The position numbers and the translations under genes were made by a program. A DNA stretch of 64,000 nt, from positions 320,001-384,000 of the forward strand of contig CAWBHS010000072.1 in assembly GCA_963788655.1 (NCBI GenBank). Direction: 5' to 3'. Below the pieces are notes generated by a model that worked only from the letters and a program-made list of their open reading frames with translations, had not been told where the DNA came from and searched no databases. Every line of letters starts with the position of its first letter. Within the stretch, counting starts at the first letter, position 1. The stretch is from an uncultured Verrucomicrobiae bacterium (lineage in GTDB: Bacteria > Verrucomicrobiota > Verrucomicrobiia > Limisphaerales > JAFGQR01). Positions 1 through 64,000 of this stretch are shown here, piece after piece.

Positions 1-135
1 TGACCAATGTGCAATGACCAATGACCAGAGAATGCCCGATGACCAATGACCAGTTGGCCCGGGAAGGGTCGCCGGATTTCAAGGTGGAGCTTGGACATTG
101 GTCCTTCCTTGGTGCTTGGGCATTGGCTATTGGGC
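1..135. repeat. Degenerate heptamer (AATGACC-type) repeats with an inverted counterpart
   Basis: tgacca/aatgacc units at 1-52 and roughly complementary cattgg/ttggt units at about 90-135. Confidence 0.5.
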
Positions 136-193
136 CATCCGGGTTTTTCGAGTCTTGGCGCCAGCCGGCGCGCAAGACCCGTCGAGCGTTGCC

Positions 194-394
194 TTCCCCC
201 TCACCCCGACCCTCTCCCTTGGGGAGAGGGAGCCCGTTCGCCGCGGACGGGAGCCCGCGGATGGCACTCAGACCTTCGAGACCGCTTTGCACAAAAGTCG
301 AAGGGGCGGTCAATGCCACGGGCAGGTTCATATCAAATCGCAGCACCGCTGGCTGTTCCCTCTCCCTGAGGGAGAGGGTTAGGGTGAGGGGGAA
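194..394. repeat. About 200-bp MITE/REPIN-like element, copy 1
   Basis: Terminal inverted repeats TTCCCCCTCACCC...GGGTGAGGGGGAA, each arm with a CCCTCTCCC-n-GGGAGAGGG hairpin; interior colinear with 4154-4352. Confidence 0.85.
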
Positions 395-492
395 CCAGGC
401 TCCCTTGGTCCAAATGGCCGTCAGGAAATTCAGCGGGTGGTCAAGCCTGGCGCGAAGCCGAAGGCTTCCCCCAACCAGCTCAGTAACAATCG

Positions 493-3400
493 ATGAACAT
501 GGATAGTAGTTCGGGCAAAGTCGCAACAAAGGAATCGAGCGAGACGCAGACGGCTGCACACAATAGTCGCTCGAAAAACACCGCCACCATCACCACCCAG
601 AGCGGGCTCGATTTGCAGGTGGAGACGTTGGCCCGCCAGGGCCAACTCGAAGTTTCGCTCCACGCGCCTGCCGGCAAACGTTGCGTTTTGCACTGGGGCG
701 TTCGGCGCCAAATGCAGCAGGACTGGGCCGCGCCGCCGCAGTCGGTGTGGCCGCCGGACACGCAGCCAATGGGAGTGACCGCGGTGCAAACACCGTTCGC
801 CAAACAGAATGGCCAGCTCGGCATCGACATTCGCATGGACCTTGCTGCGGACTACGCCTCGCTGGATTTTGTGATCTTCTTTCCGGACGAAAAGCGCTGG
901 GACAACAACGGCGGCCGCAATTATCAGGTGGCTCTGACCAAGTCCAAACCGACGACCGATCCGCAGGCAGTCTTGCGGGCACGGTTGGGCGAAGAGGAAT
1001 TGCTTTTTGAACGCGCGTTCGATCTTGGCAACCAAGCAAAACTCGCGGTGGCCGTGGTCCGCACCGAGCAACAATATCGCTTCGAGGCGCTCACCAATCT
1101 CGGCGGACCGTTGCTGTTGCATTGGGGCATTGCGCGTCGGTCCCCGCGCGAGTGGCTGCTGCCGCCGGAGTCGATGCGCAATCACGTGACGACTGGCTTT
1201 GACGATCACGCGGTGCAAACACCCTTCGAAACGCAGGAAGGTTTCAACGCGCTCGCGCTCGCCGTCGCCGAGTCCGATGCGCCCCTGGGTTTGAATTTCG
1301 TGCTCAAACAAAACACGCCCGAGGGACGCTGGCTCAAGCATCGCGGCGGCAATTTCTACGTGCCGATCCACCAGGCCGCGACACAAGCCGGCGGCCAGGG
1401 TCTGGGCGAACTGGCTGGCCTGGCGGATGAAATCATCCAGGCCGAGACGGGACACAATTCCTGGACGTTGATGCATCGGTTCAATCTTTGTTACGACCTA
1501 TTGGACCGGGTCCAGCACAGTGTTGAAGGACAGGCGCTGCTTTATGTATGGCTGCGGTTCTCGGCCATTCGCCAGTTAACCTGGCAACGCAATTACAACA
1601 CCCAGCCACGCGAATTGGCGCACGCGCAAGACCGCCTGACGCAGAAGTTGGCCAACGTCTTTCGCAGCGAACCGGAAACGCGCCCGTTGGTTCGTTTGGC
1701 CCTGGCCACGGTGGGCCGCGGCGGTGACGGACAACGGGTGCGCGACGAAATCCTGCACATCATGCACCGGCACAACATCAAGGAAGTGACCGGCCATTTT
1801 CTCGAAGAATGGCACCAGAAGCTGCACAACAACACCACGCCCGACGACGTGGTGATTTGCGAAGCCTATCTCGAATTCCTTTACAGCAACGGCAATCGCG
1901 ACCGCTTCTATCAGACCCTGGAAAACGGCGGCGTGACCAAGCAGCGGTTGGAGAGCTTCGAACGGCCCATCCGGACCGAGCCGCAATTCGCCGGTCACCT
2001 CAAAGACGCGCTGATTCCTGACTTCCAGAATTTCTTGCGCGTGCTCAAATCCGTTCATTCCGGAACCGATTTCGAAACCGCCGTCAATGCCGCGCGCGGC
2101 CAGTTGGATGGCGACCTGCAAGGACTGCTGCACTACCTGGGCGAACACCGCAACGATCCGCCCGAGGGCGTGGTGAACTTGGTGAACCAAATCACCGACG
2201 CGCGGCGCCGCTTGTCCAATCGGCTGAACCAGGACGGCGGCTTGCGCGAATTACTCTACCTCGATCTGGCCCTGGAACAACTGCTGCGTGTGTCCGTGGA
2301 ACGGCATGTCCACTTGCGCTTCAATGGCGATCAGTTGGTCGATCTCATTGCCCGCGCGCTGGAGAACGTAACGCTGACTTACGAAGATCCCGAACTGGCT
2401 GCCTGTGCGCGTCACTGGGAACGATTGCAAGGCCTGCCACGCTTCAATGCCGATTGGGCGTTGCACGCCAAGTCCGTCGGTGACCGCATCGCGCGCGCTT
2501 TGACCACTTGGATTGATCGTTTCTATCAACTGCTCCAACCCAAGGCCGAATATCTCGGTGCCGGATTCCAGGCCGAGCCGTGGACGATCACGCTCTTCAG
2601 CGAAGAAGTGGTGCGCGGAAGCAGCCTGGGCTTCGTGGTGTCCATGCTGTTGCACCGCCTGGACCCGCTCTTGCGCAAGGCCGCCAACATCGGCGCCTGG
2701 CGCATCATCAGCCGCGGCGGCGGGGGCGGTCAAATTGAAGTGGTGGACAAGTTGGGCTCGATTCAAAACCAGCGCTTTGACAAACCCACCGTCGTTGTGA
2801 CGGACAAAGTGATGGGCGACGAAGAACTGCCCGACGGGGTCACCGCAGTCATCGCTCCGGACGTGACCGATATCGTGTCGCACGTGGCGGTGCGGGCGCG
2901 CAACTCGAATGTCCTGTTTGCATCCTGCCATGATCCGGAAATGTTGGCGCACTTGAAGTCGCTTCGCGGGCATCATGTTCATCTGACGGTCAATCCGGCC
3001 GGCGACGTGATCGTGCAGGAAACCGAGGCGGATGCGCCGGCGGCTGCGATCGAGTCGGTTCAGGAACGAATTTCACTCACGCCACGACAGTTCACGAAAT
3101 ACGCCATTACGCATGAAGAATTCCGCGAGGAACTCGTGGGGGGCAAGTCATGTCACCAGGCAGAACTGCGCGGCAAGTTGTCCGATTGGATTCATCTCCC
3201 GGCCTCGGCGGCGATTCCCTTCGGCGTCTTTGAAAAGGTATTGGGGTTACCCGCCAACCAGGAGTTGGCCAGGCGTTGCCAGGAGTTAACTCGACAAGCG
3301 GAAACCGGCAACACCGAAGCACTGGCCGACCTGCGGCGAACAGTTCTCCAATTGACCGCCCCCGACGAATTGCCGGACACCTTGCGCCAAGGCATGACCA

Positions 3401-4068
3401 AGGCCGGTCTGGATTGGCCTGCGGATTGGGACAAGACCTGGCGTTGCATCAAACAGGTCTGGGCTTCGAAGTGGAATGACCGCGCGTTCCTCAGCCGCAA
3501 GAAACTCGGCATCTCGCACGACCAACTGTTCATGGCGGTGCTCATCCAGTCGGTGGTGCCGGCGGATTATGCGTTCGTGGTCCATACGGTGAATCCGTCC
3601 ACCGGCAACGCCAACGAACTCTTCGCCGAAATCGTGCTGGGCCTTGGCGAAACCCTGGTCGGCAATTATCCCGGACGCGCGTTGAGTTTTGTGGTGGACA
3701 AAACGTCCGGCGCGCAGACGTTGCTGTCGTATCCCGGCAAAAGTATTGGCCTCTACGGCAGTGGCTTGATTTTCCGTTCTGACTCCAACGGTGAAGATCT
3801 GGCGGGATTCGCCGGCGCCGGCCTCTACGAAAGCGTCTTGCTTCAACCACCCCGCGTCGTGGAATTGGATTACACCGAAGAGCCGCTGGTGTGGGACGAG
3901 CGTTTCCGCCAGGACCTGCTCCAGACGATTGCGAAGATCGGGTTGGAAGTCGAAAAAGCCTTTGGCGCGCCGCAGGACATTGAAGGCGCGGTAGCGCGAG
4001 GCAAATACTTCGTTGTGCAAACGCGGCCGCAGGTGGGACTGGAGTCAACGACCGGCAGCAAGGGCTAA
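493..4068 (+). CDS. Alpha-glucan water dikinase (plant GWD1/R1-like) with tandem N-terminal CBM45-like domains
   Basis: Two LHWG..W..PP..AVQTPF modules; GWD-type motifs WLRFSAIRQLTWQRNYN, GQRVRDEIL and EEWHQKLHNNTTPDDVVICEAYL; phospho-His motif DIVSHVAVRARN (His codon 2881); C-terminal nucleotide-binding domain (FRSDSNGEDLAGFAGAGLYES, QDIEG, VVQTRPQ); no signal peptide. Confidence 0.92.
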   Translation: MNMDSSSGKVATKESSETQTAAHNSRSKNTATITTQSGLDLQVETLARQGQLEVSLHAPAGKRCVLHWGVRRQMQQDWAAPPQSVWPPDTQPMGVTAVQTPFAKQNGQLGIDIRMDLAADYASLDFVIFFPDEKRWDNNGGRNYQVALTKSKPTTDPQAVLRARLGEEELLFERAFDLGNQAKLAVAVVRTEQQYRFEALTNLGGPLLLHWGIARRSPREWLLPPESMRNHVTTGFDDHAVQTPFETQEGFNALALAVAESDAPLGLNFVLKQNTPEGRWLKHRGGNFYVPIHQAATQAGGQGLGELAGLADEIIQAETGHNSWTLMHRFNLCYDLLDRVQHSVEGQALLYVWLRFSAIRQLTWQRNYNTQPRELAHAQDRLTQKLANVFRSEPETRPLVRLALATVGRGGDGQRVRDEILHIMHRHNIKEVTGHFLEEWHQKLHNNTTPDDVVICEAYLEFLYSNGNRDRFYQTLENGGVTKQRLESFERPIRTEPQFAGHLKDALIPDFQNFLRVLKSVHSGTDFETAVNAARGQLDGDLQGLLHYLGEHRNDPPEGVVNLVNQITDARRRLSNRLNQDGGLRELLYLDLALEQLLRVSVERHVHLRFNGDQLVDLIARALENVTLTYEDPELAACARHWERLQGLPRFNADWALHAKSVGDRIARALTTWIDRFYQLLQPKAEYLGAGFQAEPWTITLFSEEVVRGSSLGFVVSMLLHRLDPLLRKAANIGAWRIISRGGGGGQIEVVDKLGSIQNQRFDKPTVVVTDKVMGDEELPDGVTAVIAPDVTDIVSHVAVRARNSNVLFASCHDPEMLAHLKSLRGHHVHLTVNPAGDVIVQETEADAPAAAIESVQERISLTPRQFTKYAITHEEFREELVGGKSCHQAELRGKLSDWIHLPASAAIPFGVFEKVLGLPANQELARRCQELTRQAETGNTEALADLRRTVLQLTAPDELPDTLRQGMTKAGLDWPADWDKTWRCIKQVWASKWNDRAFLSRKKLGISHDQLFMAVLIQSVVPADYAFVVHTVNPSTGNANELFAEIVLGLGETLVGNYPGRALSFVVDKTSGAQTLLSYPGKSIGLYGSGLIFRSDSNGEDLAGFAGAGLYESVLLQPPRVVELDYTEEPLVWDERFRQDLLQTIAKIGLEVEKAFGAPQDIEGAVARGKYFVVQTRPQVGLESTTGSKG

Positions 4069-4153
4069 GGCTTCAGGTGATGAAACGGACAGTTGCAACT
4101 CAGTCTTTCGGCGTGGCACACGTTGCGCCCAGGCTGGGTTGTCGAACGCGTTG

Positions 4154-4352
4154 TTCCCCCTCACCCCAGCCCTCTCCCTTGGGGAGAGGGAGCCCGTTTG
4201 GCCCGCCTCGAAAACAACGAATGGCACTCCGACCGTCGATGCCGCTTCGCGCGAAAGTCGAATGGGCGGTCAATGCCACGGACCAGCTCGAATCAAAGAG
4301 CAGTGCCTTCGGCTGTTCCCTCTCCCTGGGGAGAGGGTCAGGGTGAGGGGAA
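4154..4352. repeat. About 200-bp MITE/REPIN-like element, copy 2
   Basis: Same terminal hairpins and related interior (atggcactc, aaagtcgaa, ggcggtcaatgccacgg, ggctgttccctctccc) as 194-394. Confidence 0.85.
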
Positions 4353-4380
4353 GCACAACAACTAAACTCCCCGCATTTTC

Positions 4381-7300
4381 ATGATCCCCATCGGCAACCA
4401 GACTTCATTCTCCGCGGCCACGCCCACCGTGCCGTTTGATTACGCCCGCGCCAATGACTTTGATGCGTTTGAATGGTTTCCCGACAAGAAACCCGACGGC
4501 GCCGGTTGGGACGAAAGCGACTTGGATGAATCGCGGCGCCGGCACCTGGCCGAACTGGCGCGGGCGCAAAACATGCGCGTGTCCGTTCACGCCCGTTGGC
4601 AAGCCGATCCGCTGCGACCTGGTGCCCAACCGCTACTACTGAGGGATCTTGGACTGGCCCGCGATTTGGGCGCCGTGCTGGTCAATATTCACTTCAACCA
4701 CGAGCAAGGAGTCGAAGCATACGTTCAAGCGGTGATGCCGTTTGTTCGCCAAGTTGGTGAGGTGGGACTACAGCTTGCCATCGAGAATACCCCGCATCAT
4801 GCGCCGGAACAGTTTAACGAGTTGTTTGCGTGCTTGCAGGCGCTCGGCCGTGAAACCGTTCAGCACGTGGGAATGTGTTTTGATCTCGGCCACGCCAACC
4901 TGTGCGCGGCAACCCGTAACGATTATTTGCAGTTCCTCGACCGACTCGATCCGCGCGTGCCAATCATCCATTTGCATTTGCACGAGAATTGGGGTGATGC
5001 TGACAGCCATTTGCCGCTGTTCACCGGTCCCGCGGGGCGGAATGATGCAGGCATTCGCGGCCTGCTGGAACGGTTGCGTCAGCGTCAATATGCCGGCTCG
5101 ATCATCCTCGAACAATGGCCCCAGCCGCCTTCGCTGCTGAACCACGCGCGCGACCGGTTGCTTGACTTGCTTAATTCCTGTAGCAACGGGCGTGAGTCCG
5201 CTCATACTTCTCGTGCATCTGACGTAGCGGCGTCTCGTGAGAGCGCCGCTGACTTGAGCGAAACAAATTTGCAGCGCTCTCACGAGACGCCGCTACGCTC
5301 AGAGGTGGACGATTTCCAGGGCAAACTGGTCGCCGCTGATCAACAGCGCCGCAGTTGGCGGGAGAAGCTGGATTTCGTGCAGGGCCTGTTCACGGACGAC
5401 GCGACACCGCTCACGTCGGAGCAATTGGTCGATATTGCCATCTACCTTCGTTTCCTGGGCACCGGTGAGATCGTATGCGTCGAGGACGGACGGCACTTCC
5501 GTCCGGCCCACCATGCGCGCATGGCCCTGGAGATTCAGCGACGGTTGGCCGAACTGACCACGCCCGACACGGCGTTTATCGCGCGCAAGATTTATCCCTG
5601 GTTGCCCTCCTCGGCCCGGAGCTTTCAGCGCGCTGAGCCACTGACGCGGATTCGCGACATCGCGCATCGCAACGACATTCCCCAGGACCTGAAACGCGAA
5701 ATCAAGCACACCCTCCAAAACAAGCTGCATCGCTGTGCGGGGCCCGAAGACCTGGTGACCTCCACGAAACTGTTGGAACGAATCACCGCGCCGGCGGCCG
5801 ATTACGCGTCGGACTTTGTCGAGCAATTCAAAATTTTCCATGAAGAACTGAAAGAGTTTTTCAACGCCCAATCCTTGGACGAACGGCTGGATGCGCTGTT
5901 GCCCCACGTCGGCGCCAAGGAAACCGAATTGATCCAGCGGTTTCACAAACAGAAAACCAGCACAGCCCAGCCGGCGCTACGGGACGCCTTCAAGTCGCTG
6001 ACCGAATTGCGCTACTGTTTCCTGGAGGGCGCCGCCAAGTGCAAGCCGGAAGAAAAGCAGGAGTTCCTGCTGGCGGACATTGGGCTCGAAGATTTTGCCT
6101 TCGTCCTGTTGAGCAAAATCTTCAATGTCTTCGACGTTGCCAGGACCAAGGCCAAATGGGAACCGCTGCTGGAAACGCTGCGGTTGACCATCACCAACCT
6201 CGCCCTGAGCCGCGTCCAGCCTGAGGAATGCGACGCGCTGGGAGCCGAACTGCGGACTTGGAGCGCTGAACTGAATCCAAAAGACCGCGAACAACTGTTA
6301 CGTTTGAAAGCCACTGCGGACCGTTGTCGGCGTCTGGCGGAAGCTTACAGCGACCGGATTGCCGCGCTGTTCTTTCGGCGGGCCCGGGATCTGGGTCGCG
6401 CGCTGGAGGTGCCCGCGCATGCCATCCAGGTGTACTGCGACTCCGAAATCCGCGGCCATATCGTTTTCCAACTGGCGAAGCTGGTTTCCAGTCTCTTGCG
6501 TCGCGTCCGCGAGCAACTCGAATTGCCCGCCTGGGATGTGCTGGTTGCTGGGCAGGCGAGGGGCCGGTTGCGGATCACCAACCTGCTGGACGATGTGGGC
6601 CAGGATTTGCGCGAGCCCACCGTGGTGATTTTGAGTAACGCGGAAGGCGATGAAGAAATCCCGCAAAGCGTCACCGGCATTGTGCTGGGACACGGTATTC
6701 CGCATTTGTCGCATCTCGGAGTGCGCGCCCGTCAGGCCGGGGTGGTGCTGGTCACTTGCGAGGAGCCGGAAACGTTCAAGCAACTGGAGTGCTTCGATGG
6801 CCAATCGGTCTTGCTGTCGGCGACTCCCGAAAACGTAGAATGCACACCGGCCAAAAGCTCCGCCGCTACGACAAGCAGGGCTCCGGGCAGACCAGTGCTA
6901 GTTCCCGAAGTGCGCCTCGATCCCAAACGGCCTTGGCTGCCCCTGGAACAGGTCACTCCGGAATCCGGCGGGGGCAAAGCAAACGGCGCCCGGCGTTTGG
7001 CCGAATTGGCCCGCCGGAATGATGCCGGATTCAACACTCCCACCGGCGGCGTGATTCCTTTTGGCGTCATGGAAGCGGCGTTGCGCGCCAGGCCAGAGGT
7101 GGAAGCGGAATATGGCAAGCTACTCCAACAGGCCACCGGGAAGTCGGCTGACACGTTGACCGCGACAGCGGAACGGTTGCGCAGTTTGATCCAGCAGTTC
7201 GAGGTGCCCGAAGCGATTGCCAAAGCGATTGCCCAGACATTCAAGCCAGACGCCCGACTCATCGTCCGATCGAGCGCCAATTGCGAGGACTTGCCGGAAA

Positions 7301-7903
7301 TGGCCGGCGCCGGCCTCTATGAATCCGTCGCGAATGTGGCGCCCGCGGACGTAGCTGACGCCGTGCGGACGGTGTGGGCGTCGCTCTGGACCCGACGGGC
7401 CGCCTTAAGCCGTCAGCAAGCCGGTATTCCGCACGAACAGGCGCATATCGCAGTGCTCATCCAGGAGTTGCTCACGCCGGACTGCTCGTTTGTCCTGCAC
7501 ACCGTCAATCCGATCAATCACGACGCCGATGAAGTCTATGCCGAACTGGCGATTGGGCTGGGAGAAACACTCGCGTCGGCGGCTATTCGCGGCAATCCGT
7601 ATCGATTGATTTGCCCCAAAAGCTCCAAGGCAGTCACCACACTGGCCTTCGCGAACTTCAGCGAGTCGCTCTGGCCTGATCCCGCCGGCGGTCTGCAACG
7701 CAAAACGGTGGACTATTCGCGCGTCGAGTTGTCGCGAAACGCCGAAGCTCGCCAGCAACTCGGAAGACGCCTGGCGGCCATTGGCCGGTTGGTCGAAGCA
7801 GAATTGAAATCCCCCCAGGACATCGAAGGCGCGGTAGTTGGCGGCAGACATTTACCTCGTGCAAGCACGTCCACAACAGGGGCTGGGTAGCTATGAGCGC
7901 TAA
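4381..7903 (+). CDS. Fusion of AP-endonuclease-2/xylose-isomerase-like TIM barrel and phosphoglucan water dikinase (PWD/GWD3-like); frameshift near 7845
   Basis: N-terminal ~265 aa has AIENT, CFDLGHAN, HLHLHEN..DSHLP, IILE; PWD-type motifs SWREKL, EDGRHFRPAHHA, PLTRIRDIAHRNDIPQDLKREIKHTLQNKLHRCAGPEDL; phospho-His PHLSHLGVRARQ (His codon 6712); VRSSANCEDL..MAGAGLYES. The ORF track stops at 7890 but a shifted frame gives the expected IYLVQARPQ ending at TAA 7901-7903. Confidence 0.88.
5223..5297. repeat. Intragenic in-frame REPIN-like inverted repeat (GTAG-type REP pair)
   Basis: Perfect 24-bp arms CGTAGCGGCGTCTCGTGAGAGCGC (5223-5246) and its reverse complement (5274-5297); another GTAG-led half element at about 5180-5203. 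Confidence 0.8.
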
Positions 7904-7937
7904 CTCAGGCATGTTACCTATGGATACAGAAGGCGAT

Positions 7938-8053
7938 GTCGGACCGGCGTCCCGCGTGTCTCGAATTTCCCAACGACGCTCGACGTATCGCGGAACTGGC
8001 TGCAACGGTTGGGAGCCGCTGGTCATTCGGGACAGCCGGGACGGCTGTCCTAC
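7938..8053. repeat. 116-bp REPIN-like element, copy 1
   Basis: GTCGGACCGGCGTCCCGCGTGTC...GACAGCCGGGACGGCTGTCCTAC; same length and related ends as 29515-29630. Confidence 0.7.
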
Positions 8054-8088
8054 GGGCGTGTTCGCTCATTTGGATTTCCAATAGATTC

Positions 8089-9273
8089 ATGCGCCCCTCG
8101 CTTCCCCAGCATCCGCCAACCCTCGGGTTGTTCGAGAAACGGATCGACGGTGACGATTGCCTGATGGATTTGGCCCGGCTGCGTTTTCAGCAGGCTGGTA
8201 TGGGCACGGAAATGCACGCCGGCACACCCGCAGAATTGGATTGGGTCATGCAATGGCGTCCCTCGCCAGCGACACCTGTCGTGGTTCACTTGCCGCGGCA
8301 CTTCGATCTGACCGACGAGCACACGCGAGCCCAAGTTCAGGGAATGGCTGCTTACTCTGCCGGCCGGATTCATGGATTCGTGCTGCACGACGGCGCCGAT
8401 ATGGCGGTGCGCGCCGCAGACTATCACCGCGCGGCTCAGGAAATGGAATCGCGACTGGCGCGCATCCAGCAATGCCCGCTGCTGTTCATCGAATACGCGG
8501 CGGGCTTGGAACCGGATCTTTTCGCCGGTTTCTTTTCCTCCATCCGCAACTTGTCCCGTTTGAGCGCCTGCATCGACATCGGCCATGTAGGCATTCGGCA
8601 GGCGCGGAAAGCGTTTGCGCAGGTGCATCCCGGCGAAGATGTATGCGCGCTGAAGTCCAATCCTTCCCGCCTGCCGCAACTCATGCCGGACGTGGAAGCC
8701 GCAGTGCGAACGGCTTTACCAACCGTGCTGCACCTGATCGAAACGCTCGGTGCGCTGGGTAAACCGATTCACTTCCATTTGCACGATGGCCACCCACTTT
8801 CCACCTTCAGCCCGTTCGGCGTCTCGGATCACTTGAGCTTTTTCCAGGAGATGCCGCTGCCCTTCGATTGCCATGACCAGCAATCGTCGCCGTTGATGTT
8901 TGGTCCGAACGGCCTTTCCCGAATTGTCGCCAAAGCGATGGAGGCCATCGGTCGCGAACGGGTTTCGTTCACATTGGAAATTCATCCGACCTTCGAACGC
9001 CTGGCGTTGGGCGACGCGGCCAACCTCTTTGAGCATTGGCGTGACCGGACCAACGCCGAGATGATGAACCACTGGCTCGCGGTGCTCAGTCGAAACCATG
9101 AACTACTGCTGGCGGCAATCAGCAAGCGGGCGGCCGATGCGTTGGTGGCGCACTTGATACCTCGCCCGACGCCGTTGGTTTTGAACTCGCCCAGGCGACA
9201 GATAATGGCTCCGGTGATTCCTTGCGGATTCGCAACAATTTTGGAATCGCGTGCGATCAGTCCGCCGTTCTGA
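8089..9273 (+). CDS. AP-endonuclease-2/xylose-isomerase-like TIM-barrel metalloprotein of unknown function
   Basis: FIEY, CIDIGHVG, HFHLHDGH, SDHLSF and TLEIH metal-ligand pattern; start set at ATG 8089 because the upstream ORF part is REP sequence. Confidence 0.7.
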   Translation: MRPSLPQHPPTLGLFEKRIDGDDCLMDLARLRFQQAGMGTEMHAGTPAELDWVMQWRPSPATPVVVHLPRHFDLTDEHTRAQVQGMAAYSAGRIHGFVLHDGADMAVRAADYHRAAQEMESRLARIQQCPLLFIEYAAGLEPDLFAGFFSSIRNLSRLSACIDIGHVGIRQARKAFAQVHPGEDVCALKSNPSRLPQLMPDVEAAVRTALPTVLHLIETLGALGKPIHFHLHDGHPLSTFSPFGVSDHLSFFQEMPLPFDCHDQQSSPLMFGPNGLSRIVAKAMEAIGRERVSFTLEIHPTFERLALGDAANLFEHWRDRTNAEMMNHWLAVLSRNHELLLAAISKRAADALVAHLIPRPTPLVLNSPRRQIMAPVIPCGFATILESRAISPPF

Positions 9274-9318
9274 AGAGAATTGCTGAGCTCGGCTGTCGTC
9301 TATTGATTCGCCGATTCT

Positions 9319-11374
9319 TCACTTGGTTTTTGACTTCTTTCCGGTCTGCTTTTCTTTCGCACTGGAGACTGATACGGGCACCGTCGTGGTCGAGCTGTTT
9401 CCGGAGGCGTCAGTGCAGCGGACGGTCAGGGTGTAAACGCGATCCGCGCTTTTGCTGCTCTCCGCGCGCAGATTGGCTGTGAGCGGGCCCGTGAGCTCCC
9501 AGTCAGGACTGGTGTTGTCGCCCTTGCCAGTAGCCGGTTCACTGCTGTTGATGGCAATGAGCTCGACTGCCAGCGTCGGATCGCAATTGTCCGATACGGC
9601 GACGTTCAAGGTGACCGCCACCATCTTCTTATTGGCAGGCCACAAAGTGGGCTGATCGACGGTTACGCTGGCGATGACCGGAGCAGTGACATCTTTCACT
9701 GAGAGCGTCATCGTGCATACGCTGCGATTGCCGGCAGCATCCGTGACGGCCAGTTCGACCGGATAATCTCCCGAGACCCACCAACGTTCCGGCGACTGGA
9801 CTTTGGCTGAACACCAATGATTCCGCCGGGGTGCAGCCATCGGTCGCAGTTGCGAGCGAAATCAAATCAGGAATGGTTGCCTGGCAAGCATCATTCGCCG
9901 GCAGTTCCGAAGTAGTGGGGCAAACGATCTGCGGGGGCGTGGTGTCCACAACGGTGACCGTTACCGTATCCTCGGACGATTCACCCGCCGGGTCGGTGAC
10001 TTTCAACGTAAAGGTGTTAATGCCATTGCCCACCACCACGGGAATCGCGACCTCGGTTCCCAGCAAGTGGCCGTCGCAATACCATTCATAAGTCAGCGCA
10101 TCGCCGTCCGGATCCTGCGACGCGGCGCCATCGAGCCTTACCGTTGTGCCCGCGCCGGCGCATTCGACCTGTTGATCGGGGCCCGCATCGGCGACGGGAG
10201 GATTGTTGGCTGGGGCCCGATTCAAGGAGAGCAGAAACCATTCAGCGGAGCGGTTGATCACGCCATAGCCCAAGATGTGGCCGCCATCACTGATGTTGTA
10301 GGCGGCGAGCAGTTCCCATCCGGAGCCGGGAGGCAAGAGCGTGTTGAGGTCCACCATGGTCCCGTTTTCCCAGAGAAAGGCGTGACCGGCACCAGTGGCA
10401 TCTGCCGATTCACCGACCACCTGGCCGGATTGATTCATGTCATAGACACTGCTGTAAGATCCACCAAGAGTTTCCAAATCCGTCAGGGCCCCGTCCGCGT
10501 AAATGAAACCGTGCCAGCCCCGGGACGCTGTAAGCGAATCTCCGCTGACCTGCCCTTTTCGATTGATCGCCACCGGGCTGGTGTAGCCTCCGCCCAAGGT
10601 CCCCAAGTCGTGCAAGTTACTGCCATCGTAGAGAAAACCGTGCGTTTCCCGATTCTCTGCCGTGTTCGCAAAACCGGTGATCCAACCGTCGTCATTGATA
10701 TCCACCGCCGAACTATAAGTGCCGCCCAGCGTGCCCAGGTCGGTCATGGAACCATCCCGCCACAGAAACGCGTGCGTCTCCTGGTTGTCGGTTGTGGTGG
10801 ATTCCCCCACCACCCAACCGCGGCCGTTCAGTCCGTAGCACGAACTGTAGGCCCCGCCCAAGGTTCCCAAATCGATCATGCTGTGGCCGTCATAGAGAAA
10901 AGCGTGCGTATCGTAGTTGTTGGCGATCACTGAATCACCGGCTACCCAACCGGCGTCGTTGATGGCCACGGCGGAACAGAACCACCCACCCAAACTGCCC
11001 AGACTTTCCATGCGACCATCGCGAAATAGGAACGCATAAGTGGCGGCGTCATTCGCCACGGCGGAATACCCGGCAACTTGTCCGCTCGCGTTGATGGCGA
11101 AGGCGGCGCTGTAGGAACCACCCAACGTGCCGAGGTCCATCGTCATCGCCTCGCTAAAAACGTAGGCGTGATCTTCGGCATTGCCCAAGGTCATGGAATC
11201 TCCGGCCACCACCCCTTGCGCGTTCACCGCGTAGGCCGTGGCATAGCTGCCGCCCAAGGAGCCCACGCGGACGATGGTCGGCGTCTGGCTCTGAGCGCGA
11301 GTTTGAACAAGAAGAACGGCGAGAACTGCGATCCAAGTTCCCACCCCATACAACTGGTTGGCTTGGTGTTTCAT
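9319..11374 (-). CDS. Secreted HAF-repeat protein with PKD/HYR-like domains (frameshift near 9770)
   Basis: Signal peptide; many DLGTLGG..S.A..IN..G.V.G....HAFL repeats; NNPPVADAGPDQ PKD module; C-terminus (DYPVELAVTDAAGN..LWPANKKMV) continues in ORF 9319..9840. Confidence 0.8.
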
Positions 11375-11705
11375 GCCTTCGCCTTCAGCATCAGTTAAGC
11401 CAAAACGTTGCTGCGGCTAATCCGGCGCAGTATCAAGACTTCGCTGTCCCTTTGGCAACAACACGTGGCTCAGAATGGGTCAACTGAAGCGCACGATGAG
11501 ACACAGCGCGCCAGGGAAGGGGAGGCGTGAATGGGTAAAGGGCTGAAGAGTTGAAGCGGCCGATGAAGGGTGTAGTTGGCAAAATTGTTTTGAGGCGTGG
11601 AGGGCAACGCACGGCAACTTTCGGGCAACTCAAAACGTTATTGTGAGCTTACTGATGAGAGCTTGGGATGGACGACGCATGGTGACATTCAATCGGCTCG
11701 TTCTG

Positions 11706-11837
11706 CCTCATCCTAACCCTCTCCCCAAGGAGAGGGAACAGATGGAGGTGCCGCTACGGAAACCAAGGGACATCGTGTTTTCAGAAGTCCGGTCATCGAT
11801 TCTCCCTCTCCCTGGGGGAGAGGGCCGGGGTGAGGGG
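11706..11837. repeat. Shorter member of the CCCTCTCCC/GGGAGAGGG hairpin-ended element family
   Basis: CCTCATCCTAACCCTCTCCCCAAGGAGAGGG...CCCTCTCCCTGGGGGAGAGGGCCGGGGTGAGGGG; interior differs from copies 1 and 2. Confidence 0.7.
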
Positions 11838-11945
11838 AAACAAAACCATCGGTTAATCCAAAGTGTATTCCATCCAGTCAACTGCACAGTACATCCCAAT
11901 AATTGACAATTGCGAGTTCTGGCAGCAACCGGGTCATCCATCTGG

Positions 11946-13204
11946 TCATTCCGGCAGCGGCTGGCCTTTGGTTTCCTTTGCGAACCAAATCAGAAGCAGG
12001 CCCAGCAGATACACCAACGTGATGACCGCACCGGCCCTTGCGTAGCTGCCTTCAAACCGGGACACAAGCTGCCCTTGGGTCAGGGCGCCCACGGCGGCAA
12101 ACATCCGGCCGGAGTTGTAACACACCCCTTGTCCCGTCGCCCGCACGCGCGTGGGAAACAATTCCGGCAAGTAAAGCGGCAGCCAGCCATAGAAAGCGGC
12201 CGTAAACGCGCCGACCAAGAATGCCATTACCACGAACTGGGTTCCATAGGCATTGACCGCGCGAAACAGGTAGCCGCACAGCACCAGTGAGCCCAGGCAT
12301 AAACCAAAATACGCCGGGCGCCGTCCAAACCGGCCGCCGAATAAGGGCCCGACAAAGGAACCAATGATGGCCCCGCCGCCAATGGCAAACAAGGTGACCG
12401 CCTTGGCGGCCGGTTGCTGGCCATGGGTCAACTGGTCCGCCCAGAGCGGCAGCCATTGCACCGAACCCCAGGTGCCGATCAGGGCAATCGAAGCAAAAGC
12501 AATGGCGAGCAACGTGGTCTTGACCAATCGCACGGCGAGAAGATTTCCTGCAACGGTCGGCTGGCGCCGCGTTGGACGGCTTGCTTCCATTTTTCCGACT
12601 CCGGGACAAAGAATTGAATCACGAGCGCCAGCACCGCCGGCGCGGCCCCGGCCACCATCACCCAACGCCAGGATTCGCGGGTCACCTGGAAACTCATTCC
12701 CACGATGGCGATCAGCACGAAACCCACGTTCGACGCCACGCCAATCACTCCGGCCAGCAGCGGGCTTTTTTCGCGGGGCCAGCTTTCCATGACCAACGCG
12801 ACCCCCAGCGACCATTCGCCCCCCATCCCGAAGGCGGCGAGGAACCGGAGCGCGCCCAAGTGCCACGGTTGCGCCGCGAAAAAACAGAGGCCAGTAAAGA
12901 CCGAATAGGTGAGGATGCTCAGCACCATCGAGCGCACCCGGCCCAAGCGGTCGCCCAGCCAGCCAAAGGCCAGACCGCCCAACGCCGCCCCGACCAGAAA
13001 CAACGCCGTGATGTGCCCCATCCATAATCCGATGAACTGGTCCGGCGCGGCGGCAGCCTCGGCCGGCATCATCGATTGCAGCGCAGGACGGGCCACCAGC
13101 GGGAAGATGCCCATCTCCAGCCCGTCAAACATCCAGCCCAGGAACGCCGCCAACAACACCAGCCAGCGACCGCGGTTCGAGACATTTGCCGTGGCAGTCG
13201 TCAT
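11946..13204 (-). CDS. MFS transporter (frameshift near 12530)
   Basis: GWMFDG, GWLGDRLGRVR, GMGGEW in ORF 12479..13204; RFGRRP and LPELFPTRVRATGQG in ORF 11946..13025. Confidence 0.85.
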
Positions 13205-13280
13205 CGGCGTCGAAGGGCGGCCATTACAGAATTCAACCGAGCGGCGATGCCCGTAATCACGCTGGGCGCGGAGACGAGGT

Positions 13281-14440
13281 TTACTGCGTTTCCAACTCCT
13301 GACGGTCAGGCAACGCGGGGAATTTCCCGTGCGGTTCCTTTTGATACCAGTAGGCCACCGACGAGATGACGTCTTCCAACTTGAGGTAGCGACCGCCGGA
13401 TTGCCAGCCGAGCGCCTGGATGGTGACCTTCAGATCCTTCTCGAAGCGGACCGGATCGGGAATGTGCCAGCGGTACAGACCGAAGCGTTGGCCCGGCTCA
13501 TACACTTTGTCCGGCGGAATGACCTGCGCCAAGCCGGTGTAGGGCGTGCGAGAAGGGCTGGTATTTTTTGGTCTCGCGGTTCTCGAAATTGTAGGAGCCG
13601 CAGAAGTAATCTTCCGTGCCCGTGCCGCATATCGTGGGAAACTCCTGGTCGCCGTCGAGGTAGAACTTGATTTCGCCTTCGCCCCACCAGCCGGGACTGT
13701 GGACTTCCCACGCCAGGTACGTGCCGACGTATTGGCCCTGGCCTTCGACGCCATCGAGAATGGTGTAGAGGCCTTTGGTTTTGAGCGGTTTTTCCTGACG
13801 GAATTGCGCGTGAAAATAGGCGGCGTTGCCCGGCACCGTGGTCAGGGTGTAATTGATCTGGTAATACAGCGTCATGTCCTTGTCATCGAGGTTTTCCATG
13901 GTGACGCGGCAACTCTTGCGGAAGGGCATTGGCCAGTAACAATTGAAGGCGCTGCCGGGATTCACGCAGACGGCCAGCGAGTTGATCTGGCAATACTTCC
14001 CCCAACCGCACGCAAAGAAGTCGCCGACCGGGCATTCGACCGACGGCTCGGTTTCCCCGTCCCAATAGAAACGCAGGATGGAATTGCGCCAGTTGCCGGT
14101 CGGCGTCATCCAGATGCTGTTGGATGCAGCCCGGCCCCTTGATTTCGGCCAGCGTGAACGTGGTCTTGGACTTGATCCGCACCGAAGGGGAAACCTTCCA
14201 GCCTTGGCCCAGTTCGCGGGCGGCATTCTTGCCAGTGCCTTCGGTGGCCATGCCGGCCTTGCCCTTTTCGCCGGTGAAGTTTTCGGGACTGATCGAGCGG
14301 GACTTGGCGGAAGACAGGCGAAACAGGTTGCCAAGTTGAGTATTCAGGCCATTGAACTGGGCGGCGTGGACGGCGGAATTTTCAAGTTGGCACCAGGCGA
14401 ACGCGCCCAGGCCGATCAGTAAGCAGCGAATGAATTTCAT
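13281..14440 (-). CDS. DUF2961 / GH172-like glycoside hydrolase with signal peptide (frameshifts near 14115 and 13545)
   Basis: SRSISPENFTGEKGK, GPGCIQ, IWMT, PSVECPVGDFF, WWGEGEIKFYLDGD..PTICGTGTEDYF, YRWHIPDPVRF, SSVAYWYQ across three frames. Confidence 0.8.
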
Positions 14441-14580
14441 GGTTTTCGTTCTCCGAGAGTTGCAAGGGTTGCCGCAGCCCGGGGACGAAATGACCAACGC
14501 GCTGGAAACAGCATGGGTCAGGGCTGCGATGTTGTGCATGCCCTGATGTAGGAAGAAGCCTGGCGGTTTGGCAACCTTTT

Positions 14581-15855
14581 TTAATTGGGCATGTCCGGCT
14601 CCGGCGCTGCCTCCGGCGGCGGTTCGGCCCGCTCGGCGAGCTTTTGTTCGAGCATTTTTTGCAGCTCGGTTTGCGTTTCGCCGATCGAGCGCAGGATGCT
14701 TTCGTCGGTGGTGTTGCGCTTGAGGTAATCCAGCAGTTCCAACCGCCCTTGAATGATCTGGGGTTCCTTGGGGGTGGCGGCGCGATGGCCACCGGAGAGG
14801 CTGAGCACCATGAAGCTCTTCAAGTTGTCCGGCATCGCTTCGCTCGCGATGGCCGACGCAAACATTTCGTTGGCTTGCGCCTGGCCACCGACATATTGCA
14901 GCGCTTGCTTGAGCACGGCGGTTTTCTCCCAAACATTGGTGAGCCGGGGATCGTTGTAGGCGTTGTAAATCAACGGTAGTGCGTCTTCCTTGAGCATCAT
15001 TGTCAGGTAGCCCAGCGTTGTGCGATCCACAGTCCCCTCCGGGGTGACCAATTTGGCCTGGGCTTCCGCCACGTACGTGGTGTCGCCGTACATCTTGAGC
15101 ACTTCATAAAGATAGGCACGGGCGTTGTCGTCGAGCCGGTTGGGCGAATCAACGGGCGGCGGATTGAGCAACAATTCCTTGGCCGCGGTAATGGCGGCAT
15201 CGCGATACTTCGAGGGGGCGATTTGCTCAAGAATGCGCGCCAGATAAGCCACTTCGACCCCACGCCCGGTGGTGGCCAGCACTTCGGCCAGGATGTTCTC
15301 CGCTTCCTGTCCGCCAATGCGTTTAAGGACATCCATCAAGCCCAGGCGCAACGAAGGGGGCACCAGGAAATCCGTGCGCGCCGGATTGAAAGTGGGAGTG
15401 GCCCGCCGCGCCCGCTCGCCCGTGGCCGTCAAGTCGCCGGAGGTGTAATAAACGTCCTGGTTTTTGACGAGGAATTCCCGAATGACTGGCAGGGCCTTTC
15501 TGTCGCAATCGGCCAGACGTTGAAACTGGGCAATGATCATCCGCAACGTCTGATTGCGCGTCTCGTCGGTTTCCTTCGGGTCCAGGCTGATCAGTTCTTC
15601 CAGGATTTCCTGCGGCGAATAGACATTGGTGCCGTAGGATTTGGTGACCGTTTCAGTGATCACCCGCGGCGGCATGGCGGCTTTGGCGCGGGCGGCCGTC
15701 AGGGCGGCCTCCAAATCGGCTTTTTCCCGCTCCCATTGGGCTTGGGCATTGGCCAGTTCCAGGCGCAGTTGCGCGTTCTTATTATGGGAAACCACGCCGT
15801 AAGCAATGGCGAGAACCATTGCCCCGGCCAGCAGATACGTCAAAACAGTCTTCAT
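14581..15855 (-). CDS. Hypothetical membrane-anchored helical protein
   Basis: Long ORF with N-terminal hydrophobic segment then a coiled-coil-like stretch; no family recognised. Confidence 0.7.
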   Translation of the reverse strand: MKTVLTYLLAGAMVLAIAYGVVSHNKNAQLRLELANAQAQWEREKADLEAALTAARAKAAMPPRVITETVTKSYGTNVYSPQEILEELISLDPKETDETRNQTLRMIIAQFQRLADCDRKALPVIREFLVKNQDVYYTSGDLTATGERARRATPTFNPARTDFLVPPSLRLGLMDVLKRIGGQEAENILAEVLATTGRGVEVAYLARILEQIAPSKYRDAAITAAKELLLNPPPVDSPNRLDDNARAYLYEVLKMYGDTTYVAEAQAKLVTPEGTVDRTTLGYLTMMLKEDALPLIYNAYNDPRLTNVWEKTAVLKQALQYVGGQAQANEMFASAIASEAMPDNLKSFMVLSLSGGHRAATPKEPQIIQGRLELLDYLKRNTTDESILRSIGETQTELQKMLEQKLAERAEPPPEAAPEPDMPN

Positions 15856-16217
15856 TGCTAATGGCTGAGTCACACGTTTAAACACCGCGGCTGCGCGCCA
15901 GATTCAAAAATTCTTCCGACCCAACAAATTCCATGTCATTGGCATAGCAAGCCTTGGGCCTAAACAATGGGGCAGTTTATCATCAGCCGGGAGCGGGGAG
16001 CAAATTCTATTGCTCGGCAAGAGCATCCATCGTTGGCGCTGACGGTTCTCGTTATCGACAACCAGGCCTCAACAGAAGTCAGGAGACAGCTTCTCGGTCG
16101 GTTAGAAACGGCGACGTGCGAACGTGCTTGCCCCGAGCGAGACAAGCCGACAAACACGGTGAGGGGAAATTCAGGGATGGTATGTTTCGACTGAAAATCG
16201 CGAATCTGCCCTTTGGC

Positions 16218-16673
16218 TTAACCAGCGGAGTTCGCGAGGCTGGCCGGCTCAACAACCGTGATGCTGTGAAAACCCGCAAAATCCGTCGGATTGAATGTCA
16301 GTAAACAATCGATCGCGTTGGCTTTCATGACCGCCACCAGCCGCGCATCATGAACGCGTTTGCCGACGACGGGTATGTTTTCAACCAAGCGCAACCACTC
16401 GATGAGAATTTGCGGGCTTTCTTCAACCACCGGAAACTTATCACGAAGAACCTTTATCTCCCGGCGGGTGCATTCGAGATCCCACCCTAATCCGTTGGCG
16501 CCTACTGGCCGAGTCGCCACGGCCCAGAACTCGACCAGATTCTGGGCGGTAATGAAGACTTCGTGATTCGCGCGGAAAAGCGTCGCCAGCGCGTGCGCCG
16601 CGATGGGGTTCTGCGGAGAATGTGTGTCCATCAGCCGCAGCAGCAGGTTCGTGTCGGCCAAATAGCGTGCCAT
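16218..16673 (-). CDS. vapC: PIN-domain (VapC-like) toxin
   Basis: YLADTNLL, QNLVEFW, RVHDARLVA, LLTFNPTDF; ATG overlaps the upstream TGA. Confidence 0.85.
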   Translation of the reverse strand: MARYLADTNLLLRLMDTHSPQNPIAAHALATLFRANHEVFITAQNLVEFWAVATRPVGANGLGWDLECTRREIKVLRDKFPVVEESPQILIEWLRLVENIPVVGKRVHDARLVAVMKANAIDCLLTFNPTDFAGFHSITVVEPASLANSAG

Positions 16674-16936
16674 CACTCGTAAATTGCGTCTCGGCCAACC
16701 GCCTGATTCGACAAACCCGGACCGTCCGTGTGGCTGGCTGCCCATTGGAGAATGTCCTTAGCACGCTCCTCGGGCGTGGCGGTCATCCAGAACGGCGTCT
16801 CGCCTTGGGCTGGCGCGAGAATCACCTGCTGGCCTTGGCGTGAGGCCACGTAACGAGTGTGCGGCTCGGGGCAAGGCAGAATCGCTTGGGGAAGTCGCAA
16901 CGTACCGGACTCATCCACTTCAACAATCGTGCTCAT
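16673..16936 (-). CDS. Putative antitoxin (AbrB-like N-terminus)
   Basis: 87 aa, VEVDESGTLRLP start, ends RDAIYE; translationally coupled to the PIN gene. Confidence 0.7.
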   Translation of the reverse strand: MSTIVEVDESGTLRLPQAILPCPEPHTRYVASRQGQQVILAPAQGETPFWMTATPEERAKDILQWAASHTDGPGLSNQAVGRDAIYE

Positions 16937-17127
16937 ACACGAAGAACTCTAAACTAAAGGGTTGAGCTAGAAAAGGACCGAAATTCAGCCGTTATTTGCG
17001 TTTCAAACGCTTGATTCTGTCAAACGGTGTCAATGATGAACCATGGTTCACTTCCCTATATGCTGACCATGATTTAATGGCGGCATCACCCCACGTGACG
17101 ACGTTTGTGCGGTGGAATCCGGTTACC

Positions 17128-18570
17128 CTAACCTTTGACTTCATGCGCTTCAAATTCGCGAACCATTTCCGGGAAATGGCAGTTGGCGCAGACGGCGTTC
17201 GAGTTGTCGCAGAAATCACGCACAATTTGTAGCAAGCCCTGCTGGCAAGCCGCGCCCTGGAAGTGGCGCCGACGCACGCTGCCGAACAGTCGTTGTCGGG
17301 CCAGGCGCAACACCGCGTTGTCCTCGGCCGCCGGCCAGGCCAGGTAACGCGCCTCGAGGGTTTGGGCACCGTCTCGTTTCGGCCTTCATTGGCGCGGCTC
17401 CACAACCAGGGCAGGACGACGTTCAAGGCCAGGTCGGTGGCGCGCGTGGCGCCGAGCATGGGTTGCGCCTTGGGCAGGCAGGGCGAACGCAGCGTCCAGT
17501 GATGGGACCAAAACGCGTCCGAACCCACTTGAAACTCCGCCAGCAACGAGGGTACCAGTTCCGAATCCTTCCGGTCGGTCAAACCCCATTTCTCCAATCG
17601 GTCGGGAAGCGTGTTGGCGCTCCACCAGTGGGCGGCCAGGGCCAGACGGCGCTGCGGGTGATTGGCCGGACGCAAGCCACTGAAACGCCACGCCGATTTG
17701 GGCAGGATCAGGTGGGAAAAGCCGGCGCGCTCCCGCCACCAGACATCCCAGAGTTGGCGGACGTAGGTGGAAGCGCGTTGGCTGCCGGTCAGTTCCGCGG
17801 GGAGCAGGCCGCCAACTCCCAGCAATCGGGCCTGCAAGCGTGTCGGATCGAGGGCGGTTTTCGGTGGACACAAGTTGATCGCGCAGTTCGGCCAGACGTT
17901 GCATCGGCCAGGAATTGTTTTTATAGCCCAACGCGTGGAACAGCCCTTCCCACAGGGCCTGGTCCCAGCCTGCCTGCCGGGCTCGCGCCGCAAATCGGGC
18001 AGCTTTACTTTGCAGCCGGACCAGCGCGGCTTGGTGCAGCAATTCGGTCACCCGATCTTCAGTGAGTTCCCGTAGCGGAGCGGCGCATTGGCCAACCAGC
18101 GCGGACGGAAACGGCTGACTGGCTTCGCTGGTCAGCCAGTAGGACAGTTCCCCAATGGTTGTGTCGAGGCACGTTTTGAGCGAGAGCGTTGGGAGGGGGC
18201 CGGAATCCTTGCCTTCCCAGACCACGTGCAAGGCAACTTTTCCAAAGGCTGGATTCTTGTCGTGGTGATGCGCCGTCCAGCCGCTTGAGTGAAGATCGAC
18301 CTCCACGTCGCCGGAGCAGGGCGGTTCGTTTTCAAACTGGAGCACGGCGGCGCGGAAATCGGGTCCGGCCTCGCGATTCAGAAAACCGGGATGCAGCACC
18401 TGGAGTTGGCGACCGTCCAAGGTCGTGAGTTGATCGCGACAAAGGCGCTGGTGAAACCAAACGGCCTGGAGCAGGCGTTCCGGCGGCGTTTCCTGGTCTT
18501 CCCGAAACAAGGGAACCACGCCGCAGCGCAACCGCCAGGCGGCATAAAAATTGGACTCCAACCCAGACAT
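17128..18570 (-). CDS. DUF2851 family protein (frameshifts near 17860 and 17360)
   Basis: ERLLQAVW, HPGFLNREAGPDF, GDVEVD...W..HHHD.NPAF..V.LHVVW, LGYKNN, WRFSGLRPANHPQRRL, QQGLLQI...FC......C..C across three frames. Confidence 0.8.
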
Positions 18571-18607
18571 GCCATTGCTTTTCGCGGTTGTTTCCCCCAA
18601 AGTCAAG
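18571..18607. repeat. 37-bp direct repeat, left copy
   Basis: GCCATTGCTTTTCGCGGTTGTTTCCCCCAAAGTCAAG, identical to 24481-24517; abuts the DUF2851 start codon. Confidence 0.95.
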
Positions 18608-18704
18608 CATTTGCACCCCAGACAAGTTGGGGCTCCGTATGCCTATTGGTAAAACCAGATACCAACTCCCGGCAGACTTTTGGCGAAACTGGAGGGTGAC
18701 GTTT

Positions 18705-19400
18705 TTATTGCAACATTCGATTCCGACATAACCAACCAATTCCTGCGGCCAAGGCGAACAAGGCGCACGTCGAAGGCTCCGGCACGGACGAAAATTGGAT
18801 GTCATCCAGCAACAAGAATGTGTTCCGCGGAAATTGCGGATCCAACGTCTGATCGATTGCGCGGATACTTAGCTCGACCGATTGTCCCGCGTAAGCGGAC
18901 ACGTCACCAAGGTAGAGTGTACCATCAGAGCCGCTCAGTGACGATGCTAGGTCAATTTCTGATTCGTTAAGGAAAACTCCGAATGGTCCGGCAGCGGACG
19001 CGCGCAGCGATATCCATCGGGCATCCTCCGGTATTTCGCCGACTTGGCTTATCGACGCATCGACAATCTGGTCACCATCAAGGAATCCAGACTGCAAAAC
19101 GATTGAGTACCGGCCTCCAAGCACGAACCCCGGCCATTGGTCCACTTGGTAAATGGCCACGTGTGCCGAATTGGCCAGTGGAAGAAGGTTGTTCAGCACC
19201 TCGGTCGTTTCCACTGTGCCCAGATATGCGGACCACCCTGGGAGGCCGACGCCAATAGGCACCCATGGATTGTCAATCGAGGGCGGCGGCAAGGGCTCAA
19301 CCACAGCCTCGAAGTTCAAATTCTCAAAGGGCGATCCAATTATGCTCTTGCAGGATAGTGCCACAACACCAATCAAGATTCCGACGTTTTTGTAGTTCAT
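18705..19400 (-). CDS. PEP-CTERM sorting domain protein
   Basis: Signal peptide, FENLNFE start, C-terminal VPEPST plus hydrophobic helix and basic residues. Confidence 0.88.
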   Translation of the reverse strand: MNYKNVGILIGVVALSCKSIIGSPFENLNFEAVVEPLPPPSIDNPWVPIGVGLPGWSAYLGTVETTEVLNNLLPLANSAHVAIYQVDQWPGFVLGGRYSIVLQSGFLDGDQIVDASISQVGEIPEDARWISLRASAAGPFGVFLNESEIDLASSLSGSDGTLYLGDVSAYAGQSVELSIRAIDQTLDPQFPRNTFLLLDDIQFSSVPEPSTCALFALAAGIGWLCRNRMLQ

Positions 19401-19410
19401 AAAACCATGA

Positions 19411-22400
19411 TCACTTTGTTACAAATGGGTCACCAACAGGCTGAAAACGGTCCGTACGGCTAGATACCCAGGCACACAGTCCGAAGCTCCGGCCTCCCTC
19501 CCATAAGCCGAAAAATACGTAAGGGTTGCTAACACCAGTTGAAAAATCCTCGCTGATAAATGGCTCGTACGTATGAGTGATGGCTCCCACGGGGGTGTAG
19601 ACGTAGTTCGAGCCACCTAACGCGTTATGCGCGAACCAATTGTGGTAGCTGCCCTGATAATCAATGGGAATCCATTGTCCATTGTACGATTCGATGGTTT
19701 CGATTACGTACCAAGAGCTGCTATCATGAAATCGAATTCCGCCGTAACCGTAATTGTTTGTTGACCAGTAAGTGCCCAAATCTCCATGAAAGCCCCAGGA
19801 GAGGTATCCTACAACGTTTGTGCAATCGAAGAAATGGTCGTTAAAGTTAGTGCTGTACACGTAGTGAACAGAATCGCTATCTGCTCCATATGCCAACACG
19901 CCATTCTTGGCATAAAGGCCTGGAACTATGCTCTCCCACGATCCAATACCCTTATTGTAGTTTCGTTCGTCGTCAAAATAGAAATCGCTGTTACCGTATC
20001 CTCCCACTTTCGGACTTATGCGGATTCGGCCCGACGAATAGTTGCTGCCAAAAAACGCAAGTTTGTCCACATAGGCAAAGCAATCCGCCGGCGTCCGCAT
20101 GTTAATATGCGTTACGAAAGGCCTTCTGCTTGGGTAAATCGGACCGAAGGATGAAACTCGAACTCGGTTGCCCACCCAGATGGGTGATAACGCACTCCGG
20201 CGGGCAAGTGCTGGCCGGCACTCCGTAAAACAAGACAATGAAATTGGGCCGTTTGGTGGGATTGTTCGTCAGCCATTCGAGCACCGGCGTGATCAAAGTG
20301 TTTGTGGTTTCCATTAAGTCCACGTAACGCTCCGCATTCGTTTCTGCGCCGTCAATGCCCAGCACGTTGGCGTCGGCCACCAGCGGGCGGTTGGTGCGGT
20401 AGTAGTTCAGGACGGCTACGCTATCCGGACAGTTGGTGTTACAGATTAACAACAAATCTTGGGACGGTTTGACCGGATAATTGAGCAGTCCATTGTAAGC
20501 CAGGGTCAGACAATGAAAACCGCCCGCCACCACCATTTTGGTATCGCCCAGTTGCTCGGCGGGGATGTCGGTCTGGCCGAATTGGTCCCGGCCCCAGGCG
20601 ACCGCGCTGCCGTCGTTGCGGAGGGCAGCGCTGAACATGTATCCGGCGGTCACTTGCATCACGTTATCGAGTTCGGCAGGAACGTCGGTTTCGCCCCAAC
20701 CGCTGTCAAGGCCCAGTCCCGTCACGGTGCCATCCGCTTTCAACGCCAGCGCATGCGTGTACGCCGCGGCAATCTGGACCACATTGGTTAGGTCCTCGGG
20801 AATGGTGATTGCCCCAAAACCGCCGGTGCCCCAGGCACGCACCGTGCCGTTGCTTAAGAGGGCGTAACTCAGTCCGTCTCCCGCGGCGATAGCCGTCACG
20901 TTGGTCACGTCCTCCGGAACGTCGATGGCCCCGTAGCTGTTGTCACCCCAGCCCAAAATTGTTCCGTCCTGGCGCAAGGCCAGGCTGTGGTAGGAACCAG
21001 CGGCCACGGCGGCAATGTTCGTCGCGCTGGACGGGACATTGGCTTCCCCGTAGGTGTTGGCTCCCCAAGCCACGACCGACCCGTCGTGCTTGAGCGCGAG
21101 GTTGTGGGTAGCGCCGGCAGCGATGGCGACGACATCCGTCAATCCTGCGGGAACATTGGTCTGGCCCCAAAAGTTGTCCCCCCAGGCCAGGACGGTTTCG
21201 TTCTCGCGCAAGCCCAGGCTGTGCAAACCGCCGGCGGCAACCGCCACGAAATTGGTTTCGGCTGGATCCACAAAGCTTTGGCCATACTCGTCATCTCCCC
21301 AACCATAGACGACGCCGGGCAGCACGATATGAATGGTCCAAGTGCCGAAATTGGTCGAGCCGGCGGCATTACTCACGTCCACGCTGTATTCACTGTTTGC
21401 GATGTCTGGGCTGGTCACCTTCGGATTCAATATCGAACACGCGATTCGTTGCGTCCGGAATGGCTTCCCCGTTGCGGTTCCATTGGTATGCGAAGGGAAA
21501 GGAATTCGTGTCGGCAGACGTGGCTACGACGCTCAAATTGGTGTACATCGGTGAACCAATAGGTGCCCGGTACCGGGGGCGTAGCTTCAACGAATTGAGG
21601 TGGACGCAAGAGGGTAAAGGTCACGACATCACTCGTAACCGAGCCGGCCCCGTTAAACACGATAACCTGGTAGTCGCCTTCGTCACTCGACTGAACGTTT
21701 GTCAGGGAAAAGGCGGCATTGGTTGCATCCGGAATGTCCACTTCGTCAAATTGCCATTGATACCGCAAGCCCGGACCAACCGCTTACTATCCTGAAGGTC
21801 ACATCCCAGCCTTCCGGAGCCACTTGGTTTGTAGGTTGCGTCACAATCAGCGGCGTTAGGCGGCCGCCGCGTGCCGCCAAGCCATGAAGGACTCCAGAGC
21901 CGATTGCCACCAGGTTGCTGTGCATGAAGGCCGGCGGTTCGAGATCGCCCCAAGTAACCAACGTGCCGTCACTCCGCAGGGCGATGCTGTGGAAACCTCC
22001 CGCCGCAATCGCGACAACGTTCGAAAGGTCTTCCGGCACGATGGATTGGCCATAGGAAAAGAGCCAGTCCTCCCCGTTACCGGCACCCCTGGCGGTTACA
22101 GTGCCATCATTTCTGAGTGCCAGGGTGTGATACGCTCCGGCCGCGACGGCGGTCACATTGCTCAGGTCCGGAGGCACGTTGGTCACATTCCAATCCAGGG
22201 AGGCAAATCCGTATCCCCAGGCGCGCACGGTGCCGTCATTCAGCAAGGCCACGCTATGGGCCCAACCGGCGGCAACTGCTTGCACCCCACTCAAACCCGG
22301 CGGCACGGTGTTGTACGGGGCGTCCTCGTAATAACCCCACGTGCGGACCGTTCCGTCGGCCAGGAGCACAATGTCGTGATCGCCTCCGGCGGCAACGCCA

Positions 22401-24043
22401 CAGACATTCGTCAAATCCTCGGGCAACGATAAATCGAAGAAGTCGCCGTCCCACCATTTTCCCCACGTCTCAACGGTTCCATCCGCTTTGACCGCCACGC
22501 TGTGATATGGACCCGCCGCGAGGTGAATCCCATTTGTGAGGTCCATCGGCATGTTGGTCTGGCTATGAGTGCCGCTCCCCCAAACCACCATCGTGCCGTC
22601 ACTTTGCACAACCAAGGAATGCTCGAAGCCGCCAGCCGAGTCCACGGCATTGCGCACGCCGAGCGGCACGTCGCACTGGCCATAAGCGTTGTCGCCCCAC
22701 GCCACGACCATCGTATCGTGCGGATTCGATATGGCTTGGTATTCCTGCAAATTGGTAAGCCAGTCGCCGTCTGGATCGTCACTCGCATCGTCCAGCAAAG
22801 GATTGAGGGCATGACCGATTTCCCAGCCATCCGGCATTTCGTCGCCGTCCGTGTCATCGTTTGCGATGTCCGTTTTGCTCACAAGCTGCTCGAACGCATC
22901 GGAGAGTTCGTCGTCATCACGGTCTTGCGGGGTGCCCAACACATAGAAAGCAAAGGTTTCCAACTGATTCGTGTATTGGTAGGTGCTGCACGTGGGACCT
23001 CGTTCCAACCAAGTCCACTGCGAATTGGTGATGCCATTGCCGGACAAGCTCGAAGCGGCGAATACGTCGTACAGCAACCCATTGGTGCCGCCTTGAATGT
23101 CAAAGGTTACCGTCCAGCCCTGGTTGGCATCCAGCACGGACCAAATGTTCGTAATGTAAACCGGGACATTGGTGACGCACTCGGTTGTGCCGCCGAGCAA
23201 GCGCATCATTGGCAAATCGTTAGCCGCAGCCGCAGCCTTGGGTAGGGCCTGCCATTCGGCCTCGCTCAGTGGCCCCAATGCTGCCTGCGCCTGGTGCATG
23301 ACGTAGTAAAAGGCCACCGCCTCCTCGGTGAGCGGTTGACCAAAGACGTATAACTCCTCCAGATCGCACTCCGCGCTCACGTTGCCCGACCAAGAGCTGC
23401 CAATCACGAGCGCGGCGGCGTTTGGAGGTATTGCGGCTGTCCCCTTGCCTTGAGCCGCTAGTTCGCCATCAACGAACAAGGAGGTTCCGCTCGGCCCGAA
23501 GTTCAGCCCCAGACAATGAGCCGTGGGCAACCAGGCAATCTCAGTGTGGGGCAACTCACTGGGCGCCGTGTCGCCCGGAGCGAACAGGGCCAAAGTCGAA
23601 CCGTCCGGTGAAACTTGCAGCGACCAAACAACGATTGCTTCCTTGCCATCAATCGCTGTGAGTTCAATTAACGGCGCATACTGGCCTGGGCCGGTGCCCC
23701 CCAGCGACCGGCTGGCCCAGTAAGGTGTCAGCCAGAAGCGGACCGATGAATCCAAGTGACTTGCCACATTGGTACGGCCTTCGGTGTTAATCCCTGGCAC
23801 AATGAGTGGCTTCACGGTTCCAGAGCGTTCAATAGCATACCCCGACCATGATTCCCGCAGAATGCCGATGTTGACAGCGACCAATTCGGCAGTTGTGGCA
23901 TCGGAAATTGTCGTCCAATCAAACGTTTCGTGGAACAATACCGGGGCGGTTAATTCGGGAAACGGCGGCCAAGGAGGTCGCGGCCGAGCCAATCCTACAG
24001 GGGCCAAAAATGACCCACTTGCCAGCAAGAGCAAGCAAACCAA
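19411..24043 (-). CDS. Large secreted protein: LamG-like, DxDxDG repeats, RCC1/BLIP-II repeats, Ig, TIGR03790-like C-terminus (frameshifted across four ORFs)
   Basis: ORFs 21746..24043, 21427..21768, 21390..21590, 20102..21430 and 19411..20238 join as one architecture; many AIAAG..HSLAL..DGTV.AWG repeats; C-terminus LLLICNTNCPDSVAVLNYY ... GAITHTYEP ... VGDPF; true start may be near 24087-24096. Confidence 0.7.
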
Positions 24044-24204
24044 CTGGTTTACTTGGGAATGAGGTAAGTTGCCTTCCTTTGTTTCATGGCGTTCATAGCT
24101 TTGCTTGGTTTTCTTCAGTCCATTGGCGAATTAATCAAAGCCGGCACGCTCTGTAAACAAAAATCATCACACATACGTTATGCGTTCTTGGCCAGTCTTC
24201 AGGA

Positions 24205-24417
24205 GTGCGGCGAAATTTGGATCGTCAACTTGCAGCGTACCTTCGAAAGGCGAGGGGCGGCCTTTCGTACGCTGAATTCTCGAAAAAGGTCGGGTTGTCG
24301 CACACAACGCTCCACCGCATCGAGCGCGGAGAACATCATCTCACGCTGCACAAGTTGGAAAGCATTCTCGAAAAACTCAAAATCCGGCTAAGAGACATCT
24401 TCCCTGAGGAGTTTTAA
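24205..24417 (+). CDS. XRE-family helix-turn-helix protein
   Basis: LRKARGGLSYAEFSKKVGLSHTTLHRIERGE. Confidence 0.8.
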   Translation: MRRNLDRQLAAYLRKARGGLSYAEFSKKVGLSHTTLHRIERGEHHLTLHKLESILEKLKIRLRDIFPEEF

Positions 24418-24480
24418 TTGGGGCGGGGCAGTCTTGCCATTGAGAGAAAATCGGTGGAATCCGGCCAGTTCTGCCACTGG

Positions 24481-24517
24481 GCCATTGCTTTTCGCGGTTG
24501 TTTCCCCCAAAGTCAAG
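24481..24517. repeat. 37-bp direct repeat, right copy
   Basis: Identical to 18571-18607. Confidence 0.95.
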
Positions 24518-24638
24518 AGGTGGTTGTGCGGTGCGCACTGGAACATAACCTTTGGAAAGTTTGCTGCTGGCGGGCGAATTTTAACCATGCCGCCAGAGGG
24601 CATAACTGACAGGGCAATGGTAAGCGTAGTTTTTTGGC

Positions 24639-26161
24639 TTGATGCAGACTGATTTGAAATTGAACCGACATGATAAGTTGTCAGAGCGTGTTTTGAACGC
24701 CTGGAAACCTGTAGCCACCAACGTGAGGAGGTGGACGGGACCGCCGGGCGCTGGCAAATCCGCCTCTTCATGTCGGCGGCTACCTTTTTCAAACACGCTC
24801 TTAACTCCGCTCGTTGCGGGTGGGCTCCTCGTGTTGGAGTTGATGTCCGCTTCGGCCTCCATGCTTCGGGCGGATGAACCGGACCCGCGACACGATGCGA
24901 CAGTCGCGGCGGTTCAGCGCGTGATGCCCAGCGTGGTCAATGTGGCCACGGAAACCCTGGTCCCGGCCCAGGATTCGTTGGACGATTTGTTCCGGCAGTT
25001 TTTTGGACCGTATTACCGCCGGCGCCGCCCGAACACGCAATACAGCCTGGGCTCGGGCGTGATCATCGATGAGGAAGGCTTCGTGCTGACCAATTTCCAC
25101 GTGGTCAACCGCGCCAATCGGATCTGGGTGCGCCTGATGGATGGCCGGGAATTCGAGTGCGAAAAGGTTTCCGGCACCAGCTTCACCGACGTGGCGCTGC
25201 TGAAAATCAAGGCCCCGAAAGGCGAGAAGTTCACGGCCGTGAAATTTGCCGAAGACGACGATCTGTTGCTGGGCGAGACGGTGCTGGCGTTGGGCAATCC
25301 CTTTGGCCTGGGCGGTTCGGTCACCCGGGGAATTTTGAGTTCCAAGAGCCGCCGTCCGCCCGCGGAAAACGAACCGCTCGACATCCTCGACTGGCTGCAA
25401 ACGGACGCGGCCATCAATCCGGGCAATAGCGGCGGACCGTTGGTCGATTTGCGGGGCCAATTGATCGGCATCAACGTAGCCATTTACCGGGAAGGGCAGG
25501 GGATTGGGTTTGCCATTCCGGTCAAACGCGTGACCGAGGCGATTGCCGAGATTTATTCGCCGAACTGCTCAAAGAACTCTGGTTCGGCGCGCGGGTGCGT
25601 CCCGGCACGAAACCGTTGACCGTGACCGCCGTGGACAAGGACAGTCCAGCCGATAAAGCCGGTTTGCACGTGGGAGACAAAGTCGTGGAAGTCAATGGCA
25701 AGGCACCGCGGAGTTTTATCGACTTCATCCAGCAGTTGTTGGATGCCGGGGACAAGGCGAAAATCAAATTGGTGGTTCAAGGAGACAACGACAAACGCAC
25801 CTGCTCTTTGCAGTTGGAACCGGAAAAATCGTTTTTCAACACTGACTTGGTGCGCCGGAAACTGGGGATGACGGTGCAAACCTTGACACCCCGGTTGGCT
25901 GAGAGTTTTGGGGTGACTGGTGCGGCGGGCGCGCTCATTTCCGAGGTCGAATCCGGCAGTCCGGCGGCCAAGGCGGAATTGCAGTCCGGCATGGTGATCA
26001 CCGCCATGGATGGTCAGGAAACACACGATGTGGTCGAGCTCGCCAAAATGCTGCACGCCAAAAGCAAGGGCGACCGAGTGAAGCTCAATCTGGTGGCGCC
26101 CATCCAACGCGGCATTTTCATCCGGATCACTTCGGGCACGGTCGAATTGGTCGTGCGGTGA
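24639..26161 (+). CDS. HtrA/DegP-like serine protease with two PDZ domains (frameshift near 25560; start uncertain)
   Basis: LGSGVII, LTNFHVV, DVALLKI, QTDAAINPGNSGGPL; PDZ domains in ORF 25595..26161. Confidence 0.88.
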
Positions 26162-26210
26162 AATTCCTTGGACGGAAGGCAAGGCGTTGGCGTAGGATGC
26201 TGCCCGCCCC

Positions 26211-27180
26211 ATGAGTGAGCATGCAATGATTGTAGCGGAGAACCTGACCAAACGTTACGGCCGGCACGTAGCGGTCAATGGCGTTTCGTTTTCCGTTAAG
26301 CGGGGCGAAATCGTCGGTCTGTTGGGGCCCAACGGGGCCGGCAAGAGCACCATCATGCGGATTCTGACGTGCTTCATGCCCGCCACCTCCGGCACGGTGC
26401 GGGTCGCCTGGTTTGATGTGTTCAGCCAGGCCGATGAAGTGCGCCGCCGGTTCGGCTACATGCCGGAGAACAATCCGCTGTACCAGGACATGCGGGTCCA
26501 GGAATACCTCCGGTTCCGCGCCCGGCTCAAAGGGCTTGAGCCGCAGTCGAACGCGGGAACGCATGGACGCGGTGATCGAGCAATGCGGATTGAGAGACGT
26601 CAGCCGCCGGATCATCGGGCAATTGTCCAAAGGTTACCAGCAACGGGTTGGCCTGGCGGATGCCCTGGTGCATCGAGCCGGAGTTGATCATTTTGGACGA
26701 ACCCACGCTGGGGCTGGATCCCAATCAAATGCGCACGGTGCGGCAATTGATCAAAGACCTGGCGCAGCACCACACCGTGTTGATCTCGACGCACATTCTG
26801 CCCGAAGTCGAAGTGACTTGTCACGCGCGTGTTAATTTTGCACGGCGGCAAAATCCTGGCGGCGGACACGGTGGACAATCTGCGTTATCAAATGGGCAAG
26901 AGCGGCCAAGTGGTGGCCGAAATCGCCGCGCCCGCCGCGGAACTGCGCGCGTGCTGGGATGAGTCGCCGGAAGTCGAGCACCTGGACTTGGTGCCCGTGG
27001 ACGGAGAATATGTTCGTTGCAGCCTTACGGCTCGGAGCGGCGTGGATTTGCGGCCTGCAGATTTTTTCACTCGTCACGGAGCGTGGCTGGAAAATGCGGG
27101 AACTAACCCGCACGCGCCATTCGCTGGAGGACATGTTTGTGCGGGTCACTCGACCGGAACTCGAAGAGGAGGAAGGCTGA
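26211..27180 (+). CDS. ABC transporter ATP-binding protein, GldA-like (several frameshifts)
   Basis: GPNGAGKST, LSKGYQQRVGLA, ILDEPTLGLDP, STHILPEVE, SLEDMF spread over consecutive frames. Confidence 0.82.
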
Positions 27181-27932
27181 TGCAGGGGTATTGGACATTG
27201 GTGCGGCGCGAATTGAGCGCGTATTTCTCTTCCTGGACGGGTTACGTCATCATCGCGGCCGTGTTGTTTTTGCTGGGCAGCAGTTTTGCCAGTCTTTTGT
27301 TTGTGCTGAACACGCAGCCGACCGATCTGCCGATCACCGAGGTGTTTTACGGCACCTATTATTTCTGGCTGATTCTGGTGATCGCCACGCCGATCATTAC
27401 CATGCGGTCGTTTGCCCTGGAAAAGTATTCCGGCACGTTCGAAACGTTGATGACGGCGCCGGTCAGCGATTTGCAGGTGGTGCTGGCAAAGTTCACCGGG
27501 GCGATGCTGTTCTTTATCGTCACCTGGTTGCCGTTGCTGGGATGTCTGCTGGTGGTGCGCTATTTCAGTGATGATCCCCAGGTGATGGATGCCGGGACAG
27601 TCGTCTCGATGTACGCGGGCATCGTGTTGCTGGGCGCGCTGTTTATTTCGCTTGGGTGCTTTGCTTCGGCGCTAACCCGCAGCCAGATTATCGCGGCGAT
27701 GACCAGTTTTGCGCTGGGGATTTCTTTGCTGTTGATTAGTTTCGTCTCCTTGACCTTTTCCACCAAGACCGGTTGGGAAGCCCAGATCTACGCGCAGGTG
27801 GGGATGATCGAGCAGATGCAGGACTTCGCCCGGGGCGTGGTGGATACGCGACCAGTCATTTATTATTTGAGCCTGACCGCTTTGTTTCTTTTTTTAACTT
27901 ACAAAGTCGTGGAAAGCAGGCGTTGGAAATAG
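27180..27932 (+). CDS. ABC-2 permease, GldF-like
   Basis: RRELSAYF, ITMRSFALEKYSGTFETLMTAPV, multiple TM helices; ATG overlaps the upstream TGA. Confidence 0.85.
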   Translation: MQGYWTLVRRELSAYFSSWTGYVIIAAVLFLLGSSFASLLFVLNTQPTDLPITEVFYGTYYFWLILVIATPIITMRSFALEKYSGTFETLMTAPVSDLQVVLAKFTGAMLFFIVTWLPLLGCLLVVRYFSDDPQVMDAGTVVSMYAGIVLLGALFISLGCFASALTRSQIIAAMTSFALGISLLLISFVSLTFSTKTGWEAQIYAQVGMIEQMQDFARGVVDTRPVIYYLSLTALFLFLTYKVVESRRWK

Positions 27933-27933
27933 G

Positions 27934-29439
27934 ATGACCAACGATACTCCCAGTTACTCCGTTCAACAAAAACGACGCATCGGCTTGCAGGTCGGGGTGT
28001 CCATTCTCGCCTTTGCGGCCATTGTGGTGATGGTGAACTATCTCGCCGCGCGGCACTTCACCCGCTTGCTTTGGTCCACCAAAGCCAGCCAGCCGTTCTC
28101 GCCGCTGACGCGCACCATCCTGGCGACGGTGACCAACGAAGTGCAGGTCACGGTCTTTTTTGACAAGGACGAGCCGTTGTATGACTCCGTTTGGGGTTTG
28201 TTGAAGGAATACAATTTCACCAATCCGCGGATCATGGTCGAGCGGGTCGATTACCAGCGCGATCCGGCCACGGCTTTGGCCATGAAGAAACGGTACAACC
28301 TGGACTCGCCGAGCGATAAAAATCTGGTGATCTTTGACTGCAATGGCCGGATCAAGATCGTGTACGAAAATCAACTTTCCGACCTGGACGTCGAGTCGTT
28401 CACCAGCGGTCGCAGCAAGGTCATCCGGCGGACTGATTTCCGCGGCGAAATCGAGTTCACTTCGGCCATCCTGAACGTGACCAGTTCACGAGCTTTGCAT
28501 GCCTATTTTTTGCATGGCCACGGCGAACACCGGTTCGATAGCGATGACAAGTTGATGGGATATTCCCGGTTTTCCGGAGTGCTGGATGAAAACAACATCC
28601 ACTATGACTATGTGAGCCTGCTGGGCACCAACGAGGTTCCCGCTGACTGCCACCTGCTGATCGTTGCCGGACCGAAAAACGCCCTGTTGCCCGAGGAATT
28701 GGACAAGATCAACCGTTACCTCAAACAAGGCGGGCGGATGTTCGTATTGTTCAATTTCGAAAGTTTGGACAAACCGACCGGTTTGGAGCAGTTGCTCGCC
28801 GAATGGGGCGTTGCGGTGGGCAACAACGTGGTGATCGATGAGGAACGCGATCACAGCATCACCGGCCAGGACATGGTCGTTTCCGAATACGGCGATCATC
28901 CGCTGGTGAAGCCCCTGGTTCAGGAACGGTTGTATATCGTTTTACCCCGTTCGATCTCGAGTTTGCCCAGTAGCGGTTCGGGCGGGGACGGCCTCCAGGT
29001 GGAAACGCTGGCTCGGACCAGCAAGAAAGGCCGAGTGATCACCGATGTGCGGATGGACGCCCGTACGGGACCGGCATTGTACAAACGGCCGAATGATTAT
29101 GTCGGGCCGGTGCCGCTCATGGTGGCCGTCGAAAAAGGCGGCATTCCCGGCGTCAGTGCCGAACGCGGCGCCACCCGCATCGTGGTGGTCGGCGAATCGA
29201 TTTTTCTGGGGAACGAAACGTTACCCAAACTTGCCAACCGCGATTTTGCCAGTTACGCCGTCAACTGGTTACTGGCGCGGCACGAATTGCTCGTGGGACT
29301 GACGCCGCAGCCGATCAAGGAATATCGAGTGAACCTGACCGAGGGCCAGATGGCCGGCTTGCGCTGGATCTTTCTACTCGGCATGCCGGGAGCCGTGTTG
29401 CTGGTAGGGCTCCTGGTGCAAATACGCCGCCGAAGCTGA
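27934..29439 (+). CDS. GldG-like ABC auxiliary component
   Basis: N- and C-terminal TM helices, YFLHGHGE, LLIVAGP, NRDF...AVNWL. Confidence 0.82.
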   Translation: MTNDTPSYSVQQKRRIGLQVGVSILAFAAIVVMVNYLAARHFTRLLWSTKASQPFSPLTRTILATVTNEVQVTVFFDKDEPLYDSVWGLLKEYNFTNPRIMVERVDYQRDPATALAMKKRYNLDSPSDKNLVIFDCNGRIKIVYENQLSDLDVESFTSGRSKVIRRTDFRGEIEFTSAILNVTSSRALHAYFLHGHGEHRFDSDDKLMGYSRFSGVLDENNIHYDYVSLLGTNEVPADCHLLIVAGPKNALLPEELDKINRYLKQGGRMFVLFNFESLDKPTGLEQLLAEWGVAVGNNVVIDEERDHSITGQDMVVSEYGDHPLVKPLVQERLYIVLPRSISSLPSSGSGGDGLQVETLARTSKKGRVITDVRMDARTGPALYKRPNDYVGPVPLMVAVEKGGIPGVSAERGATRIVVVGESIFLGNETLPKLANRDFASYAVNWLLARHELLVGLTPQPIKEYRVNLTEGQMAGLRWIFLLGMPGAVLLVGLLVQIRRRS

Positions 29440-29514
29440 ATGCGGATGATGACAAAGCACACTTTGAATTTTGCATATCGATTGGGACTGAACCACGGCG
29501 CTTCGAACACTCCC

Positions 29515-29630
29515 GTAGGACAGGCGTCCCGCCGGTCCCGTTCTTCCAAACAGCGTCCAATGATCTGCGGCACGTTTCCTGTCCAATTGCCGCCGTTCGC
29601 CGTTCGAGACAATCGAGATGGCTGTCCTAC
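29515..29630. repeat. 116-bp REPIN-like element, copy 2
   Basis: GTAGGACAGGCGTCCCGCCGGTC...GACAATCGAGATGGCTGTCCTAC. Confidence 0.7.
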
Positions 29631-29657
29631 TGTGGGTCAAATTGGAGGTGCGTCCAC

Positions 29658-31484
29658 ATGAACCAACGCACCACCTGGCTATTGGCGGGGTTGGCGGTAT
29701 GCCTGTTCCTGTTCATCGTGCTGGTCGAACGCCACGCTCAGACCACCTCGATGATTCCCGAAGAACCGCCGCGGCTGCTATCCTTGCGCGCATCGGAAGT
29801 CACCAACATCCAACTGCGTGTCACCAATCAACTGGTGGTCAAAGTCGAGAAAACCAACGGCGATTGGCATCTCACCCTGCCGATTTATTACCCGGCCCAG
29901 AACGAACGCATCGCGCGACTGCTGGAAATCCTGGAGAATCTGCACAGCCAGAAGTTGATTTCCCTGGCCGAATTGGCGGCGGAGAACCGGACCGTTGCCG
30001 ATTTCGGCCTGGATGTCCCTCAGATGGCGTTGGCGATCCAGCATGGCGGGCAACGCAGCGAGATTCTTTTCGGATCCAAGACCGCTCTCGGCGATCAGGT
30101 GTACGTGCAGATGCTGGCCTCGCCCGACATTTACATCATTGGCTCGGAACTCTTCGACCGCTTGCCGCGCAATGCCGATGATTGGCGCGATCGCTCGTTG
30201 CTGACCCTCAATGGTCTGGTGCTGGACCGCCTCGAGGTGCGGGCGCCTGGCCGGGGTTTTGCGCTGGTCCTCGATCCGACCAACAAGGTGTTTTATCTCT
30301 CCAAGCCCACCCCGGCGCGGGCCGACAACGCGAAGGTGCAGGCACTGCTCCGCAACCTGGCGGCGGGCCGCATTGTCAAATTTGTCACGGATACACCCGG
30401 TAATGATTTGGAGGCTTACGGCCTGCAACCGCCGGCGGTTGAATTGGCATTGGGCCAGGGAACCAACGACCTGTTCGTGGTGCAATTTGGGAAGAGTCCG
30501 ACCAATGACGCAAGCTTGGTCTATGCCCGCCGGCTGAGTCATAACAACATTGTGCTGGTGCGCAAGACGCTCCTGGAAACGCTGTTGACTTCGCACGACG
30601 AATTGCGCGACCGCCAACTCCTGACGTTCAACCCGGAGCAAGTGGACCGGATCGAGGTCACGGGAACGAACGGATTTGGAGTCCATCGCCAGACCAACAG
30701 CACTTGGACCACCACAGGCGCCACACCATTGCTGGTGGATGCGGAATTGGTGCGGGATTGGCTCGACCGCTTGAGTCGTCTGCAAGGTACAGTGGAAAAG
30801 GACGTGGTAACTGATTTTGCCCCTTATGGTCTGGCTCAGCCGGGACGGCAGATTGTCCTTTCTCACCTGGCCACGCTCGCGGACGGCAAACCAACCAACC
30901 AGGTGATCGCGCAGTTGGACCTTGGCAATCAGGAGGGCGAAAAATTGTTCGTGCGCCGGCCGGATGAAAACTCGGCCTATTACGTGGCCGTGGAAGCCCT
31001 CCGGTCCCTGCCGAACGCGGCCTGGCAGTTGCGCGACCGCCGGGTGTTCCACTTCTCAACGAACCAGGTGGCCAGCGTTACCGTTCGGCAGCACGGTTAT
31101 GAGCGCAAACTCTTGCGCAGTCCCGCCGGCAATTGGTCACTCGCGCCGGGATCTCAAGGGGTGATCAACACGTTTGCCGTGGAAGACATGGTGGACCGCC
31201 TGAGCGAATTGCAGGCCAATGCCTGGGTAGCCCGCGGCGATGAAAATCGGGCCCGTTATGGATTCAAGGACGACGATTACCGGCTCACCCTCGAACTCAA
31301 GGATGGAGACAAACCGGAGACGCGCGTTCTGGAATTCGCGCAACGCGAATCGTCGCGTCCACCGCTGGCGTCAACGACCATTGACGGCCAGACCTGGATA
31401 TTCGATTTTCCGGTCATGCTGTATTATCGGTTGATCAGCTATCTGAGCAATCCGCCGTTGCCACCATCTCCGCCCCCGCATTGA
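29658..31484 (+). CDS. DUF4340 domain protein
   Basis: N-terminal TM; repeated (W/L)RDR.L and (F/Y)GL..P motifs; position after GldAFG-like genes. Confidence 0.78.
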   Translation: MNQRTTWLLAGLAVCLFLFIVLVERHAQTTSMIPEEPPRLLSLRASEVTNIQLRVTNQLVVKVEKTNGDWHLTLPIYYPAQNERIARLLEILENLHSQKLISLAELAAENRTVADFGLDVPQMALAIQHGGQRSEILFGSKTALGDQVYVQMLASPDIYIIGSELFDRLPRNADDWRDRSLLTLNGLVLDRLEVRAPGRGFALVLDPTNKVFYLSKPTPARADNAKVQALLRNLAAGRIVKFVTDTPGNDLEAYGLQPPAVELALGQGTNDLFVVQFGKSPTNDASLVYARRLSHNNIVLVRKTLLETLLTSHDELRDRQLLTFNPEQVDRIEVTGTNGFGVHRQTNSTWTTTGATPLLVDAELVRDWLDRLSRLQGTVEKDVVTDFAPYGLAQPGRQIVLSHLATLADGKPTNQVIAQLDLGNQEGEKLFVRRPDENSAYYVAVEALRSLPNAAWQLRDRRVFHFSTNQVASVTVRQHGYERKLLRSPAGNWSLAPGSQGVINTFAVEDMVDRLSELQANAWVARGDENRARYGFKDDDYRLTLELKDGDKPETRVLEFAQRESSRPPLASTTIDGQTWIFDFPVMLYYRLISYLSNPPLPPSPPPH

Positions 31485-34400
31485 AGTTGAGAGGTTTGAC
31501 TGCACAGGTACAGATTGGCTCGGTGAAGACCGCGAAGTCCCAGGGACAATCCATCGCCCGCCCGCCCGCGCGGGCCCGCCGGATTTTGCGGGTGGGTCTC
31601 CGGTGGGGGTGCATTCTCTTGGCGATGAGCTTGTTGGTGGTGCTCGTGCTGGGGTATTTCCTTAATCGGGTCGGTTTGCCAAAACCCGCCAAACAATGGC
31701 TGATCGGCGAACTGCGTCAGCACGGATGGAACGTGCAGTTCAGCCGGTTGCGATTGCGCTGGTCGCGGGGTCTGGTGGCGGATGATCTCCAACTGCAACG
31801 CACGAACCGCAACGAGGGACCGCAAATCTTCGTCGAGGAAGCCCAATGCGCGTTCAATCACGCGGCGCTGGCCCATTTCAAATTTGTCCCCACCAGCCTT
31901 AATCTGAAAGATGGCCGCATTACCTGGCCGGTGTCACGGACGGGAAAAACGCGGCGCTATCTCGACATTCGGGGTCTGACCGGCGCATTGCAGTTGAATC
32001 CGGATGACACATGGAAGCTCAAAGGCTTGCAGGCCGAATATCGCGGGCTGCACTTCCAAATCAGCGGCACCCTCACAAATGCCTCCGCGCTCCGCGATTG
32101 GCGCTTTGCTCGGAAACCCAGCGCTGGTCCAGGAAAGATGGAAGACTGGCTCGACCGAATCGAGGCGATCGCGCGGCAAGTGTCCGTGGCCGGCACGCCG
32201 GAGCTGGAGCTCGTGGTTCATGGCGACGCCCGGACGTTCCAGGATTTCCATGCGGGCATCAGCTTGCGGGCGGCCGGATTTGCTTCACCCTGGGGCCGTG
32301 GCACGAACTTGATACTGTCCGCCAACCTCACGACCGCCCCGGATTCGAACAATACGGCGCACGCGTTTCTTCGATTATCCGCGGAACAGGCGGACACACC
32401 TTGGGCGCAAGCCGGGCGGGTGGAGGTTGAATCCGACTTCGTCCCTTCATGGTCCGGCGTCATGCCCACCAACGCCGACCTCGAAATCCGGTTGCACACC
32501 GCGCGGACTTCGGTTGGGCAAGCCGAAGCCATTCGGCTCCAACTTCATTCCCGCCCAGCGGCGACCAACGTGGCCGTGCGGCAAACGGACTTCACGCTGA
32601 CGGCGGCGGCGCCGGTCAGTAAATGGGGCCGCGCCGATCAACTTCGGTTTACGGGGCAGTTGGCGCATTCGCCGACAAATTGGCTGCCGGCCTCCGAAAC
32701 GACGCTGCTGGTGGTGAACCAACTCGAAACGCGTTGGGGCCGCGCGGACGCGGTGCAACTGCACAGCCGGGGCGCCTTGGGATCAACGAATGCCCTGATC
32801 CGAACCAACCTGACCTGGCCCGAACGCCTGGCCGAGATTCCGTTCGCCGCGGACGGAACCATCACCAATCTCTCCACGTCCGAGGTGAACAGCGAACGCG
32901 CCACCTTTGCCGTTCAATGGCAGGCGCCGCGACTGCACTTGGAAACGACCGCGGAGTTGGACGGCCATCTTGATGCCCGGGTCGATCTCGACACGGCGAC
33001 CCGGCAGTTGCAGTTCCACGTGGCCAGCCGGCTGGCCGCCCAACGAATCGTTTCCTGGCTGGGCACCAACGCGCCTGCATGGCTGAAGGACTTCTCGTTC
33101 TCGACCCCGCCGCAATTCCAGGCCGATGGAAGTTTGGTGCTGCCGGCCTGGACCAACCGGCCGCCTGACTGGCAGGGCGCAGTGCTGCCCACGCTCGCCG
33201 CGGAGGCGCGATTCGATTTGGGCGAATCCCGGTTTCGCGAACTTGAGGTGCAACAGTTGCGGAGTGCCTGGGCTTGCACCAACGGGGTCATTCAATTGCG
33301 GCGCTTGCAAGTCACCCGGCCCGAAGGCGGGCTGGAGGCTTTGGGCCATTACGATTTGGCGACCGGGGAATTTTTTGTGCAGACCGAAAGTCAGTTGGAT
33401 CCGAAAATCCTGCAGCCCTTGTTTCATCATCCCAAGGCGCAGCGGGGATTCGACATTGTGCAATTTACTGAGCCGCCGCGGATTCGGGCGCAGATGTCTG
33501 GGAACCGCAAGGATTGGACCGGCTGGCACGGCTCCGGCGAGATTGCGGTGACCAATTTTGCCGTGAGAGGCCAGTCGGCCCGCGATTGCGTGGCCCGGTG
33601 CGTCTATACCAATCAGTTCCTGTCCGTGCTGTCGCCCGTAATTGAACGGGAGGGCGAAATCGCCACGGCGGATGGAATTGGGATCGATTTGCGCCGCAGC
33701 CTGCTTTACCTCACGAACATTGCCGGGAACTTGAATCCGTACGCCCTGTTGCGCGCCATCAACACGAAGACCGCGCAAACCATCGAGCGCTATCAGTTCG
33801 CCGTCATGCCGCAAATCTCCGGCGGCGGGGTGATCGGCTTGAAGGCGCGGGATCATGCGGAGAACGTCCATTTTCACGTTGCGGGTGGGCCGTTCCACTG
33901 GCACGTGTTCAACCTGACGAACCTGTCCGGCGATGTTTCGGTGGTGGGTGAGACGGTGCAACTTACCAACCTGGTCGGCGGCTTCTACGAAGGCCGCTTG
34001 GCGGGCAATGCCTGGTTCGATTGGAGCGGCACGAACGGCACGGATCTGGGATTTTTCATCACCTTGCAGAACGCCAGCCTGGCTTTGCTGATGAAAGATG
34101 TCAGCAGCCAGACCAATCACCTGGAAGGCCGACTCAGCGGTTATCTGGACGTGACCCACGCCAATAGCGATGATCCGAAAAGCTGGGAAGGTTACGGCCA
34201 CTTGGAACTGGTGAATGGCTTGATTTGGGATATCCCGGTCTTTGGCCTGGTTTCCCGGATGCTGAACCAGTTCGTGCCCGGCCTGGGTTACAGCCGCGCG
34301 AAAGAGGCGGTAGCGGATTACAGCATCACGAACAGTGTCGTCTTCACCAAGGACCTCGACATTCGCGCGACCGGCATGCGCATGCATTACAAGGGCACGG

Positions 34401-34699
34401 TCGGGTTTGATGAAACGCTGGATGCCCGGGTGGAAGCGGAGTTGTTGCGTGACCTGCCGGGATTTGGTTTTCTCTTTTCCACCGTCTTGATGCCGGTAAC
34501 CAAACTGTTCGTGCTGAAAGTCACCGGCACCTGGAACGATCCCGTGACCGAACCGTTGTACATTATTCCCAATTTGGTTTCGAAAATCATTCTCGTTCCG
34601 TTCCGCCCGTTAAGCACTTTCAAAGAAATGTTGGTGCCCGAAACCAAGCCGGAAAAGCCCAATCCCGCAGATAATCCGCCTCGCCCTAAACCGGAATAA
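31481..34699 (+). CDS. AsmA-like/YhdP-like envelope protein
   Basis: N-terminal TM, long beta-rich body, C-terminal G.V.FD..LDARVE and KVTGTW.DP segments. Confidence 0.7.
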   Translation: MKLRGLTAQVQIGSVKTAKSQGQSIARPPARARRILRVGLRWGCILLAMSLLVVLVLGYFLNRVGLPKPAKQWLIGELRQHGWNVQFSRLRLRWSRGLVADDLQLQRTNRNEGPQIFVEEAQCAFNHAALAHFKFVPTSLNLKDGRITWPVSRTGKTRRYLDIRGLTGALQLNPDDTWKLKGLQAEYRGLHFQISGTLTNASALRDWRFARKPSAGPGKMEDWLDRIEAIARQVSVAGTPELELVVHGDARTFQDFHAGISLRAAGFASPWGRGTNLILSANLTTAPDSNNTAHAFLRLSAEQADTPWAQAGRVEVESDFVPSWSGVMPTNADLEIRLHTARTSVGQAEAIRLQLHSRPAATNVAVRQTDFTLTAAAPVSKWGRADQLRFTGQLAHSPTNWLPASETTLLVVNQLETRWGRADAVQLHSRGALGSTNALIRTNLTWPERLAEIPFAADGTITNLSTSEVNSERATFAVQWQAPRLHLETTAELDGHLDARVDLDTATRQLQFHVASRLAAQRIVSWLGTNAPAWLKDFSFSTPPQFQADGSLVLPAWTNRPPDWQGAVLPTLAAEARFDLGESRFRELEVQQLRSAWACTNGVIQLRRLQVTRPEGGLEALGHYDLATGEFFVQTESQLDPKILQPLFHHPKAQRGFDIVQFTEPPRIRAQMSGNRKDWTGWHGSGEIAVTNFAVRGQSARDCVARCVYTNQFLSVLSPVIEREGEIATADGIGIDLRRSLLYLTNIAGNLNPYALLRAINTKTAQTIERYQFAVMPQISGGGVIGLKARDHAENVHFHVAGGPFHWHVFNLTNLSGDVSVVGETVQLTNLVGGFYEGRLAGNAWFDWSGTNGTDLGFFITLQNASLALLMKDVSSQTNHLEGRLSGYLDVTHANSDDPKSWEGYGHLELVNGLIWDIPVFGLVSRMLNQFVPGLGYSRAKEAVADYSITNSVVFTKDLDIRATGMRMHYKGTVGFDETLDARVEAELLRDLPGFGFLFSTVLMPVTKLFVLKVTGTWNDPVTEPLYIIPNLVSKIILVPFRPLSTFKEMLVPETKPEKPNPADNPPRPKPE

Positions 34700-34762
34700 C
34701 CTTGCCGCCAAAGGCAACTGCCAGTCCGAATGTCAGGAAGCAATTCTGCCCGCCGAACATAT

Positions 34763-34800
34763 CTACGAAGATTTTCGGACATCTACGAATGGGTTCGTAG
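34763..34800. promoter_or_regulatory. Tandem palindromic operator, likely bound by the adjacent BlaI-family repressor
   Basis: Perfect CTACGAA-TGGG-TTCGTAG (34783-34800) and imperfect CTACGAA-GATT-TTCGGAC (34763-34780), 20-bp period, about 30 bp upstream of blaI. Confidence 0.7.
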
Positions 34801-34831
34801 TGTGGGCCGTGTTTGATGATGCAAGTGGATT

Positions 34832-35221
34832 ATGCCGAAGCGGATTGTGCCTAAACCGACCGAGGGCGAACTGGCCATCCTGCAGGTGTTGGGGCGGCGC
34901 GGCCCCAGCACCGTCCGCGCAGTGATGGAGGAACTGAATCGTGTTCAGGAAACCGGCTACACGACGGTGTTCCAACTCATGCAGATCATAACTACCAAGG
35001 GCCTGGTCCGGCGCGAGGAATCGCAACGCACCCCTCTGTATGAGGCGGCCTTCAGCGAGGCGGACACCCAACGGCGATTGTTGGGAGACTTGTTGGATCG
35101 GGCGTTTAGCGGTTCCGCGCATCAATTGGTTTTGCAGGCGCTGGCCACGAAGAAAGCCTCGCCGGCGGAATTGGCGGAGATTCGCAAGCTGCTGGACACC
35201 CTCGAAGGAGGTGGAAAATGA
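34832..35221 (+). CDS. BlaI/MecI/CopY family transcriptional repressor
   Basis: PTEGELAILQVL..RGPSTVR, GYTTV..LMQI...KGLV.R, LLDRAFSGS. Confidence 0.9.
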   Translation: MPKRIVPKPTEGELAILQVLGRRGPSTVRAVMEELNRVQETGYTTVFQLMQIITTKGLVRREESQRTPLYEAAFSEADTQRRLLGDLLDRAFSGSAHQLVLQALATKKASPAELAEIRKLLDTLEGGGK

Positions 35222-35402
35222 CCGACTTCCACGATTTCCTATCCCATCCGTTGGTGAGACGGTTGGGGCGGACCTTGGTCCATTCTGTCTGGCAGGGAAC
35301 TTTGGTTGCGAGTGCCTTCATGCTGGGGCGGATGCTGATGACACGGACCTCCGCGAATGCCCGTTACTTCGCTGCCGTCAGCGCCTTGGGCTTGATGTTC
35401 GC
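35218..35402 (+). pseudogene. Truncated BlaR1/M56 peptidase N-terminus
   Basis: LGRTLVHSVWQG...SANARY matches the M56 N-terminus; similarity ends at about codon 61; no HExxH follows. Confidence 0.7.
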
Positions 35403-35496
35403 TCGATTAGGAGGCCAACGGACCACGGCGTCCGACTTGGAAGGTGTCACCGGATGTCCTGCATCAAGATGCACCGGTGGCGGGATTTGCAAGGCG

Positions 35497-36243
35497 TTAG
35501 GTTCGGCGAATCCAAGCGCATTCCAAGACGGGATTATCGAGGTGAATTCGGCCATGGCGCTGCCAGTAATCCAAGAAACGCTTGGACTCCACCGACCAGT
35601 GTGCCTGCTGTTTGGAGAGTATCGCGTAGCGTTCCCGCATTCGTTCAAGCACATGCGCATGCCATTTGAAATGGTGAATCCTGCCCTGCTCCGGGAATGC
35701 CGTGCCGTCGTTGATCCAATGTTGCCCCAAGCCTAATTGTTTATGTCCCCGCAACAGTATTACCTTCTGAACCAAACCACCCAAAATGCGTTCGGTGAAT
35801 CGCACCACGCACGGGTACTGGTGCCAGAGGTTTCCCGGCGCCACGGGAGGCAGTGAACCGTCCTCGGCCACGCGATCATACATTTGTCCCCAGAGGTAAT
35901 CGTAATCGTGGCGCTCCGCTTCGCCCAGCAATTCCGGCATAGACCGCGGGTATTCATGGAATTCATCGAGGTCCGCCACGGCCCACCATTCAGTGCGCCC
36001 GACATGCTTCTCCGCGAGTTGCTGCTTGCACGTGGTTTCCAACCGGCTGGAGTATTCCCCGGAATACGAACGCACGCAGACGCAGGAATACCCTTGAACG
36101 GACTTCTGAATCTGGCGCCAACACGGACTGCGGCGTCCCTCATGCACGCCAATGAAGAATTGATCCATGCCCAGTTGCCGGTAGTGATCCAAAAAATGCG
36201 GGAGCAACTCGGCGTGACGGTAAATCGTCGTGATAATTTTCAT
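35497..36243 (-). CDS. GT-A fold glycosyltransferase (family 2-like)
   Basis: LLPHFLDHYRQLGMDQFFI, WWAVADLDEF, MYDRVA, IHHFKW. Confidence 0.75.
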   Translation of the reverse strand: MKIITTIYRHAELLPHFLDHYRQLGMDQFFIGVHEGRRSPCWRQIQKSVQGYSCVCVRSYSGEYSSRLETTCKQQLAEKHVGRTEWWAVADLDEFHEYPRSMPELLGEAERHDYDYLWGQMYDRVAEDGSLPPVAPGNLWHQYPCVVRFTERILGGLVQKVILLRGHKQLGLGQHWINDGTAFPEQGRIHHFKWHAHVLERMRERYAILSKQQAHWSVESKRFLDYWQRHGRIHLDNPVLECAWIRRT

Positions 36244-36300
36244 GCCGCGAGGCGTTGCCACAGGACATGCAATATGGCAATCAATGCCTTTCGAGTTCGG

Positions 36301-39300
36301 TTATTCCAAGTGGCGCTTTTGCAGTTCAAGTATTTCTTGTCGCAGGTGGGCAAGGTGTTGGGCTTGCTCAGCATTGCCCGATGACGTGTTCTGCAATCGG
36401 TCCAAATGAAACAATGCAGCGTTCCATTGTTGATGATCCATGCAGGCGTGAACTTGATTCTCGTGCCACGTCGCGAGTTCGGTTGGCGAAACCACAAATG
36501 CATCCGGGCAGCGGACGCGTAAGGACTCCCATCTTTGGTGGAGGGAGACTCGGCCGCCTGGCGCATTAGCTTCATTGCTGGTTGCAAGGGTGATACCGGT
36601 TTCCAGATCCGCCAGTTGGCCTAACTCGTCCGCTGTCTCATGGGCGAAAGGCAGTTTCAGGATGGCGGCTCCCCCGTGGTTATTAGCAGTGAGCAAGTAG
36701 CGGTCGTCCCCTGCGAATTGAACGCGTAACGCTAAAAAACCAATCGGCACCGGTGGCGTGATTGGTCGGCTCGTTGCTATGTCCCAAATCCGGGCCGTTT
36801 GGTGGCCGCACACCGTTACCAGCCATTGGCCGTTCTCGCTGAACGCCGCCCCGTAAACTTTCGATTTATGTTGCAACGGCATGGTGATGGGTTGTTTGGT
36901 GTCGGCGTCCCATACCATTGCTGTGAAGTCTTCCCCGGTGGTTACGAGGCGTCGCCCGTCGTCACTGAAGGCAACGTAGAGCACTCCGTCTTTGTGCGGC
37001 AGCGGCGGCCCAACGGATTGTCCATTACGGGTGTCCCAGACCTGTGCGACGCACTTGTTCAAGCCGTTATCCTGCGTGCCGGTAACCACCTGCTGTCCAT
37101 CGGGCCGAAATTGAACACACCACACTTCCTTGGAATGAAGGAGCGCCGGACAATGGAGCGCTCCGGAGTCAACCTCCCAAAGTTGGACCGAACGGCCGCA
37201 AACCGTCAGCAAAATGTGGCTGTCGGGACTGAACACGGCGTTGCTGATCGCGGCGGCCGTGTGTATCGGCGGCAAAGAAGGCTGTCCGGTACGGGCATCG
37301 TAAAGCTGCGCGGTCTGGTCGCTATACACCGCAACGTGTTGGCCATCCTCACTGAGGAGCACGCCCGTGCCAGCGGCTGCAATTGGGATCGGGGGCGAGA
37401 GTTTTTCTCCGGTCCTCACGTTCCCAACTTGAACGAGGTTTGACGCACCATTCATTCCCGAAGCGATTGAATATCGGGCAAGGATATAGCTGCCGTTTCG
37501 CGAGAGACTTGTCGTTTGCACCGGCTGAGGCAAATCAAGCGTCGGTTGGAAGGTGATCCCCGTGTTGACCTCCAGAATCTGCACTGTGTTGGACTGCCAC
37601 GTTAGCAGTTGGCCACTTGGCGAAATCGACGCGGGATGGATTTCCCGTCGCGCAGTGGCGCAGCCTGCCAAATCCCACACCCGGACGGTGCCGTCAGCGC
37701 AGGCCGACACGATCCGATGACTGTCCGGGTCGAAGGCCGCGTGGATCACTCCGCCGGAGTGTTTTAACATCGGGTGCCCGCGAACCGGTTGGCGGGAATA
37801 GGTATCCCATACCCGCACGGTTTTGTCAAAGCTCGAGGTGACGATCCAGCGGCCGTCTGGACTGTAATCGACGCTGGTGATGCCATCGTCGTGTTTCAGC
37901 GGCGGCGGCAATTCTTCACCGCTTTCCACTTCCCAAATCCGCGCGTTACGATCGTACGACGCGGTCACAATAAACCGGTCATCCGGACTGAAGGCTGCCC
38001 CGTAAACCCAGTTGGGATGTCGTAGGGGAGGGGCGGCCAGGTTGCCAGTGGTGGCGTCCCAGATCAAGGCAGTGTGATCGATGCTACAGGTCACAATCCG
38101 TCGTCCGTCATGGCTGAAGGCCGCATAGAGAATGAGGTCGGTGTGTTTGCGTAACTCACGCGCCAGCGTTCCGGTGTGAGCATTCCAGAGGTATGCGAGG
38201 TGATTGTTGCAAGCCGTCACCACCCATCGGTCGTCCGGGCTGAAGTGGGCGTTCTTGACTCGCGCGGGATGGGGTAATTGCCGGATGCGTTCGCGCGTCT
38301 GAGCATTCCAAATTGTCGCGGTTTTGTCCCAACCAGCCGTCACGATCCAAGTGCCGTCATGGCTAAACGAGGCGGTTTCCAGTCCGGGACCCGCCCCAAA
38401 CGGTGGGCCAACCGGTTGCCCCGAAGCCAGGTTGCAGATACGGGCTCCTCGGCGTTGCATGCTAATCAAGACGCGCGTCCCATCGGGGCTGAATTCAACA
38501 TCGTTGGCCGCCTCGTCCATGACCCACAAATGGGTCAGTTTGGGACAGGCGTCCAACACCGTGCCCAGCCGCAGCCGATGGGCAGGATCGTGTAGGCCGG
38601 GCTCCAGTTGCCAGGCCGCCGCAAAGGCCGGCAGCGAACTCAGAAAATCGCCGGCGTCCACGTCATGGATGCCATCAGCAATCATGCCGCCAATCTCCCG
38701 CTGTCGCATTTCGGCCGCGTGCTGGATTTCTCGATTGACAGCAACCCCCACAGCGAGCGCCACGCATCCCGCCACGGCGGCACCGATGCCAAGTCGCTTG
38801 GCCTTGGCCAGACGCTGCTCCAACCAATGCAGCCGTTTGATGGACTTGCCCTTGGACAACGCAAACAGGTCGGCGTGCAGATCGTGCGCGGTGGCGTAGC
38901 GCTCGGCCCGCTCCGGTTGGCAGGCCTTAATGATGATCTCATTAAGCTCAAGGCATTCCTCCGCATCCGGCCAAGTATTCAGCGCTCGCGGCAGCTCGGG
39001 GAATTCCTGCCGGTCCAAGCCCGTACTCAGTTCATAGAGCACTTTGCCCAGACTGTACACGTCCGCCTGAAACGTACCGGGGCCTTCCGGCGGAATGAAA
39101 CCCGTCGTGCCTACGTAAGTACGCGCCTCTTTAAGCGTGCGGACCAAACCGATGTCCGCCAACTTGGGCGTTCCGCGCACAAAGATGATGTTGGACGGCT
39201 TGATGTCACGATGCACCAATTCATGCCGGTGCAGATGATCAATGGCTTCGCTCAATCGCAAGCCCAGCGCGACACACTCGTTGGCCGGCAACCGGCCGCG

Positions 39301-39723
39301 CCGGGCTAGTTCGTCCGCCAACGTCTTGGGCACGTATGTCTCGGGATTCGGTACCCCACCAGGCGGACCGTCTTTTCGGTCGTCACCCAATTCCATTACG
39401 TAATAAAAAAAACCGGCCTGTTCATCCCGGCCGACTTGCAGCACGTCCACCAATCCGTCGTGCGAGCGCGAAATGGGTTCGAAGTTTTTGATGCCCTCAT
39501 ACTCCCGTTCCGCAAGTCGATCGGGATCTTGCTCATCCCAGACAACCACTTTGACCGCGCGCGACGTTCCCAAGCGGTTTAGCGCAAGCCAGACGGTACC
39601 ATAGCTTCCCTGGCCAATGCGACGCAGCACCTCGTGCTCCGGGATGTGCGGAATCAGGGGAGCAGCGTCCGTGGAAACGGTGTTGCCGGTTGTCTTGTGC
39701 TCTGAATCTTCGCGACTATTCAT
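36301..39723 (-). CDS. Ser/Thr protein kinase with a TM-like segment and WD40 repeats
   Basis: IGQGSYGTVW, AVK, HRDIKPSN, DIG in place of DFG, DVYSLG; many FSPDG..IVT.S.D.TARIW repeats. Confidence 0.92.
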   Translation of the reverse strand: MNSREDSEHKTTGNTVSTDAAPLIPHIPEHEVLRRIGQGSYGTVWLALNRLGTSRAVKVVVWDEQDPDRLAEREYEGIKNFEPISRSHDGLVDVLQVGRDEQAGFFYYVMELGDDRKDGPPGGVPNPETYVPKTLADELARRGRLPANECVALGLRLSEAIDHLHRHELVHRDIKPSNIIFVRGTPKLADIGLVRTLKEARTYVGTTGFIPPEGPGTFQADVYSLGKVLYELSTGLDRQEFPELPRALNTWPDAEECLELNEIIIKACQPERAERYATAHDLHADLFALSKGKSIKRLHWLEQRLAKAKRLGIGAAVAGCVALAVGVAVNREIQHAAEMRQREIGGMIADGIHDVDAGDFLSSLPAFAAAWQLEPGLHDPAHRLRLGTVLDACPKLTHLWVMDEAANDVEFSPDGTRVLISMQRRGARICNLASGQPVGPPFGAGPGLETASFSHDGTWIVTAGWDKTATIWNAQTRERIRQLPHPARVKNAHFSPDDRWVVTACNNHLAYLWNAHTGTLARELRKHTDLILYAAFSHDGRRIVTCSIDHTALIWDATTGNLAAPPLRHPNWVYGAAFSPDDRFIVTASYDRNARIWEVESGEELPPPLKHDDGITSVDYSPDGRWIVTSSFDKTVRVWDTYSRQPVRGHPMLKHSGGVIHAAFDPDSHRIVSACADGTVRVWDLAGCATARREIHPASISPSGQLLTWQSNTVQILEVNTGITFQPTLDLPQPVQTTSLSRNGSYILARYSIASGMNGASNLVQVGNVRTGEKLSPPIPIAAAGTGVLLSEDGQHVAVYSDQTAQLYDARTGQPSLPPIHTAAAISNAVFSPDSHILLTVCGRSVQLWEVDSGALHCPALLHSKEVWCVQFRPDGQQVVTGTQDNGLNKCVAQVWDTRNGQSVGPPLPHKDGVLYVAFSDDGRRLVTTGEDFTAMVWDADTKQPITMPLQHKSKVYGAAFSENGQWLVTVCGHQTARIWDIATSRPITPPVPIGFLALRVQFAGDDRYLLTANNHGGAAILKLPFAHETADELGQLADLETGITLATSNEANAPGGRVSLHQRWESLRVRCPDAFVVSPTELATWHENQVHACMDHQQWNAALFHLDRLQNTSSGNAEQAQHLAHLRQEILELQKRHLE

Positions 39724-39926
39724 TGAGTCAGGCCGTCAGGATTTTACCTATCAGGCCACTCACCCAATCCGCCCGACCGTCTGCCCATGTTGCGTCACCA
39801 AGCGGCTCAGTTGGCCGACTGATTGTCAGCAGTTGGGATGCACCTCTTTCTACGTTCTCCTGTCGCCTGATGGCAATTCTTTTTTTGTCCCAAACCTCTG
39901 GAACATGCTGATCCCCATCTCCGGTG

Positions 39927-42482
39927 TCAGAATTTCCAATCCGGAGCAAAATCCAGTGCCTGATGGAACCTGCCGCCCCATACGCTTTGCTTGCCAAGGT
40001 GCTGGACTAACGAGGGGACATGGTAGTAGATCGGTCGCGGTAAGCGTCCGGCGAGACGCGACAATTTGATGTCCTGCATTCCCTCCACCTCGTCCCAATG
40101 CCGCAAAACATACGCTGCCGTCCGTCGGGGTAGAATGAACGCCTGACTGCCGTAGATCGCATTGGAACTCACAACGGCCGCATGATTGGGCACATCGTAT
40201 GCCAACTCGCGGACTCCTGGATTGTACAGGCTGGCCAGGGCCAGGCTGCCTTGGCGCAACGGCATCCAGTGTTCCAGATTGTGGCGCAAATGCTGATTGA
40301 AGTCCAAGTCATCCTCCAAAAACAGCACATAATCTGCGTCGTAATCCAAGCTGTGCTGCAAGGCTAACAAGCTGGTCTGGGTCTGCCGCTCCTGACGGCG
40401 TTCAAAGCGGTTGGCGTCCAGTTCAAGGTGTAGCCCGGCGTCGCCCCAGTCAGAGGCGGCCAACCGCTGCAAGGTTTGCTCTCGCAAGGATTGTCTATCG
40501 GCGCAGGAAATCATGCAGGCAACCAAACGGGGCCCCCGGCGTTTTGGGTATGGTATGGGCTTTGTCGCTGAGAGGTTCGCAAACCGGCTCAGACCTCCGT
40601 CCCAGCGTTCCTTCAGCCGCTGAAGCGCGGCCCGGCACTCCGCTTCGCCCCGAAAGTCCGGCACCACCTGGTTGCGCCCCAGCAAATCCCATTTGTCAGT
40701 GTTCCGATGTTGGAAAATGCGCCGACCGGTAAAGTCATGTTGGCACATCGTGCCTTCCAGCGCGTGAATCGGATGGGGGACCAGGGAATAGGATTGCTGG
40801 AGTTTGCAGAACGCCAAATGAAACGTCTCCTTGTCGCCGTACAAATGCCGGTAGTAAAAGTCCGAGTGTTCATTAAACCACAGGCTCAGCCGCAACGCCC
40901 GCCCGCATCGGGCCTTGTCCACGGCGATTTGGCCTGATTCAAATTCTGGCTCGGGCGGCCGGGCAAGCCCGCAATTGTCCCAGATGATTTGGGACTTTTC
41001 CAATTGGCCGAAGTCCGGCCAGAAAATGGCGCCGGTTCGACGAAATTCAGGTGTATCAAACAAAAACTCGGGGTTGACAACCGGTACATTGTCCGCGTCC
41101 AGCAATAACACCTCACGAAACGGAGCGTGCAAAATCGCATAAGGTTTAAGCTGCCAGCCGCCCAAGACGCGCACCGGCGCGCGTCGGCGTACTTTCAGGG
41201 CATCGATGCATTCCACATCGAACGGCTGCAAGAGCGCTTTCATGGATGCATCCATTTCCGGCGCTCCTAAATACCATAATTGGATGGGCAGACGACAGTT
41301 CTGTTGCCGCAGCATGTTAATTCCCACCCAGGCGTTGACGAACAGCTTGGCACCGCCTGCGCAAATCACGATCCCACGGCCGTGATGTTTCACCCGAGGC
41401 ATGGTGAGGCTTTGTACCGCTTGCTCGAGCGCAGGCCGAGCGGAATGGAGGTTCAAGGGTTGCCGGTCGAAATCGTTCGTGGCAGTCGCCCGGACAGCTT
41501 TGCCGGCGGCGCGCCGCTCTGGACCGGTCAAGGATTGCCGCGATCCGGCCGCGAAATATAATTCGATGCGGCGGATGACTTCGGCTGGATTGATCAGGTC
41601 CATGCACCGCGGCAGCCCATTCACCGCCTGCAAACATTGGTGATCGGGATGATCTCGTTCGTCGCCATCTCCCAATGGCTGCACCCGATCGCGCCAACAG
41701 CCCCCGGTTGCGCAACAAGGCAAACTGCCAATGGTGTGTATAAACTGATGTCCGGGGTAGGCTTCCCAGTGAGGGGGTTCTCGGCCGCCAGCGATGACGA
41801 CACATGGCCGCAATGGGGCTGTGCCTTCTTTGGTTTCCACCGCTGCTGCCAAGTGCATGAGTGCGGTCACCGGACAGAGCACTCCTTGGGCGTGGTAAAC
41901 AAGTCGCACCAGTTCCCGCAAGGTCGTCTGGCCGCGTAAATCGATTGCGCCATTCAACTTGGGGTGGTGATGGCCGTTCTGACCCACTTGCACGAACTGA
42001 ATCTTACCACGCAAACCATCCACCACCGCTTGAAACCGTTCGGTAGCCCACCATTTGATGGTGATATCGTATTTCCCTCCCGCGGCGACGATCCAAAACG
42101 GAATGTCACGCTGGGTCAGTTCATACACTTGGGAATACCAGGACTTCTCCAACTCGGACAAGTGGATATCCCCACGGTAATCCGTCGGCTTGATCGAGAT
42201 TTGCAACCGCTCGCTGAGTAACTCGGTCAGTGCGTGCAGGCAATGGTACGGAATCCAATCACAGCGGTTAATCAGCGGATAGCTGCACTCGACAACTGCA
42301 ACGTCGGGATCATTCTCCTCCAACGGTGTTATGTGGGGATTGTTCTCCCACAATTCCGGGCAGGCGGTGCGGACATCCGTCAGGAATTGACCGGGATACC
42401 AGCGGTGCAAATCCCGCACCGCTGCCGTCATCATCACGATGTCGCCCGGCGAAAATCCGTTATGTAAGATGATTTTGCGCAT
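39927..42482 (-). CDS. Three-domain glycosyltransferase: GT9-like, GT71/MNN-like mannosyltransferase, third GT-A domain
   Basis: SPGDIVMMT, DLRGQTTLREL, MHLAAA (GT9-like); RGIVICAGG, KPYAIL, LLLDADN, GAIFWPDF, ESGQIAVDK, YGDKETF (MNN-like); LFLEDDLDF...PSLVQHLG. Confidence 0.8.
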   Translation of the reverse strand: MRKIILHNGFSPGDIVMMTAAVRDLHRWYPGQFLTDVRTACPELWENNPHITPLEENDPDVAVVECSYPLINRCDWIPYHCLHALTELLSERLQISIKPTDYRGDIHLSELEKSWYSQVYELTQRDIPFWIVAAGGKYDITIKWWATERFQAVVDGLRGKIQFVQVGQNGHHHPKLNGAIDLRGQTTLRELVRLVYHAQGVLCPVTALMHLAAAVETKEGTAPLRPCVVIAGGREPPHWEAYPGHQFIHTIGSLPCCATGGCWRDRVQPLGDGDERDHPDHQCLQAVNGLPRCMDLINPAEVIRRIELYFAAGSRQSLTGPERRAAGKAVRATATNDFDRQPLNLHSARPALEQAVQSLTMPRVKHHGRGIVICAGGAKLFVNAWVGINMLRQQNCRLPIQLWYLGAPEMDASMKALLQPFDVECIDALKVRRRAPVRVLGGWQLKPYAILHAPFREVLLLDADNVPVVNPEFLFDTPEFRRTGAIFWPDFGQLEKSQIIWDNCGLARPPEPEFESGQIAVDKARCGRALRLSLWFNEHSDFYYRHLYGDKETFHLAFCKLQQSYSLVPHPIHALEGTMCQHDFTGRRIFQHRNTDKWDLLGRNQVVPDFRGEAECRAALQRLKERWDGGLSRFANLSATKPIPYPKRRGPRLVACMISCADRQSLREQTLQRLAASDWGDAGLHLELDANRFERRQERQTQTSLLALQHSLDYDADYVLFLEDDLDFNQHLRHNLEHWMPLRQGSLALASLYNPGVRELAYDVPNHAAVVSSNAIYGSQAFILPRRTAAYVLRHWDEVEGMQDIKLSRLAGRLPRPIYYHVPSLVQHLGKQSVWGGRFHQALDFAPDWKF

Positions 42483-42652
42483 CAAGCTTCAGAGCGCAAG
42501 CGAGTTAGATACTCGAATTGCCGCGCTGAAGCCCAGCAGCGCAGAGGGCGCCGCTTAGCTCATCGGGGATTCAGCCGAGGCATGAACAAACCGCCTCCCC
42601 CTAGTCAAATCAGTTTCAATGGTTCGTTCAATAAATGAGAACCGGCAGTGGC

Positions 42653-42865
42653 TCAGGCAGGGCGGCTTGGCTCGTCATTGCGCGTCATCCAGAATTCTTG
42701 CTTTGAACGGCTTGAGGGCTGCGGTGATATTGGATCTGGCACTTCACTCGGACTGGGGCTCGGACTTGGGTTGCCTTCCATCACGGTCGGGCGGGGCCGG
42801 ATCGGTTTAGGACTGTACTGGGGTTTAAGTTTGGCGGGTTGTTTAAGGTCTAGCGTCGTATTCAT
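42653..42865 (-). CDS. Small Pro/Ser-rich hypothetical protein
   Basis: 70-aa ORF, A/C-rich leader, PSPSPSPS tract; co-oriented with its neighbours. Confidence 0.45.
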   Translation of the reverse strand: MNTTLDLKQPAKLKPQYSPKPIRPRPTVMEGNPSPSPSPSEVPDPISPQPSSRSKQEFWMTRNDEPSRPA

Positions 42866-42899
42866 TGTGTTGGTTCTGTTTACCGTTGGTTCGCTTGGT

Positions 42900-43076
42900 T
42901 TAGGTGGGTATGTCGTGTTGCGGAGGTGCCATCAGTCCCCGCAGAGAGTTTGACAGCAAATGCGGCGTCCTTGGGCGCGACTGGTTTAGGCGTGTCGAGA
43001 TCCTACTCAGAAGTTCCCGTTTGATCGAATACAGCTTCCGATCCAGTGGTTCATGATCTTGCAGTTTGAATTTCAT
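42900..43076 (-). CDS. Small hypothetical protein (58 aa, below the ORF-track cutoff)
   Basis: Manual translation MKFKLQDHEPLDRKLYSIKRELL...HDIPT; AAGGA just upstream of the ATG. Confidence 0.35.
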   Translation of the reverse strand: MKFKLQDHEPLDRKLYSIKRELLSRISTRLNQSRPRTPHLLSNSLRGLMAPPQHDIPT

Positions 43077-43132
43077 GTATGTTCCTTGCTTCGTTAACCA
43101 TTTGAATTTGCGCCTGCGACATCGCCAGCCAT

Positions 43133-43804
43133 CTAACCAATTGACGGCTGATCCTTTGCCGTCTGATGGGCCAGGGAGGCTTCATACCGTTGCAACTGTT
43201 TGATCTCGTCTCGAATCAGTCTTGCGACTCGATGTTTGGCCAAATAAACTTGGGCGGAGCCAATCTTAAAACGGGTGGTGATTACTTTGACGGGCCACTG
43301 TTTAAACACGTAGAGATCAAATATCTGGAATTGTTTCGGCTTGACCTTGTTTTTGACCCGCGCAATCGCCACATCCATCAGATTCTTCTCCCATTCGGCA
43401 TCCCAAATATCCCCTGGCGCGACAGAATTGGGATCCGGCAGGCGCTCAATGGCATCGGTTCGCTTCGTGTCATCCGCGGCGGGAACCTGACGACAGTCGT
43501 TGCGAGGCATACGCTTCCGCAGTTGATCCGTGATCCGACACCTCGTAATTCGCAAAAGCCAGGCTTTGAATGAGCCGATGCTGGGATTGTAACGGAAGGT
43601 GGGAAGATGCTTTGAAACCGAAATGATGGTTTCCTGCACGACATCCTGAGCTTCAGCGTCGCTTAAGCCGGCCCTGCAGGCGGTGGTGTAAATCAACTTC
43701 CAATACAGTTCAAAGAACTCACGCCAACTGTCCTGGTCCTGCCACTGTCGCAGTCGGACCAGCAACGTGTCTCGAGTTGGCAAGAATTGATCTGGTTTGC
43801 CCAC
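43133..43804 (-). CDS. ECF sigma-70 factor of the kinase-associated PVC type
   Basis: TRDTLLVRL..WQDQDSWREF, AQDVVQE, GSFKAWL..ITR..I.D..R, VYLAKHRV. Confidence 0.9.
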   Translation of the reverse strand: MGKPDQFLPTRDTLLVRLRQWQDQDSWREFFELYWKLIYTTACRAGLSDAEAQDVVQETIISVSKHLPTFRYNPSIGSFKAWLLRITRCRITDQLRKRMPRNDCRQVPAADDTKRTDAIERLPDPNSVAPGDIWDAEWEKNLMDVAIARVKNKVKPKQFQIFDLYVFKQWPVKVITTRFKIGSAQVYLAKHRVARLIRDEIKQLQRYEASLAHQTAKDQPSIG

Positions 43805-44120
43805 GCCCTATTAATACGGCGATGGCGACCGTTTCTTTCAAGATATTTTCCGGAGTTTTCAAAAGGCATTGACGGTGGGCTTCATGAATTGGTTGACGCA
43901 GCTAGTTGAAAGGGTCCTGACCCCGAGGGACACCGCGCCTGCCGCCGCCATTGAGACAAGGGCTGATGAGCTTCGGCCCATTGCTTATATCCAGGAATCC
44001 CAGGATGCGCGTGAACACAGAAAAATGTGCAGATTCCAGACCGGTATCCCGGCGAGGTAAATGTCCTGGCGAATTTGCGAGTTGATATGAGCGCCATTTT
44101 GTGTCTTAATCTTCAGATTC

Positions 44121-44732
44121 ATGCACCACTGTCGTATGTTTGAAGTATTGTGGTGTGCCGTGTTGTCGCTTGCTCTTTCTCCGGCGCGCGCCGCGGTCAC
44201 CCAAAACATCCTGATCAATGAAATCGCCGCGCCTACGGACTGCCAGGATCTGCTGCGTCCCAAGAACAATTCCAATGGCTTCAATCACTTTGGATCGGAA
44301 ACAAGCGCTATGGCGATGCTGACGGTGCTGAAACCGGATCCTGCCGGTGACGGCTTACCGTTCTTATGGGAAACGGCCATTGGCCCGAGTGACGACGATC
44401 TTGATGACGCCGCTTTGGATCCAGAGCCAGACAGCATGACGAATCGAGAAGAATTCCGGGCCGGCACTGATCCTCGGAATGATCGGAGTTCCTGGCAAGT
44501 CAGCCGCATTGTCCTGGCCCCAGGCGCTTGGGCAGTTCGCATGGATTTCTATGCCGTGGGCAACCCCGGTTTCTGCGTACTTTGCCGTGATACTGTGTCA
44601 CTGGGGACCTGCATTTCCAGCGCTGAAGTTCCATCGCTGCTTAATGATCGGATATTCGGAGTGGCCAACGCCAAGCCTGGCGACGCTCATTTTCGGGATT
44701 ACCGGCTGACTATCCTTGGGATTTCCCCCTAA
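44121..44732 (+). pseudogene. Degenerate, internally deleted relative of lamin-tail/CotH surface proteins
   Basis: Signal-like N-terminus and ILINEI joined almost directly to a decayed GDGLP..WE...TN.EEF.AGTDP module and C-terminal domain resembling 59040-59409. Confidence 0.5.
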
Positions 44733-44966
44733 CCAAACACCCGCTTGGGAGAAATTTGCCGTTGTGACGTTTCATAAAGAAGTATTAATCAAAGAGCCAG
44801 CCGAAGCCCACGGCGGTTGCGGGAACCCCGTTATCGTTAATTTCAGGTGGGATTTTTGCTGGAGTTTTTTCAGAACTTTTTCGTCTATCATTCATCTAAA
44901 AAACATGTTAGAAGACTCGCTATCACCTGCGGTTGTAGTGTTTGCAGGAAAGGTCCCCGAATGAGT

Positions 44967-47900
44967 ATGCAAAATCTTGTCAAGACGTGCCTCACCCTGG
45001 CTTCATTGTGCTTTGCGGCAGCTCCACTCGCGGCTGCTCCGGTCAATGATGCTTTTACCAACCGGATTGCGCTCCGCGGACTGGTGGTGACCACAGTGGG
45101 CTCCAACACCGACGCCACGCGGGAATTGGGCGAACCTGACCATGTGTTGGGTACCGGAGACCGCTCGGTTTGGTGGAGTTGGACCGCTCCATTCACCGCG
45201 GACGGCTTGGTCAGCATCACCACTTCGAACAGCAGTTTCGACACATTGCTCGCCGTGTACACTGGCACGGCGCTTTCGAACTTGACGCTCGTATCCAACA
45301 ACGACGACGCCACGGGAATTTGGCCACAAAGCGGTGTCGAATTCACCGCGGTGGCAGGCACGGTGTATCAAATCGCCGTTGATGGATTTGGCCGGCCCAA
45401 TTCCGCCTCGGGCAACATCCAACTCAACATTGCGGGTTCCACTACGGCCACCCCTATCATTCCGCCCATCGTGCAAGTGGTCCAACCGGCCAACCACGCG
45501 ATTCTGCCGTTGGGAAACATTTCCCTGGTGGCCGACGCCTACGATAACGACGGCGCCATAACCAATGTGGCGTTCTACCAGGGCACAACCGAAGTCGGCC
45601 ATGACACGTTGCATCCCTACAGCGTTACTTTGAACGACGCCACGGTGGGCGATTACCAATTCCGAGCGGTCGCCTGGGACAGCAGCGGCATGGTCACCAC
45701 TTCCGCGGTGGTCCAAGTGTCGGTGGTTGTCAATCCGCCGCCGTTGGTGAGCCTGACTTCGCCGACTAACACTCAAGCCTTCCAAGTCCCTCTCAATCTT
45801 GCCCTGACCGCTTCGGCCACGGACAGCGATGGCATTGCTGGGGTTTGGTTTTTCTCCGGCACCAACCAACTGGGGTTCGATACGAATAGCCCTTACACCA
45901 TGGTTTGGAGCAACGTGCTGGCGGGGAACTACGCGTTGCGGGCGCTGGCCATGGATTCGCTTGGGGCGATCGGCACTTCCGCCGTGGTCAACATCACGGC
46001 GACCGGTAACTATCCGCCCACGGTGCAGATGACGAACCCACCCAACCAGTCTGCCTACTCCGTGCCGGCCAGTCTGGTGCTCGGCGCCCAGGCCTCCGAC
46101 TTGGATGGCACCATTGACAAGGTCGAGTTTTATGAAGGCGACTCCCGGTTGGCGGAATTGTTGAGTGCGCCGTTCACGTTTGCCTGGAACAACGTCACCA
46201 CGGGCGAATACGTCTTGACCGCGGTGGCGACGGATAATGGGGGCCTGACGGCCACGTCGCCGCCGATCAGCATTACCGTCACTCAGCAGGTATTTACGAT
46301 GACCAACACTTTGGTGGCGGCCGGTTCGGATTGGAAGTACCTGGATGACGGTTCCAACCAGGGCACGGCTTGGGCGGTCGCGAGTTTTGATGACAGCGGC
46401 TGGCTCAGCGGTCTCGCGCAATTGGGATACAGCAATGGCGAAGAGAACGACGAAGCGACGTTGCTCAACTACGGACCAGATCCGAACAATAAGTACATCA
46501 CCTACTATTTCCGCCATGCGTTCTCGGTGACCAACGCCAGCAGCTACACCAATCTCTCACTCCAGTTGCTGGTCGATGACGGCGGCGTGGTCTATCTGAA
46601 CGGGCAGGAAGTCCTGCGTTATAATCTGCCCGACAGCACCATTGGGTATCAAACGTTGGCCCTGCAGGTCGAGTTCGGACGGCGACGTTGTCTCCGGCGA
46701 GCTGGATCCGTTGCTGCTGGTTGAAGGCACAAACGTCTTGGCCGTGGAGATTCATCAAAACGCCGGGACCAGTTCGGATTTGAGCTTTGACTTGCTGATG
46801 GATGGCATCAGCAGCCGGAGCTTCAGCAATGGTTTGCCGGTCGTCAGCATCACCAGTCCATTGGATGGCGCCAGTTACAACGTCCCGGTGAACCTTCCGA
46901 TCACCGTGTCGGCCGAAGACGACTTCGGTATCAGCAAGGTGGCCTTTTACAATGGCGCGGCGTTGCTTGGCGAGGACAGTTCCTTCCCTTACAGCTTGAC
47001 GTTAAACAATGCCATCGCTGGCGATTACGCGCTGCGCGCCGTGGCCACGGATTTGTTTGGGCTGGCGGCGACTTCGACTGTTGTGAACGTCTCGGTGACC
47101 GGCAATTATGCGCCGTTCGTGGCCATTACCAATCCGGTGGACCAGGTGCATATAGTCGCGCCGGCGAACTTGATCGTGGCAGCGGACGCGTTCGACTTGG
47201 ACGGCACCGTGACGCGCGTCCAATTCTATGCGGGCACAACTTGGTTGGGCGAAACCAATGCCGCGCCCTTCCACATCGCGTGGAATAACGTCGGAGTAGG
47301 GGACTACGACCTGACCGCGGTGGCTACCGACAACTCGGGCAACTCCCGGACTTCCGCCGTGGTCCACGTCGCCGTGATGTTGAATGTACCGCCGACCGTC
47401 ACGATTGATAATCCGACGCCCAACGCGTCGTTCATCAACACCGAGGTCATTCCCATTTATGTGACCGCCACGGATCCGGACAACGGGGTTACGGAAGTGG
47501 ACTTTTACCAGGGAACCACGCTTTTGGCTCAGGACATGGGCAGCCCGTATGAATTCACTTGGAGCATTATGACCACCGGCACCTATCACTTGACGGCGGT
47601 GGCCATCGATGCCGGGGGCTTGAGTTCAACCTCGGCTCCGGTACGCATCACGGTGGTCGATCCCGCCCACGCTTATGGTGGCTTGGGATTTGATGGGATC
47701 AACGATTACGTAACATTTGGCCAGGCACCGCAATTGGGTTTGGCGACGTTCACGCTGGAAACTTGGTTCAAATGGCGCGGGACCGGCGTGGCCATCAGCA
47801 CCGGCGGCGGTGGCGTGCGGGCCATTCCGCTGATCGCCAAAGGTCGCGGTGAAGCGGATGGGAACAATCTCGACATGAATTACTTCCTGGGCATCGATCC

Positions 47901-50900
47901 CGATGCCGGCGTGCTGGCCGCCGACTTCGAGGGTGACGCCGGACCATGGGCCGGGGCGGCGCACCCGGTGACCGGTGTGATGCCCATTACGCCTGATGTC
48001 TGGCACCATGCCGCGGCAACCTATGACGGCAACGAATGGCGGCTGTATCTCGACGGGCAACTGGATACCGAATTGGCTTATGGGCATCGTCCGCGCGCCG
48101 ACAGCATTCAACACGCGTCGCTGGGTAGCGCCTTGGATTCCACCGGCGCGCCCTCCGGCTATTTCGGTGGCGTGCTAGACGAAGCGCGGATTTGGAACTA
48201 CGCCCGGAGCGCCTCGCAGATTGCCAGCAATCGGGTGATTCAGATCGAATCCGAAACCGGACTGGTCGGCCGCTGGTCGCTCGATGAAACCAACGGCTTG
48301 ACCGCCTTCGACAGTTCCGGTAGCGGCGTGAACGGCACGTTGATGAACGGTCCGTTTTGGACGCTGGGCTATTCCTTTACTGTCCCGCCCACGGTGGAAA
48401 TCACCAGCCCGGCCAGTCAGGCGGTATTTTACACGCCGGTGACCATTAACATCGACGCCACTGCCGCCGACGAGGACGGCACCATCAGCAAGGTGGAATT
48501 CTACGCGGGCACCAACAAGTTGGGCGAAGTCACCGGCAGTTCCTACAGCTTTGCCTGGGTGACGCCGCCGCCGGGATACGTCGATTTGACGGCGGTGGCG
48601 ATTGACAACACCAGTCTCGCGACGACCTCGGCGCCGGTGAACATCCTGATCGAGAACTCCATCGTCCAGTTGACCAGTCCGACCAATACCGCCCGGTTCG
48701 TGGCGCCGGACCCGGTGCCCCTGGCCGCGTCGGTCTCGGATACCAACGGGACGATTGACCGGGTGGACTTCTATGACGGGGACACACTGTTGGGCGGCAC
48801 CACCGACCGGCCTTTTACGTTCGAATGGAACGGGGCCGATTTGGGCGAACACCGGCTAATGGCCGTCGCCAATAATGACGGGGGCATTCAGGAAACCTCC
48901 GCCATCATCACCGTGGTGGTGGTCAGCAACATTCCGCCCTCGGTGGCCATCCTTTATCCGGCGGACAATGCGTTCTTCTACTATCCGACGAGTGTGACGT
49001 GGACCGCTACGGCCAACGACAGTGACGGCAGCGTGACCAACGTCGAGTTCTATGCCAACGGCGTGAAATTTGCCGAGGAGAACACGGTTCCGTATCGGCC
49101 GGTATGGTCCAATCCGGACCTGGGCAATTACGAGTTGACCGCCGTGGCCACCGACAATCGCGGTCTGACCGCCACGTCGGCCGTGGTACATGTGTCCGTC
49201 GAAACCAATGCCGCGCCGCTGGTGGCCATCACACAACCGGCGGATCATCGCGGCTACATTGCGCCGGCCAACGTAAGTATCGAAGTGAGCGCCACGGATC
49301 GTGACGGTATTGCGCGGGTCGAATTCTTTTCCGGTGCCGGCAAGTTGGGCGAAGTGACCAACAGTCCGTTCAACTTCACTTGGAGTGGCGTGCCGATTGG
49401 GGAATATCAAATTCACGCAGTGGCCACCGATCCATTCGGCCTTTCCGGAACGTCCCCAACGATCAGCATTTCGGTCACCAACAACGATCCGCCGGTGGTG
49501 GCCTTGACGAGTCCCACCAACAATGCCGTTTACAGCGACTACGACACTGTTCCATTGGCGGCGACAGCCAGTGACTCGGACGGTATTGCGCGCGTGGAGT
49601 TTTACGACGGCAGCATCCGGTTGGGCCAGGATACGACGAGTCCCTTCGACTTTTCCTGGAACCAACCGGCCAGCGGGGGGCATTTGTTGACCGCGGTGGC
49701 CACGGACGGCGTCGGCCTCCAATCCACTTCCGCGCCGGTCAGTATTTCGGTGATCGGCTCGGTGACGACGACGAATTTCCTGGTCTCCATGGGCGAGCGT
49801 TGGAGCTTATCTCGACAACGGCTCCAATCAAGGCACCGCCTGGCAGAACCCGGGGTTTGACGACACCACCTGGAATTCTGGCTTGGCGGAATTGGGTTAC
49901 GGCGAAAACGACCAGGCCACCGTGGTGGGCTACGGTCCCGATCCGAACAACAAGTATCCAACGACGTACTTCCGGCATACCTTCGTATTAACCAATGCCG
50001 CGGCCTACAATTCGCTGGCTTTTCAGTTGAAGTTCGACGATGGCGGTGTGGCGTACCTGAATGGCACTGAGATTCTGCGGGTTAACATGCCGGGCAGGCA
50101 CGATCAACTACAATACCTACGCTTCCGGAAACGGCGAGAATTCAATGGTGACTGATTCCGCCAACGCGGGGCTGTTGGTCAACGGCACCAACATCCTGGC
50201 TGTCGAGATTCATCAGGACGCCGGGCGACAGCTCGGACATCAGCTTCGATTTCGAACTCACCGGCGTGTTCAACAATGCCTTGCCGACCGCCTTCTTCAG
50301 CACCCCGGCCAACGGAGCAGTCTTCACGGCGCCGGTGGACATTCCCGTTGGCAGTGGACGCCTTTGACACCGACGGCAGCGTGGCCAAGGTCGAGTTCTA
50401 TGTCGATGGCGAGAAACTGGGCGAAGACACTTCGGCGCCATTCGAGTGGCTCTGGAACAACGTTTACTACGGCGGCGACTTCACCTTGACCGCCGTGGCC
50501 ACCGACAACGCCGGCGGCCAAACCAGTTCGCCCGATGTCCATATTTCGGTGCTGGGCAATCACCGGCCGATCGTCAGCATCACGTCACCGGCAGATGGTT
50601 CGGCGATTGTGGTGCCGTCCACCATCACTATTACGGCTGACGCCATCGATCCGGACGGCAGCGTGACCAACCTGGCGTTCTACGCGAACGGCAGCCTGCT
50701 TACGAATGAAGTCGCCGGTCCTTACGCGTTCGACTGGACGAACGCGCCGTTGGGCGATTACGTGTTGGAGGCAGTCGCCACGGACAACGAGGGCTTGTCG
50801 ATGACTTCCGCGCCGGTGGTCGTGGCGCTGGTCAACACGCCTCCGCCGCAGGAACTGATCGTCTGGGGCGACGAATGGCGTTATCTCGACGATGGCTCCA

Positions 50901-53900
50901 ACCAGGGGGCGGCCTGGCAGGGAGTGAAGTTTCGATGACACGCTGTGGCCGCCGGGCAATGGCGCAATTGGGTTACGGCGAGGGCGACGAAGTGACGGGG
51001 AGCTATGAACCGCAGCGGCCAACAGGGTATATCACTGGACCATTCTATTTCCGCAACAGTTTCGTGCTGACCGATCCGACGGTCTATAAATCGCTCGCAA
51101 ATGACCGGTGATCATTCGATGATGGTGCGGTGGTGTACCTCAATGGCACGGAAGTGGTGCGCCACAACTTGCCCTCCGGCACCATCTCCTCCACCAGCGG
51201 CGGCTCCGTCACCGGCGAAAACGACTTGGTTAGGAACACTCAAGTGCCGCCCAGGTGTTACGCTCCGGCACGAATGTGGTGGCCGTGGAAGTCCATCAAC
51301 AGACACCGGGAACAGTTCGGACATTAGTTTCGATCTGGAACTCATTGGCAGCACCACCAATGCCTTGCCCACCGTCATGCTCACCAGCCCGGCGGACCAG
51401 GCGGTGTTGATATGCGCCCGCCAACATTGCCCTGACGGCGACCGCCAACGACAGCGACGGTAGCGTGACCAACGTCGAGTTCTACGAGGGCGGGGTGCTG
51501 CTGGGCGCGGACACGACGCCCCCCTACAGTTACTTCTGGCAAAACGTCCCCTCCGACCTCTACCAACTGACGGCGGTGGCGTACGACAACTTTGGCGATA
51601 CCTCCACCTCCAGCGTGGCCCATGTGTATGTGGTGGTTTCCACCGCGCCTACTGTCGAGTCGTTCAATCCGCCGGGCGGCAACATCAGCAGTTTGCGGCA
51701 GGTTACCGTCAATTTCGGTGAACCAGTCGATGGCGTGGATGCCGCCGATTTGTTGATCAACGGCGTCCCGGCAACCAGCGTGACCGGTGCCAACGCTCAA
51801 TACACCTTCACCTTCCCGCAACCTACCGAGGGCCTGGTCAATGTGACGTGGGCGGCGGACGCGGGCATTCTCGATCGCGAAGATCCGCCCCAGGCTTTCA
51901 ACACTCCGCGCCGGCCAATCAGGTGAGTTATAATTTGGTGGACGTGGAACCGCCAACGTTGGTGAAGATTGATCCCATCCCCGGGGTGACCGTGCCGGCG
52001 CTCACCCGGATCAAAATCACGTTCAGCGAACCGGTCGGTGATGTTCAGGGATCGGATTTGCTCGTCAATGGCGTGCCGGCGCAAAAGGTCACCGGCTCGC
52101 TGGAAGGTCCGTATGTGTTTGAATTCCCGCAGCCCGTGCCCGGCCCGGTGCAAATCGCCTGGGCTACGAACCACGCCATTCACGACTTTGCGCAGGCGCG
52201 TAATGAATTTGTCCCTACGCCGTGGGCTTATACGATCATGACCGCACCGTACGAGTTGGGGGTGCTTATCAATGAAATCATGTATCACCCGGCCTCAGAA
52301 GCGGTGAGCGAGGAATACGTCGAACTGTATAACACGAACAATGTGGCCGTCAGCCTTGCCGGTTGGACGATCACGGGCGGCATCGACTTTACCTTCCCGG
52401 ACGTCACGATTCCCGCCGGCGATTATCTGGTGGTGGCGGCGAATGTGGCTGGCTTTTCCGCCCGTTATTCCGGCATCACCAATGTGGTCGGCGGCTGGAC
52501 CGGACGGCTGAGCAACGGCGATGACAACCTCCGGCTGCGTAACGCGCTGGGCGATGTGGTGAACAGTGTGAGCTACGCCGACGAAGGCGATTGGGCGGTG
52601 CGAGTGCGTTCGACCATGTATCCGCCCGGCTGGGAATGGGCCAGCGAAGCTGACGGCGGCGGCAAATCACTCGAGTTGATGAACGCCAATCTACCCAATG
52701 ACAATGGACAGAACTGGTCGCCAAGTCTCGTAGATAACGGTACCCCGGGCCGGGCCAATTCCACGGCCTCCGGCAATATTGCCCCGTTGATTTATAACGT
52801 GGCGCACTATCCGCTCCTGCCGTACGCCACCAACGCCGTGACGGTGACCGCCCGGATCATCGACGAAACTCCGTCCGGCCCTACGACCGTGGTGCTCCGT
52901 TACCGAAATGCCTCGAGTTCGTCCGCGCCCCCCTACACGTTCAGCACGGTGGATATGTTCGATGACGGGCTGCACAACGATGGCATTGCCGGCGATCATG
53001 TGTACGGCGCGGAACTATCCGCCATGTCGAGCGGGCACGATCATGGAATTCTACGTTTCGGCAACCGATGGCTCCGGCAACACGCGCAACTGGCCGGCGG
53101 CGGCGCGGGAATCGAATGGCACGCCTGTCCAGTACGCCAACGCGCAGTATCAGGTGGATGACGGTTCCTACACGGATGCCATGCCTATTTACCGTCTCGT
53201 CCTGACGGGTTACGAACGCCAAGTGTTCCAAAACCTCAACAACAATAGTGACGCTGAAATGAACGCCACGTTGATTACCAGTGACGGCGCGGCCACCAAG
53301 TTGCGTTACAACGTCGGCATGCGCATCCGCGGAGCCGGTTCTCGTGGCCGCAATCCGAAGAATCTCCGGGTCAATATCCCCCGCGACCGACTGTGGAACG
53401 GCATTTCGGAGATGAATTTGAATGTTAATTTCATTCACTTGCAATTGGCCGGCAGCGTCCTGGCGCTCAAGTCGGGCTTGCCGGTGGCGGCTGCGCGAGT
53501 GCTTCAGGTGCGGCTCAACGGCAGCAATCTGGCCTACTCTGGCAATCCCCAAAATGGTTCAGGACAAGGTTCCGGCTTCGGTTCTTATGTTTTCGTCGAA
53601 CCCATCGGTGGCGAATGGGCGGCGTTGCACTTCCCCGACGACCCGAGTGGGAACGTCTATCGGGCTTCGCGGGCGCCGTGGACGGCCAACCTCGACTATC
53701 AGGGCACTGATCCGTTTACCTATCAAAATCTGGGCTACTCGAAAACGTCCAATCAAAGCGACAACGATTGGACTGACCTCATTGAGCTGACTTACGCCTT
53801 GTCGCCGAATACGTCCGATGCCTCGTATGTTCAGACGGTCCAGCAGCACGCCAACGTGGAATTGTGGATGCGGTATTTCGCGTTCTGTAATTACATCAAT

Positions 53901-56900
53901 TACAACGAAACCGCCCTGTGCAACGGCGTGGGCGACGACTACGGCCTGTATCGCGGCATGAACGATCCGCGGTTCGTCATTATCACGCATGACTTCGATA
54001 CCATCCTGGGCATGGGCGACGGTGACCGGTTGCAGAATACCTCGACGAGCATCTGGCGGCCGGTGGACAGTCCCCGCTCCTCCGACACGAGTCAACGGGC
54101 GAACTTCCTTTCCCGCTTCATGCGCCACAATGAGTTTGCCCCGCTGTATTTCCAGGAATACCAACGGTTGCTGGACACCACGTTTGTTCCCGACCGGTTC
54201 AACGAAGAAATCGACCGCCTGCTGGGTGGTTGGGTGCCCAACACGACCATCCAGGAAATCAAGGATTTCAATGTGAATCGCCGGGCGTATGTGGTGACGC
54301 AAATCCCCACCAATTACTCGCTGACCATCCCGCTCAGCCAGTCCGCCGGCATTTACAGCACAACCTCTCCCAGCGTGAACCTCAGCGGCAACGGCAATGT
54401 GCTACAAACACGGTCCGTCTATGTCAACGGCGTGCCCGCCACGTGGACCGCTTGGAATGGCACTTGGTCGGCGTCGAACTTCCCGCTCCTCCCGGGCATC
54501 AATCACCTCATCGTCCAGTGGCGCGGCGCCAACGGCGAGGAAGTGCATCGCGAGGAGGCCGGCGTGTGGTATGACGACGGATCGGTGGACACTGTGCCCA
54601 CAACCATTGCGACGGATCGCACTTTGACCGCGGCGGGCGGGCCGTACCGGATCACGAGCGATGTGACGGTGCCCAGTGGCGTCACACTGACCGTCGAGCC
54701 GGGAACGACGCTTTACTTTGGCCAGGGCGCCCGGCTCATCGTCAATGGAATCTTGAGCGCCCAGGGTACCGAAGCGCACCACCTCCGCATGACCCGCGAA
54801 CCGGGTGGCAGCAATTGGGGCAGCCTGGACTTCCTCAACACCACGGAGGAAAGCCGGTTGGCGTACGTCGATTTCAGTTACTGCGGCGGCACCTCAATCG
54901 GGGGCCACAACGCCCAACTCCACGTCAACGACGCGATGGTGTTCATCGACCACTGCACCTGGCCGTCCACGCCGGTGGTGGAATACATTTCCTTCGACTA
55001 CAGTTCGTTCATCGTCCAGAACTGCATCTTCCCCAGCTACCCGCCCCCGAGCGGCCCAGAGAGCTTGCACGGGGTAAACGGCATCCCCGTCGATGGCTAT
55101 GGCATTTTCCGGGACAACTATTTCGGGCACACGTGGGGATTCAATGACACCATCGACTTCACGGGCGGACAGCGCCCCGGGGCCATCCTGCAACTCATCC
55201 ACAACGTGTTCGACGGCGCCAGCGACGATCACCTGGACCTCGACAGCACGGATGCCTGGATCGAAGGAAACGTGTTCCTGCACGCGCACCGCGACCCAAA
55301 TCGGACGGACAACGCGCTCGACACGGCGAGCGCCATCTCGGGTGGGGTTGACAACGCCGGGCAATACTCGGATTGGACCATTATCAACAACGTCTTTTTC
55401 GACGTGGATCACGTCTTCCTGAATAAGGGCCCCAACGGCGGCGGTCGGGTGGCCTTCCTGTACAACACCGTCGTCCACGTGGCCAAGGAATACAGTGGTA
55501 GCACCGTGGCGGAGATCGGCGCCTTCAATTGGTCAGACGACAACGTGGCTCCCGCGCCCGTCAGCGCTGGTTCGGGGCTCTACGCCGCCTATAACATCAT
55601 GTATGACTGCGCCGTGTTGAACGTGAACTACGTGCCGGCCAACTACACGATCATCATGGACCACAACATCCTGTCAGTCCCCTGGACGGGTGCGGGCACC
55701 AACAACCAGGTGATTGATCCCCGTCTCAACCTGGCCGCGCTGGCCGGCATCGCCTACACCAATGCCACCGCCGACCAAGTGCTGGCGGCGTGCCAGTTGT
55801 TGGCCGGTTCGCCGGCGATCGGCGCGGGTTTCGGCGGACGCGACCTTGGCGGTCTCAATCCTTATGGCATTGCCGTGGATGGCGAACCCGACGGAGTTTC
55901 GGACTCGACGAGCGCCACGTTGACGGTTGGTCCGGGTGGCACGTTCGATTGGGGTAGCACCACGCCGCAGCCGTGGGGCTGGACTGCCTTCCGCTGGAAG
56001 CTGGACAATGGCCTGTGGAGCTCGGAAATCCCGGTCACGAACAACTCGCCGTTCACCAATCCGGCGACGATTTCGCTCACCGGCTTGAATGCAGGAGCGC
56101 ACACCGTTTATGTGGCGGGCCGGAATGACGCCGGGTTGGGCTATTACCAGGACGATCCGTTTGTCTATCCCGAAACCGCGGGCGTCTCCGCGCACGTCAC
56201 CGCCTCGCGCACGTGGGTTGTCAACCCGGCTGCGACGGGCATTCGGATCAACGAAGTGCTGGCGCGCAACGACCGGGCCGTCCGTGTGGGCGACAAGTAT
56301 CCGGACTTGGTCGAATTATATAATAGCAGTTCAGCCACAGTCGATCTGAAGGGCCTGAGCTTGACCGATGACAAATCCAATCCCGACAAGTTCACGTTCC
56401 CGCCGGGGGCCGTGATTGGCTCAAACAAATACCTGGTGCTGTATGCTGACAGCGACAACACTCCAGGATTGCACCTGGGCTTCGGGCTCAACCAGGATGG
56501 TGACGACCTTTATCTGTTCTCCGGGCAGGGGCAGTTGCTCGACTCGGTTACGTTCGGGCTGCAAATCGCGGATCGCTCGATTGGGCGGCTGGCTGGCGGA
56601 GCCTGGGGTTTGGCGAGCCCAACCTTCGGCGCCGCCAACGTGGCGGCGCAGTTTGCTGCGTCCGACGCGCTGTTGATCAATGAATGGTTGGCGGCGGGGG
56701 TCAGCCCGGTAACTGAAGATTTCATTGAGTTGTACAATCCCGCCAGCCTGCCGGTCGCGTTGGGTGGATTGTATTTCACCGACGTGCCGGAAACGGTGCA
56801 AAACCTGAAGAAAATCGCGCCGTTGAGTTACATTTCCGGTCACGGATTATCACTGTTCATCGCGGATGGCAACGGCAGTGCCGGCGCCAATCACGTCAAT

Positions 56901-59409
56901 TTCCGGTTGGCGGCGGAACAGGGTTTCATCGGTTTGTTTGCTCCGGATTTGAGCCTGATCGACTGCATCTACTACGGACCGCAGACCAACAATATTTCCC
57001 AGGGCCGCAGTCCCAATGGCAGTACCGAACATTGCCTACTTTGCCACGCCTACTCCGGGCTCACCCAATCCAGCCCCCTCGTCCGGCGCGGGCACCCAGA
57101 TTGTGATCAATGAAGTGCTCGCCAAGAATATTGGCATTGACCTGACCACGGTTCTGGGCTCGAACATTCCCAAGGCCACGCCGGAGTATATCGAGTTGTA
57201 CAATCCTACGGCCACCGCCCTGGACCTGGAAGATATGAGCCTGAGTGACAACATTGCTCTGCCGCGAAAATATACGTTTGGTGGGAAGATCATTGCGTCC
57301 CACAGCTCCGTGCTGATCATGGCCGACAGCGACGCGCCCGCGTCGGCCAACAATACCGGTTTCGGCATCAAGGCGAACGGCGACATCATTTACCTGTTTG
57401 ACAAACCCAACAACGGCGGCTCCTTACTGGATTCGATTAGCTACGGGGTGCAAGCGCGTGACTTCTCGATTGGGCGCGTGCCCGATGGCGGTTCGAATTG
57501 GGTGTTGAACCTGCCCACGCCGCGGGGCAACAACATCGCGGTTACGCAATTCGGTGATCCCATGCAGTTGACCGTCAACGAATGGATGGCCGACCCGGCG
57601 CCCGGCGATGACGACTGGTTTGAAATCTACAATCCCAACCCGCAGCCAGTCGAGGTGAGCGGCTTTTATCTGACTGACGAACCGGGCACGCCGGCCGGAC
57701 GCACCAAGTTCCAAATTGCCCCGCGATCGTTCATTGGAACGGGTTTGTACGGCTATGAACGCTTTATCGCGGACAATATCGTTACGGCCGGACCGGACCA
57801 TACGAACTTCAAGCTCAGCGGTTCCGGGGAAGCCATTGGCCTGTATCGTGATGTCAATACGGAGATCGATACCATCGTGTTTGGGCCGCAAATCGAAGGG
57901 GCGTCCGAGGGCCGACTGCCCGACGGCTCGACAAACTGGGTGCGGTTCTATACCACCGCCACGCCGGCGGACGCGAACTACCTGCCGCTCACTACGGTGG
58001 TCATCAACGAAGTGCTGAGCCACTCCAATACCAACACACTCGAAGACGCCATCGAACTGTACAATGCCTCGGCCGAGCCGGTGGACATCAGCGGCTGGTA
58101 CTTGAGTGACCAACAGCGGGAACTCAAGAAATATCGTATTCCCGACGGCCCCGCGCTTCCCGCGGGCGGCTATGCGGTCTTTTACGAGAATCAGTTTAAC
58201 AGCGGCGTGGACGCGACGAGCTTTGCTCTCGATTCGGCGAAGGGCGATCAAGTCTATCTCGCCACCGCCACCATGAACGGCGACTTGACCGGCTACCGCG
58301 CATCGGTGGACTTCGGCGCCGCCGAACGGGATGTCTCTTTCGGCCGTTACACCAACAGCGTGACCAATGTGCAATTCGTGGCGATGAGTTGGCGCACGTT
58401 TGGTCAGGACAATCCGGAAAGTCTCACCGAGTTTCGCCTGGGCACCGGGCTGCCCAACGCCATGCCGAAGGTCGGGCCGGTGGTGATCAACGAAATCATG
58501 TATCATCCGCCGGATCTCGCCGGGGTGGACAATGTCCGCGATGAGTTCATCGAGCTTTACAATTTCACCGGCGCCGACGTGCCGTTGTACGATCCGGATT
58601 ACCCGACGAATACCTGGCGGTTACGCGGCGCGGTGCGGTTTGACTTCCCGATCAACGTGATCATCCCGCCCGGCGAATACGTGTTGGTGGTGAGCTTTGA
58701 TCCGGTCAATGACACCAATTCCCTGGCGGAGTTCCGCGCGCGCTATCCAATTGCCGACAATTTGCCCCTCTATGGACCTTACAGCGGCAAACTGGACAAC
58801 GGCGGGGAAAGCGTGAAGTTGGAGCGGCCGGACAACCCCGAACCGCCGGGCGATCCGGATGCCGGCTACGTGCCGTACATCCTCGTGGACCGCGTCGCAT
58901 ACTCCGATTCCTATCCGTGGGATTCCTTTGCCGACGGTTCCGGCGCTTCGCTGCAGCGCCGCGATCCCGCCGAGTTTGGCAATGACCCGGCGAACTGGTT
59001 CGCGGCTTCGCCGACGCCGGGACCACAAGGAATCCTCGACAGTGACGGTGACGGGATGCCCGATGCCTGGGAATTGGAGCATGGATTGAAACCGTATTTC
59101 AATGACGCGTTGGAGGATGAGGACGGTGACGGACTGTCGAACCGTGACGAGTATCTGGCGGGCACATTGCCGGACGACAATACCAGCAGTTTGCGGTTGG
59201 AGGTGACTTATTCGAATCCGTTGGAGCTTTCCTTCGCGGCTGCCGAAGACCGGGCGTATATCGTCGAGTACCGTGACGGGCTTGGTGGCGGCGACTGGAC
59301 GGCACTCCAGGTTATCACCCCGCAATCCACCGCCCACGACGTGCAGATCACCGATGATCCTCAGAACAGTATGCGCTTCTACCGCGTGCGCATGGTCATC
59401 ATTCCTTAA
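44967..59409 (+). CDS. Giant secreted protein of about 4,800 aa: bacterial Ig repeats, LamG, lamin-tail domains, CotH kinase, beta-helix-like region (about ten frameshifts)
   Basis: ORF pieces from 44847 to 59409 join in domain logic; PP.V.IT.P...A.D.DG....V.FY Ig repeats; INEIMYHP lamin-tail starts; CotH-type RIRGAGSR and DDYGLY...HDFDTILG; C-terminal RFYRV domain; alternative start 44961. Confidence 0.78.
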
Positions 59410-59857
59410 GGGCAATCGAAACCCCAGACCTTGGCCGCCAGCCATCGTAGAGCATTTCGATCCGGCAAGCGGTGTGCTACTGCTGTTGTTTGAAGCGGCC
59501 CCTGTGCATGTTTTAAGGCGGCACGATCAAAGCATGGGCCGTTGCGGTCCACTCCAAAATGCCGGTGTGCGAGGCGCACGCTAAACGTTGGTGAGACTCC
59601 CGCCTGGATTTCGGAACGTCCAGCAAGTATTGGATTCCGCGTGGGCTTCCGCCACTTTCGTATTACTCGCTCGCTACCAAAGATGCCCTTAGCGGCGGTA
59701 GGTGCGGATTACGGCTTTCACACGTTAAAAGCCTGGGCAAAACTGAATTATACATTCGACGAATTGGGGGAATGCTGGTAATCTGTAACCGAATTATTCA
59801 GGGATGTTTGCACCGAATTTAGTGGCCACCTTGTGCGTCAAGAGAAGTAACCTAAGT

Positions 59858-62800
59858 ATGCAGAACCTTTTTCGACTGTCGTCCGTTCCGTTCACTGGGA
59901 TCATCCTCGGAATGTTGGTTTGTTCCCATCTGCCCGCTTCCGGCGCCATTTCCACCGGCCTGGAGTTCAATGGCGCCAACAATTATGTCACCTTCGGCGT
60001 TGCCCCGGAATTGGGCACTGCTACGTTCACATTGGAAACTTGGTTTCAATGGACCGGAGGCGGTCTTTCCGTGGTGACCGGCTCCGGTGGTGTTGATGCC
60101 ATCCCGCTGGTGGCTAAAGGCCGCGGCGAATCCGATGGCAACAATCGGGATATGAATTATCTCCTGGGCATCCGTCCGGGCGACCAGGTGTTGGTGGCGG
60201 ACTTCGAGGAAGGCGCTTCGGGCGCGAGTCCGGGGCAGAATCATCCCGTCGCCGGCGTGACCCGCATCTCGAGCGGTGTCTGGCACCATGCCGCGGTCAC
60301 TTATGATGGTTCGAACTGGCGTTTGTATCTGGACGGCACTCTTGAAACCACCCAGGCCGTCGGTCAACCGCCCCGTGCTGATTCCATCCAACATGCTTCC
60401 CTGGCGACGGCGTTGGATTCCAGCGGGACGCCGGCGGGCTACTTTGCCGGCGTCTTGGACGAGGTGCGGATATGGAATACCGCGCTACCGGCTTCCCAGA
60501 TTTCCAGCAACATGAACCGGACGATTGGATCCGCTCCGGGCCTGATTGGCCGCTGGTCTTTGGACGAAGGCGTCGGCAGCACGATCCAGGACAGTTCCGG
60601 CACCGGCGTGACCGGTACGCTGATGCAAGCGCCGGCGTGGGTGGCGGGCTATGCGTTCTCCACCCCGCCCGTGGTGGCGCTCACCCACCCGGCGGATCAA
60701 TCGGTTTTCTTCGCACCGGCGGACCTGGATCTGGAAGCCAGCGCTTCGGACGTGGATGGCACCGTGCAATGGGTCGAGTTCTTTTCTGGTTCAACCAAAC
60801 TGGGCGAGGCCCCGGTCGATCCCTTCACGTACACGTGGAACAATGTCCAGCCGGGACGATATGTGTTGCAAGCAGTGGCCACGGACAATGACGGTTTGTC
60901 CAGCACCTCGGCACCCGTGAAAGTGAATGTGGAGAATCCCATTGTCCAAATCAGTTCACCGCCTGATGAAACGGTCTTCCTGGCGCACTCGGATATTGCG
61001 CTGGCCGCTGAGGCCGCCGACCCGCAGGGGGCGATTACGCTGCTCGAGTTTTTCGAAGGCCACCATAAAATCGGCGAAGCCTCTAACCGACCGTTTCAGA
61101 TGATCTGGCGGGATACCCTGGCAGGCAACCACTCGGTGACGGCCGTGAGCACGGACGTGGGCGGTATTCATAACACTTCGGCTCCGGTCAACCTCACGGT
61201 GATTAGCAATATCCCACCGACCGTGTCCATAACCGGCCCGTTGCACAATGCCGTATTGTACGTGCCTGCTTCCATGACCATTCAGGCGGATGCGGCCGAT
61301 ATTGATGGCGCGGTCACCAACGTCCAATTCTTTCAAGGCAGCACGTTGCAGGGCAGCGATGATAGTGCGCCGTACTCTTTGTTTTGGCCAAGTGTGCCGG
61401 CGGGAGACTACCGCCTGACGGCGGTGGCCCAAGACAACTGGGGATATGCGTCCACTTCCAGCGTGGTTCACGTGCGAGTGCTGCCTACGGAGCCGCCCAC
61501 GGTTTCGTCCTTCACGCCACCCGCCGGAGTGGTGAGCAACTTGACCCAAATTACCGTCCTGTTCTCCGAGCCGGTCGATGGCGTAAATGCCAGCGATCTG
61601 TTGGTCAATGGCGCCCCGGCCTCGGTGGTGATCGGAGCGGACGACCAATACACGTTCAATTTTCCCATGCCGGCCGAGGGCCTGGTGACGGTGGCATGGG
61701 CTGGCAATCATGGCATTGTCGATCGTGAATCGAACCCGCGACCATTCAACGGTGCGGCTGCCGGTGAAACCGTCCAATACAACCAGGTGGACACTGCCGC
61801 CCCGGTCGTGTCCCGAGTGATCCCGCCGCCGGGTACCGTGCTGCGGACCTTGAGCCAGATCACGATTGTCTTCAGCGAACCAGTGCGTGGTGTGCAGGCC
61901 GAGGATTTGTTGGTCAACGGTGTTCCGAGCCGCAGCCTCACGGGTTCAGATACCGGCCCGTATGTGTTTTCATTTCCCGAATTGATCGATGGCACGGCGC
62001 AGATTTCGTGGGGGGCAAATCCGGGTATTACTGATTTTTCGCAAAGCACGAACGCCTTTGCCGGTGGCACCTGGGAATACACGTTGGACCCGAACGCCAG
62101 TTTCGACGGTGCCGTAGTGATCAACGAAATCATGTATCACCCGGCGTCCGAAAACCTGGGTGAGGAATATATCGAACTGCGGAATATAACCCCGGACGCG
62201 ATCAACCTGGCCAACTGGCGCTTCAGTCGGGGCGTGGACTTCACGTTCACTAACGTCAGCCTGCCGGGCAATGGCTACCTGGTCGTCGCGGCCGATCTGT
62301 CCACGTTTCAGAGCAAGTATCCCGGTGTGACCAACGTGGTTGGCAACTGGACCGGTCGGTTGAGCAATGACGATGAGGACATCGAGTTGGAAGATGCCAC
62401 CGGGGAGCGGGTGGACCTGATACATTACGCCGACGAAGGCGATTGGGCCGTGCGCCAACGGGGTCCCAATGATGGCGGCTATTATGGTTGGGAATGGTTT
62501 GCTCCTCATGATGGTTCGGCGCGAAACAATGCCAACGGCCAGACGGTGGGCGATCGCTCGCTCGAATTGGTCAATCCGTTGCTCCCCAACGACAGCGGGC
62601 AGAACTGGGATGCCAGTCAACTGGCCGGCGGCACCCCGGGGGCGTCCAACTCCATGACCAGCACCAACACCGGACCGTTGATCCTGGACGTGATTCATTT
62701 TCCGTTGGTGCCCAACCCCACCGACTCGGTCACCATCACCGCACGGATTGTGGATGACAGCGCATTCGGTTCAATGGCGGCCTTGCGCTACCGGAACCAT

Positions 62801-64000
62801 AATAACCAATCGCCCGTCGCTTTTTCCACCATGACGATGTTCGACGATGGTCAGCACAACGACGGGAACGCCGATGACGGTGTCTTTGCTACCGCGTTGC
62901 CGCCGTATTCCAACGGCACCGTCATCGAGTTTTACGTGGAAGCCACTGACAATCGGGATAACAGCCGCACTTGGCCGCCCGCCGCGCGGCAACTGAACGG
63001 TTCATTCGCGCAGACGGCCAACGCGCTTTACCAGGTGGACGAGAATCTGGCCGGGGTGTATGCCGGTGGCCAACCGGTCTGCCGGTTGGTCATGACCGAG
63101 TCCGAACGCTATGAATTAGAGCACATCAACCGCGGCAGCGACGCCGAAATGAATGCGACGTTGATTGTCAGCGATGGCACCGGCACGCACCTCCATTACC
63201 GGACGGGGATGCGCATTCGGGGCTCGGGCAGCCGGAGCCGCACGCCGCCGAATTACCGCGTCAATATTCCGTCCGACGACCGTTGGAATGGCTTGGCTGC
63301 CGTCAATCTCAACACGCAATTCATCCATTCGCAACTGGCCGGCAGTGCGGTGGCGTTGAAGTCGGGATTGCCGACGGCGGCCGCGCGGATTGTCCAAGTG
63401 CGGGTGAACGGCGCCAACTTGTCGCCCACCAGCACACCTTCGCCCGGCAGCGGTTCCGGCGCCGGCTTTGGCGCCTACGTCCTGGTGGAACCGTTGAACG
63501 GTGACTGGGCCAAACGGCATTTCCCGACGGATGGTGATGGCAACGTGTACCGCGTCGCTCAGGGCAACGGTGGCACACTCTATTATCGCGACCAAAATCC
63601 TTCATCCTACACAGGCAATTACTGCAAGACCTCCAACCAAAGCGAAAACGATTGGACGGACCTGATCCGGCTCAGTTATGCGGTTTCGTCGGGCTTGCCG
63701 GATGCGGCTTATCTGGAGTCGGTGCGCACCAATGCCAACGTGCAAATGTGGATGCGTTATTTTGCGGTCTGTTCGTTGCTGGTGTATTCCGAGAACGGAC
63801 TGCCCACTGGAGTCGGTGATGACTATGCCTTGTATCGTGGGATTGAGGATCCCCGGTTTTTGCTGATTCCGCACGACTTCGATACGGTGCTGGGTGAAGG
63901 CGACGGCTCGGCCTTTAGTTGGGGCACGGGTGCTTCGATCTGGCTGCCCATCGAGCGCGGTGGCGTTCCGTTTCTTAACCGCTTCATGCGCCACAATGAA
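59858..64000 (+). CDS. Second paralogous LamG-Ig-lamin tail-CotH protein, truncated by the window end
   Basis: ATG 59858 (MQNLFRL, compare MQNLVKT of the upstream paralogue); same frame at the window end (FLNRFMRHNE); missing from the ORF track, consistent with no stop in the window. Confidence 0.85.
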   Translation, partial: MQNLFRLSSVPFTGIILGMLVCSHLPASGAISTGLEFNGANNYVTFGVAPELGTATFTLETWFQWTGGGLSVVTGSGGVDAIPLVAKGRGESDGNNRDMNYLLGIRPGDQVLVADFEEGASGASPGQNHPVAGVTRISSGVWHHAAVTYDGSNWRLYLDGTLETTQAVGQPPRADSIQHASLATALDSSGTPAGYFAGVLDEVRIWNTALPASQISSNMNRTIGSAPGLIGRWSLDEGVGSTIQDSSGTGVTGTLMQAPAWVAGYAFSTPPVVALTHPADQSVFFAPADLDLEASASDVDGTVQWVEFFSGSTKLGEAPVDPFTYTWNNVQPGRYVLQAVATDNDGLSSTSAPVKVNVENPIVQISSPPDETVFLAHSDIALAAEAADPQGAITLLEFFEGHHKIGEASNRPFQMIWRDTLAGNHSVTAVSTDVGGIHNTSAPVNLTVISNIPPTVSITGPLHNAVLYVPASMTIQADAADIDGAVTNVQFFQGSTLQGSDDSAPYSLFWPSVPAGDYRLTAVAQDNWGYASTSSVVHVRVLPTEPPTVSSFTPPAGVVSNLTQITVLFSEPVDGVNASDLLVNGAPASVVIGADDQYTFNFPMPAEGLVTVAWAGNHGIVDRESNPRPFNGAAAGETVQYNQVDTAAPVVSRVIPPPGTVLRTLSQITIVFSEPVRGVQAEDLLVNGVPSRSLTGSDTGPYVFSFPELIDGTAQISWGANPGITDFSQSTNAFAGGTWEYTLDPNASFDGAVVINEIMYHPASENLGEEYIELRNITPDAINLANWRFSRGVDFTFTNVSLPGNGYLVVAADLSTFQSKYPGVTNVVGNWTGRLSNDDEDIELEDATGERVDLIHYADEGDWAVRQRGPNDGGYYGWEWFAPHDGSARNNANGQTVGDRSLELVNPLLPNDSGQNWDASQLAGGTPGASNSMTSTNTGPLILDVIHFPLVPNPTDSVTITARIVDDSAFGSMAALRYRNHNNQSPVAFSTMTMFDDGQHNDGNADDGVFATALPPYSNGTVIEFYVEATDNRDNSRTWPPAARQLNGSFAQTANALYQVDENLAGVYAGGQPVCRLVMTESERYELEHINRGSDAEMNATLIVSDGTGTHLHYRTGMRIRGSGSRSRTPPNYRVNIPSDDRWNGLAAVNLNTQFIHSQLAGSAVALKSGLPTAAARIVQVRVNGANLSPTSTPSPGSGSGAGFGAYVLVEPLNGDWAKRHFPTDGDGNVYRVAQGNGGTLYYRDQNPSSYTGNYCKTSNQSENDWTDLIRLSYAVSSGLPDAAYLESVRTNANVQMWMRYFAVCSLLVYSENGLPTGVGDDYALYRGIEDPRFLLIPHDFDTVLGEGDGSAFSWGTGASIWLPIERGGVPFLNRFMRHNE

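Follow-up and report, generated by a model that had tools for sequence, protein, structure and literature searches.

The gene group described here has the order glgA - GWD (ORF A) - TIM1-PWD (ORF B) - TIM2 (ORF C), with glgE, a treS/maltokinase-like gene and malQ farther upstream of glgA. It lies at the start of the window, i.e. the whole 64,000-nucleotide stretch of DNA from an uncultured Verrucomicrobiae bacterium that was analyzed (Table 1). ORFs A and B are co-oriented and intron-free, and their N-termini are polar by inspection. The first-pass annotation had described them as two plant-type starch dikinases with intact phosphohistidine and nucleotide-binding domains. This assignment holds, and all motifs quoted for the two proteins were located where it had placed them, but two barrels encoded within the same stretch had been missed. 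The repeat families that it had noticed both in the locus and in the rest of the DNA are equally real: four repeats of the locus recur genome-wide, on 19-51 contigs. The host genome is 86% complete with 5.6% estimated contamination, and its assembly contains many frameshifts.

Table 1. Features of the dikinase locus, with positions as counted in the window.
Feature	Position	Strand	Remarks
glgA	~540 bases upstream of ORF A, outside the window		
Host palindromic repeat element	181-395		between glgA and ORF A; ~95 places, 44-45 contigs
ORF A, GWD1-type alpha-glucan, water dikinase homologue	493..4068	+	1191 aa
Host palindromic repeat element, further copy	4141-4354		between ORFs A and B; ~99 places, 44-45 contigs
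ORF B as read	4381-7890	+	1169 aa
TIM1, endonuclease-IV-like (AP endonuclease 2 superfamily) barrel of ORF B	4381..5190	+	PF01261
In-frame palindromic repeat (inverted repeat I6)	5223-5297		TIM1/PWD-core linker; 29 places, 19 contigs
PWD-type dikinase core of ORF B	5305..7903	+	Pfam; PWD clade; homologue C-termini
Short host repeat	8028-8064		between ORF B and probable ORF C start; 108 places, 51 contigs
ORF C, TIM2, second AP-endonuclease-2-type barrel	8089..9273	+	alignment, AF2, Foldseek

In ORF A, two CBM45-like domains (residues ~30-292) are followed by a central glucan-binding domain (~301-732), a phosphohistidine domain and a C-terminal ATP domain. This order (CBM45-CBM45-central-His-ATP) is the same as in plant GWD1 (potato R1/StGWD1, EC 2.7.9.4; 9HA9, 9QVI; PMC13553574). 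Pfam detects two CBM45-type stretches (PF23166, E 2e-45), then PF22973 (GWD phosphohistidine) with His797 and PF01326 (ATP domain), the latter two above cut-off. Residues 301-732 match the potato GWD1 central domain (PDB 9HA9) with an E-value of 5e-94, and E704/E705/R708 have the same spacing as potato E900/E901/R904. Both GWD1-type motifs are present, EEWHQKLHNNTTPDD at residue 438 and SHVAVRARN with His797. Besides the domain order, ORF A has in common with plant GWD1 its central-domain sequence, the catalytic His with the E-E-x-x-R helix opposite to it, and its clade: ORF A falls into the GWD clade (100/100) with a potato-like GWD1 and ciliate GWDs. Judged by domains, catalytic residues and clade, the predicted protein is a true GWD relative; it would transfer the beta-phosphate to glucan C6, a position assumed from clade membership only. 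It is unlike plant GWD1 in its compact size, in the lack of the plant linker (DUF7067) and of a transit peptide, in its location in an operon after glgA, in the constant company of TIM1, and in the lack of the CFATC redox pair. Where land-plant GWD1 has CFATC, which we take to be a redox motif of regulatory and not catalytic function, ORF A has LFASC. The first Cys occurs in 0/120 of its closest homologues, and CFATC is kept in three plant-type proteins.

ORF B carries the PWD-type motifs RIRDIAHRNDIP at residue 423, EIKHTLQNKLHRCAGPEDL at 440 and HLSHLGVRARQ with His778, and PF22973 and PF01326 score above cut-off. It shares with plant/algal PWD/GWD3 (EC 2.7.9.5) the QNKLHRxAGPED and HLSHLGVRARQ motifs and the His and ATP domains. 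It also groups with CBM20-bearing PWDs (100/100), whose eukaryotic label is derived from architecture, a transit-peptide-like N-terminus and Atlas neighbors and not from named records. Phosphorylation of pre-phosphorylated glucan would be expected at C3, again a position assigned solely by clade membership. Unlike PWD/GWD3, ORF B begins with an endonuclease-IV-like TIM barrel (residues 19-251, PF01261), and no CBM20 (PF00686) was found in it by Pfam scan. Since the PF01261 barrel replaces CBM20, ORF B represents a variant architecture and not a canonical PWD. TIM1 occupies the CBM20 position in 36 of 150 PWD representatives, and CBM20 is present in 28 of the 30 barrel-less PWD-type proteins scanned. 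A further difference of bacterial PWDs from PWD/GWD3 is the second barrel, encoded downstream of the gene or fused to the PWD C-terminus. The last ~15 residues of ORF B are altered by a one-base frameshift at ~7846; as judged from homologue C-termini, the conserved end (DIYLVQARPQQG) is read from the next frame and finishes at the stop TAA 7901-7903. This frameshift is probably an assembly error, since the base is missing from one independent contig, which belongs to a close strain (run X2).

The His/Glu/Asp set found in the endonuclease IV of this genome is retained in both barrels, and this enzyme serves as our anchor for the presumed three-metal role of the Nfo-type ligand residues. They show the (beta/alpha)8 fold of the AP endonuclease 2 superfamily (Nfo, CbiR (PMC7733943), MJ1311 (PDB 3WQO), ketose 3-epimerases), and their metal-ligand set aligns with that of Nfo, the D-x-H pair being ambiguous in this alignment. 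The AF2 model of TIM1 has a pLDDT of 95 and, as top Foldseek matches, MJ1311, AP endonucleases and epimerases; TIM1 also aligns with the genome's own Nfo. Invariant in an alignment of 32 homologues are H70, H104, E135, D168, H171, H197, H199, H201, E202, D208, H210 and E244. Among the 37 PF01261 stretches of the genome, His is found at both of the first two positions only in Nfo and TIM1. The start of ORF C was placed at ATG 8089 by means of homologues; the longest ORF begins at 7936. For ORF C, no Pfam match and no significant PDB sequence match were obtained, and its single NCBIfam match is weak (CbiR, E 0.002). The AF2 model of TIM2 (pLDDT 90) matches endonuclease IV and epimerases by Foldseek and VIA, the two tying at Z ~19, and the fold as such is common to phosphoesterases and sugar epimerases/isomerases. 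HHalign of TIM2 versus TIM1 gives 95%. H65, H98, E133, D161, H164, H228, D231, D245, H246, E295 and H297 of TIM2 (numbering from 8095) are retained in 119/119 homologues.

CbiR is the best NCBIfam match of both barrels, at 38 and 18 bits versus a cut-off of 105, and neither TIM1 nor TIM2 matches the nfo model, a separate nfo gene being present in the genome. The barrels thus lie far under the cut-offs of both families, and TIM1 and TIM2 are families of their own, tied to glucan dikinases. The AP endonuclease 2 superfamily includes many sugar epimerases/isomerases, and those of its characterized members that cleave phosphate bonds act as phosphodiesterases and are not established monoesterases of glucan. 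TIM1 is a candidate metal-dependent phosphoglucan phosphoesterase or phosphate reader; for the barrels to be glucan phosphatases, we consider the chances to be even. Their likeness to SEX4, LSF2 and laforin would be confined to the proposed role (C6/C3 phosphate removal with divided labor), as a metal TIM barrel and a Cys-dependent DSP are unrelated in fold and chemistry. A domain scan found no DSP domain in ORFs A-C, and no laforin/SEX4-type phosphatase scored above cut-off in the genome, which constitutes weak evidence because of the incompleteness of the latter (86% complete).

Dikinases are distributed patchily within the order (20/251 genomes), and the module occurs in at least eight bacterial phyla. 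A survey of neighborhood conservation, suggested along with the first-pass annotation, showed that dozens of independent bacterial genomes share this gene order. TIM1 is present in 19 of the 20 dikinase genomes of the order, each time directly 3' of a dikinase, and TIM2 in seven of them, each time directly 3' of a PWD-type copy; in G000, G378, G384 and G476 the type of this copy was established from its sequence. The 231 dikinase-free genomes of the order yielded neither TIM1 nor TIM2. Where GWD has no adjacent TIM1, TIM1 is encoded elsewhere in the genome (21/21); among these genomes, TIM2 occurs in all nine with a TIM1-fused second dikinase and in 0/12 of the others. TIM2 was encountered solely next to PWD; of the genomes examined, none had PWD but lacked GWD, which fits the dependence of PWD on GWD in plants. 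A single-protein query with the GWD central region gave 0/300 in other genomes of a phylum-wide sample, and a plasmid search gave no match. No RNA data set was listed as a holder either, a result without bearing on expression. Glycogen genes are present in 46/80 related loci (32/48 of those of at least 15 kb) and absent from view in 34/80, with glgA and branching enzymes (GH13 and GH57) as frequent neighbors; the adjacent glgA and these 46 loci strengthen the link to glucan. In loci L059 and L071, TIM2 is fused to a GH13 domain. Carriers include soil, sediment, anammox, sulfate-reducing and magnetotactic bacteria, with Ca. Scalindua and Ca. Magnetominusculus among them.

It is scarcely credible that the two dikinases are ordinary PEP-synthase/rifampin-phosphotransferase-like enzymes, or that the contig is chimeric or a eukaryotic contaminant. 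PEPS and RPH families do match the ATP domain, but these partial NCBIfam matches are limited to it and reach at most 129 bits versus cut-offs of 501-1700. In the phylogeny, ORFs A and B fall into the GWD and PWD clades (100/100), on opposite sides of the GWD/PWD split and each with eukaryotic members. Together with the strong match to the GWD central domain, this leads us to reject a PEP synthase, PPDK or RPH identity. The many frameshifts of the assembly and its estimated contamination would suit a contaminant. Against it, host repeats lie inside the locus, the GC3 of the locus genes (0.70-0.73) is like that of neighboring genes, and the gene order is repeated in many bacterial genomes, by which a eukaryotic contaminant contig is rejected.

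The domain anatomy, the conserved catalytic residues, the clades, the gene order and the strict co-occurrence were observed directly. They are best read as a system for reversible phosphorylation of alpha-glucan in which the barrels serve as phosphatases of a non-laforin kind, a reading that we consider somewhat probable on sequence grounds. For the substrate, the phosphorylated positions (C6/C3), the phosphatase activity and the role in the cell, we infer the following. The operon would encode a cytoplasmic cycle of reversible phosphorylation acting on the cell's own storage alpha-glucan. GWD would bind the glucan via its two CBM45-like domains, self-phosphorylate His797 from the ATP beta-phosphate and move the phosphate to glucosyl residues, at C6 by plant analogy. 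PWD would then phosphorylate the pre-phosphorylated glucan through His778, at C3 by the same analogy. The phosphates would loosen ordered glucan chains, and the endonuclease-IV-like metal barrels would strip them off, leaving phosphorylase, amylases and debranching enzymes to finish degradation. TIM1 would act on the GWD product and, when fused to PWD, also steer PWD to this product in place of CBM20; TIM2 would act on the PWD product. It would seem counterproductive to fuse a C6 phosphatase to an enzyme dependent on C6 phosphate, unless the phosphatase is timed or serves chiefly as a reader. Phosphorylation is not required by ordinary soluble glycogen. A review cites work in which E. coli glycogen was phosphorylated in vivo by plant GWD.

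With genuine dikinases, the barrels might instead be phosphate-reading binding modules or processors of phosphorylated breakdown products, e.g. phospho-maltooligosaccharide/sugar-phosphate hydrolases, epimerases or dehydratases, so that phosphate would be salvaged and not erased on the polymer. We regard this as rather unlikely. It would agree with a fold common to ketose and sugar-phosphate epimerases, with the placement of TIM1 where PWD has CBM20, and with the two TIM2-GH13 fusions. A pure binding module, however, needs no fully invariant multi-metal site, none of the other 35 PF01261 stretches in the genome has the two-His pattern common to TIM1 and Nfo, and one barrel per dikinase suits two product positions. 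Quite improbable is a marking of glucan for a purpose other than the opening of crystalline reserves, such as control of soluble glycogen (its branching, chain length or turnover), phosphate storage or action on short maltodextrins, possibly at positions other than C6 and C3. Glucan phosphate reduces the affinity of branching enzymes, a bacterial one included, branching enzymes (GH13, GH57) and glgA often adjoin the related loci, and few prokaryotes are reported to have starch-like granules. Some Verrucomicrobia, on the other hand, are among those reported, CBM45 and the central domain are specialized for ordered glucans in plants, and the gene content keeps the two-step GWD-then-PWD dependence.

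Trees and AU tests are compatible with either direction of transfer between bacteria and eukaryotes. In one tree, a bacterial GWD clade (99) and green-type GWD1 lie within eukaryotic diversity (SH-aLRT 91). In another, ciliate-type GWD lies within bacteria (88/99), likely by a long-branch effect, and CBM20-PWDs lie within barrel-PWDs (82/60). Monophyly of bacterial PWD (p 0.233) and of eukaryotic GWD (p 0.304) was not rejected. For the basal GWD P0267, the relatives that a metagenome scan gave were all distant, and eukaryote-type neighbors surround most of the ones that were checked. A bacterial origin of the GWD/PWD pair is a tentative proposal, with the balance somewhat against it. Its combination with a complete prokaryotic write-and-erase system using position-specific TIM-barrel phosphatases is unlikely. 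Under this combined proposal, the two barrels would form a new non-laforin class of metal phosphatase, and the tandem dikinase-barrel, dikinase-barrel layout would be a trace left by the duplication from which GWD and PWD arose in bacteria. Starch-storing eukaryotes would have taken both writers, exchanged the barrel for CBM20 and recruited DSP phosphatases.

GWD counts as a hallmark of eukaryotes that store starch. The premise of the first-pass annotation that such dikinases are known chiefly from these organisms has to be softened, as bacterial GWD homologues are visible in a 2018 tree (PMC6260743, Fig. 9 legend). The passage concerned devotes one sentence to possible lateral transfer and mentions no bacterial PWD, operon, barrels or function. 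A 2026 review states that prokaryotes have no known machinery for glucan phosphorylation and asks how phosphate in bacterial glycogen could arise (PMC13666283). The gene content described here suggests that bacteria phosphorylate their storage glucan reversibly, in a plant-like manner, and the four-part module provides testable candidates for both halves of a glucan phosphate cycle. It predicts phosphorylated, possibly ordered storage glucans in its carriers, and the barrels are candidates for a new glucan phosphatase class with separate C6 and C3 enzymes. The compact single-gene dikinases may suit structural work and starch engineering, and the finding reopens the question of the origin of the eukaryotic dikinases.

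The locus comprises three intron-free genes in the same orientation, encoding a GWD1-type dikinase (A), a PWD-type dikinase (B) and a barrel protein, TIM2 (C). Each motif on which the first-pass annotation had based the dikinase assignment was found in place, including those around His797 (A) and His778 (B). According to Pfam, A carries two CBM45-like domains (PF23166), PF22973 and PF01326, while B starts with an endonuclease-IV-like barrel (PF01261 at 19-251, here TIM1), followed by PF22973 and PF01326; C matches no Pfam family. The solved central domain of potato GWD1 aligns with A at E 5e-94. Assignment of A and B to PEP synthase or rifampin phosphotransferase was rejected, as these models match the ATP domains only, far below cut-off.

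Genes of the dikinase locus (window positions unless marked L081, the window's own locus including upstream DNA)
Feature	Position	Strand	Remarks
ORF A, GWD1-type dikinase	493-4068	+	1191 aa, intron-free
ORF B, PWD-type dikinase	4381-7890	+	1169 aa as read, intron-free
ORF C, TIM2	7936/8089-9273	+	intron-free
glgA, glycogen synthase	L081:14480-15949, just upstream of window position 1	co-oriented	above cut-off; ~540 bases before A

A one-base frameshift in B near 7846 is treated as an assembly error, since the conserved end is found in the next frame, the base is missing from one contig of a close strain, and several further genes of the same assembly are split likewise. Apparent frameshifts in the window (11946-13204, 16992-18606, 20102-24043, 44847-64000) split genes for an MFS transporter, a DUF2851 protein, an RCC1-repeat protein and large Big_7/LamG/LTD/CotH proteins, a pattern that fits indel errors of the assembly. 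In the last of these stretches, genes for very large and probably secreted proteins are clustered; the domains found in them are Ig-like (Big_7), LamG, lamin-tail and CotH kinase. At 36301-42485, a WD40-rich protein adjoins a glycosyltransferase with a mannosyltransferase-3 domain (PF11051), a domain known mostly from eukaryotes.

The locus is the bacterium's own. GC content is even along the window, GC3 of the three genes (0.70-0.73) matches that of four other genes (0.71-0.76), and each of four repeats lying within or next to the locus has 29-108 occurrences across the genome. Upstream of glgA, glgE, a treS/maltokinase-like gene and malQ lie within ~16 kb, and a CBM48-esterase gene is also found there. 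The genome further encodes homologues of glgB, glgC, glgP, GH57 and GH13.

A scan of GTDB genomes yielded 132 relatives, the best 80 loci of which were analyzed. Judging by record titles, carriers belong to Verrucomicrobiota, Thermodesulfobacteriota, Nitrospirota, anammox Planctomycetota, Gammaproteobacteria, Acidobacteriota, Myxococcota, Fibrobacterota and Omnitrophota. TIM1 lies directly 3' of GWD in 51 of the 72 loci with enough downstream DNA, L007 included (8 truncated loci were dropped). Among the best 80 of 132, PWD is present in 29 loci and TIM2 in 24, all 24 with PWD; the five PWD loci without TIM2 all stop at a contig edge. At least one glycogen gene occurs in 46 of these 80 loci. 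The distribution is patchy: the module occurs in 20 of 251 genomes of the Limisphaerales (at most three candidates scored per genome), in 0/300 other genomes of a phylum-wide sample, and was not found in the one other searched genome of the genus. Two of the Atlas clusters nearest TIM2 (window 8089-9273) have Actinomycetota as their commonest labelled phylum, hinting at TIM2 carriers outside the phyla seen here. DUF4912 and a GH57 branching enzyme occur together beside the module in 10/80 loci (L024, L027, L030, L035, L037, L038, L051, L053, L064, L078), a repeated pairing suggesting that DUF4912 is part of glucan metabolism.

Within the order, 19/251 genomes have TIM1, which always immediately follows a dikinase, and 7/251 have TIM2, always immediately after a second dikinase copy; the 231 genomes lacking a dikinase yielded neither barrel. 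One genome (G378) has split pairs: GWD and TIM1 share one contig, and a PWD without its own barrel sits with TIM2 on another. Where the GWD locus lacks TIM1, the barrel is present elsewhere in 21/21 such genomes: in 9 it heads the second dikinase, followed by TIM2, and in 12 it stands alone and TIM2 was not found. As these 21 genomes are related and incomplete, their pairing is to be read as a pattern, not a statistic. The pattern is that TIM1 goes with GWD even when unlinked, and TIM2 with PWD. Among the best 150 representatives of 50% clusters, TIM1 is N-terminal in 36 and TIM2 C-terminal in 10; CBM20 takes the place of the barrel in 28/30 scanned barrel-less PWD-types. Two Thermodesulfovibrionales genomes encode a triple fusion TIM1-PWD-TIM2 of ~1500 aa (L045:3277-7785, L047:13065-17534). 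In two further loci (L059:7156-9498, L071:16493-18841), TIM2 is fused to a debranching/glucanotransferase-like GH13 domain; relatives of this domain are found in 27/80 loci and also at another site of this genome (C9), next to a GH57. TIM2 was not found in the genome of L056 (G562), which harbors two dikinase genes along with two TIM1 genes that stand alone.

Both barrels are predicted to adopt a (beta/alpha)8 fold (pLDDT 95 for TIM1, 90 for TIM2) and are distant kin (HHalign 95%, 16% identity). Among solved structures, MJ1311, AP endonucleases and ketose epimerases come closest. H70, H104, E135, D168, H171, H199, D208, H210 and E244 are kept in 32/32 TIM1 sequences, and the matching set in 119/119 TIM2 homologues. 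These residues line up with the genome's own endonuclease IV (Nfo); in endonuclease IV they bind three metals. As a control, the first two positions were compared across 37 PF01261 stretches of the genome, several of them gapped there: Nfo and TIM1 alone carry His at both. Members of the superfamily, as outlined in the CbiR paper, bind between one and three metals; phosphodiesterases are among them, as are isomerases and epimerases. Based on the residue match and these superfamily traits, a role as phosphoester-cleaving enzymes is favoured for the barrels. A dual-specificity phosphatase of the laforin/SEX4 type was not found above cut-off in the genome (86% complete).

In plants, GWD places phosphate on C6, after which PWD modifies C3 of the pre-phosphorylated glucan, via a swivelling His domain, and full degradation needs phosphatases that strip the phosphate (PMC13666283, PMC12892837, PMC13553574). 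The proposed transfer residues of potato GWD1, E900, E901 and R904, correspond to E704, E705 and R708 in A, where an acid 21 residues ahead of the His is also kept. A has no counterpart of the first Cys in the redox motif of plants. A and B very probably phosphorylate an alpha-glucan. The same plant-type cycle is proposed to act on the bacterial storage glucan: TIM1 would recognise and remove the phosphate set by GWD and guide PWD when fused to it, while TIM2 would remove that set by PWD. This cycle, with the barrels as erasers, is given slightly better than even chances.

Trees of the shared core (FastTree with 178 rows, 6 short or double rows dropped; IQ-TREE with 59, 58 and 26 rows) always group A with the GWDs and B with the PWDs, both sides reaching 100/100 support in the careful run. 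Labelled eukaryotic rows include a potato-like GWD1 (P0200) and a clade with Stentor and Blepharisma records (that of P0257); a divergent metagenome clade has mostly eukaryote-type neighbours. From the placement of A and B relative to such rows, it is inferred that the GWD/PWD duplication is older than the split of bacterial and eukaryotic copies and that both genes crossed between the domains. Bacterial GWDs form a single clade among eukaryotic ones (support 96-99 in two IQ-TREE trees), which leans towards transfer from eukaryotes to bacteria. CBM20-PWDs, counted as eukaryotic by architecture and Atlas neighbours, tend to nest within the barrel-PWDs, which leans the opposite way. AU tests rejected neither alternative, and sampling was biased, the rows stemming from a bacterial profile and the best 150 of 1718 matches at E 1e-30 or better. 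The tandem arrangement, in which two homologous dikinases are each paired with one of two homologous barrels, may argue for a duplication in bacteria. A GWD-like protein (P0267) that branches below all other GWDs has an AGAGLY motif in the PWD/PEPS-type position and may hold the key to the family's root.

Many homologues are already auto-named 'alpha-glucan, water dikinase' in databases, and a figure legend in PMC6260743 allows that some bacteria could owe GWD to lateral transfer; one supplement of that paper gave no match. A passage of PMC13666283 states that no glucan phosphorylation machinery is known from prokaryotes, the main text of PMC13553574 lacks 'bacteri' and 'prokaryot', and the consulted part of a preprint (bioRxiv 10.64898/2026.09.25.754361) treats GWD in eukaryotes only, while its supplementary tree may contain bacterial sequences. 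The portion of the full-text literature searched, outside subscription journals, described neither a GWD-PWD operon from bacteria nor the TIM1/TIM2 barrels. This bacterial version of the glucan-dikinase system of eukaryotes is real and conserved, and apparently unstudied; its two barrels are candidate erasers of a new type.

Follow-up and report, generated by a model that had tools for sequence, protein, structure and literature searches.

Whether a bacterium can carry both of the dikinases that phosphorylate plant starch, and what it would use them for, is the question raised by three genes near one edge of a 64,000-nucleotide stretch of verrucomicrobial DNA (hereafter the window). GWD and PWD are regarded as hallmarks of eukaryotes that store starch; plant GWD targets the glucosyl C6, and plant PWD targets the C3 of pre-phosphorylated starch. 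The first-pass annotation of this DNA described the enzymes as known chiefly from such eukaryotes. They proved not to be rare in bacteria: 305 relatives were found in a search of bacterial genomes taken one per species, two protein-cluster searches returned 1809 and 1293 matches, and carriers span at least six bacterial phyla. Seventy-eight loci were examined, two of which belong to isolates, Luteolibacter marinus NBU1238 (locus L065) and Desulfobacterota bacterium M19. The enzymes are of a known kind (GWD and PWD), but our literature search found the cassette described nowhere, and a single passing mention of GWD genes in bacteria.

The features of the locus are compared in Table 1. The two adjacent, co-oriented genes reported at first pass (ORF A and ORF B) were found, and a third gene, ORF C, absent from that description, lies within the same interval. 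The motifs quoted earlier were all present (ORF A has EEWHQKLHNNTTPDD and SHVAVRARN, ORF B has RIRDIAHRNDIP..LK.EIKHTLQNKLHR.AGPEDL and HLSHLGVRARQ), and the numbering of the two catalytic histidines was right. The dikinase genes have no introns, their N-termini were without a hydrophobic stretch as judged by eye, and a Pfam scan of the window showed their neighbours to be bacterial-type genes. Pfam matches in ORFs A and B had E values of 1e-24 to 1e-45 and are therefore not due to chance. Both proteins had been said to have intact phospho-histidine and nucleotide-binding domains; GWD1_pHisD and PPDK_N were indeed detected in both, but the tail of ORF B is out of frame.

Table 1. Features of the dikinase locus, with positions numbered from the first nucleotide of the window.
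Feature	Position (nt)	Strand	Description	Basis
Repeat copy 1	194..391	.	about 200 nt with inverted ends of about 38 nt, just upstream of ORF A	blastn of intergenic stretches against the window
ORF A	493..4068	+	1191 aa; predicted bacterial alpha-glucan,water dikinase, GWD type	Pfam, relatives, tree
ORF A central helical domain	1393..2688	+	residues 301-732, presumed glucan-facing; contains EEWHQKLHNNTTPDD	phmmer against PDB
His797 codon	2881..2883	+	predicted phospho-histidine, motif SHVAVRARN, inside the GWD1_pHisD match	computed position
Repeat copy 2	4154..4350	.	between ORF A and ORF B	blastn against the window
ORF B	4381..7890	+	1169 aa; predicted fusion of metal TIM barrel and PWD-type dikinase core	Pfam, relatives
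ORF B TIM barrel	4435..5133	+	residues 19-251, N-terminal, xylose-isomerase-like/endonuclease-IV-like	Pfam, profiles, AF2, Foldseek
ORF B central domain	5308..6528	+	PWD type, about residues 310-716; contains RIRDIAHRNDIP...EIKHTLQNKLHRCAGPEDL	hhalign
His778 codon	6712..6714	+	predicted phospho-histidine, motif HLSHLGVRARQ	computed position
ORF B frameshifted tail	7843..7903	+		alignment with eight homologues, three-frame translation
ORF C	7936..9273	+	445 aa as longest ORF; paralogue, much diverged, of the TIM barrel in ORF B	hhalign, AF2, Foldseek

Judged by its domains, ORF A is a full GWD, with two CBM45 domains, a central domain, His797 and an ATP domain. The tandem N-terminal CBM45 starch-binding domains, a GWD trait, were detected as two stretches of Ig_N_CWD1 (CBM45-type; E 2e-45, best stretch 173-292), followed by GWD1_pHisD (residues 735-846, E 2e-34) and PPDK_N (E 5e-28). 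The same three domains were present in all 119 matches listed, which share 58-70% identity with ORF A. The central domain matched that of potato GWD (9ha9 and 9qvi) with E values of 5e-94 and 6e-93, and 81 long GWD-type proteins, whose named members come from plants, algae and apicomplexans, shared 30-44% identity with ORF A over residues 449-1191 (743 residues). ORF A fell on the GWD side of the tree in an all-bacterial clade of 18 rows (support 99). Domain content, the potato match, the nearest relatives and the tree thus all bear out the earlier assignment of ORF A to the GWD type. Compared with plant and algal GWD1 (potato R1/StGWD1, Arabidopsis SEX1; EC 2.7.9.4), for which the StGWD1 layout described in PMC13553574 was used, ORF A has the same order of two CBM45, central helical, phospho-histidine and ATP domains. 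It is, however, about 250-350 residues shorter, lacks the DUF7067 linker segment of most eukaryotic GWDs, has no transit peptide and belongs to a separate bacterial clade, and its gene is part of an operon-like cassette.

ORF B is predicted to be a non-canonical PWD. Pfam placed AP_endonuc_2 at residues 19-251, GWD1_pHisD at 717-827 and PPDK_N at 864-1152, and all three domains were found in all 119 matches listed. The PWD-type central profile aligned with the GWD-type profile over 393 columns (hhalign, probability 99.8%, E 4e-29), and the ORF B central domain was the best central match for all 17 rows of the PWD group (five named eukaryotic PWDs and 12 unnamed) at 33-43%. H778 was invariant in 30 of 30 sequences (alignment A2). 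Beyond its own family, the next relatives of ORF B are dikinases bearing CBM20 (24 of the 42 representatives scanned), and identity to CBM20-bearing eukaryotic PWDs was 34-44% over residues about 305-1155. The five named CBM20-type relatives that were looked up are algal or plant; those of Porphyridium purpureum and Cucurbita are annotated as PWD, and the annotation of those of Porphyridium aerugineum, Chlorokybus and Mesotaenium gives the organism name only. PWD/GWD3 (EC 2.7.9.5) and ORF B are alike in their central, histidine and ATP domains and fall in one clade. In contrast, ORF B gave no CBM_20 match, nor one to any other recognizable carbohydrate-binding module, in Pfam; it has a TIM barrel, putatively metal-binding, in the place of the N-terminal CBM20, and its relatives in some genomes carry a second TIM-type domain at the C-terminus. 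The earlier identification of ORF B as a PWD therefore stands for the core, by domains, relatives and tree, but not for the N-terminus or for the tail.

The tail was examined by comparison with eight homologues, all of which end in ...IEGAVVGxxIYLVQxRPQQGL. Near its end ORF B reads GGRHLPRASTSTTGAG in its own frame, with the stop at 7888-7890, and ADIYLVQARPQQGLGSYER in the +1 frame, where the conserved ending IYLVQARPQQGL appears at 7850-7885 and the stop at 7901-7903. The homologue endings lie in the +1 frame, and a 1-nt indel at about 7843-7850 is therefore indicated. The shift affects the last 16 or so codons of ORF B, at the end of the ATP domain, and the conserved IYLVQxRPQ ending is lost; the other 1150 codons are open, and every residue found invariant across 30 sequences is kept. 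The gene for an HtrA-like protease elsewhere in the window (24639-26161) is also divided between frames, which fits assembly indel errors. We consider an assembly indel more likely than a real defect.

Both a family match above the cut-off (PF01261, AP_endonuc_2; 73.1 bits against 31.1) and a TIM-barrel fold (AF2 model, pLDDT 94.3) were found for the N-terminal domain of ORF B. The closest solved relative was MJ1311 (3wqo; profile E 3e-13, Foldseek TM 0.75), followed in the profile search by Mycobacterium tuberculosis endonuclease IV (5zhz; E 4e-5); Foldseek also returned ASFV AP endonuclease, UlaE and endonuclease IV. Invariant residues of the barrel (alignments A2 and A5) are H70, H104, E135, D168, H171, H197/199/201, D208, H210 and E244, and the pattern H, H, E, D-x-x-H, H, D-x-H, E aligns with 5zhz, with eight positions identical. 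For the endonuclease IV of C. pneumoniae, nine metal ligands have been given, in the order H, H, E, D, H, H, D, H, E (PMC13113976). The invariant residues of the ORF B barrel and of ORF C have the same types, order and spacing as these nine ligands and suggest a candidate metal site in each.

ORF C probably starts at Met52 (nt 8089), since M52 is nearly invariant in its relatives. Its kinship to the PF01261 TIM barrels is indicated by profile-profile comparison with the ORF B barrel (hhalign, probability 96%, E 5e-9; the columns of the candidate ligands coincide) and by the predicted fold (AF2 pLDDT 85.2, pTM 0.80), for which Foldseek ranked ASFV AP endonuclease (6ki3/6khy) highest, then sugar isomerases and endonuclease IV. 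Its invariant residues are H118, H151, E186, D214, H217, H279/281/283, D298, H299 and E348; D-H stands where the ORF B barrel and endonuclease IV have D-x-H, and an insertion of about 60 residues separates the D-x-x-H and H-x-H-x-H motifs. ORF C gave no Pfam match at E 0.01, PF01261 included, and its profile returned four weak, chance-like matches in PDB (E 0.14-0.72). MJ1311p reportedly keeps the nine zinc ligands of endonuclease IV and lacks the DNA groove. Both TIM units matched the CbiR model weakly (ORF C at E 0.0034). CbiR shows that hydrolysis by this superfamily extends to a sugar-phosphate ester that is not part of DNA, and PF01261 spans phosphoesterase and epimerase chemistries (PMC7733943). 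In contrast to endonuclease IV, MJ1311p and CbiR, the ORF B barrel is fused to a glucan dikinase; ORF C, too divergent for Pfam, is adjacent to it.

The order of the cassette was conserved in the neighborhood survey. The GWD gene was directly upstream of the PWD-type gene in 41 of 50 loci (not adjacent in the other nine), the TIM barrel was fused to the dikinase in 64 of 69, and ORF C was directly downstream in 54 of 57 and absent in three. In 10 of 150 representatives, and also in loci L016 and L022, ORF C forms the C-terminal part of the dikinase protein, and in six loci it is fused to a GH13 gene. Of 46 loci, 24 had a GH13 gene immediately downstream and 33 had one anywhere in the locus, and at least one further alpha-glucan gene was present in 42 of 78 loci, or in 34 of the 47 that are at least 15 kb long. 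The glucan genes near related cassettes encode GT5 synthase, which is directly upstream in the nearest verrucomicrobial loci, GH57 and GH13 branching enzymes, GH13 amylase-type enzymes and phosphorylase. No glycogen gene was detected by Pfam among 31 ORFs of the window (21 to 63997); the window begins too close to ORF A to show what precedes the cassette. The first-pass proposal that the bacterium phosphorylates a cytoplasmic alpha-glucan is thus supported as to substrate by synteny in related loci, but not by any glycogen gene in the window.

We favor, at a probability of about 0.6, the reading that ORFs A, B and C together make up a cytoplasmic module by which the cell reversibly phosphorylates its own alpha-glucan, either glycogen or a more crystalline, starch-like polymer. 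The dikinase roles assigned to ORFs A and B are predicted by homology. That homology is strong for ORF A, which would bind the glucan through its two CBM45 domains and pass the beta-phosphate of ATP via His797 to a glucosyl hydroxyl (C6 in plant GWD). It is moderate for ORF B, whose PWD-type core would act via His778 on already phosphorylated glucan (at C3 in plant PWD). The fused TIM barrel and ORF C may be glucan phosphatases, that is, metal-dependent phosphoesterases that would remove glucan phosphates from the opened chains. A GH13 amylase- or debranching-type enzyme, whose gene is downstream in most other genomes but was not found in the 64-kb window, would cut the opened chains. The role proposed for the TIM units is held in plants by SEX4 and LSF2; with laforin, these enzymes are described as removing C6 and C3 phosphate in plants and animals so that glucan breakdown can finish (PMC13666283). 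They have a dual-specificity phosphatase fold, are unrelated to the TIM units in sequence and fold, and no DSPc domain was detected by Pfam in ORFs A-C or in 31 other ORFs of the window. If the TIM units are phosphatases, an important reaction would gain a new class of enzymes, which might find use in modifying starch. L. marinus NBU1238 offers a culturable organism for tests.

The dikinases may act as proposed while the TIM barrel and ORF C are sugar or sugar-phosphate isomerases or epimerases, or other metal enzymes, working on released products, or a glucan-docking module that replaces CBM20. We regard this as possible but rather unlikely. Fold does not tell a phosphoesterase from a sugar epimerase: MJ1311, which matches the ORF B barrel best in structure, goes by the name 'D-tagatose 3-epimerase-like protein' and has no assigned function, and UlaE L-xylulose-5-P 3-epimerase and the psicose/tagatose 3-epimerases score beside endonuclease IV in Foldseek. 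The chemistries covered by PF01261 and the position of the barrel agree with such a role. Ketose epimerases, however, have an E-D-H-E residue set, and H70, H104, H171, D208 and H210 of ORF B are invariant beyond it and match endonuclease-IV ligand positions; glucan residues are not ketoses, and invariant candidate metal ligands speak against docking as the sole role. It is also doubtful that the module is degenerating, with ORF B a pseudogene and ORF A working with or without ORF C. The frameshift and the missing GH13 partner are consistent with degeneration, as is a repeat inserted between ORFs A and B, where the spacer is 312 nt; in L003, L047 and L008 it is about 10-20 nt. The repeat at 194-391 is 81% identical to that at 4154-4350 over 198 nt (194-231 is an inverted match to 394-357), and a shorter copy at 11706-11843 confirms that the family is shared elsewhere in the window, as was first noted. 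Moreover, the two closest relatives retaining flanking sequence (L069 and L076) keep GWD and a stand-alone TIM gene only, having lost the PWD core. Given the tail, the repeat and these two loci, the PWD arm may be decaying in this lineage, but the otherwise open and conserved ORF B and the split protease gene argue against a pseudogene.

A dikinase target other than storage glucan, such as imported starch or maltodextrin (derived from plant debris or prey), an exopolysaccharide, or else a small molecule like the substrate of rifampin phosphotransferase, appears improbable. In favor of such a target, ORF B has no recognizable carbohydrate-binding module, no glycogen gene was found among the scanned ORFs of the window, and the C-terminal half of ORF B matched PEP synthase and rifamycin phosphotransferase models; these NCBIfam scores (73-129 bits) were, however, far under the cut-offs of 598-1700. 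The two CBM45 domains of ORF A, the lack of secretion signals by eye and the glucan genes adjoining related cassettes also point away from another target. PEP synthase, PPDK and rifampin phosphotransferase have ATP-grasp and swivelling phospho-histidine domains in common with ORFs A and B, but in a different order and without the central GWD-type domain. That the locus is a eukaryotic contaminant, a chimeric contig or a set of ordinary PEP synthase/PPDK genes was considered and not upheld, and we judge an artefact of this kind very unlikely: the gene order recurs across the 78 bacterial loci, those of both isolates among them, the genes are intron-free among bacterial-type neighbors, GC content is uniform across the window (0.53-0.63), and the proteins fall in the GWD and PWD clades and not with PEP synthase.

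On the suggestion that the locus may bear on the origin of the eukaryotic dikinases, the tree gives no direction of transfer: bacterial and eukaryotic GWDs form separate clades, as do the PWDs, and the root within each is not fixed. A bolder version of the preferred reading is speculative: the cassette would be bacterial, possibly ancestral, starch phosphorylation machinery, in which the duplication giving GWD and PWD took place in bacteria and the linked pair passed jointly to the eukaryotes that make starch, the TIM units would be a new class of non-DSP glucan phosphatase, and the carriers would store a semi-crystalline, starch-like glucan. A single operon would then cover every step of the cycle, from phosphorylation through cleavage to dephosphorylation. 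According to a 2026 preprint, the correlation between GWD presence and crystalline glucan is perfect among eukaryotes (10.64898/2026.09.25.754361). The linked GWD, PWD-type, TIM and GH13 genes of at least six bacterial phyla offer a concrete candidate for pursuing this connection. In our tree the GWD/PWD split had support of 100, as did the single clade uniting bacterial and eukaryotic PWD-type rows. Judging by this topology, the GWD/PWD duplication is older than the bacterial/eukaryotic split of each, which reopens the place of origin of starch phosphorylation.

The locus encodes a real bacterial GWD/PWD-type system and is one member of a large, barely described family whose architecture is unlike the eukaryotic one. 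It comprises a GWD-type alpha-glucan, water dikinase (ORF A), a fusion of a TIM barrel with a PWD-type dikinase core (ORF B), and a divergent paralogue of that TIM barrel (ORF C). The motifs quoted in the first-pass annotation, which had described a GWD plus PWD locus, were all located in ORFs A and B, and the catalytic histidines lie where it had placed them (positions 797 in ORF A and 778 in ORF B). Its description of the surroundings as bacterial, with a repeat family shared across the window, was also borne out. The other 31 ORFs of the window scanned with Pfam are bacterial in type, among them WD40 Ser/Thr kinase, RCC1 repeat, lamin-tail/CotH and Big_7 proteins, the GC content is even across the window (0.53-0.63), and copies of an element with inverted ends occur in the window. 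The element is MITE-like or REP-like, and two ORFs that traverse its copies are spurious.

Coordinates of the ORFs and repeat copies in the window
Feature	Position (nt)	Strand	Length	Remark
ORF A	493-4068	+	1191 aa	
ORF B	4381-7890	+	1169 aa	
ORF C	7936-9273	+	445 aa	
Repeat copy	194-391		~200 nt	flanks ORF A; ~38-nt inverted ends
Repeat copy	4154-4350		~200 nt	flanks ORF A; ~38-nt inverted ends
Repeat, shorter copy	11706-11843			
Spurious ORF	21-506			traverses repeat copy
Spurious ORF	4013-4384			traverses repeat copy
Trypsin-like protease ORF	24639-25619	+		
2xPDZ ORF	25595-26161	+		

Both dikinases are already known by name from automatic annotation. Literature searches found no published account of the cassette (ORFs A-C), of the dikinase-TIM fusion or of ORF C. 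A 2026 review treats prokaryotes as having no known machinery for glucan phosphorylation (PMC13666283). Fig. 9 of Cenci et al. (PMC6260743) takes in bacteria, a 2026 preprint (10.64898/2026.09.25.754361), citing a book chapter, names 'some Verrucomicrobia' as prokaryotes that hold starch-like material, and the word stem 'bacteri' is nowhere in the StGWD1 structure paper (PMC13553574).

ORF A has the domains of a GWD. Its Pfam matches are a pair of Ig_N_CWD1 stretches of the CBM45 type, the phospho-histidine domain of GWDs and an ATP domain. Residues 301-732 matched the central domain of potato GWD, as known from crystal structures (9ha9, 9qvi; E 5e-94). The NCBIfam models for PEP synthase and rifamycin phosphotransferase scored at most 73 bits against cut-offs of at least 598. 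A word-indexed search gave 1809 matches among 8000 candidates, and the 119 relatives listed were 58-70% identical to ORF A, 975-1201 aa long and had the identical three-domain set; those that carry a name are alpha-glucan, water dikinase in JGI and PEP/pyruvate-binding proteins of Verrucomicrobia in NCBI. When residues 449-1191 were searched against proteins longer than 1302 aa, 81 long GWD-type proteins were found with 30-44% identity to this segment, including those of Catharanthus, Ceratodon, Klebsormidium, Chara, Chlorella, Neospora, Toxoplasma, Cyanophora, Baffinella and Biecheleria. Most of these proteins have an additional DUF7067 segment, which is absent from ORF A. The Volvox carteri gene model (P0300) joins a eukaryotic GWD to a dual-specificity phosphatase domain (PF00782); either the dikinase and the phosphatase are fused in nature, or two genes were merged in the model.

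The earlier identification of ORF B as a PWD stood for the core of the protein but not for its architecture, as judged from domain content and central-domain homology. A GWD-type His domain (residues 717-827) and an ATP domain (864-1152) are preceded by a xylose-isomerase-like TIM barrel (residues 19-251; Pfam score 73 bits, cut-off 31), and no CBM20 was found with Pfam. ORFs A and B are 28% identical across their last ~600 residues, and profiles of the ORF A-type and ORF B-type central domains aligned with a probability of 99.8% (E 4e-29). The single ORF B sequence gave no match to the GWD central domain in the PDB at E 1e-3, and the homology is visible with profiles only. All 119 ORF B relatives listed (51-65% identity) have its three domains, and many are named phosphoglucan, water dikinase by JGI. 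When 1.84 billion representatives were searched exhaustively, 515 matched at E 1e-30 or better. Among 42 of the best 150 that were scanned with Pfam, 24 had CBM20 (the PWD architecture), seven had the TIM barrel and three had neither; a C-terminal extension of ~350 residues without a Pfam match was present in nine, one of which also has the TIM barrel. Names were looked up for ten of the best 150, nine of them CBM20-type (including P0404) and one without CBM20 (P0421). Five carried organism names: the Porphyridium purpureum and Cucurbita pepo proteins are annotated as PWD, and those of Porphyridium aerugineum, Chlorokybus and Mesotaenium carry the organism name without that annotation. Some ORF B homologues (P0156 and P0215) have long inserts of low complexity and high G, R, E and P content within the coding sequence; these inserts resemble translated intergenic repeats.

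ORF B had been taken as intact, but comparison with eight homologues showed that its C-terminal end is damaged by a change of frame. The ending shared by the eight in the alignment, IEGAVVGxxIYLVQxRPQQGL, is readable only in the +1 frame of ORF B, from about nt 7850. Elsewhere in the window, a trypsin-like protease ORF and a 2xPDZ ORF share 25 nt that they read in different frames, and the segment 24639-26161 resembles a single gene of HtrA/DegP type that a frameshift has divided. This second split indicates that indels, whether of assembly or real, occur elsewhere in the contig too, and because of it we lean towards an assembly indel in the ORF B tail. A promoter and terminator scan of nt 1-9800 found 2 and 12 sites against chance expectations of 1.8 and 12.3 and did not inform on operon structure.

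Conservation was surveyed in 185,579 species, each represented by one genome, among which 305 ORF B relatives were found; the best 80 of these matches gave 78 loci. By record title these belong to Nitrospirota (24), Thermodesulfobacteriota (19), Verrucomicrobiota (16), Pseudomonadota (6), Myxococcota (5, mapped from 'Deltaproteobacteria' records), anammox Planctomycetota (3) and Fibrobacterota (1), with one labelled Chloroflexota and three unplaced. Luteolibacter marinus NBU1238 and Desulfobacterota bacterium M19 are the isolates among them. Gene order was tabulated by tblastn. In 41 of the 50 loci with enough upstream sequence, the co-oriented gene immediately upstream is GWD; it is not directly upstream in L001, L015, L020, L021, L023, L028, L039, L052 and L055, and in L055 it is downstream. 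The PWD-type central domain comes immediately after the TIM barrel in 64 of 69 loci (exceptions L061, L063, L064, L066 and L075), and ORF C is downstream in 54 of 57 (missing from L039, L058 and L068). A GH13 gene of ~435 aa (hDGE_amylase and Alpha-amylase in Pfam) directly follows ORF C in 24 of 46 loci and is present at any position within the locus in 33 of 46; it is fused to ORF C in six loci and is absent from the window. TIM barrel, dikinase and ORF C form a single protein in L016 and L022. L069 (8531-12501) and L076 (8066-12795), the closest relatives with flanking sequence kept, have GWD followed by a stand-alone TIM gene (271 and 317 aa, respectively) and lack the PWD core and ORF C; these loci may hold a GWD-TIM pair in its minimal form or may have lost the PWD arm.

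The neighbors of the cassette were surveyed by clustering 888 self-called ORFs and comparing one representative per cluster with Pfam. They include GT5 starch/glycogen synthase (15 loci), a GH57 branching enzyme (9), another GH57 protein (5), GlgB (4), GH13 with CBM48 (4) and phosphorylase (3). At least one surveyed alpha-glucan-type gene or GH13 gene was present in 42 of the 78 loci and in 34 of the 47 loci of at least 15 kb. The GT5 synthase is directly upstream of the cassette in the nearest verrucomicrobial loci. Pfam detected no glycogen genes among the 31 other ORFs of the window, and tblastn of nt 1-600 with upstream-gene proteins (GT5, GlgB and others) gave no match; the upstream side of ORF A is cut by the window edge. 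Eight of the 78 loci (e.g., L037, 15830-16663) have a DUF4912 protein in the vicinity of the cassette. The TIM part and the PWD-type central domain lie ~6 kb apart in L075 (3156-3938 and 10007-12565) and ~0.9-1.2 kb apart in L063 and L064 (10001-14500), which suggests insertions within the PWD-type gene. In L055 (Candidatus Anammoxibacter, 10001-23153), the order is TIM-PWD and ORF C and, further downstream, GWD, a second TIM stretch (20986-21777) and GH13.

ORF C had no match in Pfam, no significant BLASTP match to ORF B and no meaningful profile match to PDB sequences, and in the protein atlas it falls in 'hypothetical protein' clusters with a weak AP_endonuc_2 lead (0.87). Profile-profile comparison aligned it with the ORF B TIM barrel (probability 96%, E 5e-9). 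In an alignment of 40 sequences, H118, H151, E186, D214, H217, H279/281/283, D298, H299 and E348 are invariant, and they align with H70, H104, E135, D168, H171, H197/199/201, D208, H210 and E244 of ORF B. Met52 is nearly invariant in the same alignment and is likely the true start. A C-terminal extension in 10 of the 150 best ORF B-type representatives is 42-54% identical to residues ~54-400 of ORF C; thus, ORF C elsewhere resides on one polypeptide with the dikinase. The AF2 model of ORF C (pLDDT 85.2, pTM 0.80) matched in fold ASFV AP endonuclease best, then rhamnose/xylose isomerases, psicose epimerases and endonuclease IV. The ORF B TIM profile matched MJ1311 (E 3e-13) and M. tuberculosis endonuclease IV (E 4e-5) in the PDB, and its model (pLDDT 94.3) resembled MJ1311 (TM 0.75), ASFV AP endonuclease, UlaE, psicose epimerases and endonuclease IV.

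The comparisons above establish domain content, homology, gene linkage and the fusions. By analogy with the plant enzymes, ORF A would phosphorylate glucan via His797 and ORF B would phosphorylate pre-phosphorylated glucan via His778. We propose both TIM units as candidate metal phosphoesterases that would remove glucan phosphate. The predicted folds alone are also compatible with an isomerase or epimerase role. The invariant residues of the TIM units match in order and spacing the nine ligands of C. pneumoniae endonuclease IV, namely His75, His115, Glu153, Asp187, His190, His224/229, Asp237, His239 and Glu269 (PMC13113976), except that D298 and H299 of ORF C are adjacent. With phosphoesterase activity in the TIM units, the dikinases, the TIM units and the GH13 enzyme could make up a complete cycle.

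The relationship of the bacterial to the eukaryotic dikinases was analyzed in a tree of 69 rows and 909 columns, which cover the core starting at the central domain (quick search in IQ-TREE with LG+C20 PMSF). The window and 19 of the surveyed 78 loci supplied the bacterial rows (18 GWD and 16 PWD-type), and eukaryotic GWDs were represented by 18 of the 81 long GWDs. The eukaryotic PWD group comprised 17 of the 150 best ORF B relatives, five of them named; the other 12 were taken as eukaryotic from architecture (11 with CBM20; P0421 without) and tree position only. GWD and PWD split with a support of 100. The bacterial GWDs formed one clade (99), as did the eukaryotic PWD group (88), and 15 bacterial PWD-type rows grouped together (92), with the Fibrobacteria row beside that clade without a resolved place. 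In the free quick tree, the apicomplexan GWDs fell outside a group that took in the bacteria, with Neospora and a second long branch apart from all other GWDs (support 80); this would nest the bacterial GWDs among eukaryotes. This nesting was rejected because a tree in which the 18 eukaryotic GWDs were held together fitted better by 15.1 log-likelihood units (p-AU 0.763). For GWD and PWD alike, the bacterial sequences thus stand apart from the eukaryotic ones in these trees, which places the GWD/PWD duplication before the bacterial and eukaryotic versions separated. Given the linkage of the bacterial genes, a single joint transfer is easier to picture from bacteria outward, which is an argument rather than a result. 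Compared by eye, the bacterial GWD and PWD-type subtrees have broadly similar groupings, consistent with the two genes having been inherited or transferred as a unit.

Follow-up and report, generated by a model that had tools for sequence, protein, structure and literature searches.

Dikinase-associated TIM barrels in a Verrucomicrobiae glycogen locus as candidate metal-dependent phosphoglucan phosphatases

A glycogen locus of an uncultured Verrucomicrobiae bacterium most likely specifies a bacterial cycle in which storage alpha-glucan is reversibly phosphorylated. Two barrels encoded with the dikinases are candidate metal-dependent phosphoglucan phosphatases, analogous to SEX4 and LSF2, and we give this assignment about even odds (a probability near 0.5). 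If true, bacteria would both phosphorylate storage glucan and dephosphorylate it again, using a previously undescribed kind of phosphatase. The window analyzed is a stretch of 64,000 nucleotides (GCA_963788655.1 CAWBHS010000072.1:320001-384000). The cluster on the plus strand consists of glgA (just upstream of the window), a GWD gene, a gene for a barrel fused to a PWD-like dikinase, and the gene for a second barrel, P3 (Table 1).

Table 1. Features of the dikinase cluster, in window coordinates.
Feature	Position	Strand	Basis
GWD-like alpha-glucan, water dikinase P0001, 1191 aa	493..4068	+	Pfam matches
P0002, barrel::PWD-like dikinase, 1169 aa	4381..7890	+	three Pfam families
P0002 N-terminal xylose-isomerase-like TIM barrel, residues 1-270	4381..5190	+	PF01261, A2 alignment, AlphaFold2
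P0002 low-complexity linker and central region of PWD-like dikinase	5191..6528	+	no Pfam match
P0002 GWD-type phosphohistidine domain, residues 717-827	6529..6861	+	PF22973, E 2.9e-24
P0002 PPDK_N-type ATP/AMP-binding domain, residues 864-1152	6970..7836	+	PF01326, E 4.2e-36
C-terminal end of P0002 dikinase, apparent frame break	7837..7903	+	three-frame translation, homologue C-termini, DNA
P3, diverged predicted metal-binding TIM barrel, 394 aa from M52	8089..9273	+	start by alignment, AlphaFold2, fold search

The two dikinases resemble those of plants. One is of the GWD type (EC 2.7.9.4) and the other of the PWD type (EC 2.7.9.5), and both have a GWD-type phosphohistidine domain. In Pfam, P0001 has two Ig_N_CWD1 domains at its N-terminus (PF23166 twice), the phosphohistidine domain PF22973, and the PPDK_N domain PF01326, and its central region (residues 301-732) matches the plant chloroplast GWD (PDB 9ha9) with an E-value of 5.1e-94. 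It has the complete domain set of GWD1: an Ig-like/CBM45-type N-terminal region, the GWD central region, and the phosphohistidine and ATP-binding domains. P0002 has the PWD-type Pfam set of PF22973 and PF01326, and its PPDK_N domain matches PEP synthase structures (E 3e-26). A genome profile search located its PF22973 domain (GWD1_pHisD) at C72:326529-326861, which is 6529-6861 in the window. The SHLGVRAR stretch in this domain is presumably the catalytic-histidine motif. JGI annotates homologues of P0002 as 'phosphoglucan, water dikinase'. The region of P0002 without a Pfam match is conserved in the homologues P0125, P0135, and P0159. No CBM family, CBM20 included, was found in P0002 at E <=0.1; PF01261 is found at the N-terminus instead. 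Near 7843, at the C-terminal end of P0002, the reading frame seems to be broken by a single base. The last approximately 16 codons of the called frame, which stops at 7890, are out of frame relative to the same three homologues, and an alternative frame, which ends at 7903, contains the conserved DIYLVQARPQQG. A search of public contigs found none that spans this position. The conserved dikinase ending in that frame is YLVQxRPQQG.

The first barrel has a full set of putative metal ligands. PF01261 (AP_endonuc_2) matches residues 19-251 of P0002 with an E-value of 3.7e-20; the 73.1 bits of this match exceed the gathering score of 31.1, which P3 does not pass. An earlier reading of the sequence alone had listed the motifs E, DxGH, HxH, DxH, and E, and all of them are present and invariant in the 30 homologues, from several phyla, that make up the barrel alignment (A2). 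They correspond to E135, D168-x-G-H171, H197-x-H199-x-H201, D208-x-H210, and E244, and H70, H104, and E31 are also invariant. Nine of these residues are putative metal ligands by sequence comparison (H70, H104, E135, D168, H171, H199, D208, H210, and E244). The AlphaFold2 model of the first barrel has a pLDDT of 88.3, and the closest solved structure is MJ1311 of Methanocaldococcus jannaschii (PDB 3wqo), with Z 24.2 and rmsd 2.8 over 240 residues at 22% identity; the remaining matches have Z scores of 19.6-22.4. The two proteins share VHAP, H-P-G, LEN, DIGHAN, HVHxHDN, D-E-H, and a glutamate on the last strand, but MJ1311 is an archaeal stand-alone protein while the barrel is fused to a dikinase. 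MJ1311 is also the best match in a profile search of the PDB (1.2e-11), followed by M. tuberculosis endonuclease IV (5e-4) and the ASFV AP endonuclease (7e-4). The 3wqo entry bears the name 'D-tagatose 3-epimerase-like protein', a point against the phosphoesterase reading, and a table in one publication lists MJ1311 only as a predicted EndoIV homologue (PMC2770678).

Comparison with characterized families points to phosphoesterases, while the fold scores do not discriminate. An hhalign comparison (E 6.3e-5 over 205 columns, with a probability of only 64%) between the barrel profile and E. coli Nfo aligns the nine putative ligands, in the order given above, with H69, H109, E145, D179, H182, H216, D229, H231, and E261 of Nfo, reportedly the ligands of its three zinc ions. 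Nfo and the ASFV AP endonuclease are three-metal phosphoesterases of the AP_endonuc_2 superfamily, and both barrels resemble them in fold, the first barrel with Z 19.6-21.5 and P3 with Z 18-19. However, the first barrel scores far under the endonuclease IV family cut-offs (TIGR00587 / PRK01060), with nfo absent at E <=0.1 for P0002 and P0003, and the context of the barrels is glycogen metabolism whereas that of Nfo is DNA repair. TIGR00587 is matched at E <=0.01 by five of the 30 barrel sequences and PRK01060.1-3 by ten of them with weak E-values; none of 29 P3 sequences matches either. Among curated families, all 30 barrel sequences match the CbiR phosphodiesterase (best E-value 3.5e-11), ten match DNase IV, and three weakly match L-ribulose-5-phosphate 3-epimerase. 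CbiR (NF041277) is the top curated match for both barrels, but the scores of 37.7 bits for the first barrel and 17.3 for P3 are below the cut-off of 105, and the neighbors are glycogen genes with no cobamide genes nearby. CbiR, a cobamide-remodeling enzyme of the same superfamily, depends on metal and hydrolyzes a sugar-phosphate ester bond (PMC7733943). The Z scores of endonuclease IV-like proteins and of epimerases and isomerases are tied for both barrels (18-19 for P3, and 19.6-22.4 for the first barrel below its top match), and because of this the fold alone cannot tell a phosphoesterase from a sugar epimerase. The phosphoesterase leaning of the sequence-only reading is supported by the ligand alignment and the nearest curated families but not by the fold scores.

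P3 is a (beta/alpha)8 barrel of the xylose-isomerase-like superfamily despite having no Pfam match. The open reading frame that holds it runs from 7936 to 9273, but its homologues begin at the equivalent of M52 (nucleotide 8089), in agreement with the start proposed earlier. The AlphaFold2 model has a mean pLDDT of 86.4 and a pTM of 0.83, and a fold search (VIA-align) gave Z scores of 18-19 over approximately 240-270 residues to the ASFV AP endonuclease, MJ1311, ketose epimerases, and xylose isomerases. The hhalign comparison of P3 with the first barrel gave a probability of 92.6% (E 4.4e-7). P3 had been described as a divergent barrel with the same ligand pattern; the shared superfamily fold was borne out, while the pattern proved similar rather than identical. 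Residues conserved in all or almost all of 29 sequences are H67, H100-D101, E135, D163-x-x-H166, H228-x-H230-x-H232-D233-x-H235, D247-H248, and E297-x-H299. The D-H of P3 replaces the D-x-H of the first barrel, and strand 5 is followed by some 55 inserted residues. This insert and the additional conserved histidines also distinguish P3 from CbiR, which has about 250 residues. The last approximately 40 residues are unconserved and have low model confidence. P3 aligns with Nfo only in its first half and with 16% probability; H100, E135, D163, and H166 align with Nfo ligands, while H67 does not fall on H69. P3 has at least 1245 homologues. CbiR is the only curated family matched by more than one member (12 of the 29 sequences); the only other match is one sequence to ribonuclease Z (E 0.059).

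The first barrel is found only in genomes with dikinases among 151 genomes of the same order. Fourteen of the genomes have a dikinase over the cut-off, and the barrel is present in 13 of these. P3 is present in six of the 14, exactly those with two dikinase matches, and neither protein was found in the 137 dikinase-negative genomes. Synteny and gene fusions agree with this co-occurrence, and together they strongly support the earlier proposal that the barrels are tied to the dikinases. In one genome (G383) the two pairs lie apart: one contig carries GWD with a stand-alone barrel, and another carries a PWD-type gene with P3. All four single-dikinase loci inspected have a GWD-type dikinase, a stand-alone barrel, and then GH13 or GH57; the barrel was confirmed by Pfam in two of them (L093 and L094) and placed by its match to A2 in the other two. 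The first barrel is most likely the partner of GWD, and P3 the partner of PWD.

P3 is usually encoded next to a PWD-type dikinase in the loci sampled. Of the P3 loci drawn from the best 80 of 255 matches, a sample that leans to close relatives, 63 have 3 kb or more of upstream sequence; a PWD-type dikinase is upstream in 54 of these and adjacent in 53. The neighboring genes include glycogen synthase, GH57 branching enzyme, GH13, GT4, and phosphorylase. In 51 long P3 homologues, P3 is fused to PWD (12), to barrel and PWD (12), to a GH13 amylase-like enzyme (24), or to glycogen phosphorylase (1). P3 homologues with 43-49% identity are also found in five genomes, all of which lack the GWD-type phosphohistidine domain in a search that found P0002's own PF22973 as positive control. 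The first-barrel family is also absent from these five genomes. Occurrence independent of the dikinases, which had been named as evidence against the proposal, therefore applies to P3 in all five genomes tested, while it was not seen for the first barrel in the sample searched. In the five genomes P3 is beside other kinases or fused to a CX5R phosphatase domain, away from glycogen genes. One P3 protein also contains a fused, intact CX5R LMW-PTP domain, and there the phosphatase step could come from the LMW-PTP domain and not from P3.

The proposed cycle would follow the plant logic of phosphorylation, hydrolysis, and dephosphorylation. The two dikinases would phosphorylate glucan chains, at C6 and then C3 if they act as plant GWD and PWD do. 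Both barrels would act as metal-dependent phosphoesterases and belong, within the xylose-isomerase-like TIM-barrel superfamily, to the endonuclease IV/CbiR branch. They would remove glucan-bound phosphate, after which amylases and phosphorylase could continue chain degradation. We infer metal binding, cleavage of phosphate esters on glucan, and whatever position specificity the enzymes have. SEX4 and LSF2 in plants and laforin in animals take phosphate off glucan, and the barrels would fill this role with an unrelated fold. As in plants, the dikinases are encoded alongside genes for glucan synthase, branching enzyme, and amylase. In contrast to plants, the bacterial genes lie together in a single cluster and show several kinds of fusion, a barrel occupies the place of the CBM20 of PWD, and the candidate phosphatases are predicted metal-binding TIM barrels. 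The fusion of barrel and PWD would be a merger of neighboring genes in the order GWD, barrel, PWD, P3. The sequence-only reading had noticed no CX5R dual-specificity phosphatase in the locus, and a genome-wide search for PF00782 likewise had no match over the cut-off in this 86% complete genome; one sub-threshold match of 22 bits is on another contig. Pfam finds no PF00782 in P0002 or P0003, which rules out membership of the barrels in the dual-specificity family of SEX4, LSF2, and laforin; the proposal is one of analogous function. A 2026 review describes prokaryotes as being without laforin and known glucan phosphorylation machinery (PMC13666283), and a literature search found no paper on these dikinase-associated barrels.

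An alternative, possible but unlikely, is that both barrels are sugar-modifying enzymes (isomerases, epimerases, dehydratases, or lyases) rather than hydrolases of phosphate esters. Their substrates would be phosphorylated glucan ends, or phospho-oligosaccharides and sugar phosphates freed in breakdown. The majority of characterized members of the xylose-isomerase-like superfamily modify sugars, and the fold search also retrieved ketose 3-epimerases, xylose and rhamnose isomerases, IolE, the 3-keto-glucoside epimerase YcjR, 3-keto-glucoside lyases, and C-glycoside deglycosidases, with Z scores within about 1-3 of the endonuclease IV-like proteins. The E-D-H-E positions of ketose epimerases are present in the first barrel as a subset of the nine, the weak epimerase matches noted above point the same way, and the profile search of the PDB also matched UlaE (E 0.045). 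However, a mononuclear epimerase site is not known to need counterparts of H70, H104, H171, D208, and H210, which are invariant in the barrel. The nearest curated families are phosphodiesterases, and the presence of P3 beside kinases of unrelated folds and a CX5R phosphatase domain fits phosphate chemistry better than isomerization. Against the phosphatase reading, a protein that joins a kinase to its own phosphatase would run a futile cycle unless it is regulated.

Two further readings concern the barrels singly. It is distinctly unlikely that the P0002 barrel serves chiefly as a phosphoglucan reader and turns over little or no substrate. Its metal site would in that case bind the phosphate ester made by GWD and keep the dikinase on pre-phosphorylated glucan, replacing the CBM20 of plant PWD. 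The barrel is located where plant PWD has its CBM; according to the review cited above, GWD and PWD bind starch via a CBM domain and plant PWD requires pre-phosphorylated glucan (PMC13666283). However, stand-alone barrels of 263-293 amino acids adjoin GWD in genomes without a PWD match and are also found in locus L070, where there is no PWD client. Invariance of all nine ligand positions in the 30 sequences is usual for catalysis, and some fusions of PWD and P3 lack the barrel (for example L050). For P3, a role as a regulatory phosphoesterase acting on phosphoproteins or on the phosphohistidine of a partner kinase, and not on glucan, is very improbable. Three Chloroflexota loci have a small Ser/Thr-kinase-like gene directly after P3, and one Solirubrobacterales locus has a CotH kinase two genes upstream; these loci are without glycogen genes, and none of the five such genomes has the GWD-type domain. 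Counting against this role are the fusions of P3 to the amylase-like enzyme and glycogen phosphorylase, and the Desulfobacterota loci in which P3 is followed by GH13, DUF4912, and GH57 genes, some of them with no dikinase in the sequence covered (L026 and L029).

The two dikinase genes and the gene for the second barrel are consecutive on the + strand, and the gene after them is on the opposite strand (see the table). The central region of P0001, the GWD-like dikinase, matches plant chloroplast GWD (PDB 9ha9) with E 5.1e-94. The coordinates and motifs that the sequence-only reading gave for both barrels were right, judging from the Pfam domains of P0002 and the aligned start of P0003 (P3 below). 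P3 had no match in the Pfam search. The 51-codon upstream extension of its ORF is shared by none of 16 aligned homologues, and it is probably not translated. A GT5 glycogen synthase gene is found directly upstream of the window, with GH77 MalQ, a CBM48-esterase, and a TreS-C/maltokinase-like gene farther upstream. The source genome is 8.96 Mb in size and 86% complete.

Features of the locus and of related loci (window positions unless a locus or contig is named)
Feature	Location	Strand	Content
P0001, GWD-like dikinase	493-4068	+	two Ig_N_CWD1, GWD-type phosphohistidine domain, PPDK_N (Pfam)
P0002, first barrel fused to PWD-like dikinase	4381-7890	+	PF01261 at residues 19-251 (E 3.7e-20), PF22973 at 717-827, PF01326 at 864-1152
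P0003 (P3), second barrel	ORF 7936-9273	+	start at M52, nt 8089, from homologue alignment
Upstream extension of P3 ORF	7936-8088
Dispersed element, ~200 bp	181-395; 4141-4350		intergenic: before GWD; between GWD and barrel::PWD
PIN-domain gene	16218-16745
Ser/Thr kinase fused to WD40 repeats	36301-39723		1140 aa
GH77 MalQ upstream of window	L089 5966-7585; L089 6966-8105		overlapping ORFs; L089 5966-8105 is 310966-313105 of contig CAWBHS010000072.1
Kinase-like gene directly after P3, Chloroflexota	L076 11004-11867; L086 9915-10703; L087 11078-11863		Ser/Thr-kinase-like, conserved
P3 fusion, Planctomycetota	L083 9884-11560		LMW-PTP/arsenate-reductase-type domain

The distribution of the two barrel families shows that the first barrel goes with GWD and P3 goes with PWD. 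No dikinase was found in 300 other genomes sampled evenly over the phylum, which made that sample uninformative, so 151 genomes from the window's own order were used instead; their counts are given without a statistic because kin are not independent. A dikinase over the cut-off is present in 14 of the 151. The first barrel family (E <=1e-30) is found in 13, all among those 14, and P3 is found in six, exactly those with two dikinase matches. Neither barrel occurs in the 137 dikinase-negative genomes, so that within this sample the barrels are confined to dikinase-bearing genomes. The sole dikinase-positive genome without the first barrel, G437, is 81% complete and has a truncated dikinase frame. 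All four annotated single-dikinase loci have a GWD-type dikinase, a stand-alone barrel, and a GH13 or GH57 enzyme in that order; the barrel was recognized by Pfam in L093 and L094 (263 and 285 aa) and placed by a match to the first-barrel profile in L095 and L096. In the genome G383, one contig has GWD with a stand-alone barrel, and a second contig has P3 together with a PWD that lacks the barrel. The pairing of each barrel with its dikinase follows from the order sample, the single-dikinase loci, and G383 together.

The barrel::PWD gene of the window is a merger of the second and third genes in the order GWD, barrel, PWD, P3. In agreement with this, the 124 first-barrel representatives (E <=1e-30) consist of fusions of about 1100-1300 aa, stand-alone proteins of about 265-350 aa, and fragments. 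The fused architecture is widespread, with 349 matches of 642-2046 aa, and almost every one of the 120 matches listed combines PF01261, PF22973, and PF01326. Three Nitrospirota loci (L036, L051, and L069) have 1-6 kb of other DNA between the barrel and the PWD-type dikinase, and by ORF call the barrel region lacks an intact reading frame in two of them. In these lineages the fused gene has been split.

The fusion partners of P3 tie it to alpha-glucan chains as a putative substrate. Among 51 long homologues, P3 is joined to a GH13 amylase-like enzyme in 24, to a PWD-type dikinase without the barrel in 12, to barrel and dikinase in another 12 (about 1490 aa, including the 1502-aa protein of L082), to glycogen phosphorylase in one, and to odd partners in two (PF00703 and a GH25 lysozyme). 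The family has at least 1245 members and is present in 255 species genomes from Verrucomicrobiota, Desulfobacterota, Nitrospirota, Planctomycetota (Scalindua, anammox), Chloroflexota, Acidobacteriota, and others. One carrier, Luteolibacter marinus NBU1238, is cultured and has P3 beside a PWD-type gene. Within the best 80 of these 255, 63 loci extended 3 kb or more upstream of P3. A PWD-type dikinase is upstream in 54 of the 63, adjacent in 53 and 3 kb away in L061; L070 has GWD and a stand-alone barrel, and in the other eight the fetched DNA contained no dikinase. Recurrent neighbours include GT5 glycogen synthase, DUF4912, GH57 branching enzyme, a small GH13/hDGE-amylase-like enzyme, GT4, and glucan phosphorylase. 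The combination of a dikinase, a barrel, and an amylase parallels the plant scheme of GWD/PWD, amylases, and SEX4/LSF2.

Structure prediction and fold search, suggested in the sequence-only reading, confirmed the superfamily and left phosphoesterases and isomerases unseparated. The first barrel model (pLDDT 88.3) is closest to MJ1311 (3wqo; Z 24.2, rmsd 2.8, 240 residues, 22% identity). The runner-up is about 2 Z lower, and the matches after MJ1311 are epimerases, ASFV AP endonuclease (Z 21.5), and endonuclease IV (Z 19.6-20.4). The P3 model (pLDDT 86.4, last 40 or so residues excepted) scores Z 19.1 against both ASFV AP endonuclease and MJ1311, and epimerases and isomerases are tied with these to within 1 Z. 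This bears out its description as a divergent barrel of the same superfamily. Since Z is tied across subfamilies, the fold assigns the superfamily only, and fold search was set aside as a discriminator between the two activities. P3 aligns with the first-barrel profile over the first five strands (92.6% probability, E 4.4e-7), and the paired residues (first barrel/P3) are H70/H67, H104/H100, E135/E135, D168/D163, and H171/H166. An insert of about 55 residues follows in P3, and beyond it H-F-H-L-H-D-G-H, S-D-H, and E-I-H are invariant or almost invariant across 29 sequences; the first-barrel counterparts are H-L-H-L-H-E-N, D-S-H, and L-E-Q. The ligand patterns are thus related and not, as the sequence-only reading had it, the same, with S-D-H in P3 against D-S-H in the first barrel. 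The idea that P3 merely duplicates the first barrel was rejected, as the families are separable among genomes and the profiles align over the first half alone.

The best reading of the two barrels is that they are candidate metal-dependent phosphoglucan phosphatases, with a probability of about 0.5. The barrel sequences lean toward the phosphoesterase branch because of an alignment with endonuclease IV and the NCBIfam matches. E. coli endonuclease IV (Nfo) aligns with the first barrel over 205 columns in hhalign (E 6.3e-5, probability 64%), and in this alignment nine invariant residues fall on Nfo H69, H109, E145, D179, H182, H216, D229, H231, and E261, which we take to be the ligands of the three-zinc centre. 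In NCBIfam all 30 first-barrel sequences match CbiR phosphodiesterase (best 3.5e-11), ten match DNase IV, five nfo, and three L-ribulose-5-P 3-epimerase, all with scores far under the family cut-offs. CbiR is matched by 12 of 29 P3 sequences, and the only other family is ribonuclease Z (one of 29, E 0.059). The P3 profile found nothing significant in the PDB; its sole match was endonuclease IV 3aam (E 1.9). In cobamides, the phosphoribosyl bond is the one that CbiR hydrolyses (PMC7733943). Both barrels are outside every characterised family, and the nearest protein-atlas clusters ('hypothetical protein', 337-362 aa; the PF01261-bearing cluster scores only 0.89) contribute nothing to function assignment. 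It is unlikely that the barrels are sugar-modifying enzymes; the epimerases among the fold matches speak for this, and the lead of phosphoesterases in NCBIfam speaks against it. The fused barrel might also be a phosphoglucan reader, a role that seems somewhat less likely again. A phosphatase of the CX5R dual-specificity type (PF00782), of which the sequence-only reading had noticed none at the locus, is absent over the cut-off from the window's genome at its 86% completeness.

Homologues of P3 also occur independently of the dikinases, and their company bears on the phosphatase reading. Five genomes with P3 at 43-49% identity and no dikinase nearby (three Chloroflexota, one Solirubrobacterales, and one Planctomycetota) had no PF22973 in a search that recovers both dikinases in the window's genome, and none had the first barrel family. 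These genomes speak against a strict link of P3 to the dikinases; the first barrel family has no match in them or in the 137 dikinase-negative genomes of the order. The gene next to P3 in the three Chloroflexota encodes about 260-290 aa with Pkinase/RIO1/APH matches (best PDB match ULK3, E 9e-10), and in one of the five genomes a CotH kinase is two genes from P3. The Planctomycetota P3 is C-terminally fused to a phosphatase-type domain whose CX5R(S) loop is intact, a fusion that could argue either way on whether P3 is the hydrolase. These neighbours are phosphotransfer enzymes of unrelated folds, supporting a phosphorylated substrate for P3, though glucan is not necessarily always that substrate. 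Kinase-like neighbours would suit a phosphatase directed at protein or phosphohistidine, and the amylase and phosphorylase fusions point to glucan; a protein- or phosphohistidine-directed role for P3 is improbable.

Plants depend centrally on reversible glucan phosphorylation for the breakdown of starch, and in humans a failure of this process leads to Lafora disease. A 2026 review (PMC13666283) describes prokaryotes as having neither laforin nor known glucan phosphorylation machinery, and calls it an open question how, or whether, prokaryotic glycogen is phosphorylated. A literature search found no paper linking 'water dikinase' with 'xylose isomerase-like' and none on bacterial GWD/PWD with these barrels or with phosphatases; the sole bacterial match (PMC4046663) deals with pyruvate, water dikinase. 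The system is classed here under reversible glucan phosphorylation, its candidate eraser (phosphatase) being of another, uncharacterised kind. With its two dikinases and two candidate erasers, whose fold is unlike that of the plant and animal glucan phosphatases, the locus can be tested directly as a bacterial system. If the barrels are phosphatases, they have evolved convergently with SEX4, LSF2, and laforin, and they make up a new class of enzymes that modify starch phosphate, an industrially valuable trait. A possible but doubtful extension is that at least six phyla have storage-glucan writer/eraser pairs, in which GWD would be matched by the endonuclease IV-like three-metal barrel for C6-phosphate and PWD by P3 for C3-phosphate, making a new class of non-DSP position-specific glucan phosphatases. 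If so, these bacteria would have a semi-crystalline, starch-like glucan that needs phosphorylation for its mobilisation.

An apparent one-base frame break is found near 7843, 16 codons before the P0002 stop. The last 16 or so codons are out of frame relative to the homologues P0125, P0135, and P0159; the alternative frame reads DIYLVQARPQQG..., contains the conserved C-terminal YLVQxRPQQG strand, and stops at 7903. Among public reads no RNA run was listed; of the sampled words, a fraction of 0.08 was present in one soil-metagenome DNA run and 0.05 in another, and two short public contigs on window 7000-9300 cover 8389-8837 alone (90-97% likeness), with 7843 outside. The MalQ gene upstream of the window is split, which points to a further frame break in the assembly. 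The dispersed element of about 200 bp ends in inverted repeats of about 40 bp (TTCCCCCTCACCCC..CCCTCTCCC..GGGGAGAGGG), each end itself a hairpin. A 3-kb query containing it gave 147 matches over the contigs of the genome, frequently clustered in tandem, and the element resembles a MITE or REP-type repeat. The PIN-domain gene and the kinase fused to WD40 repeats are ordinary for such genomes and unrelated to the barrels.
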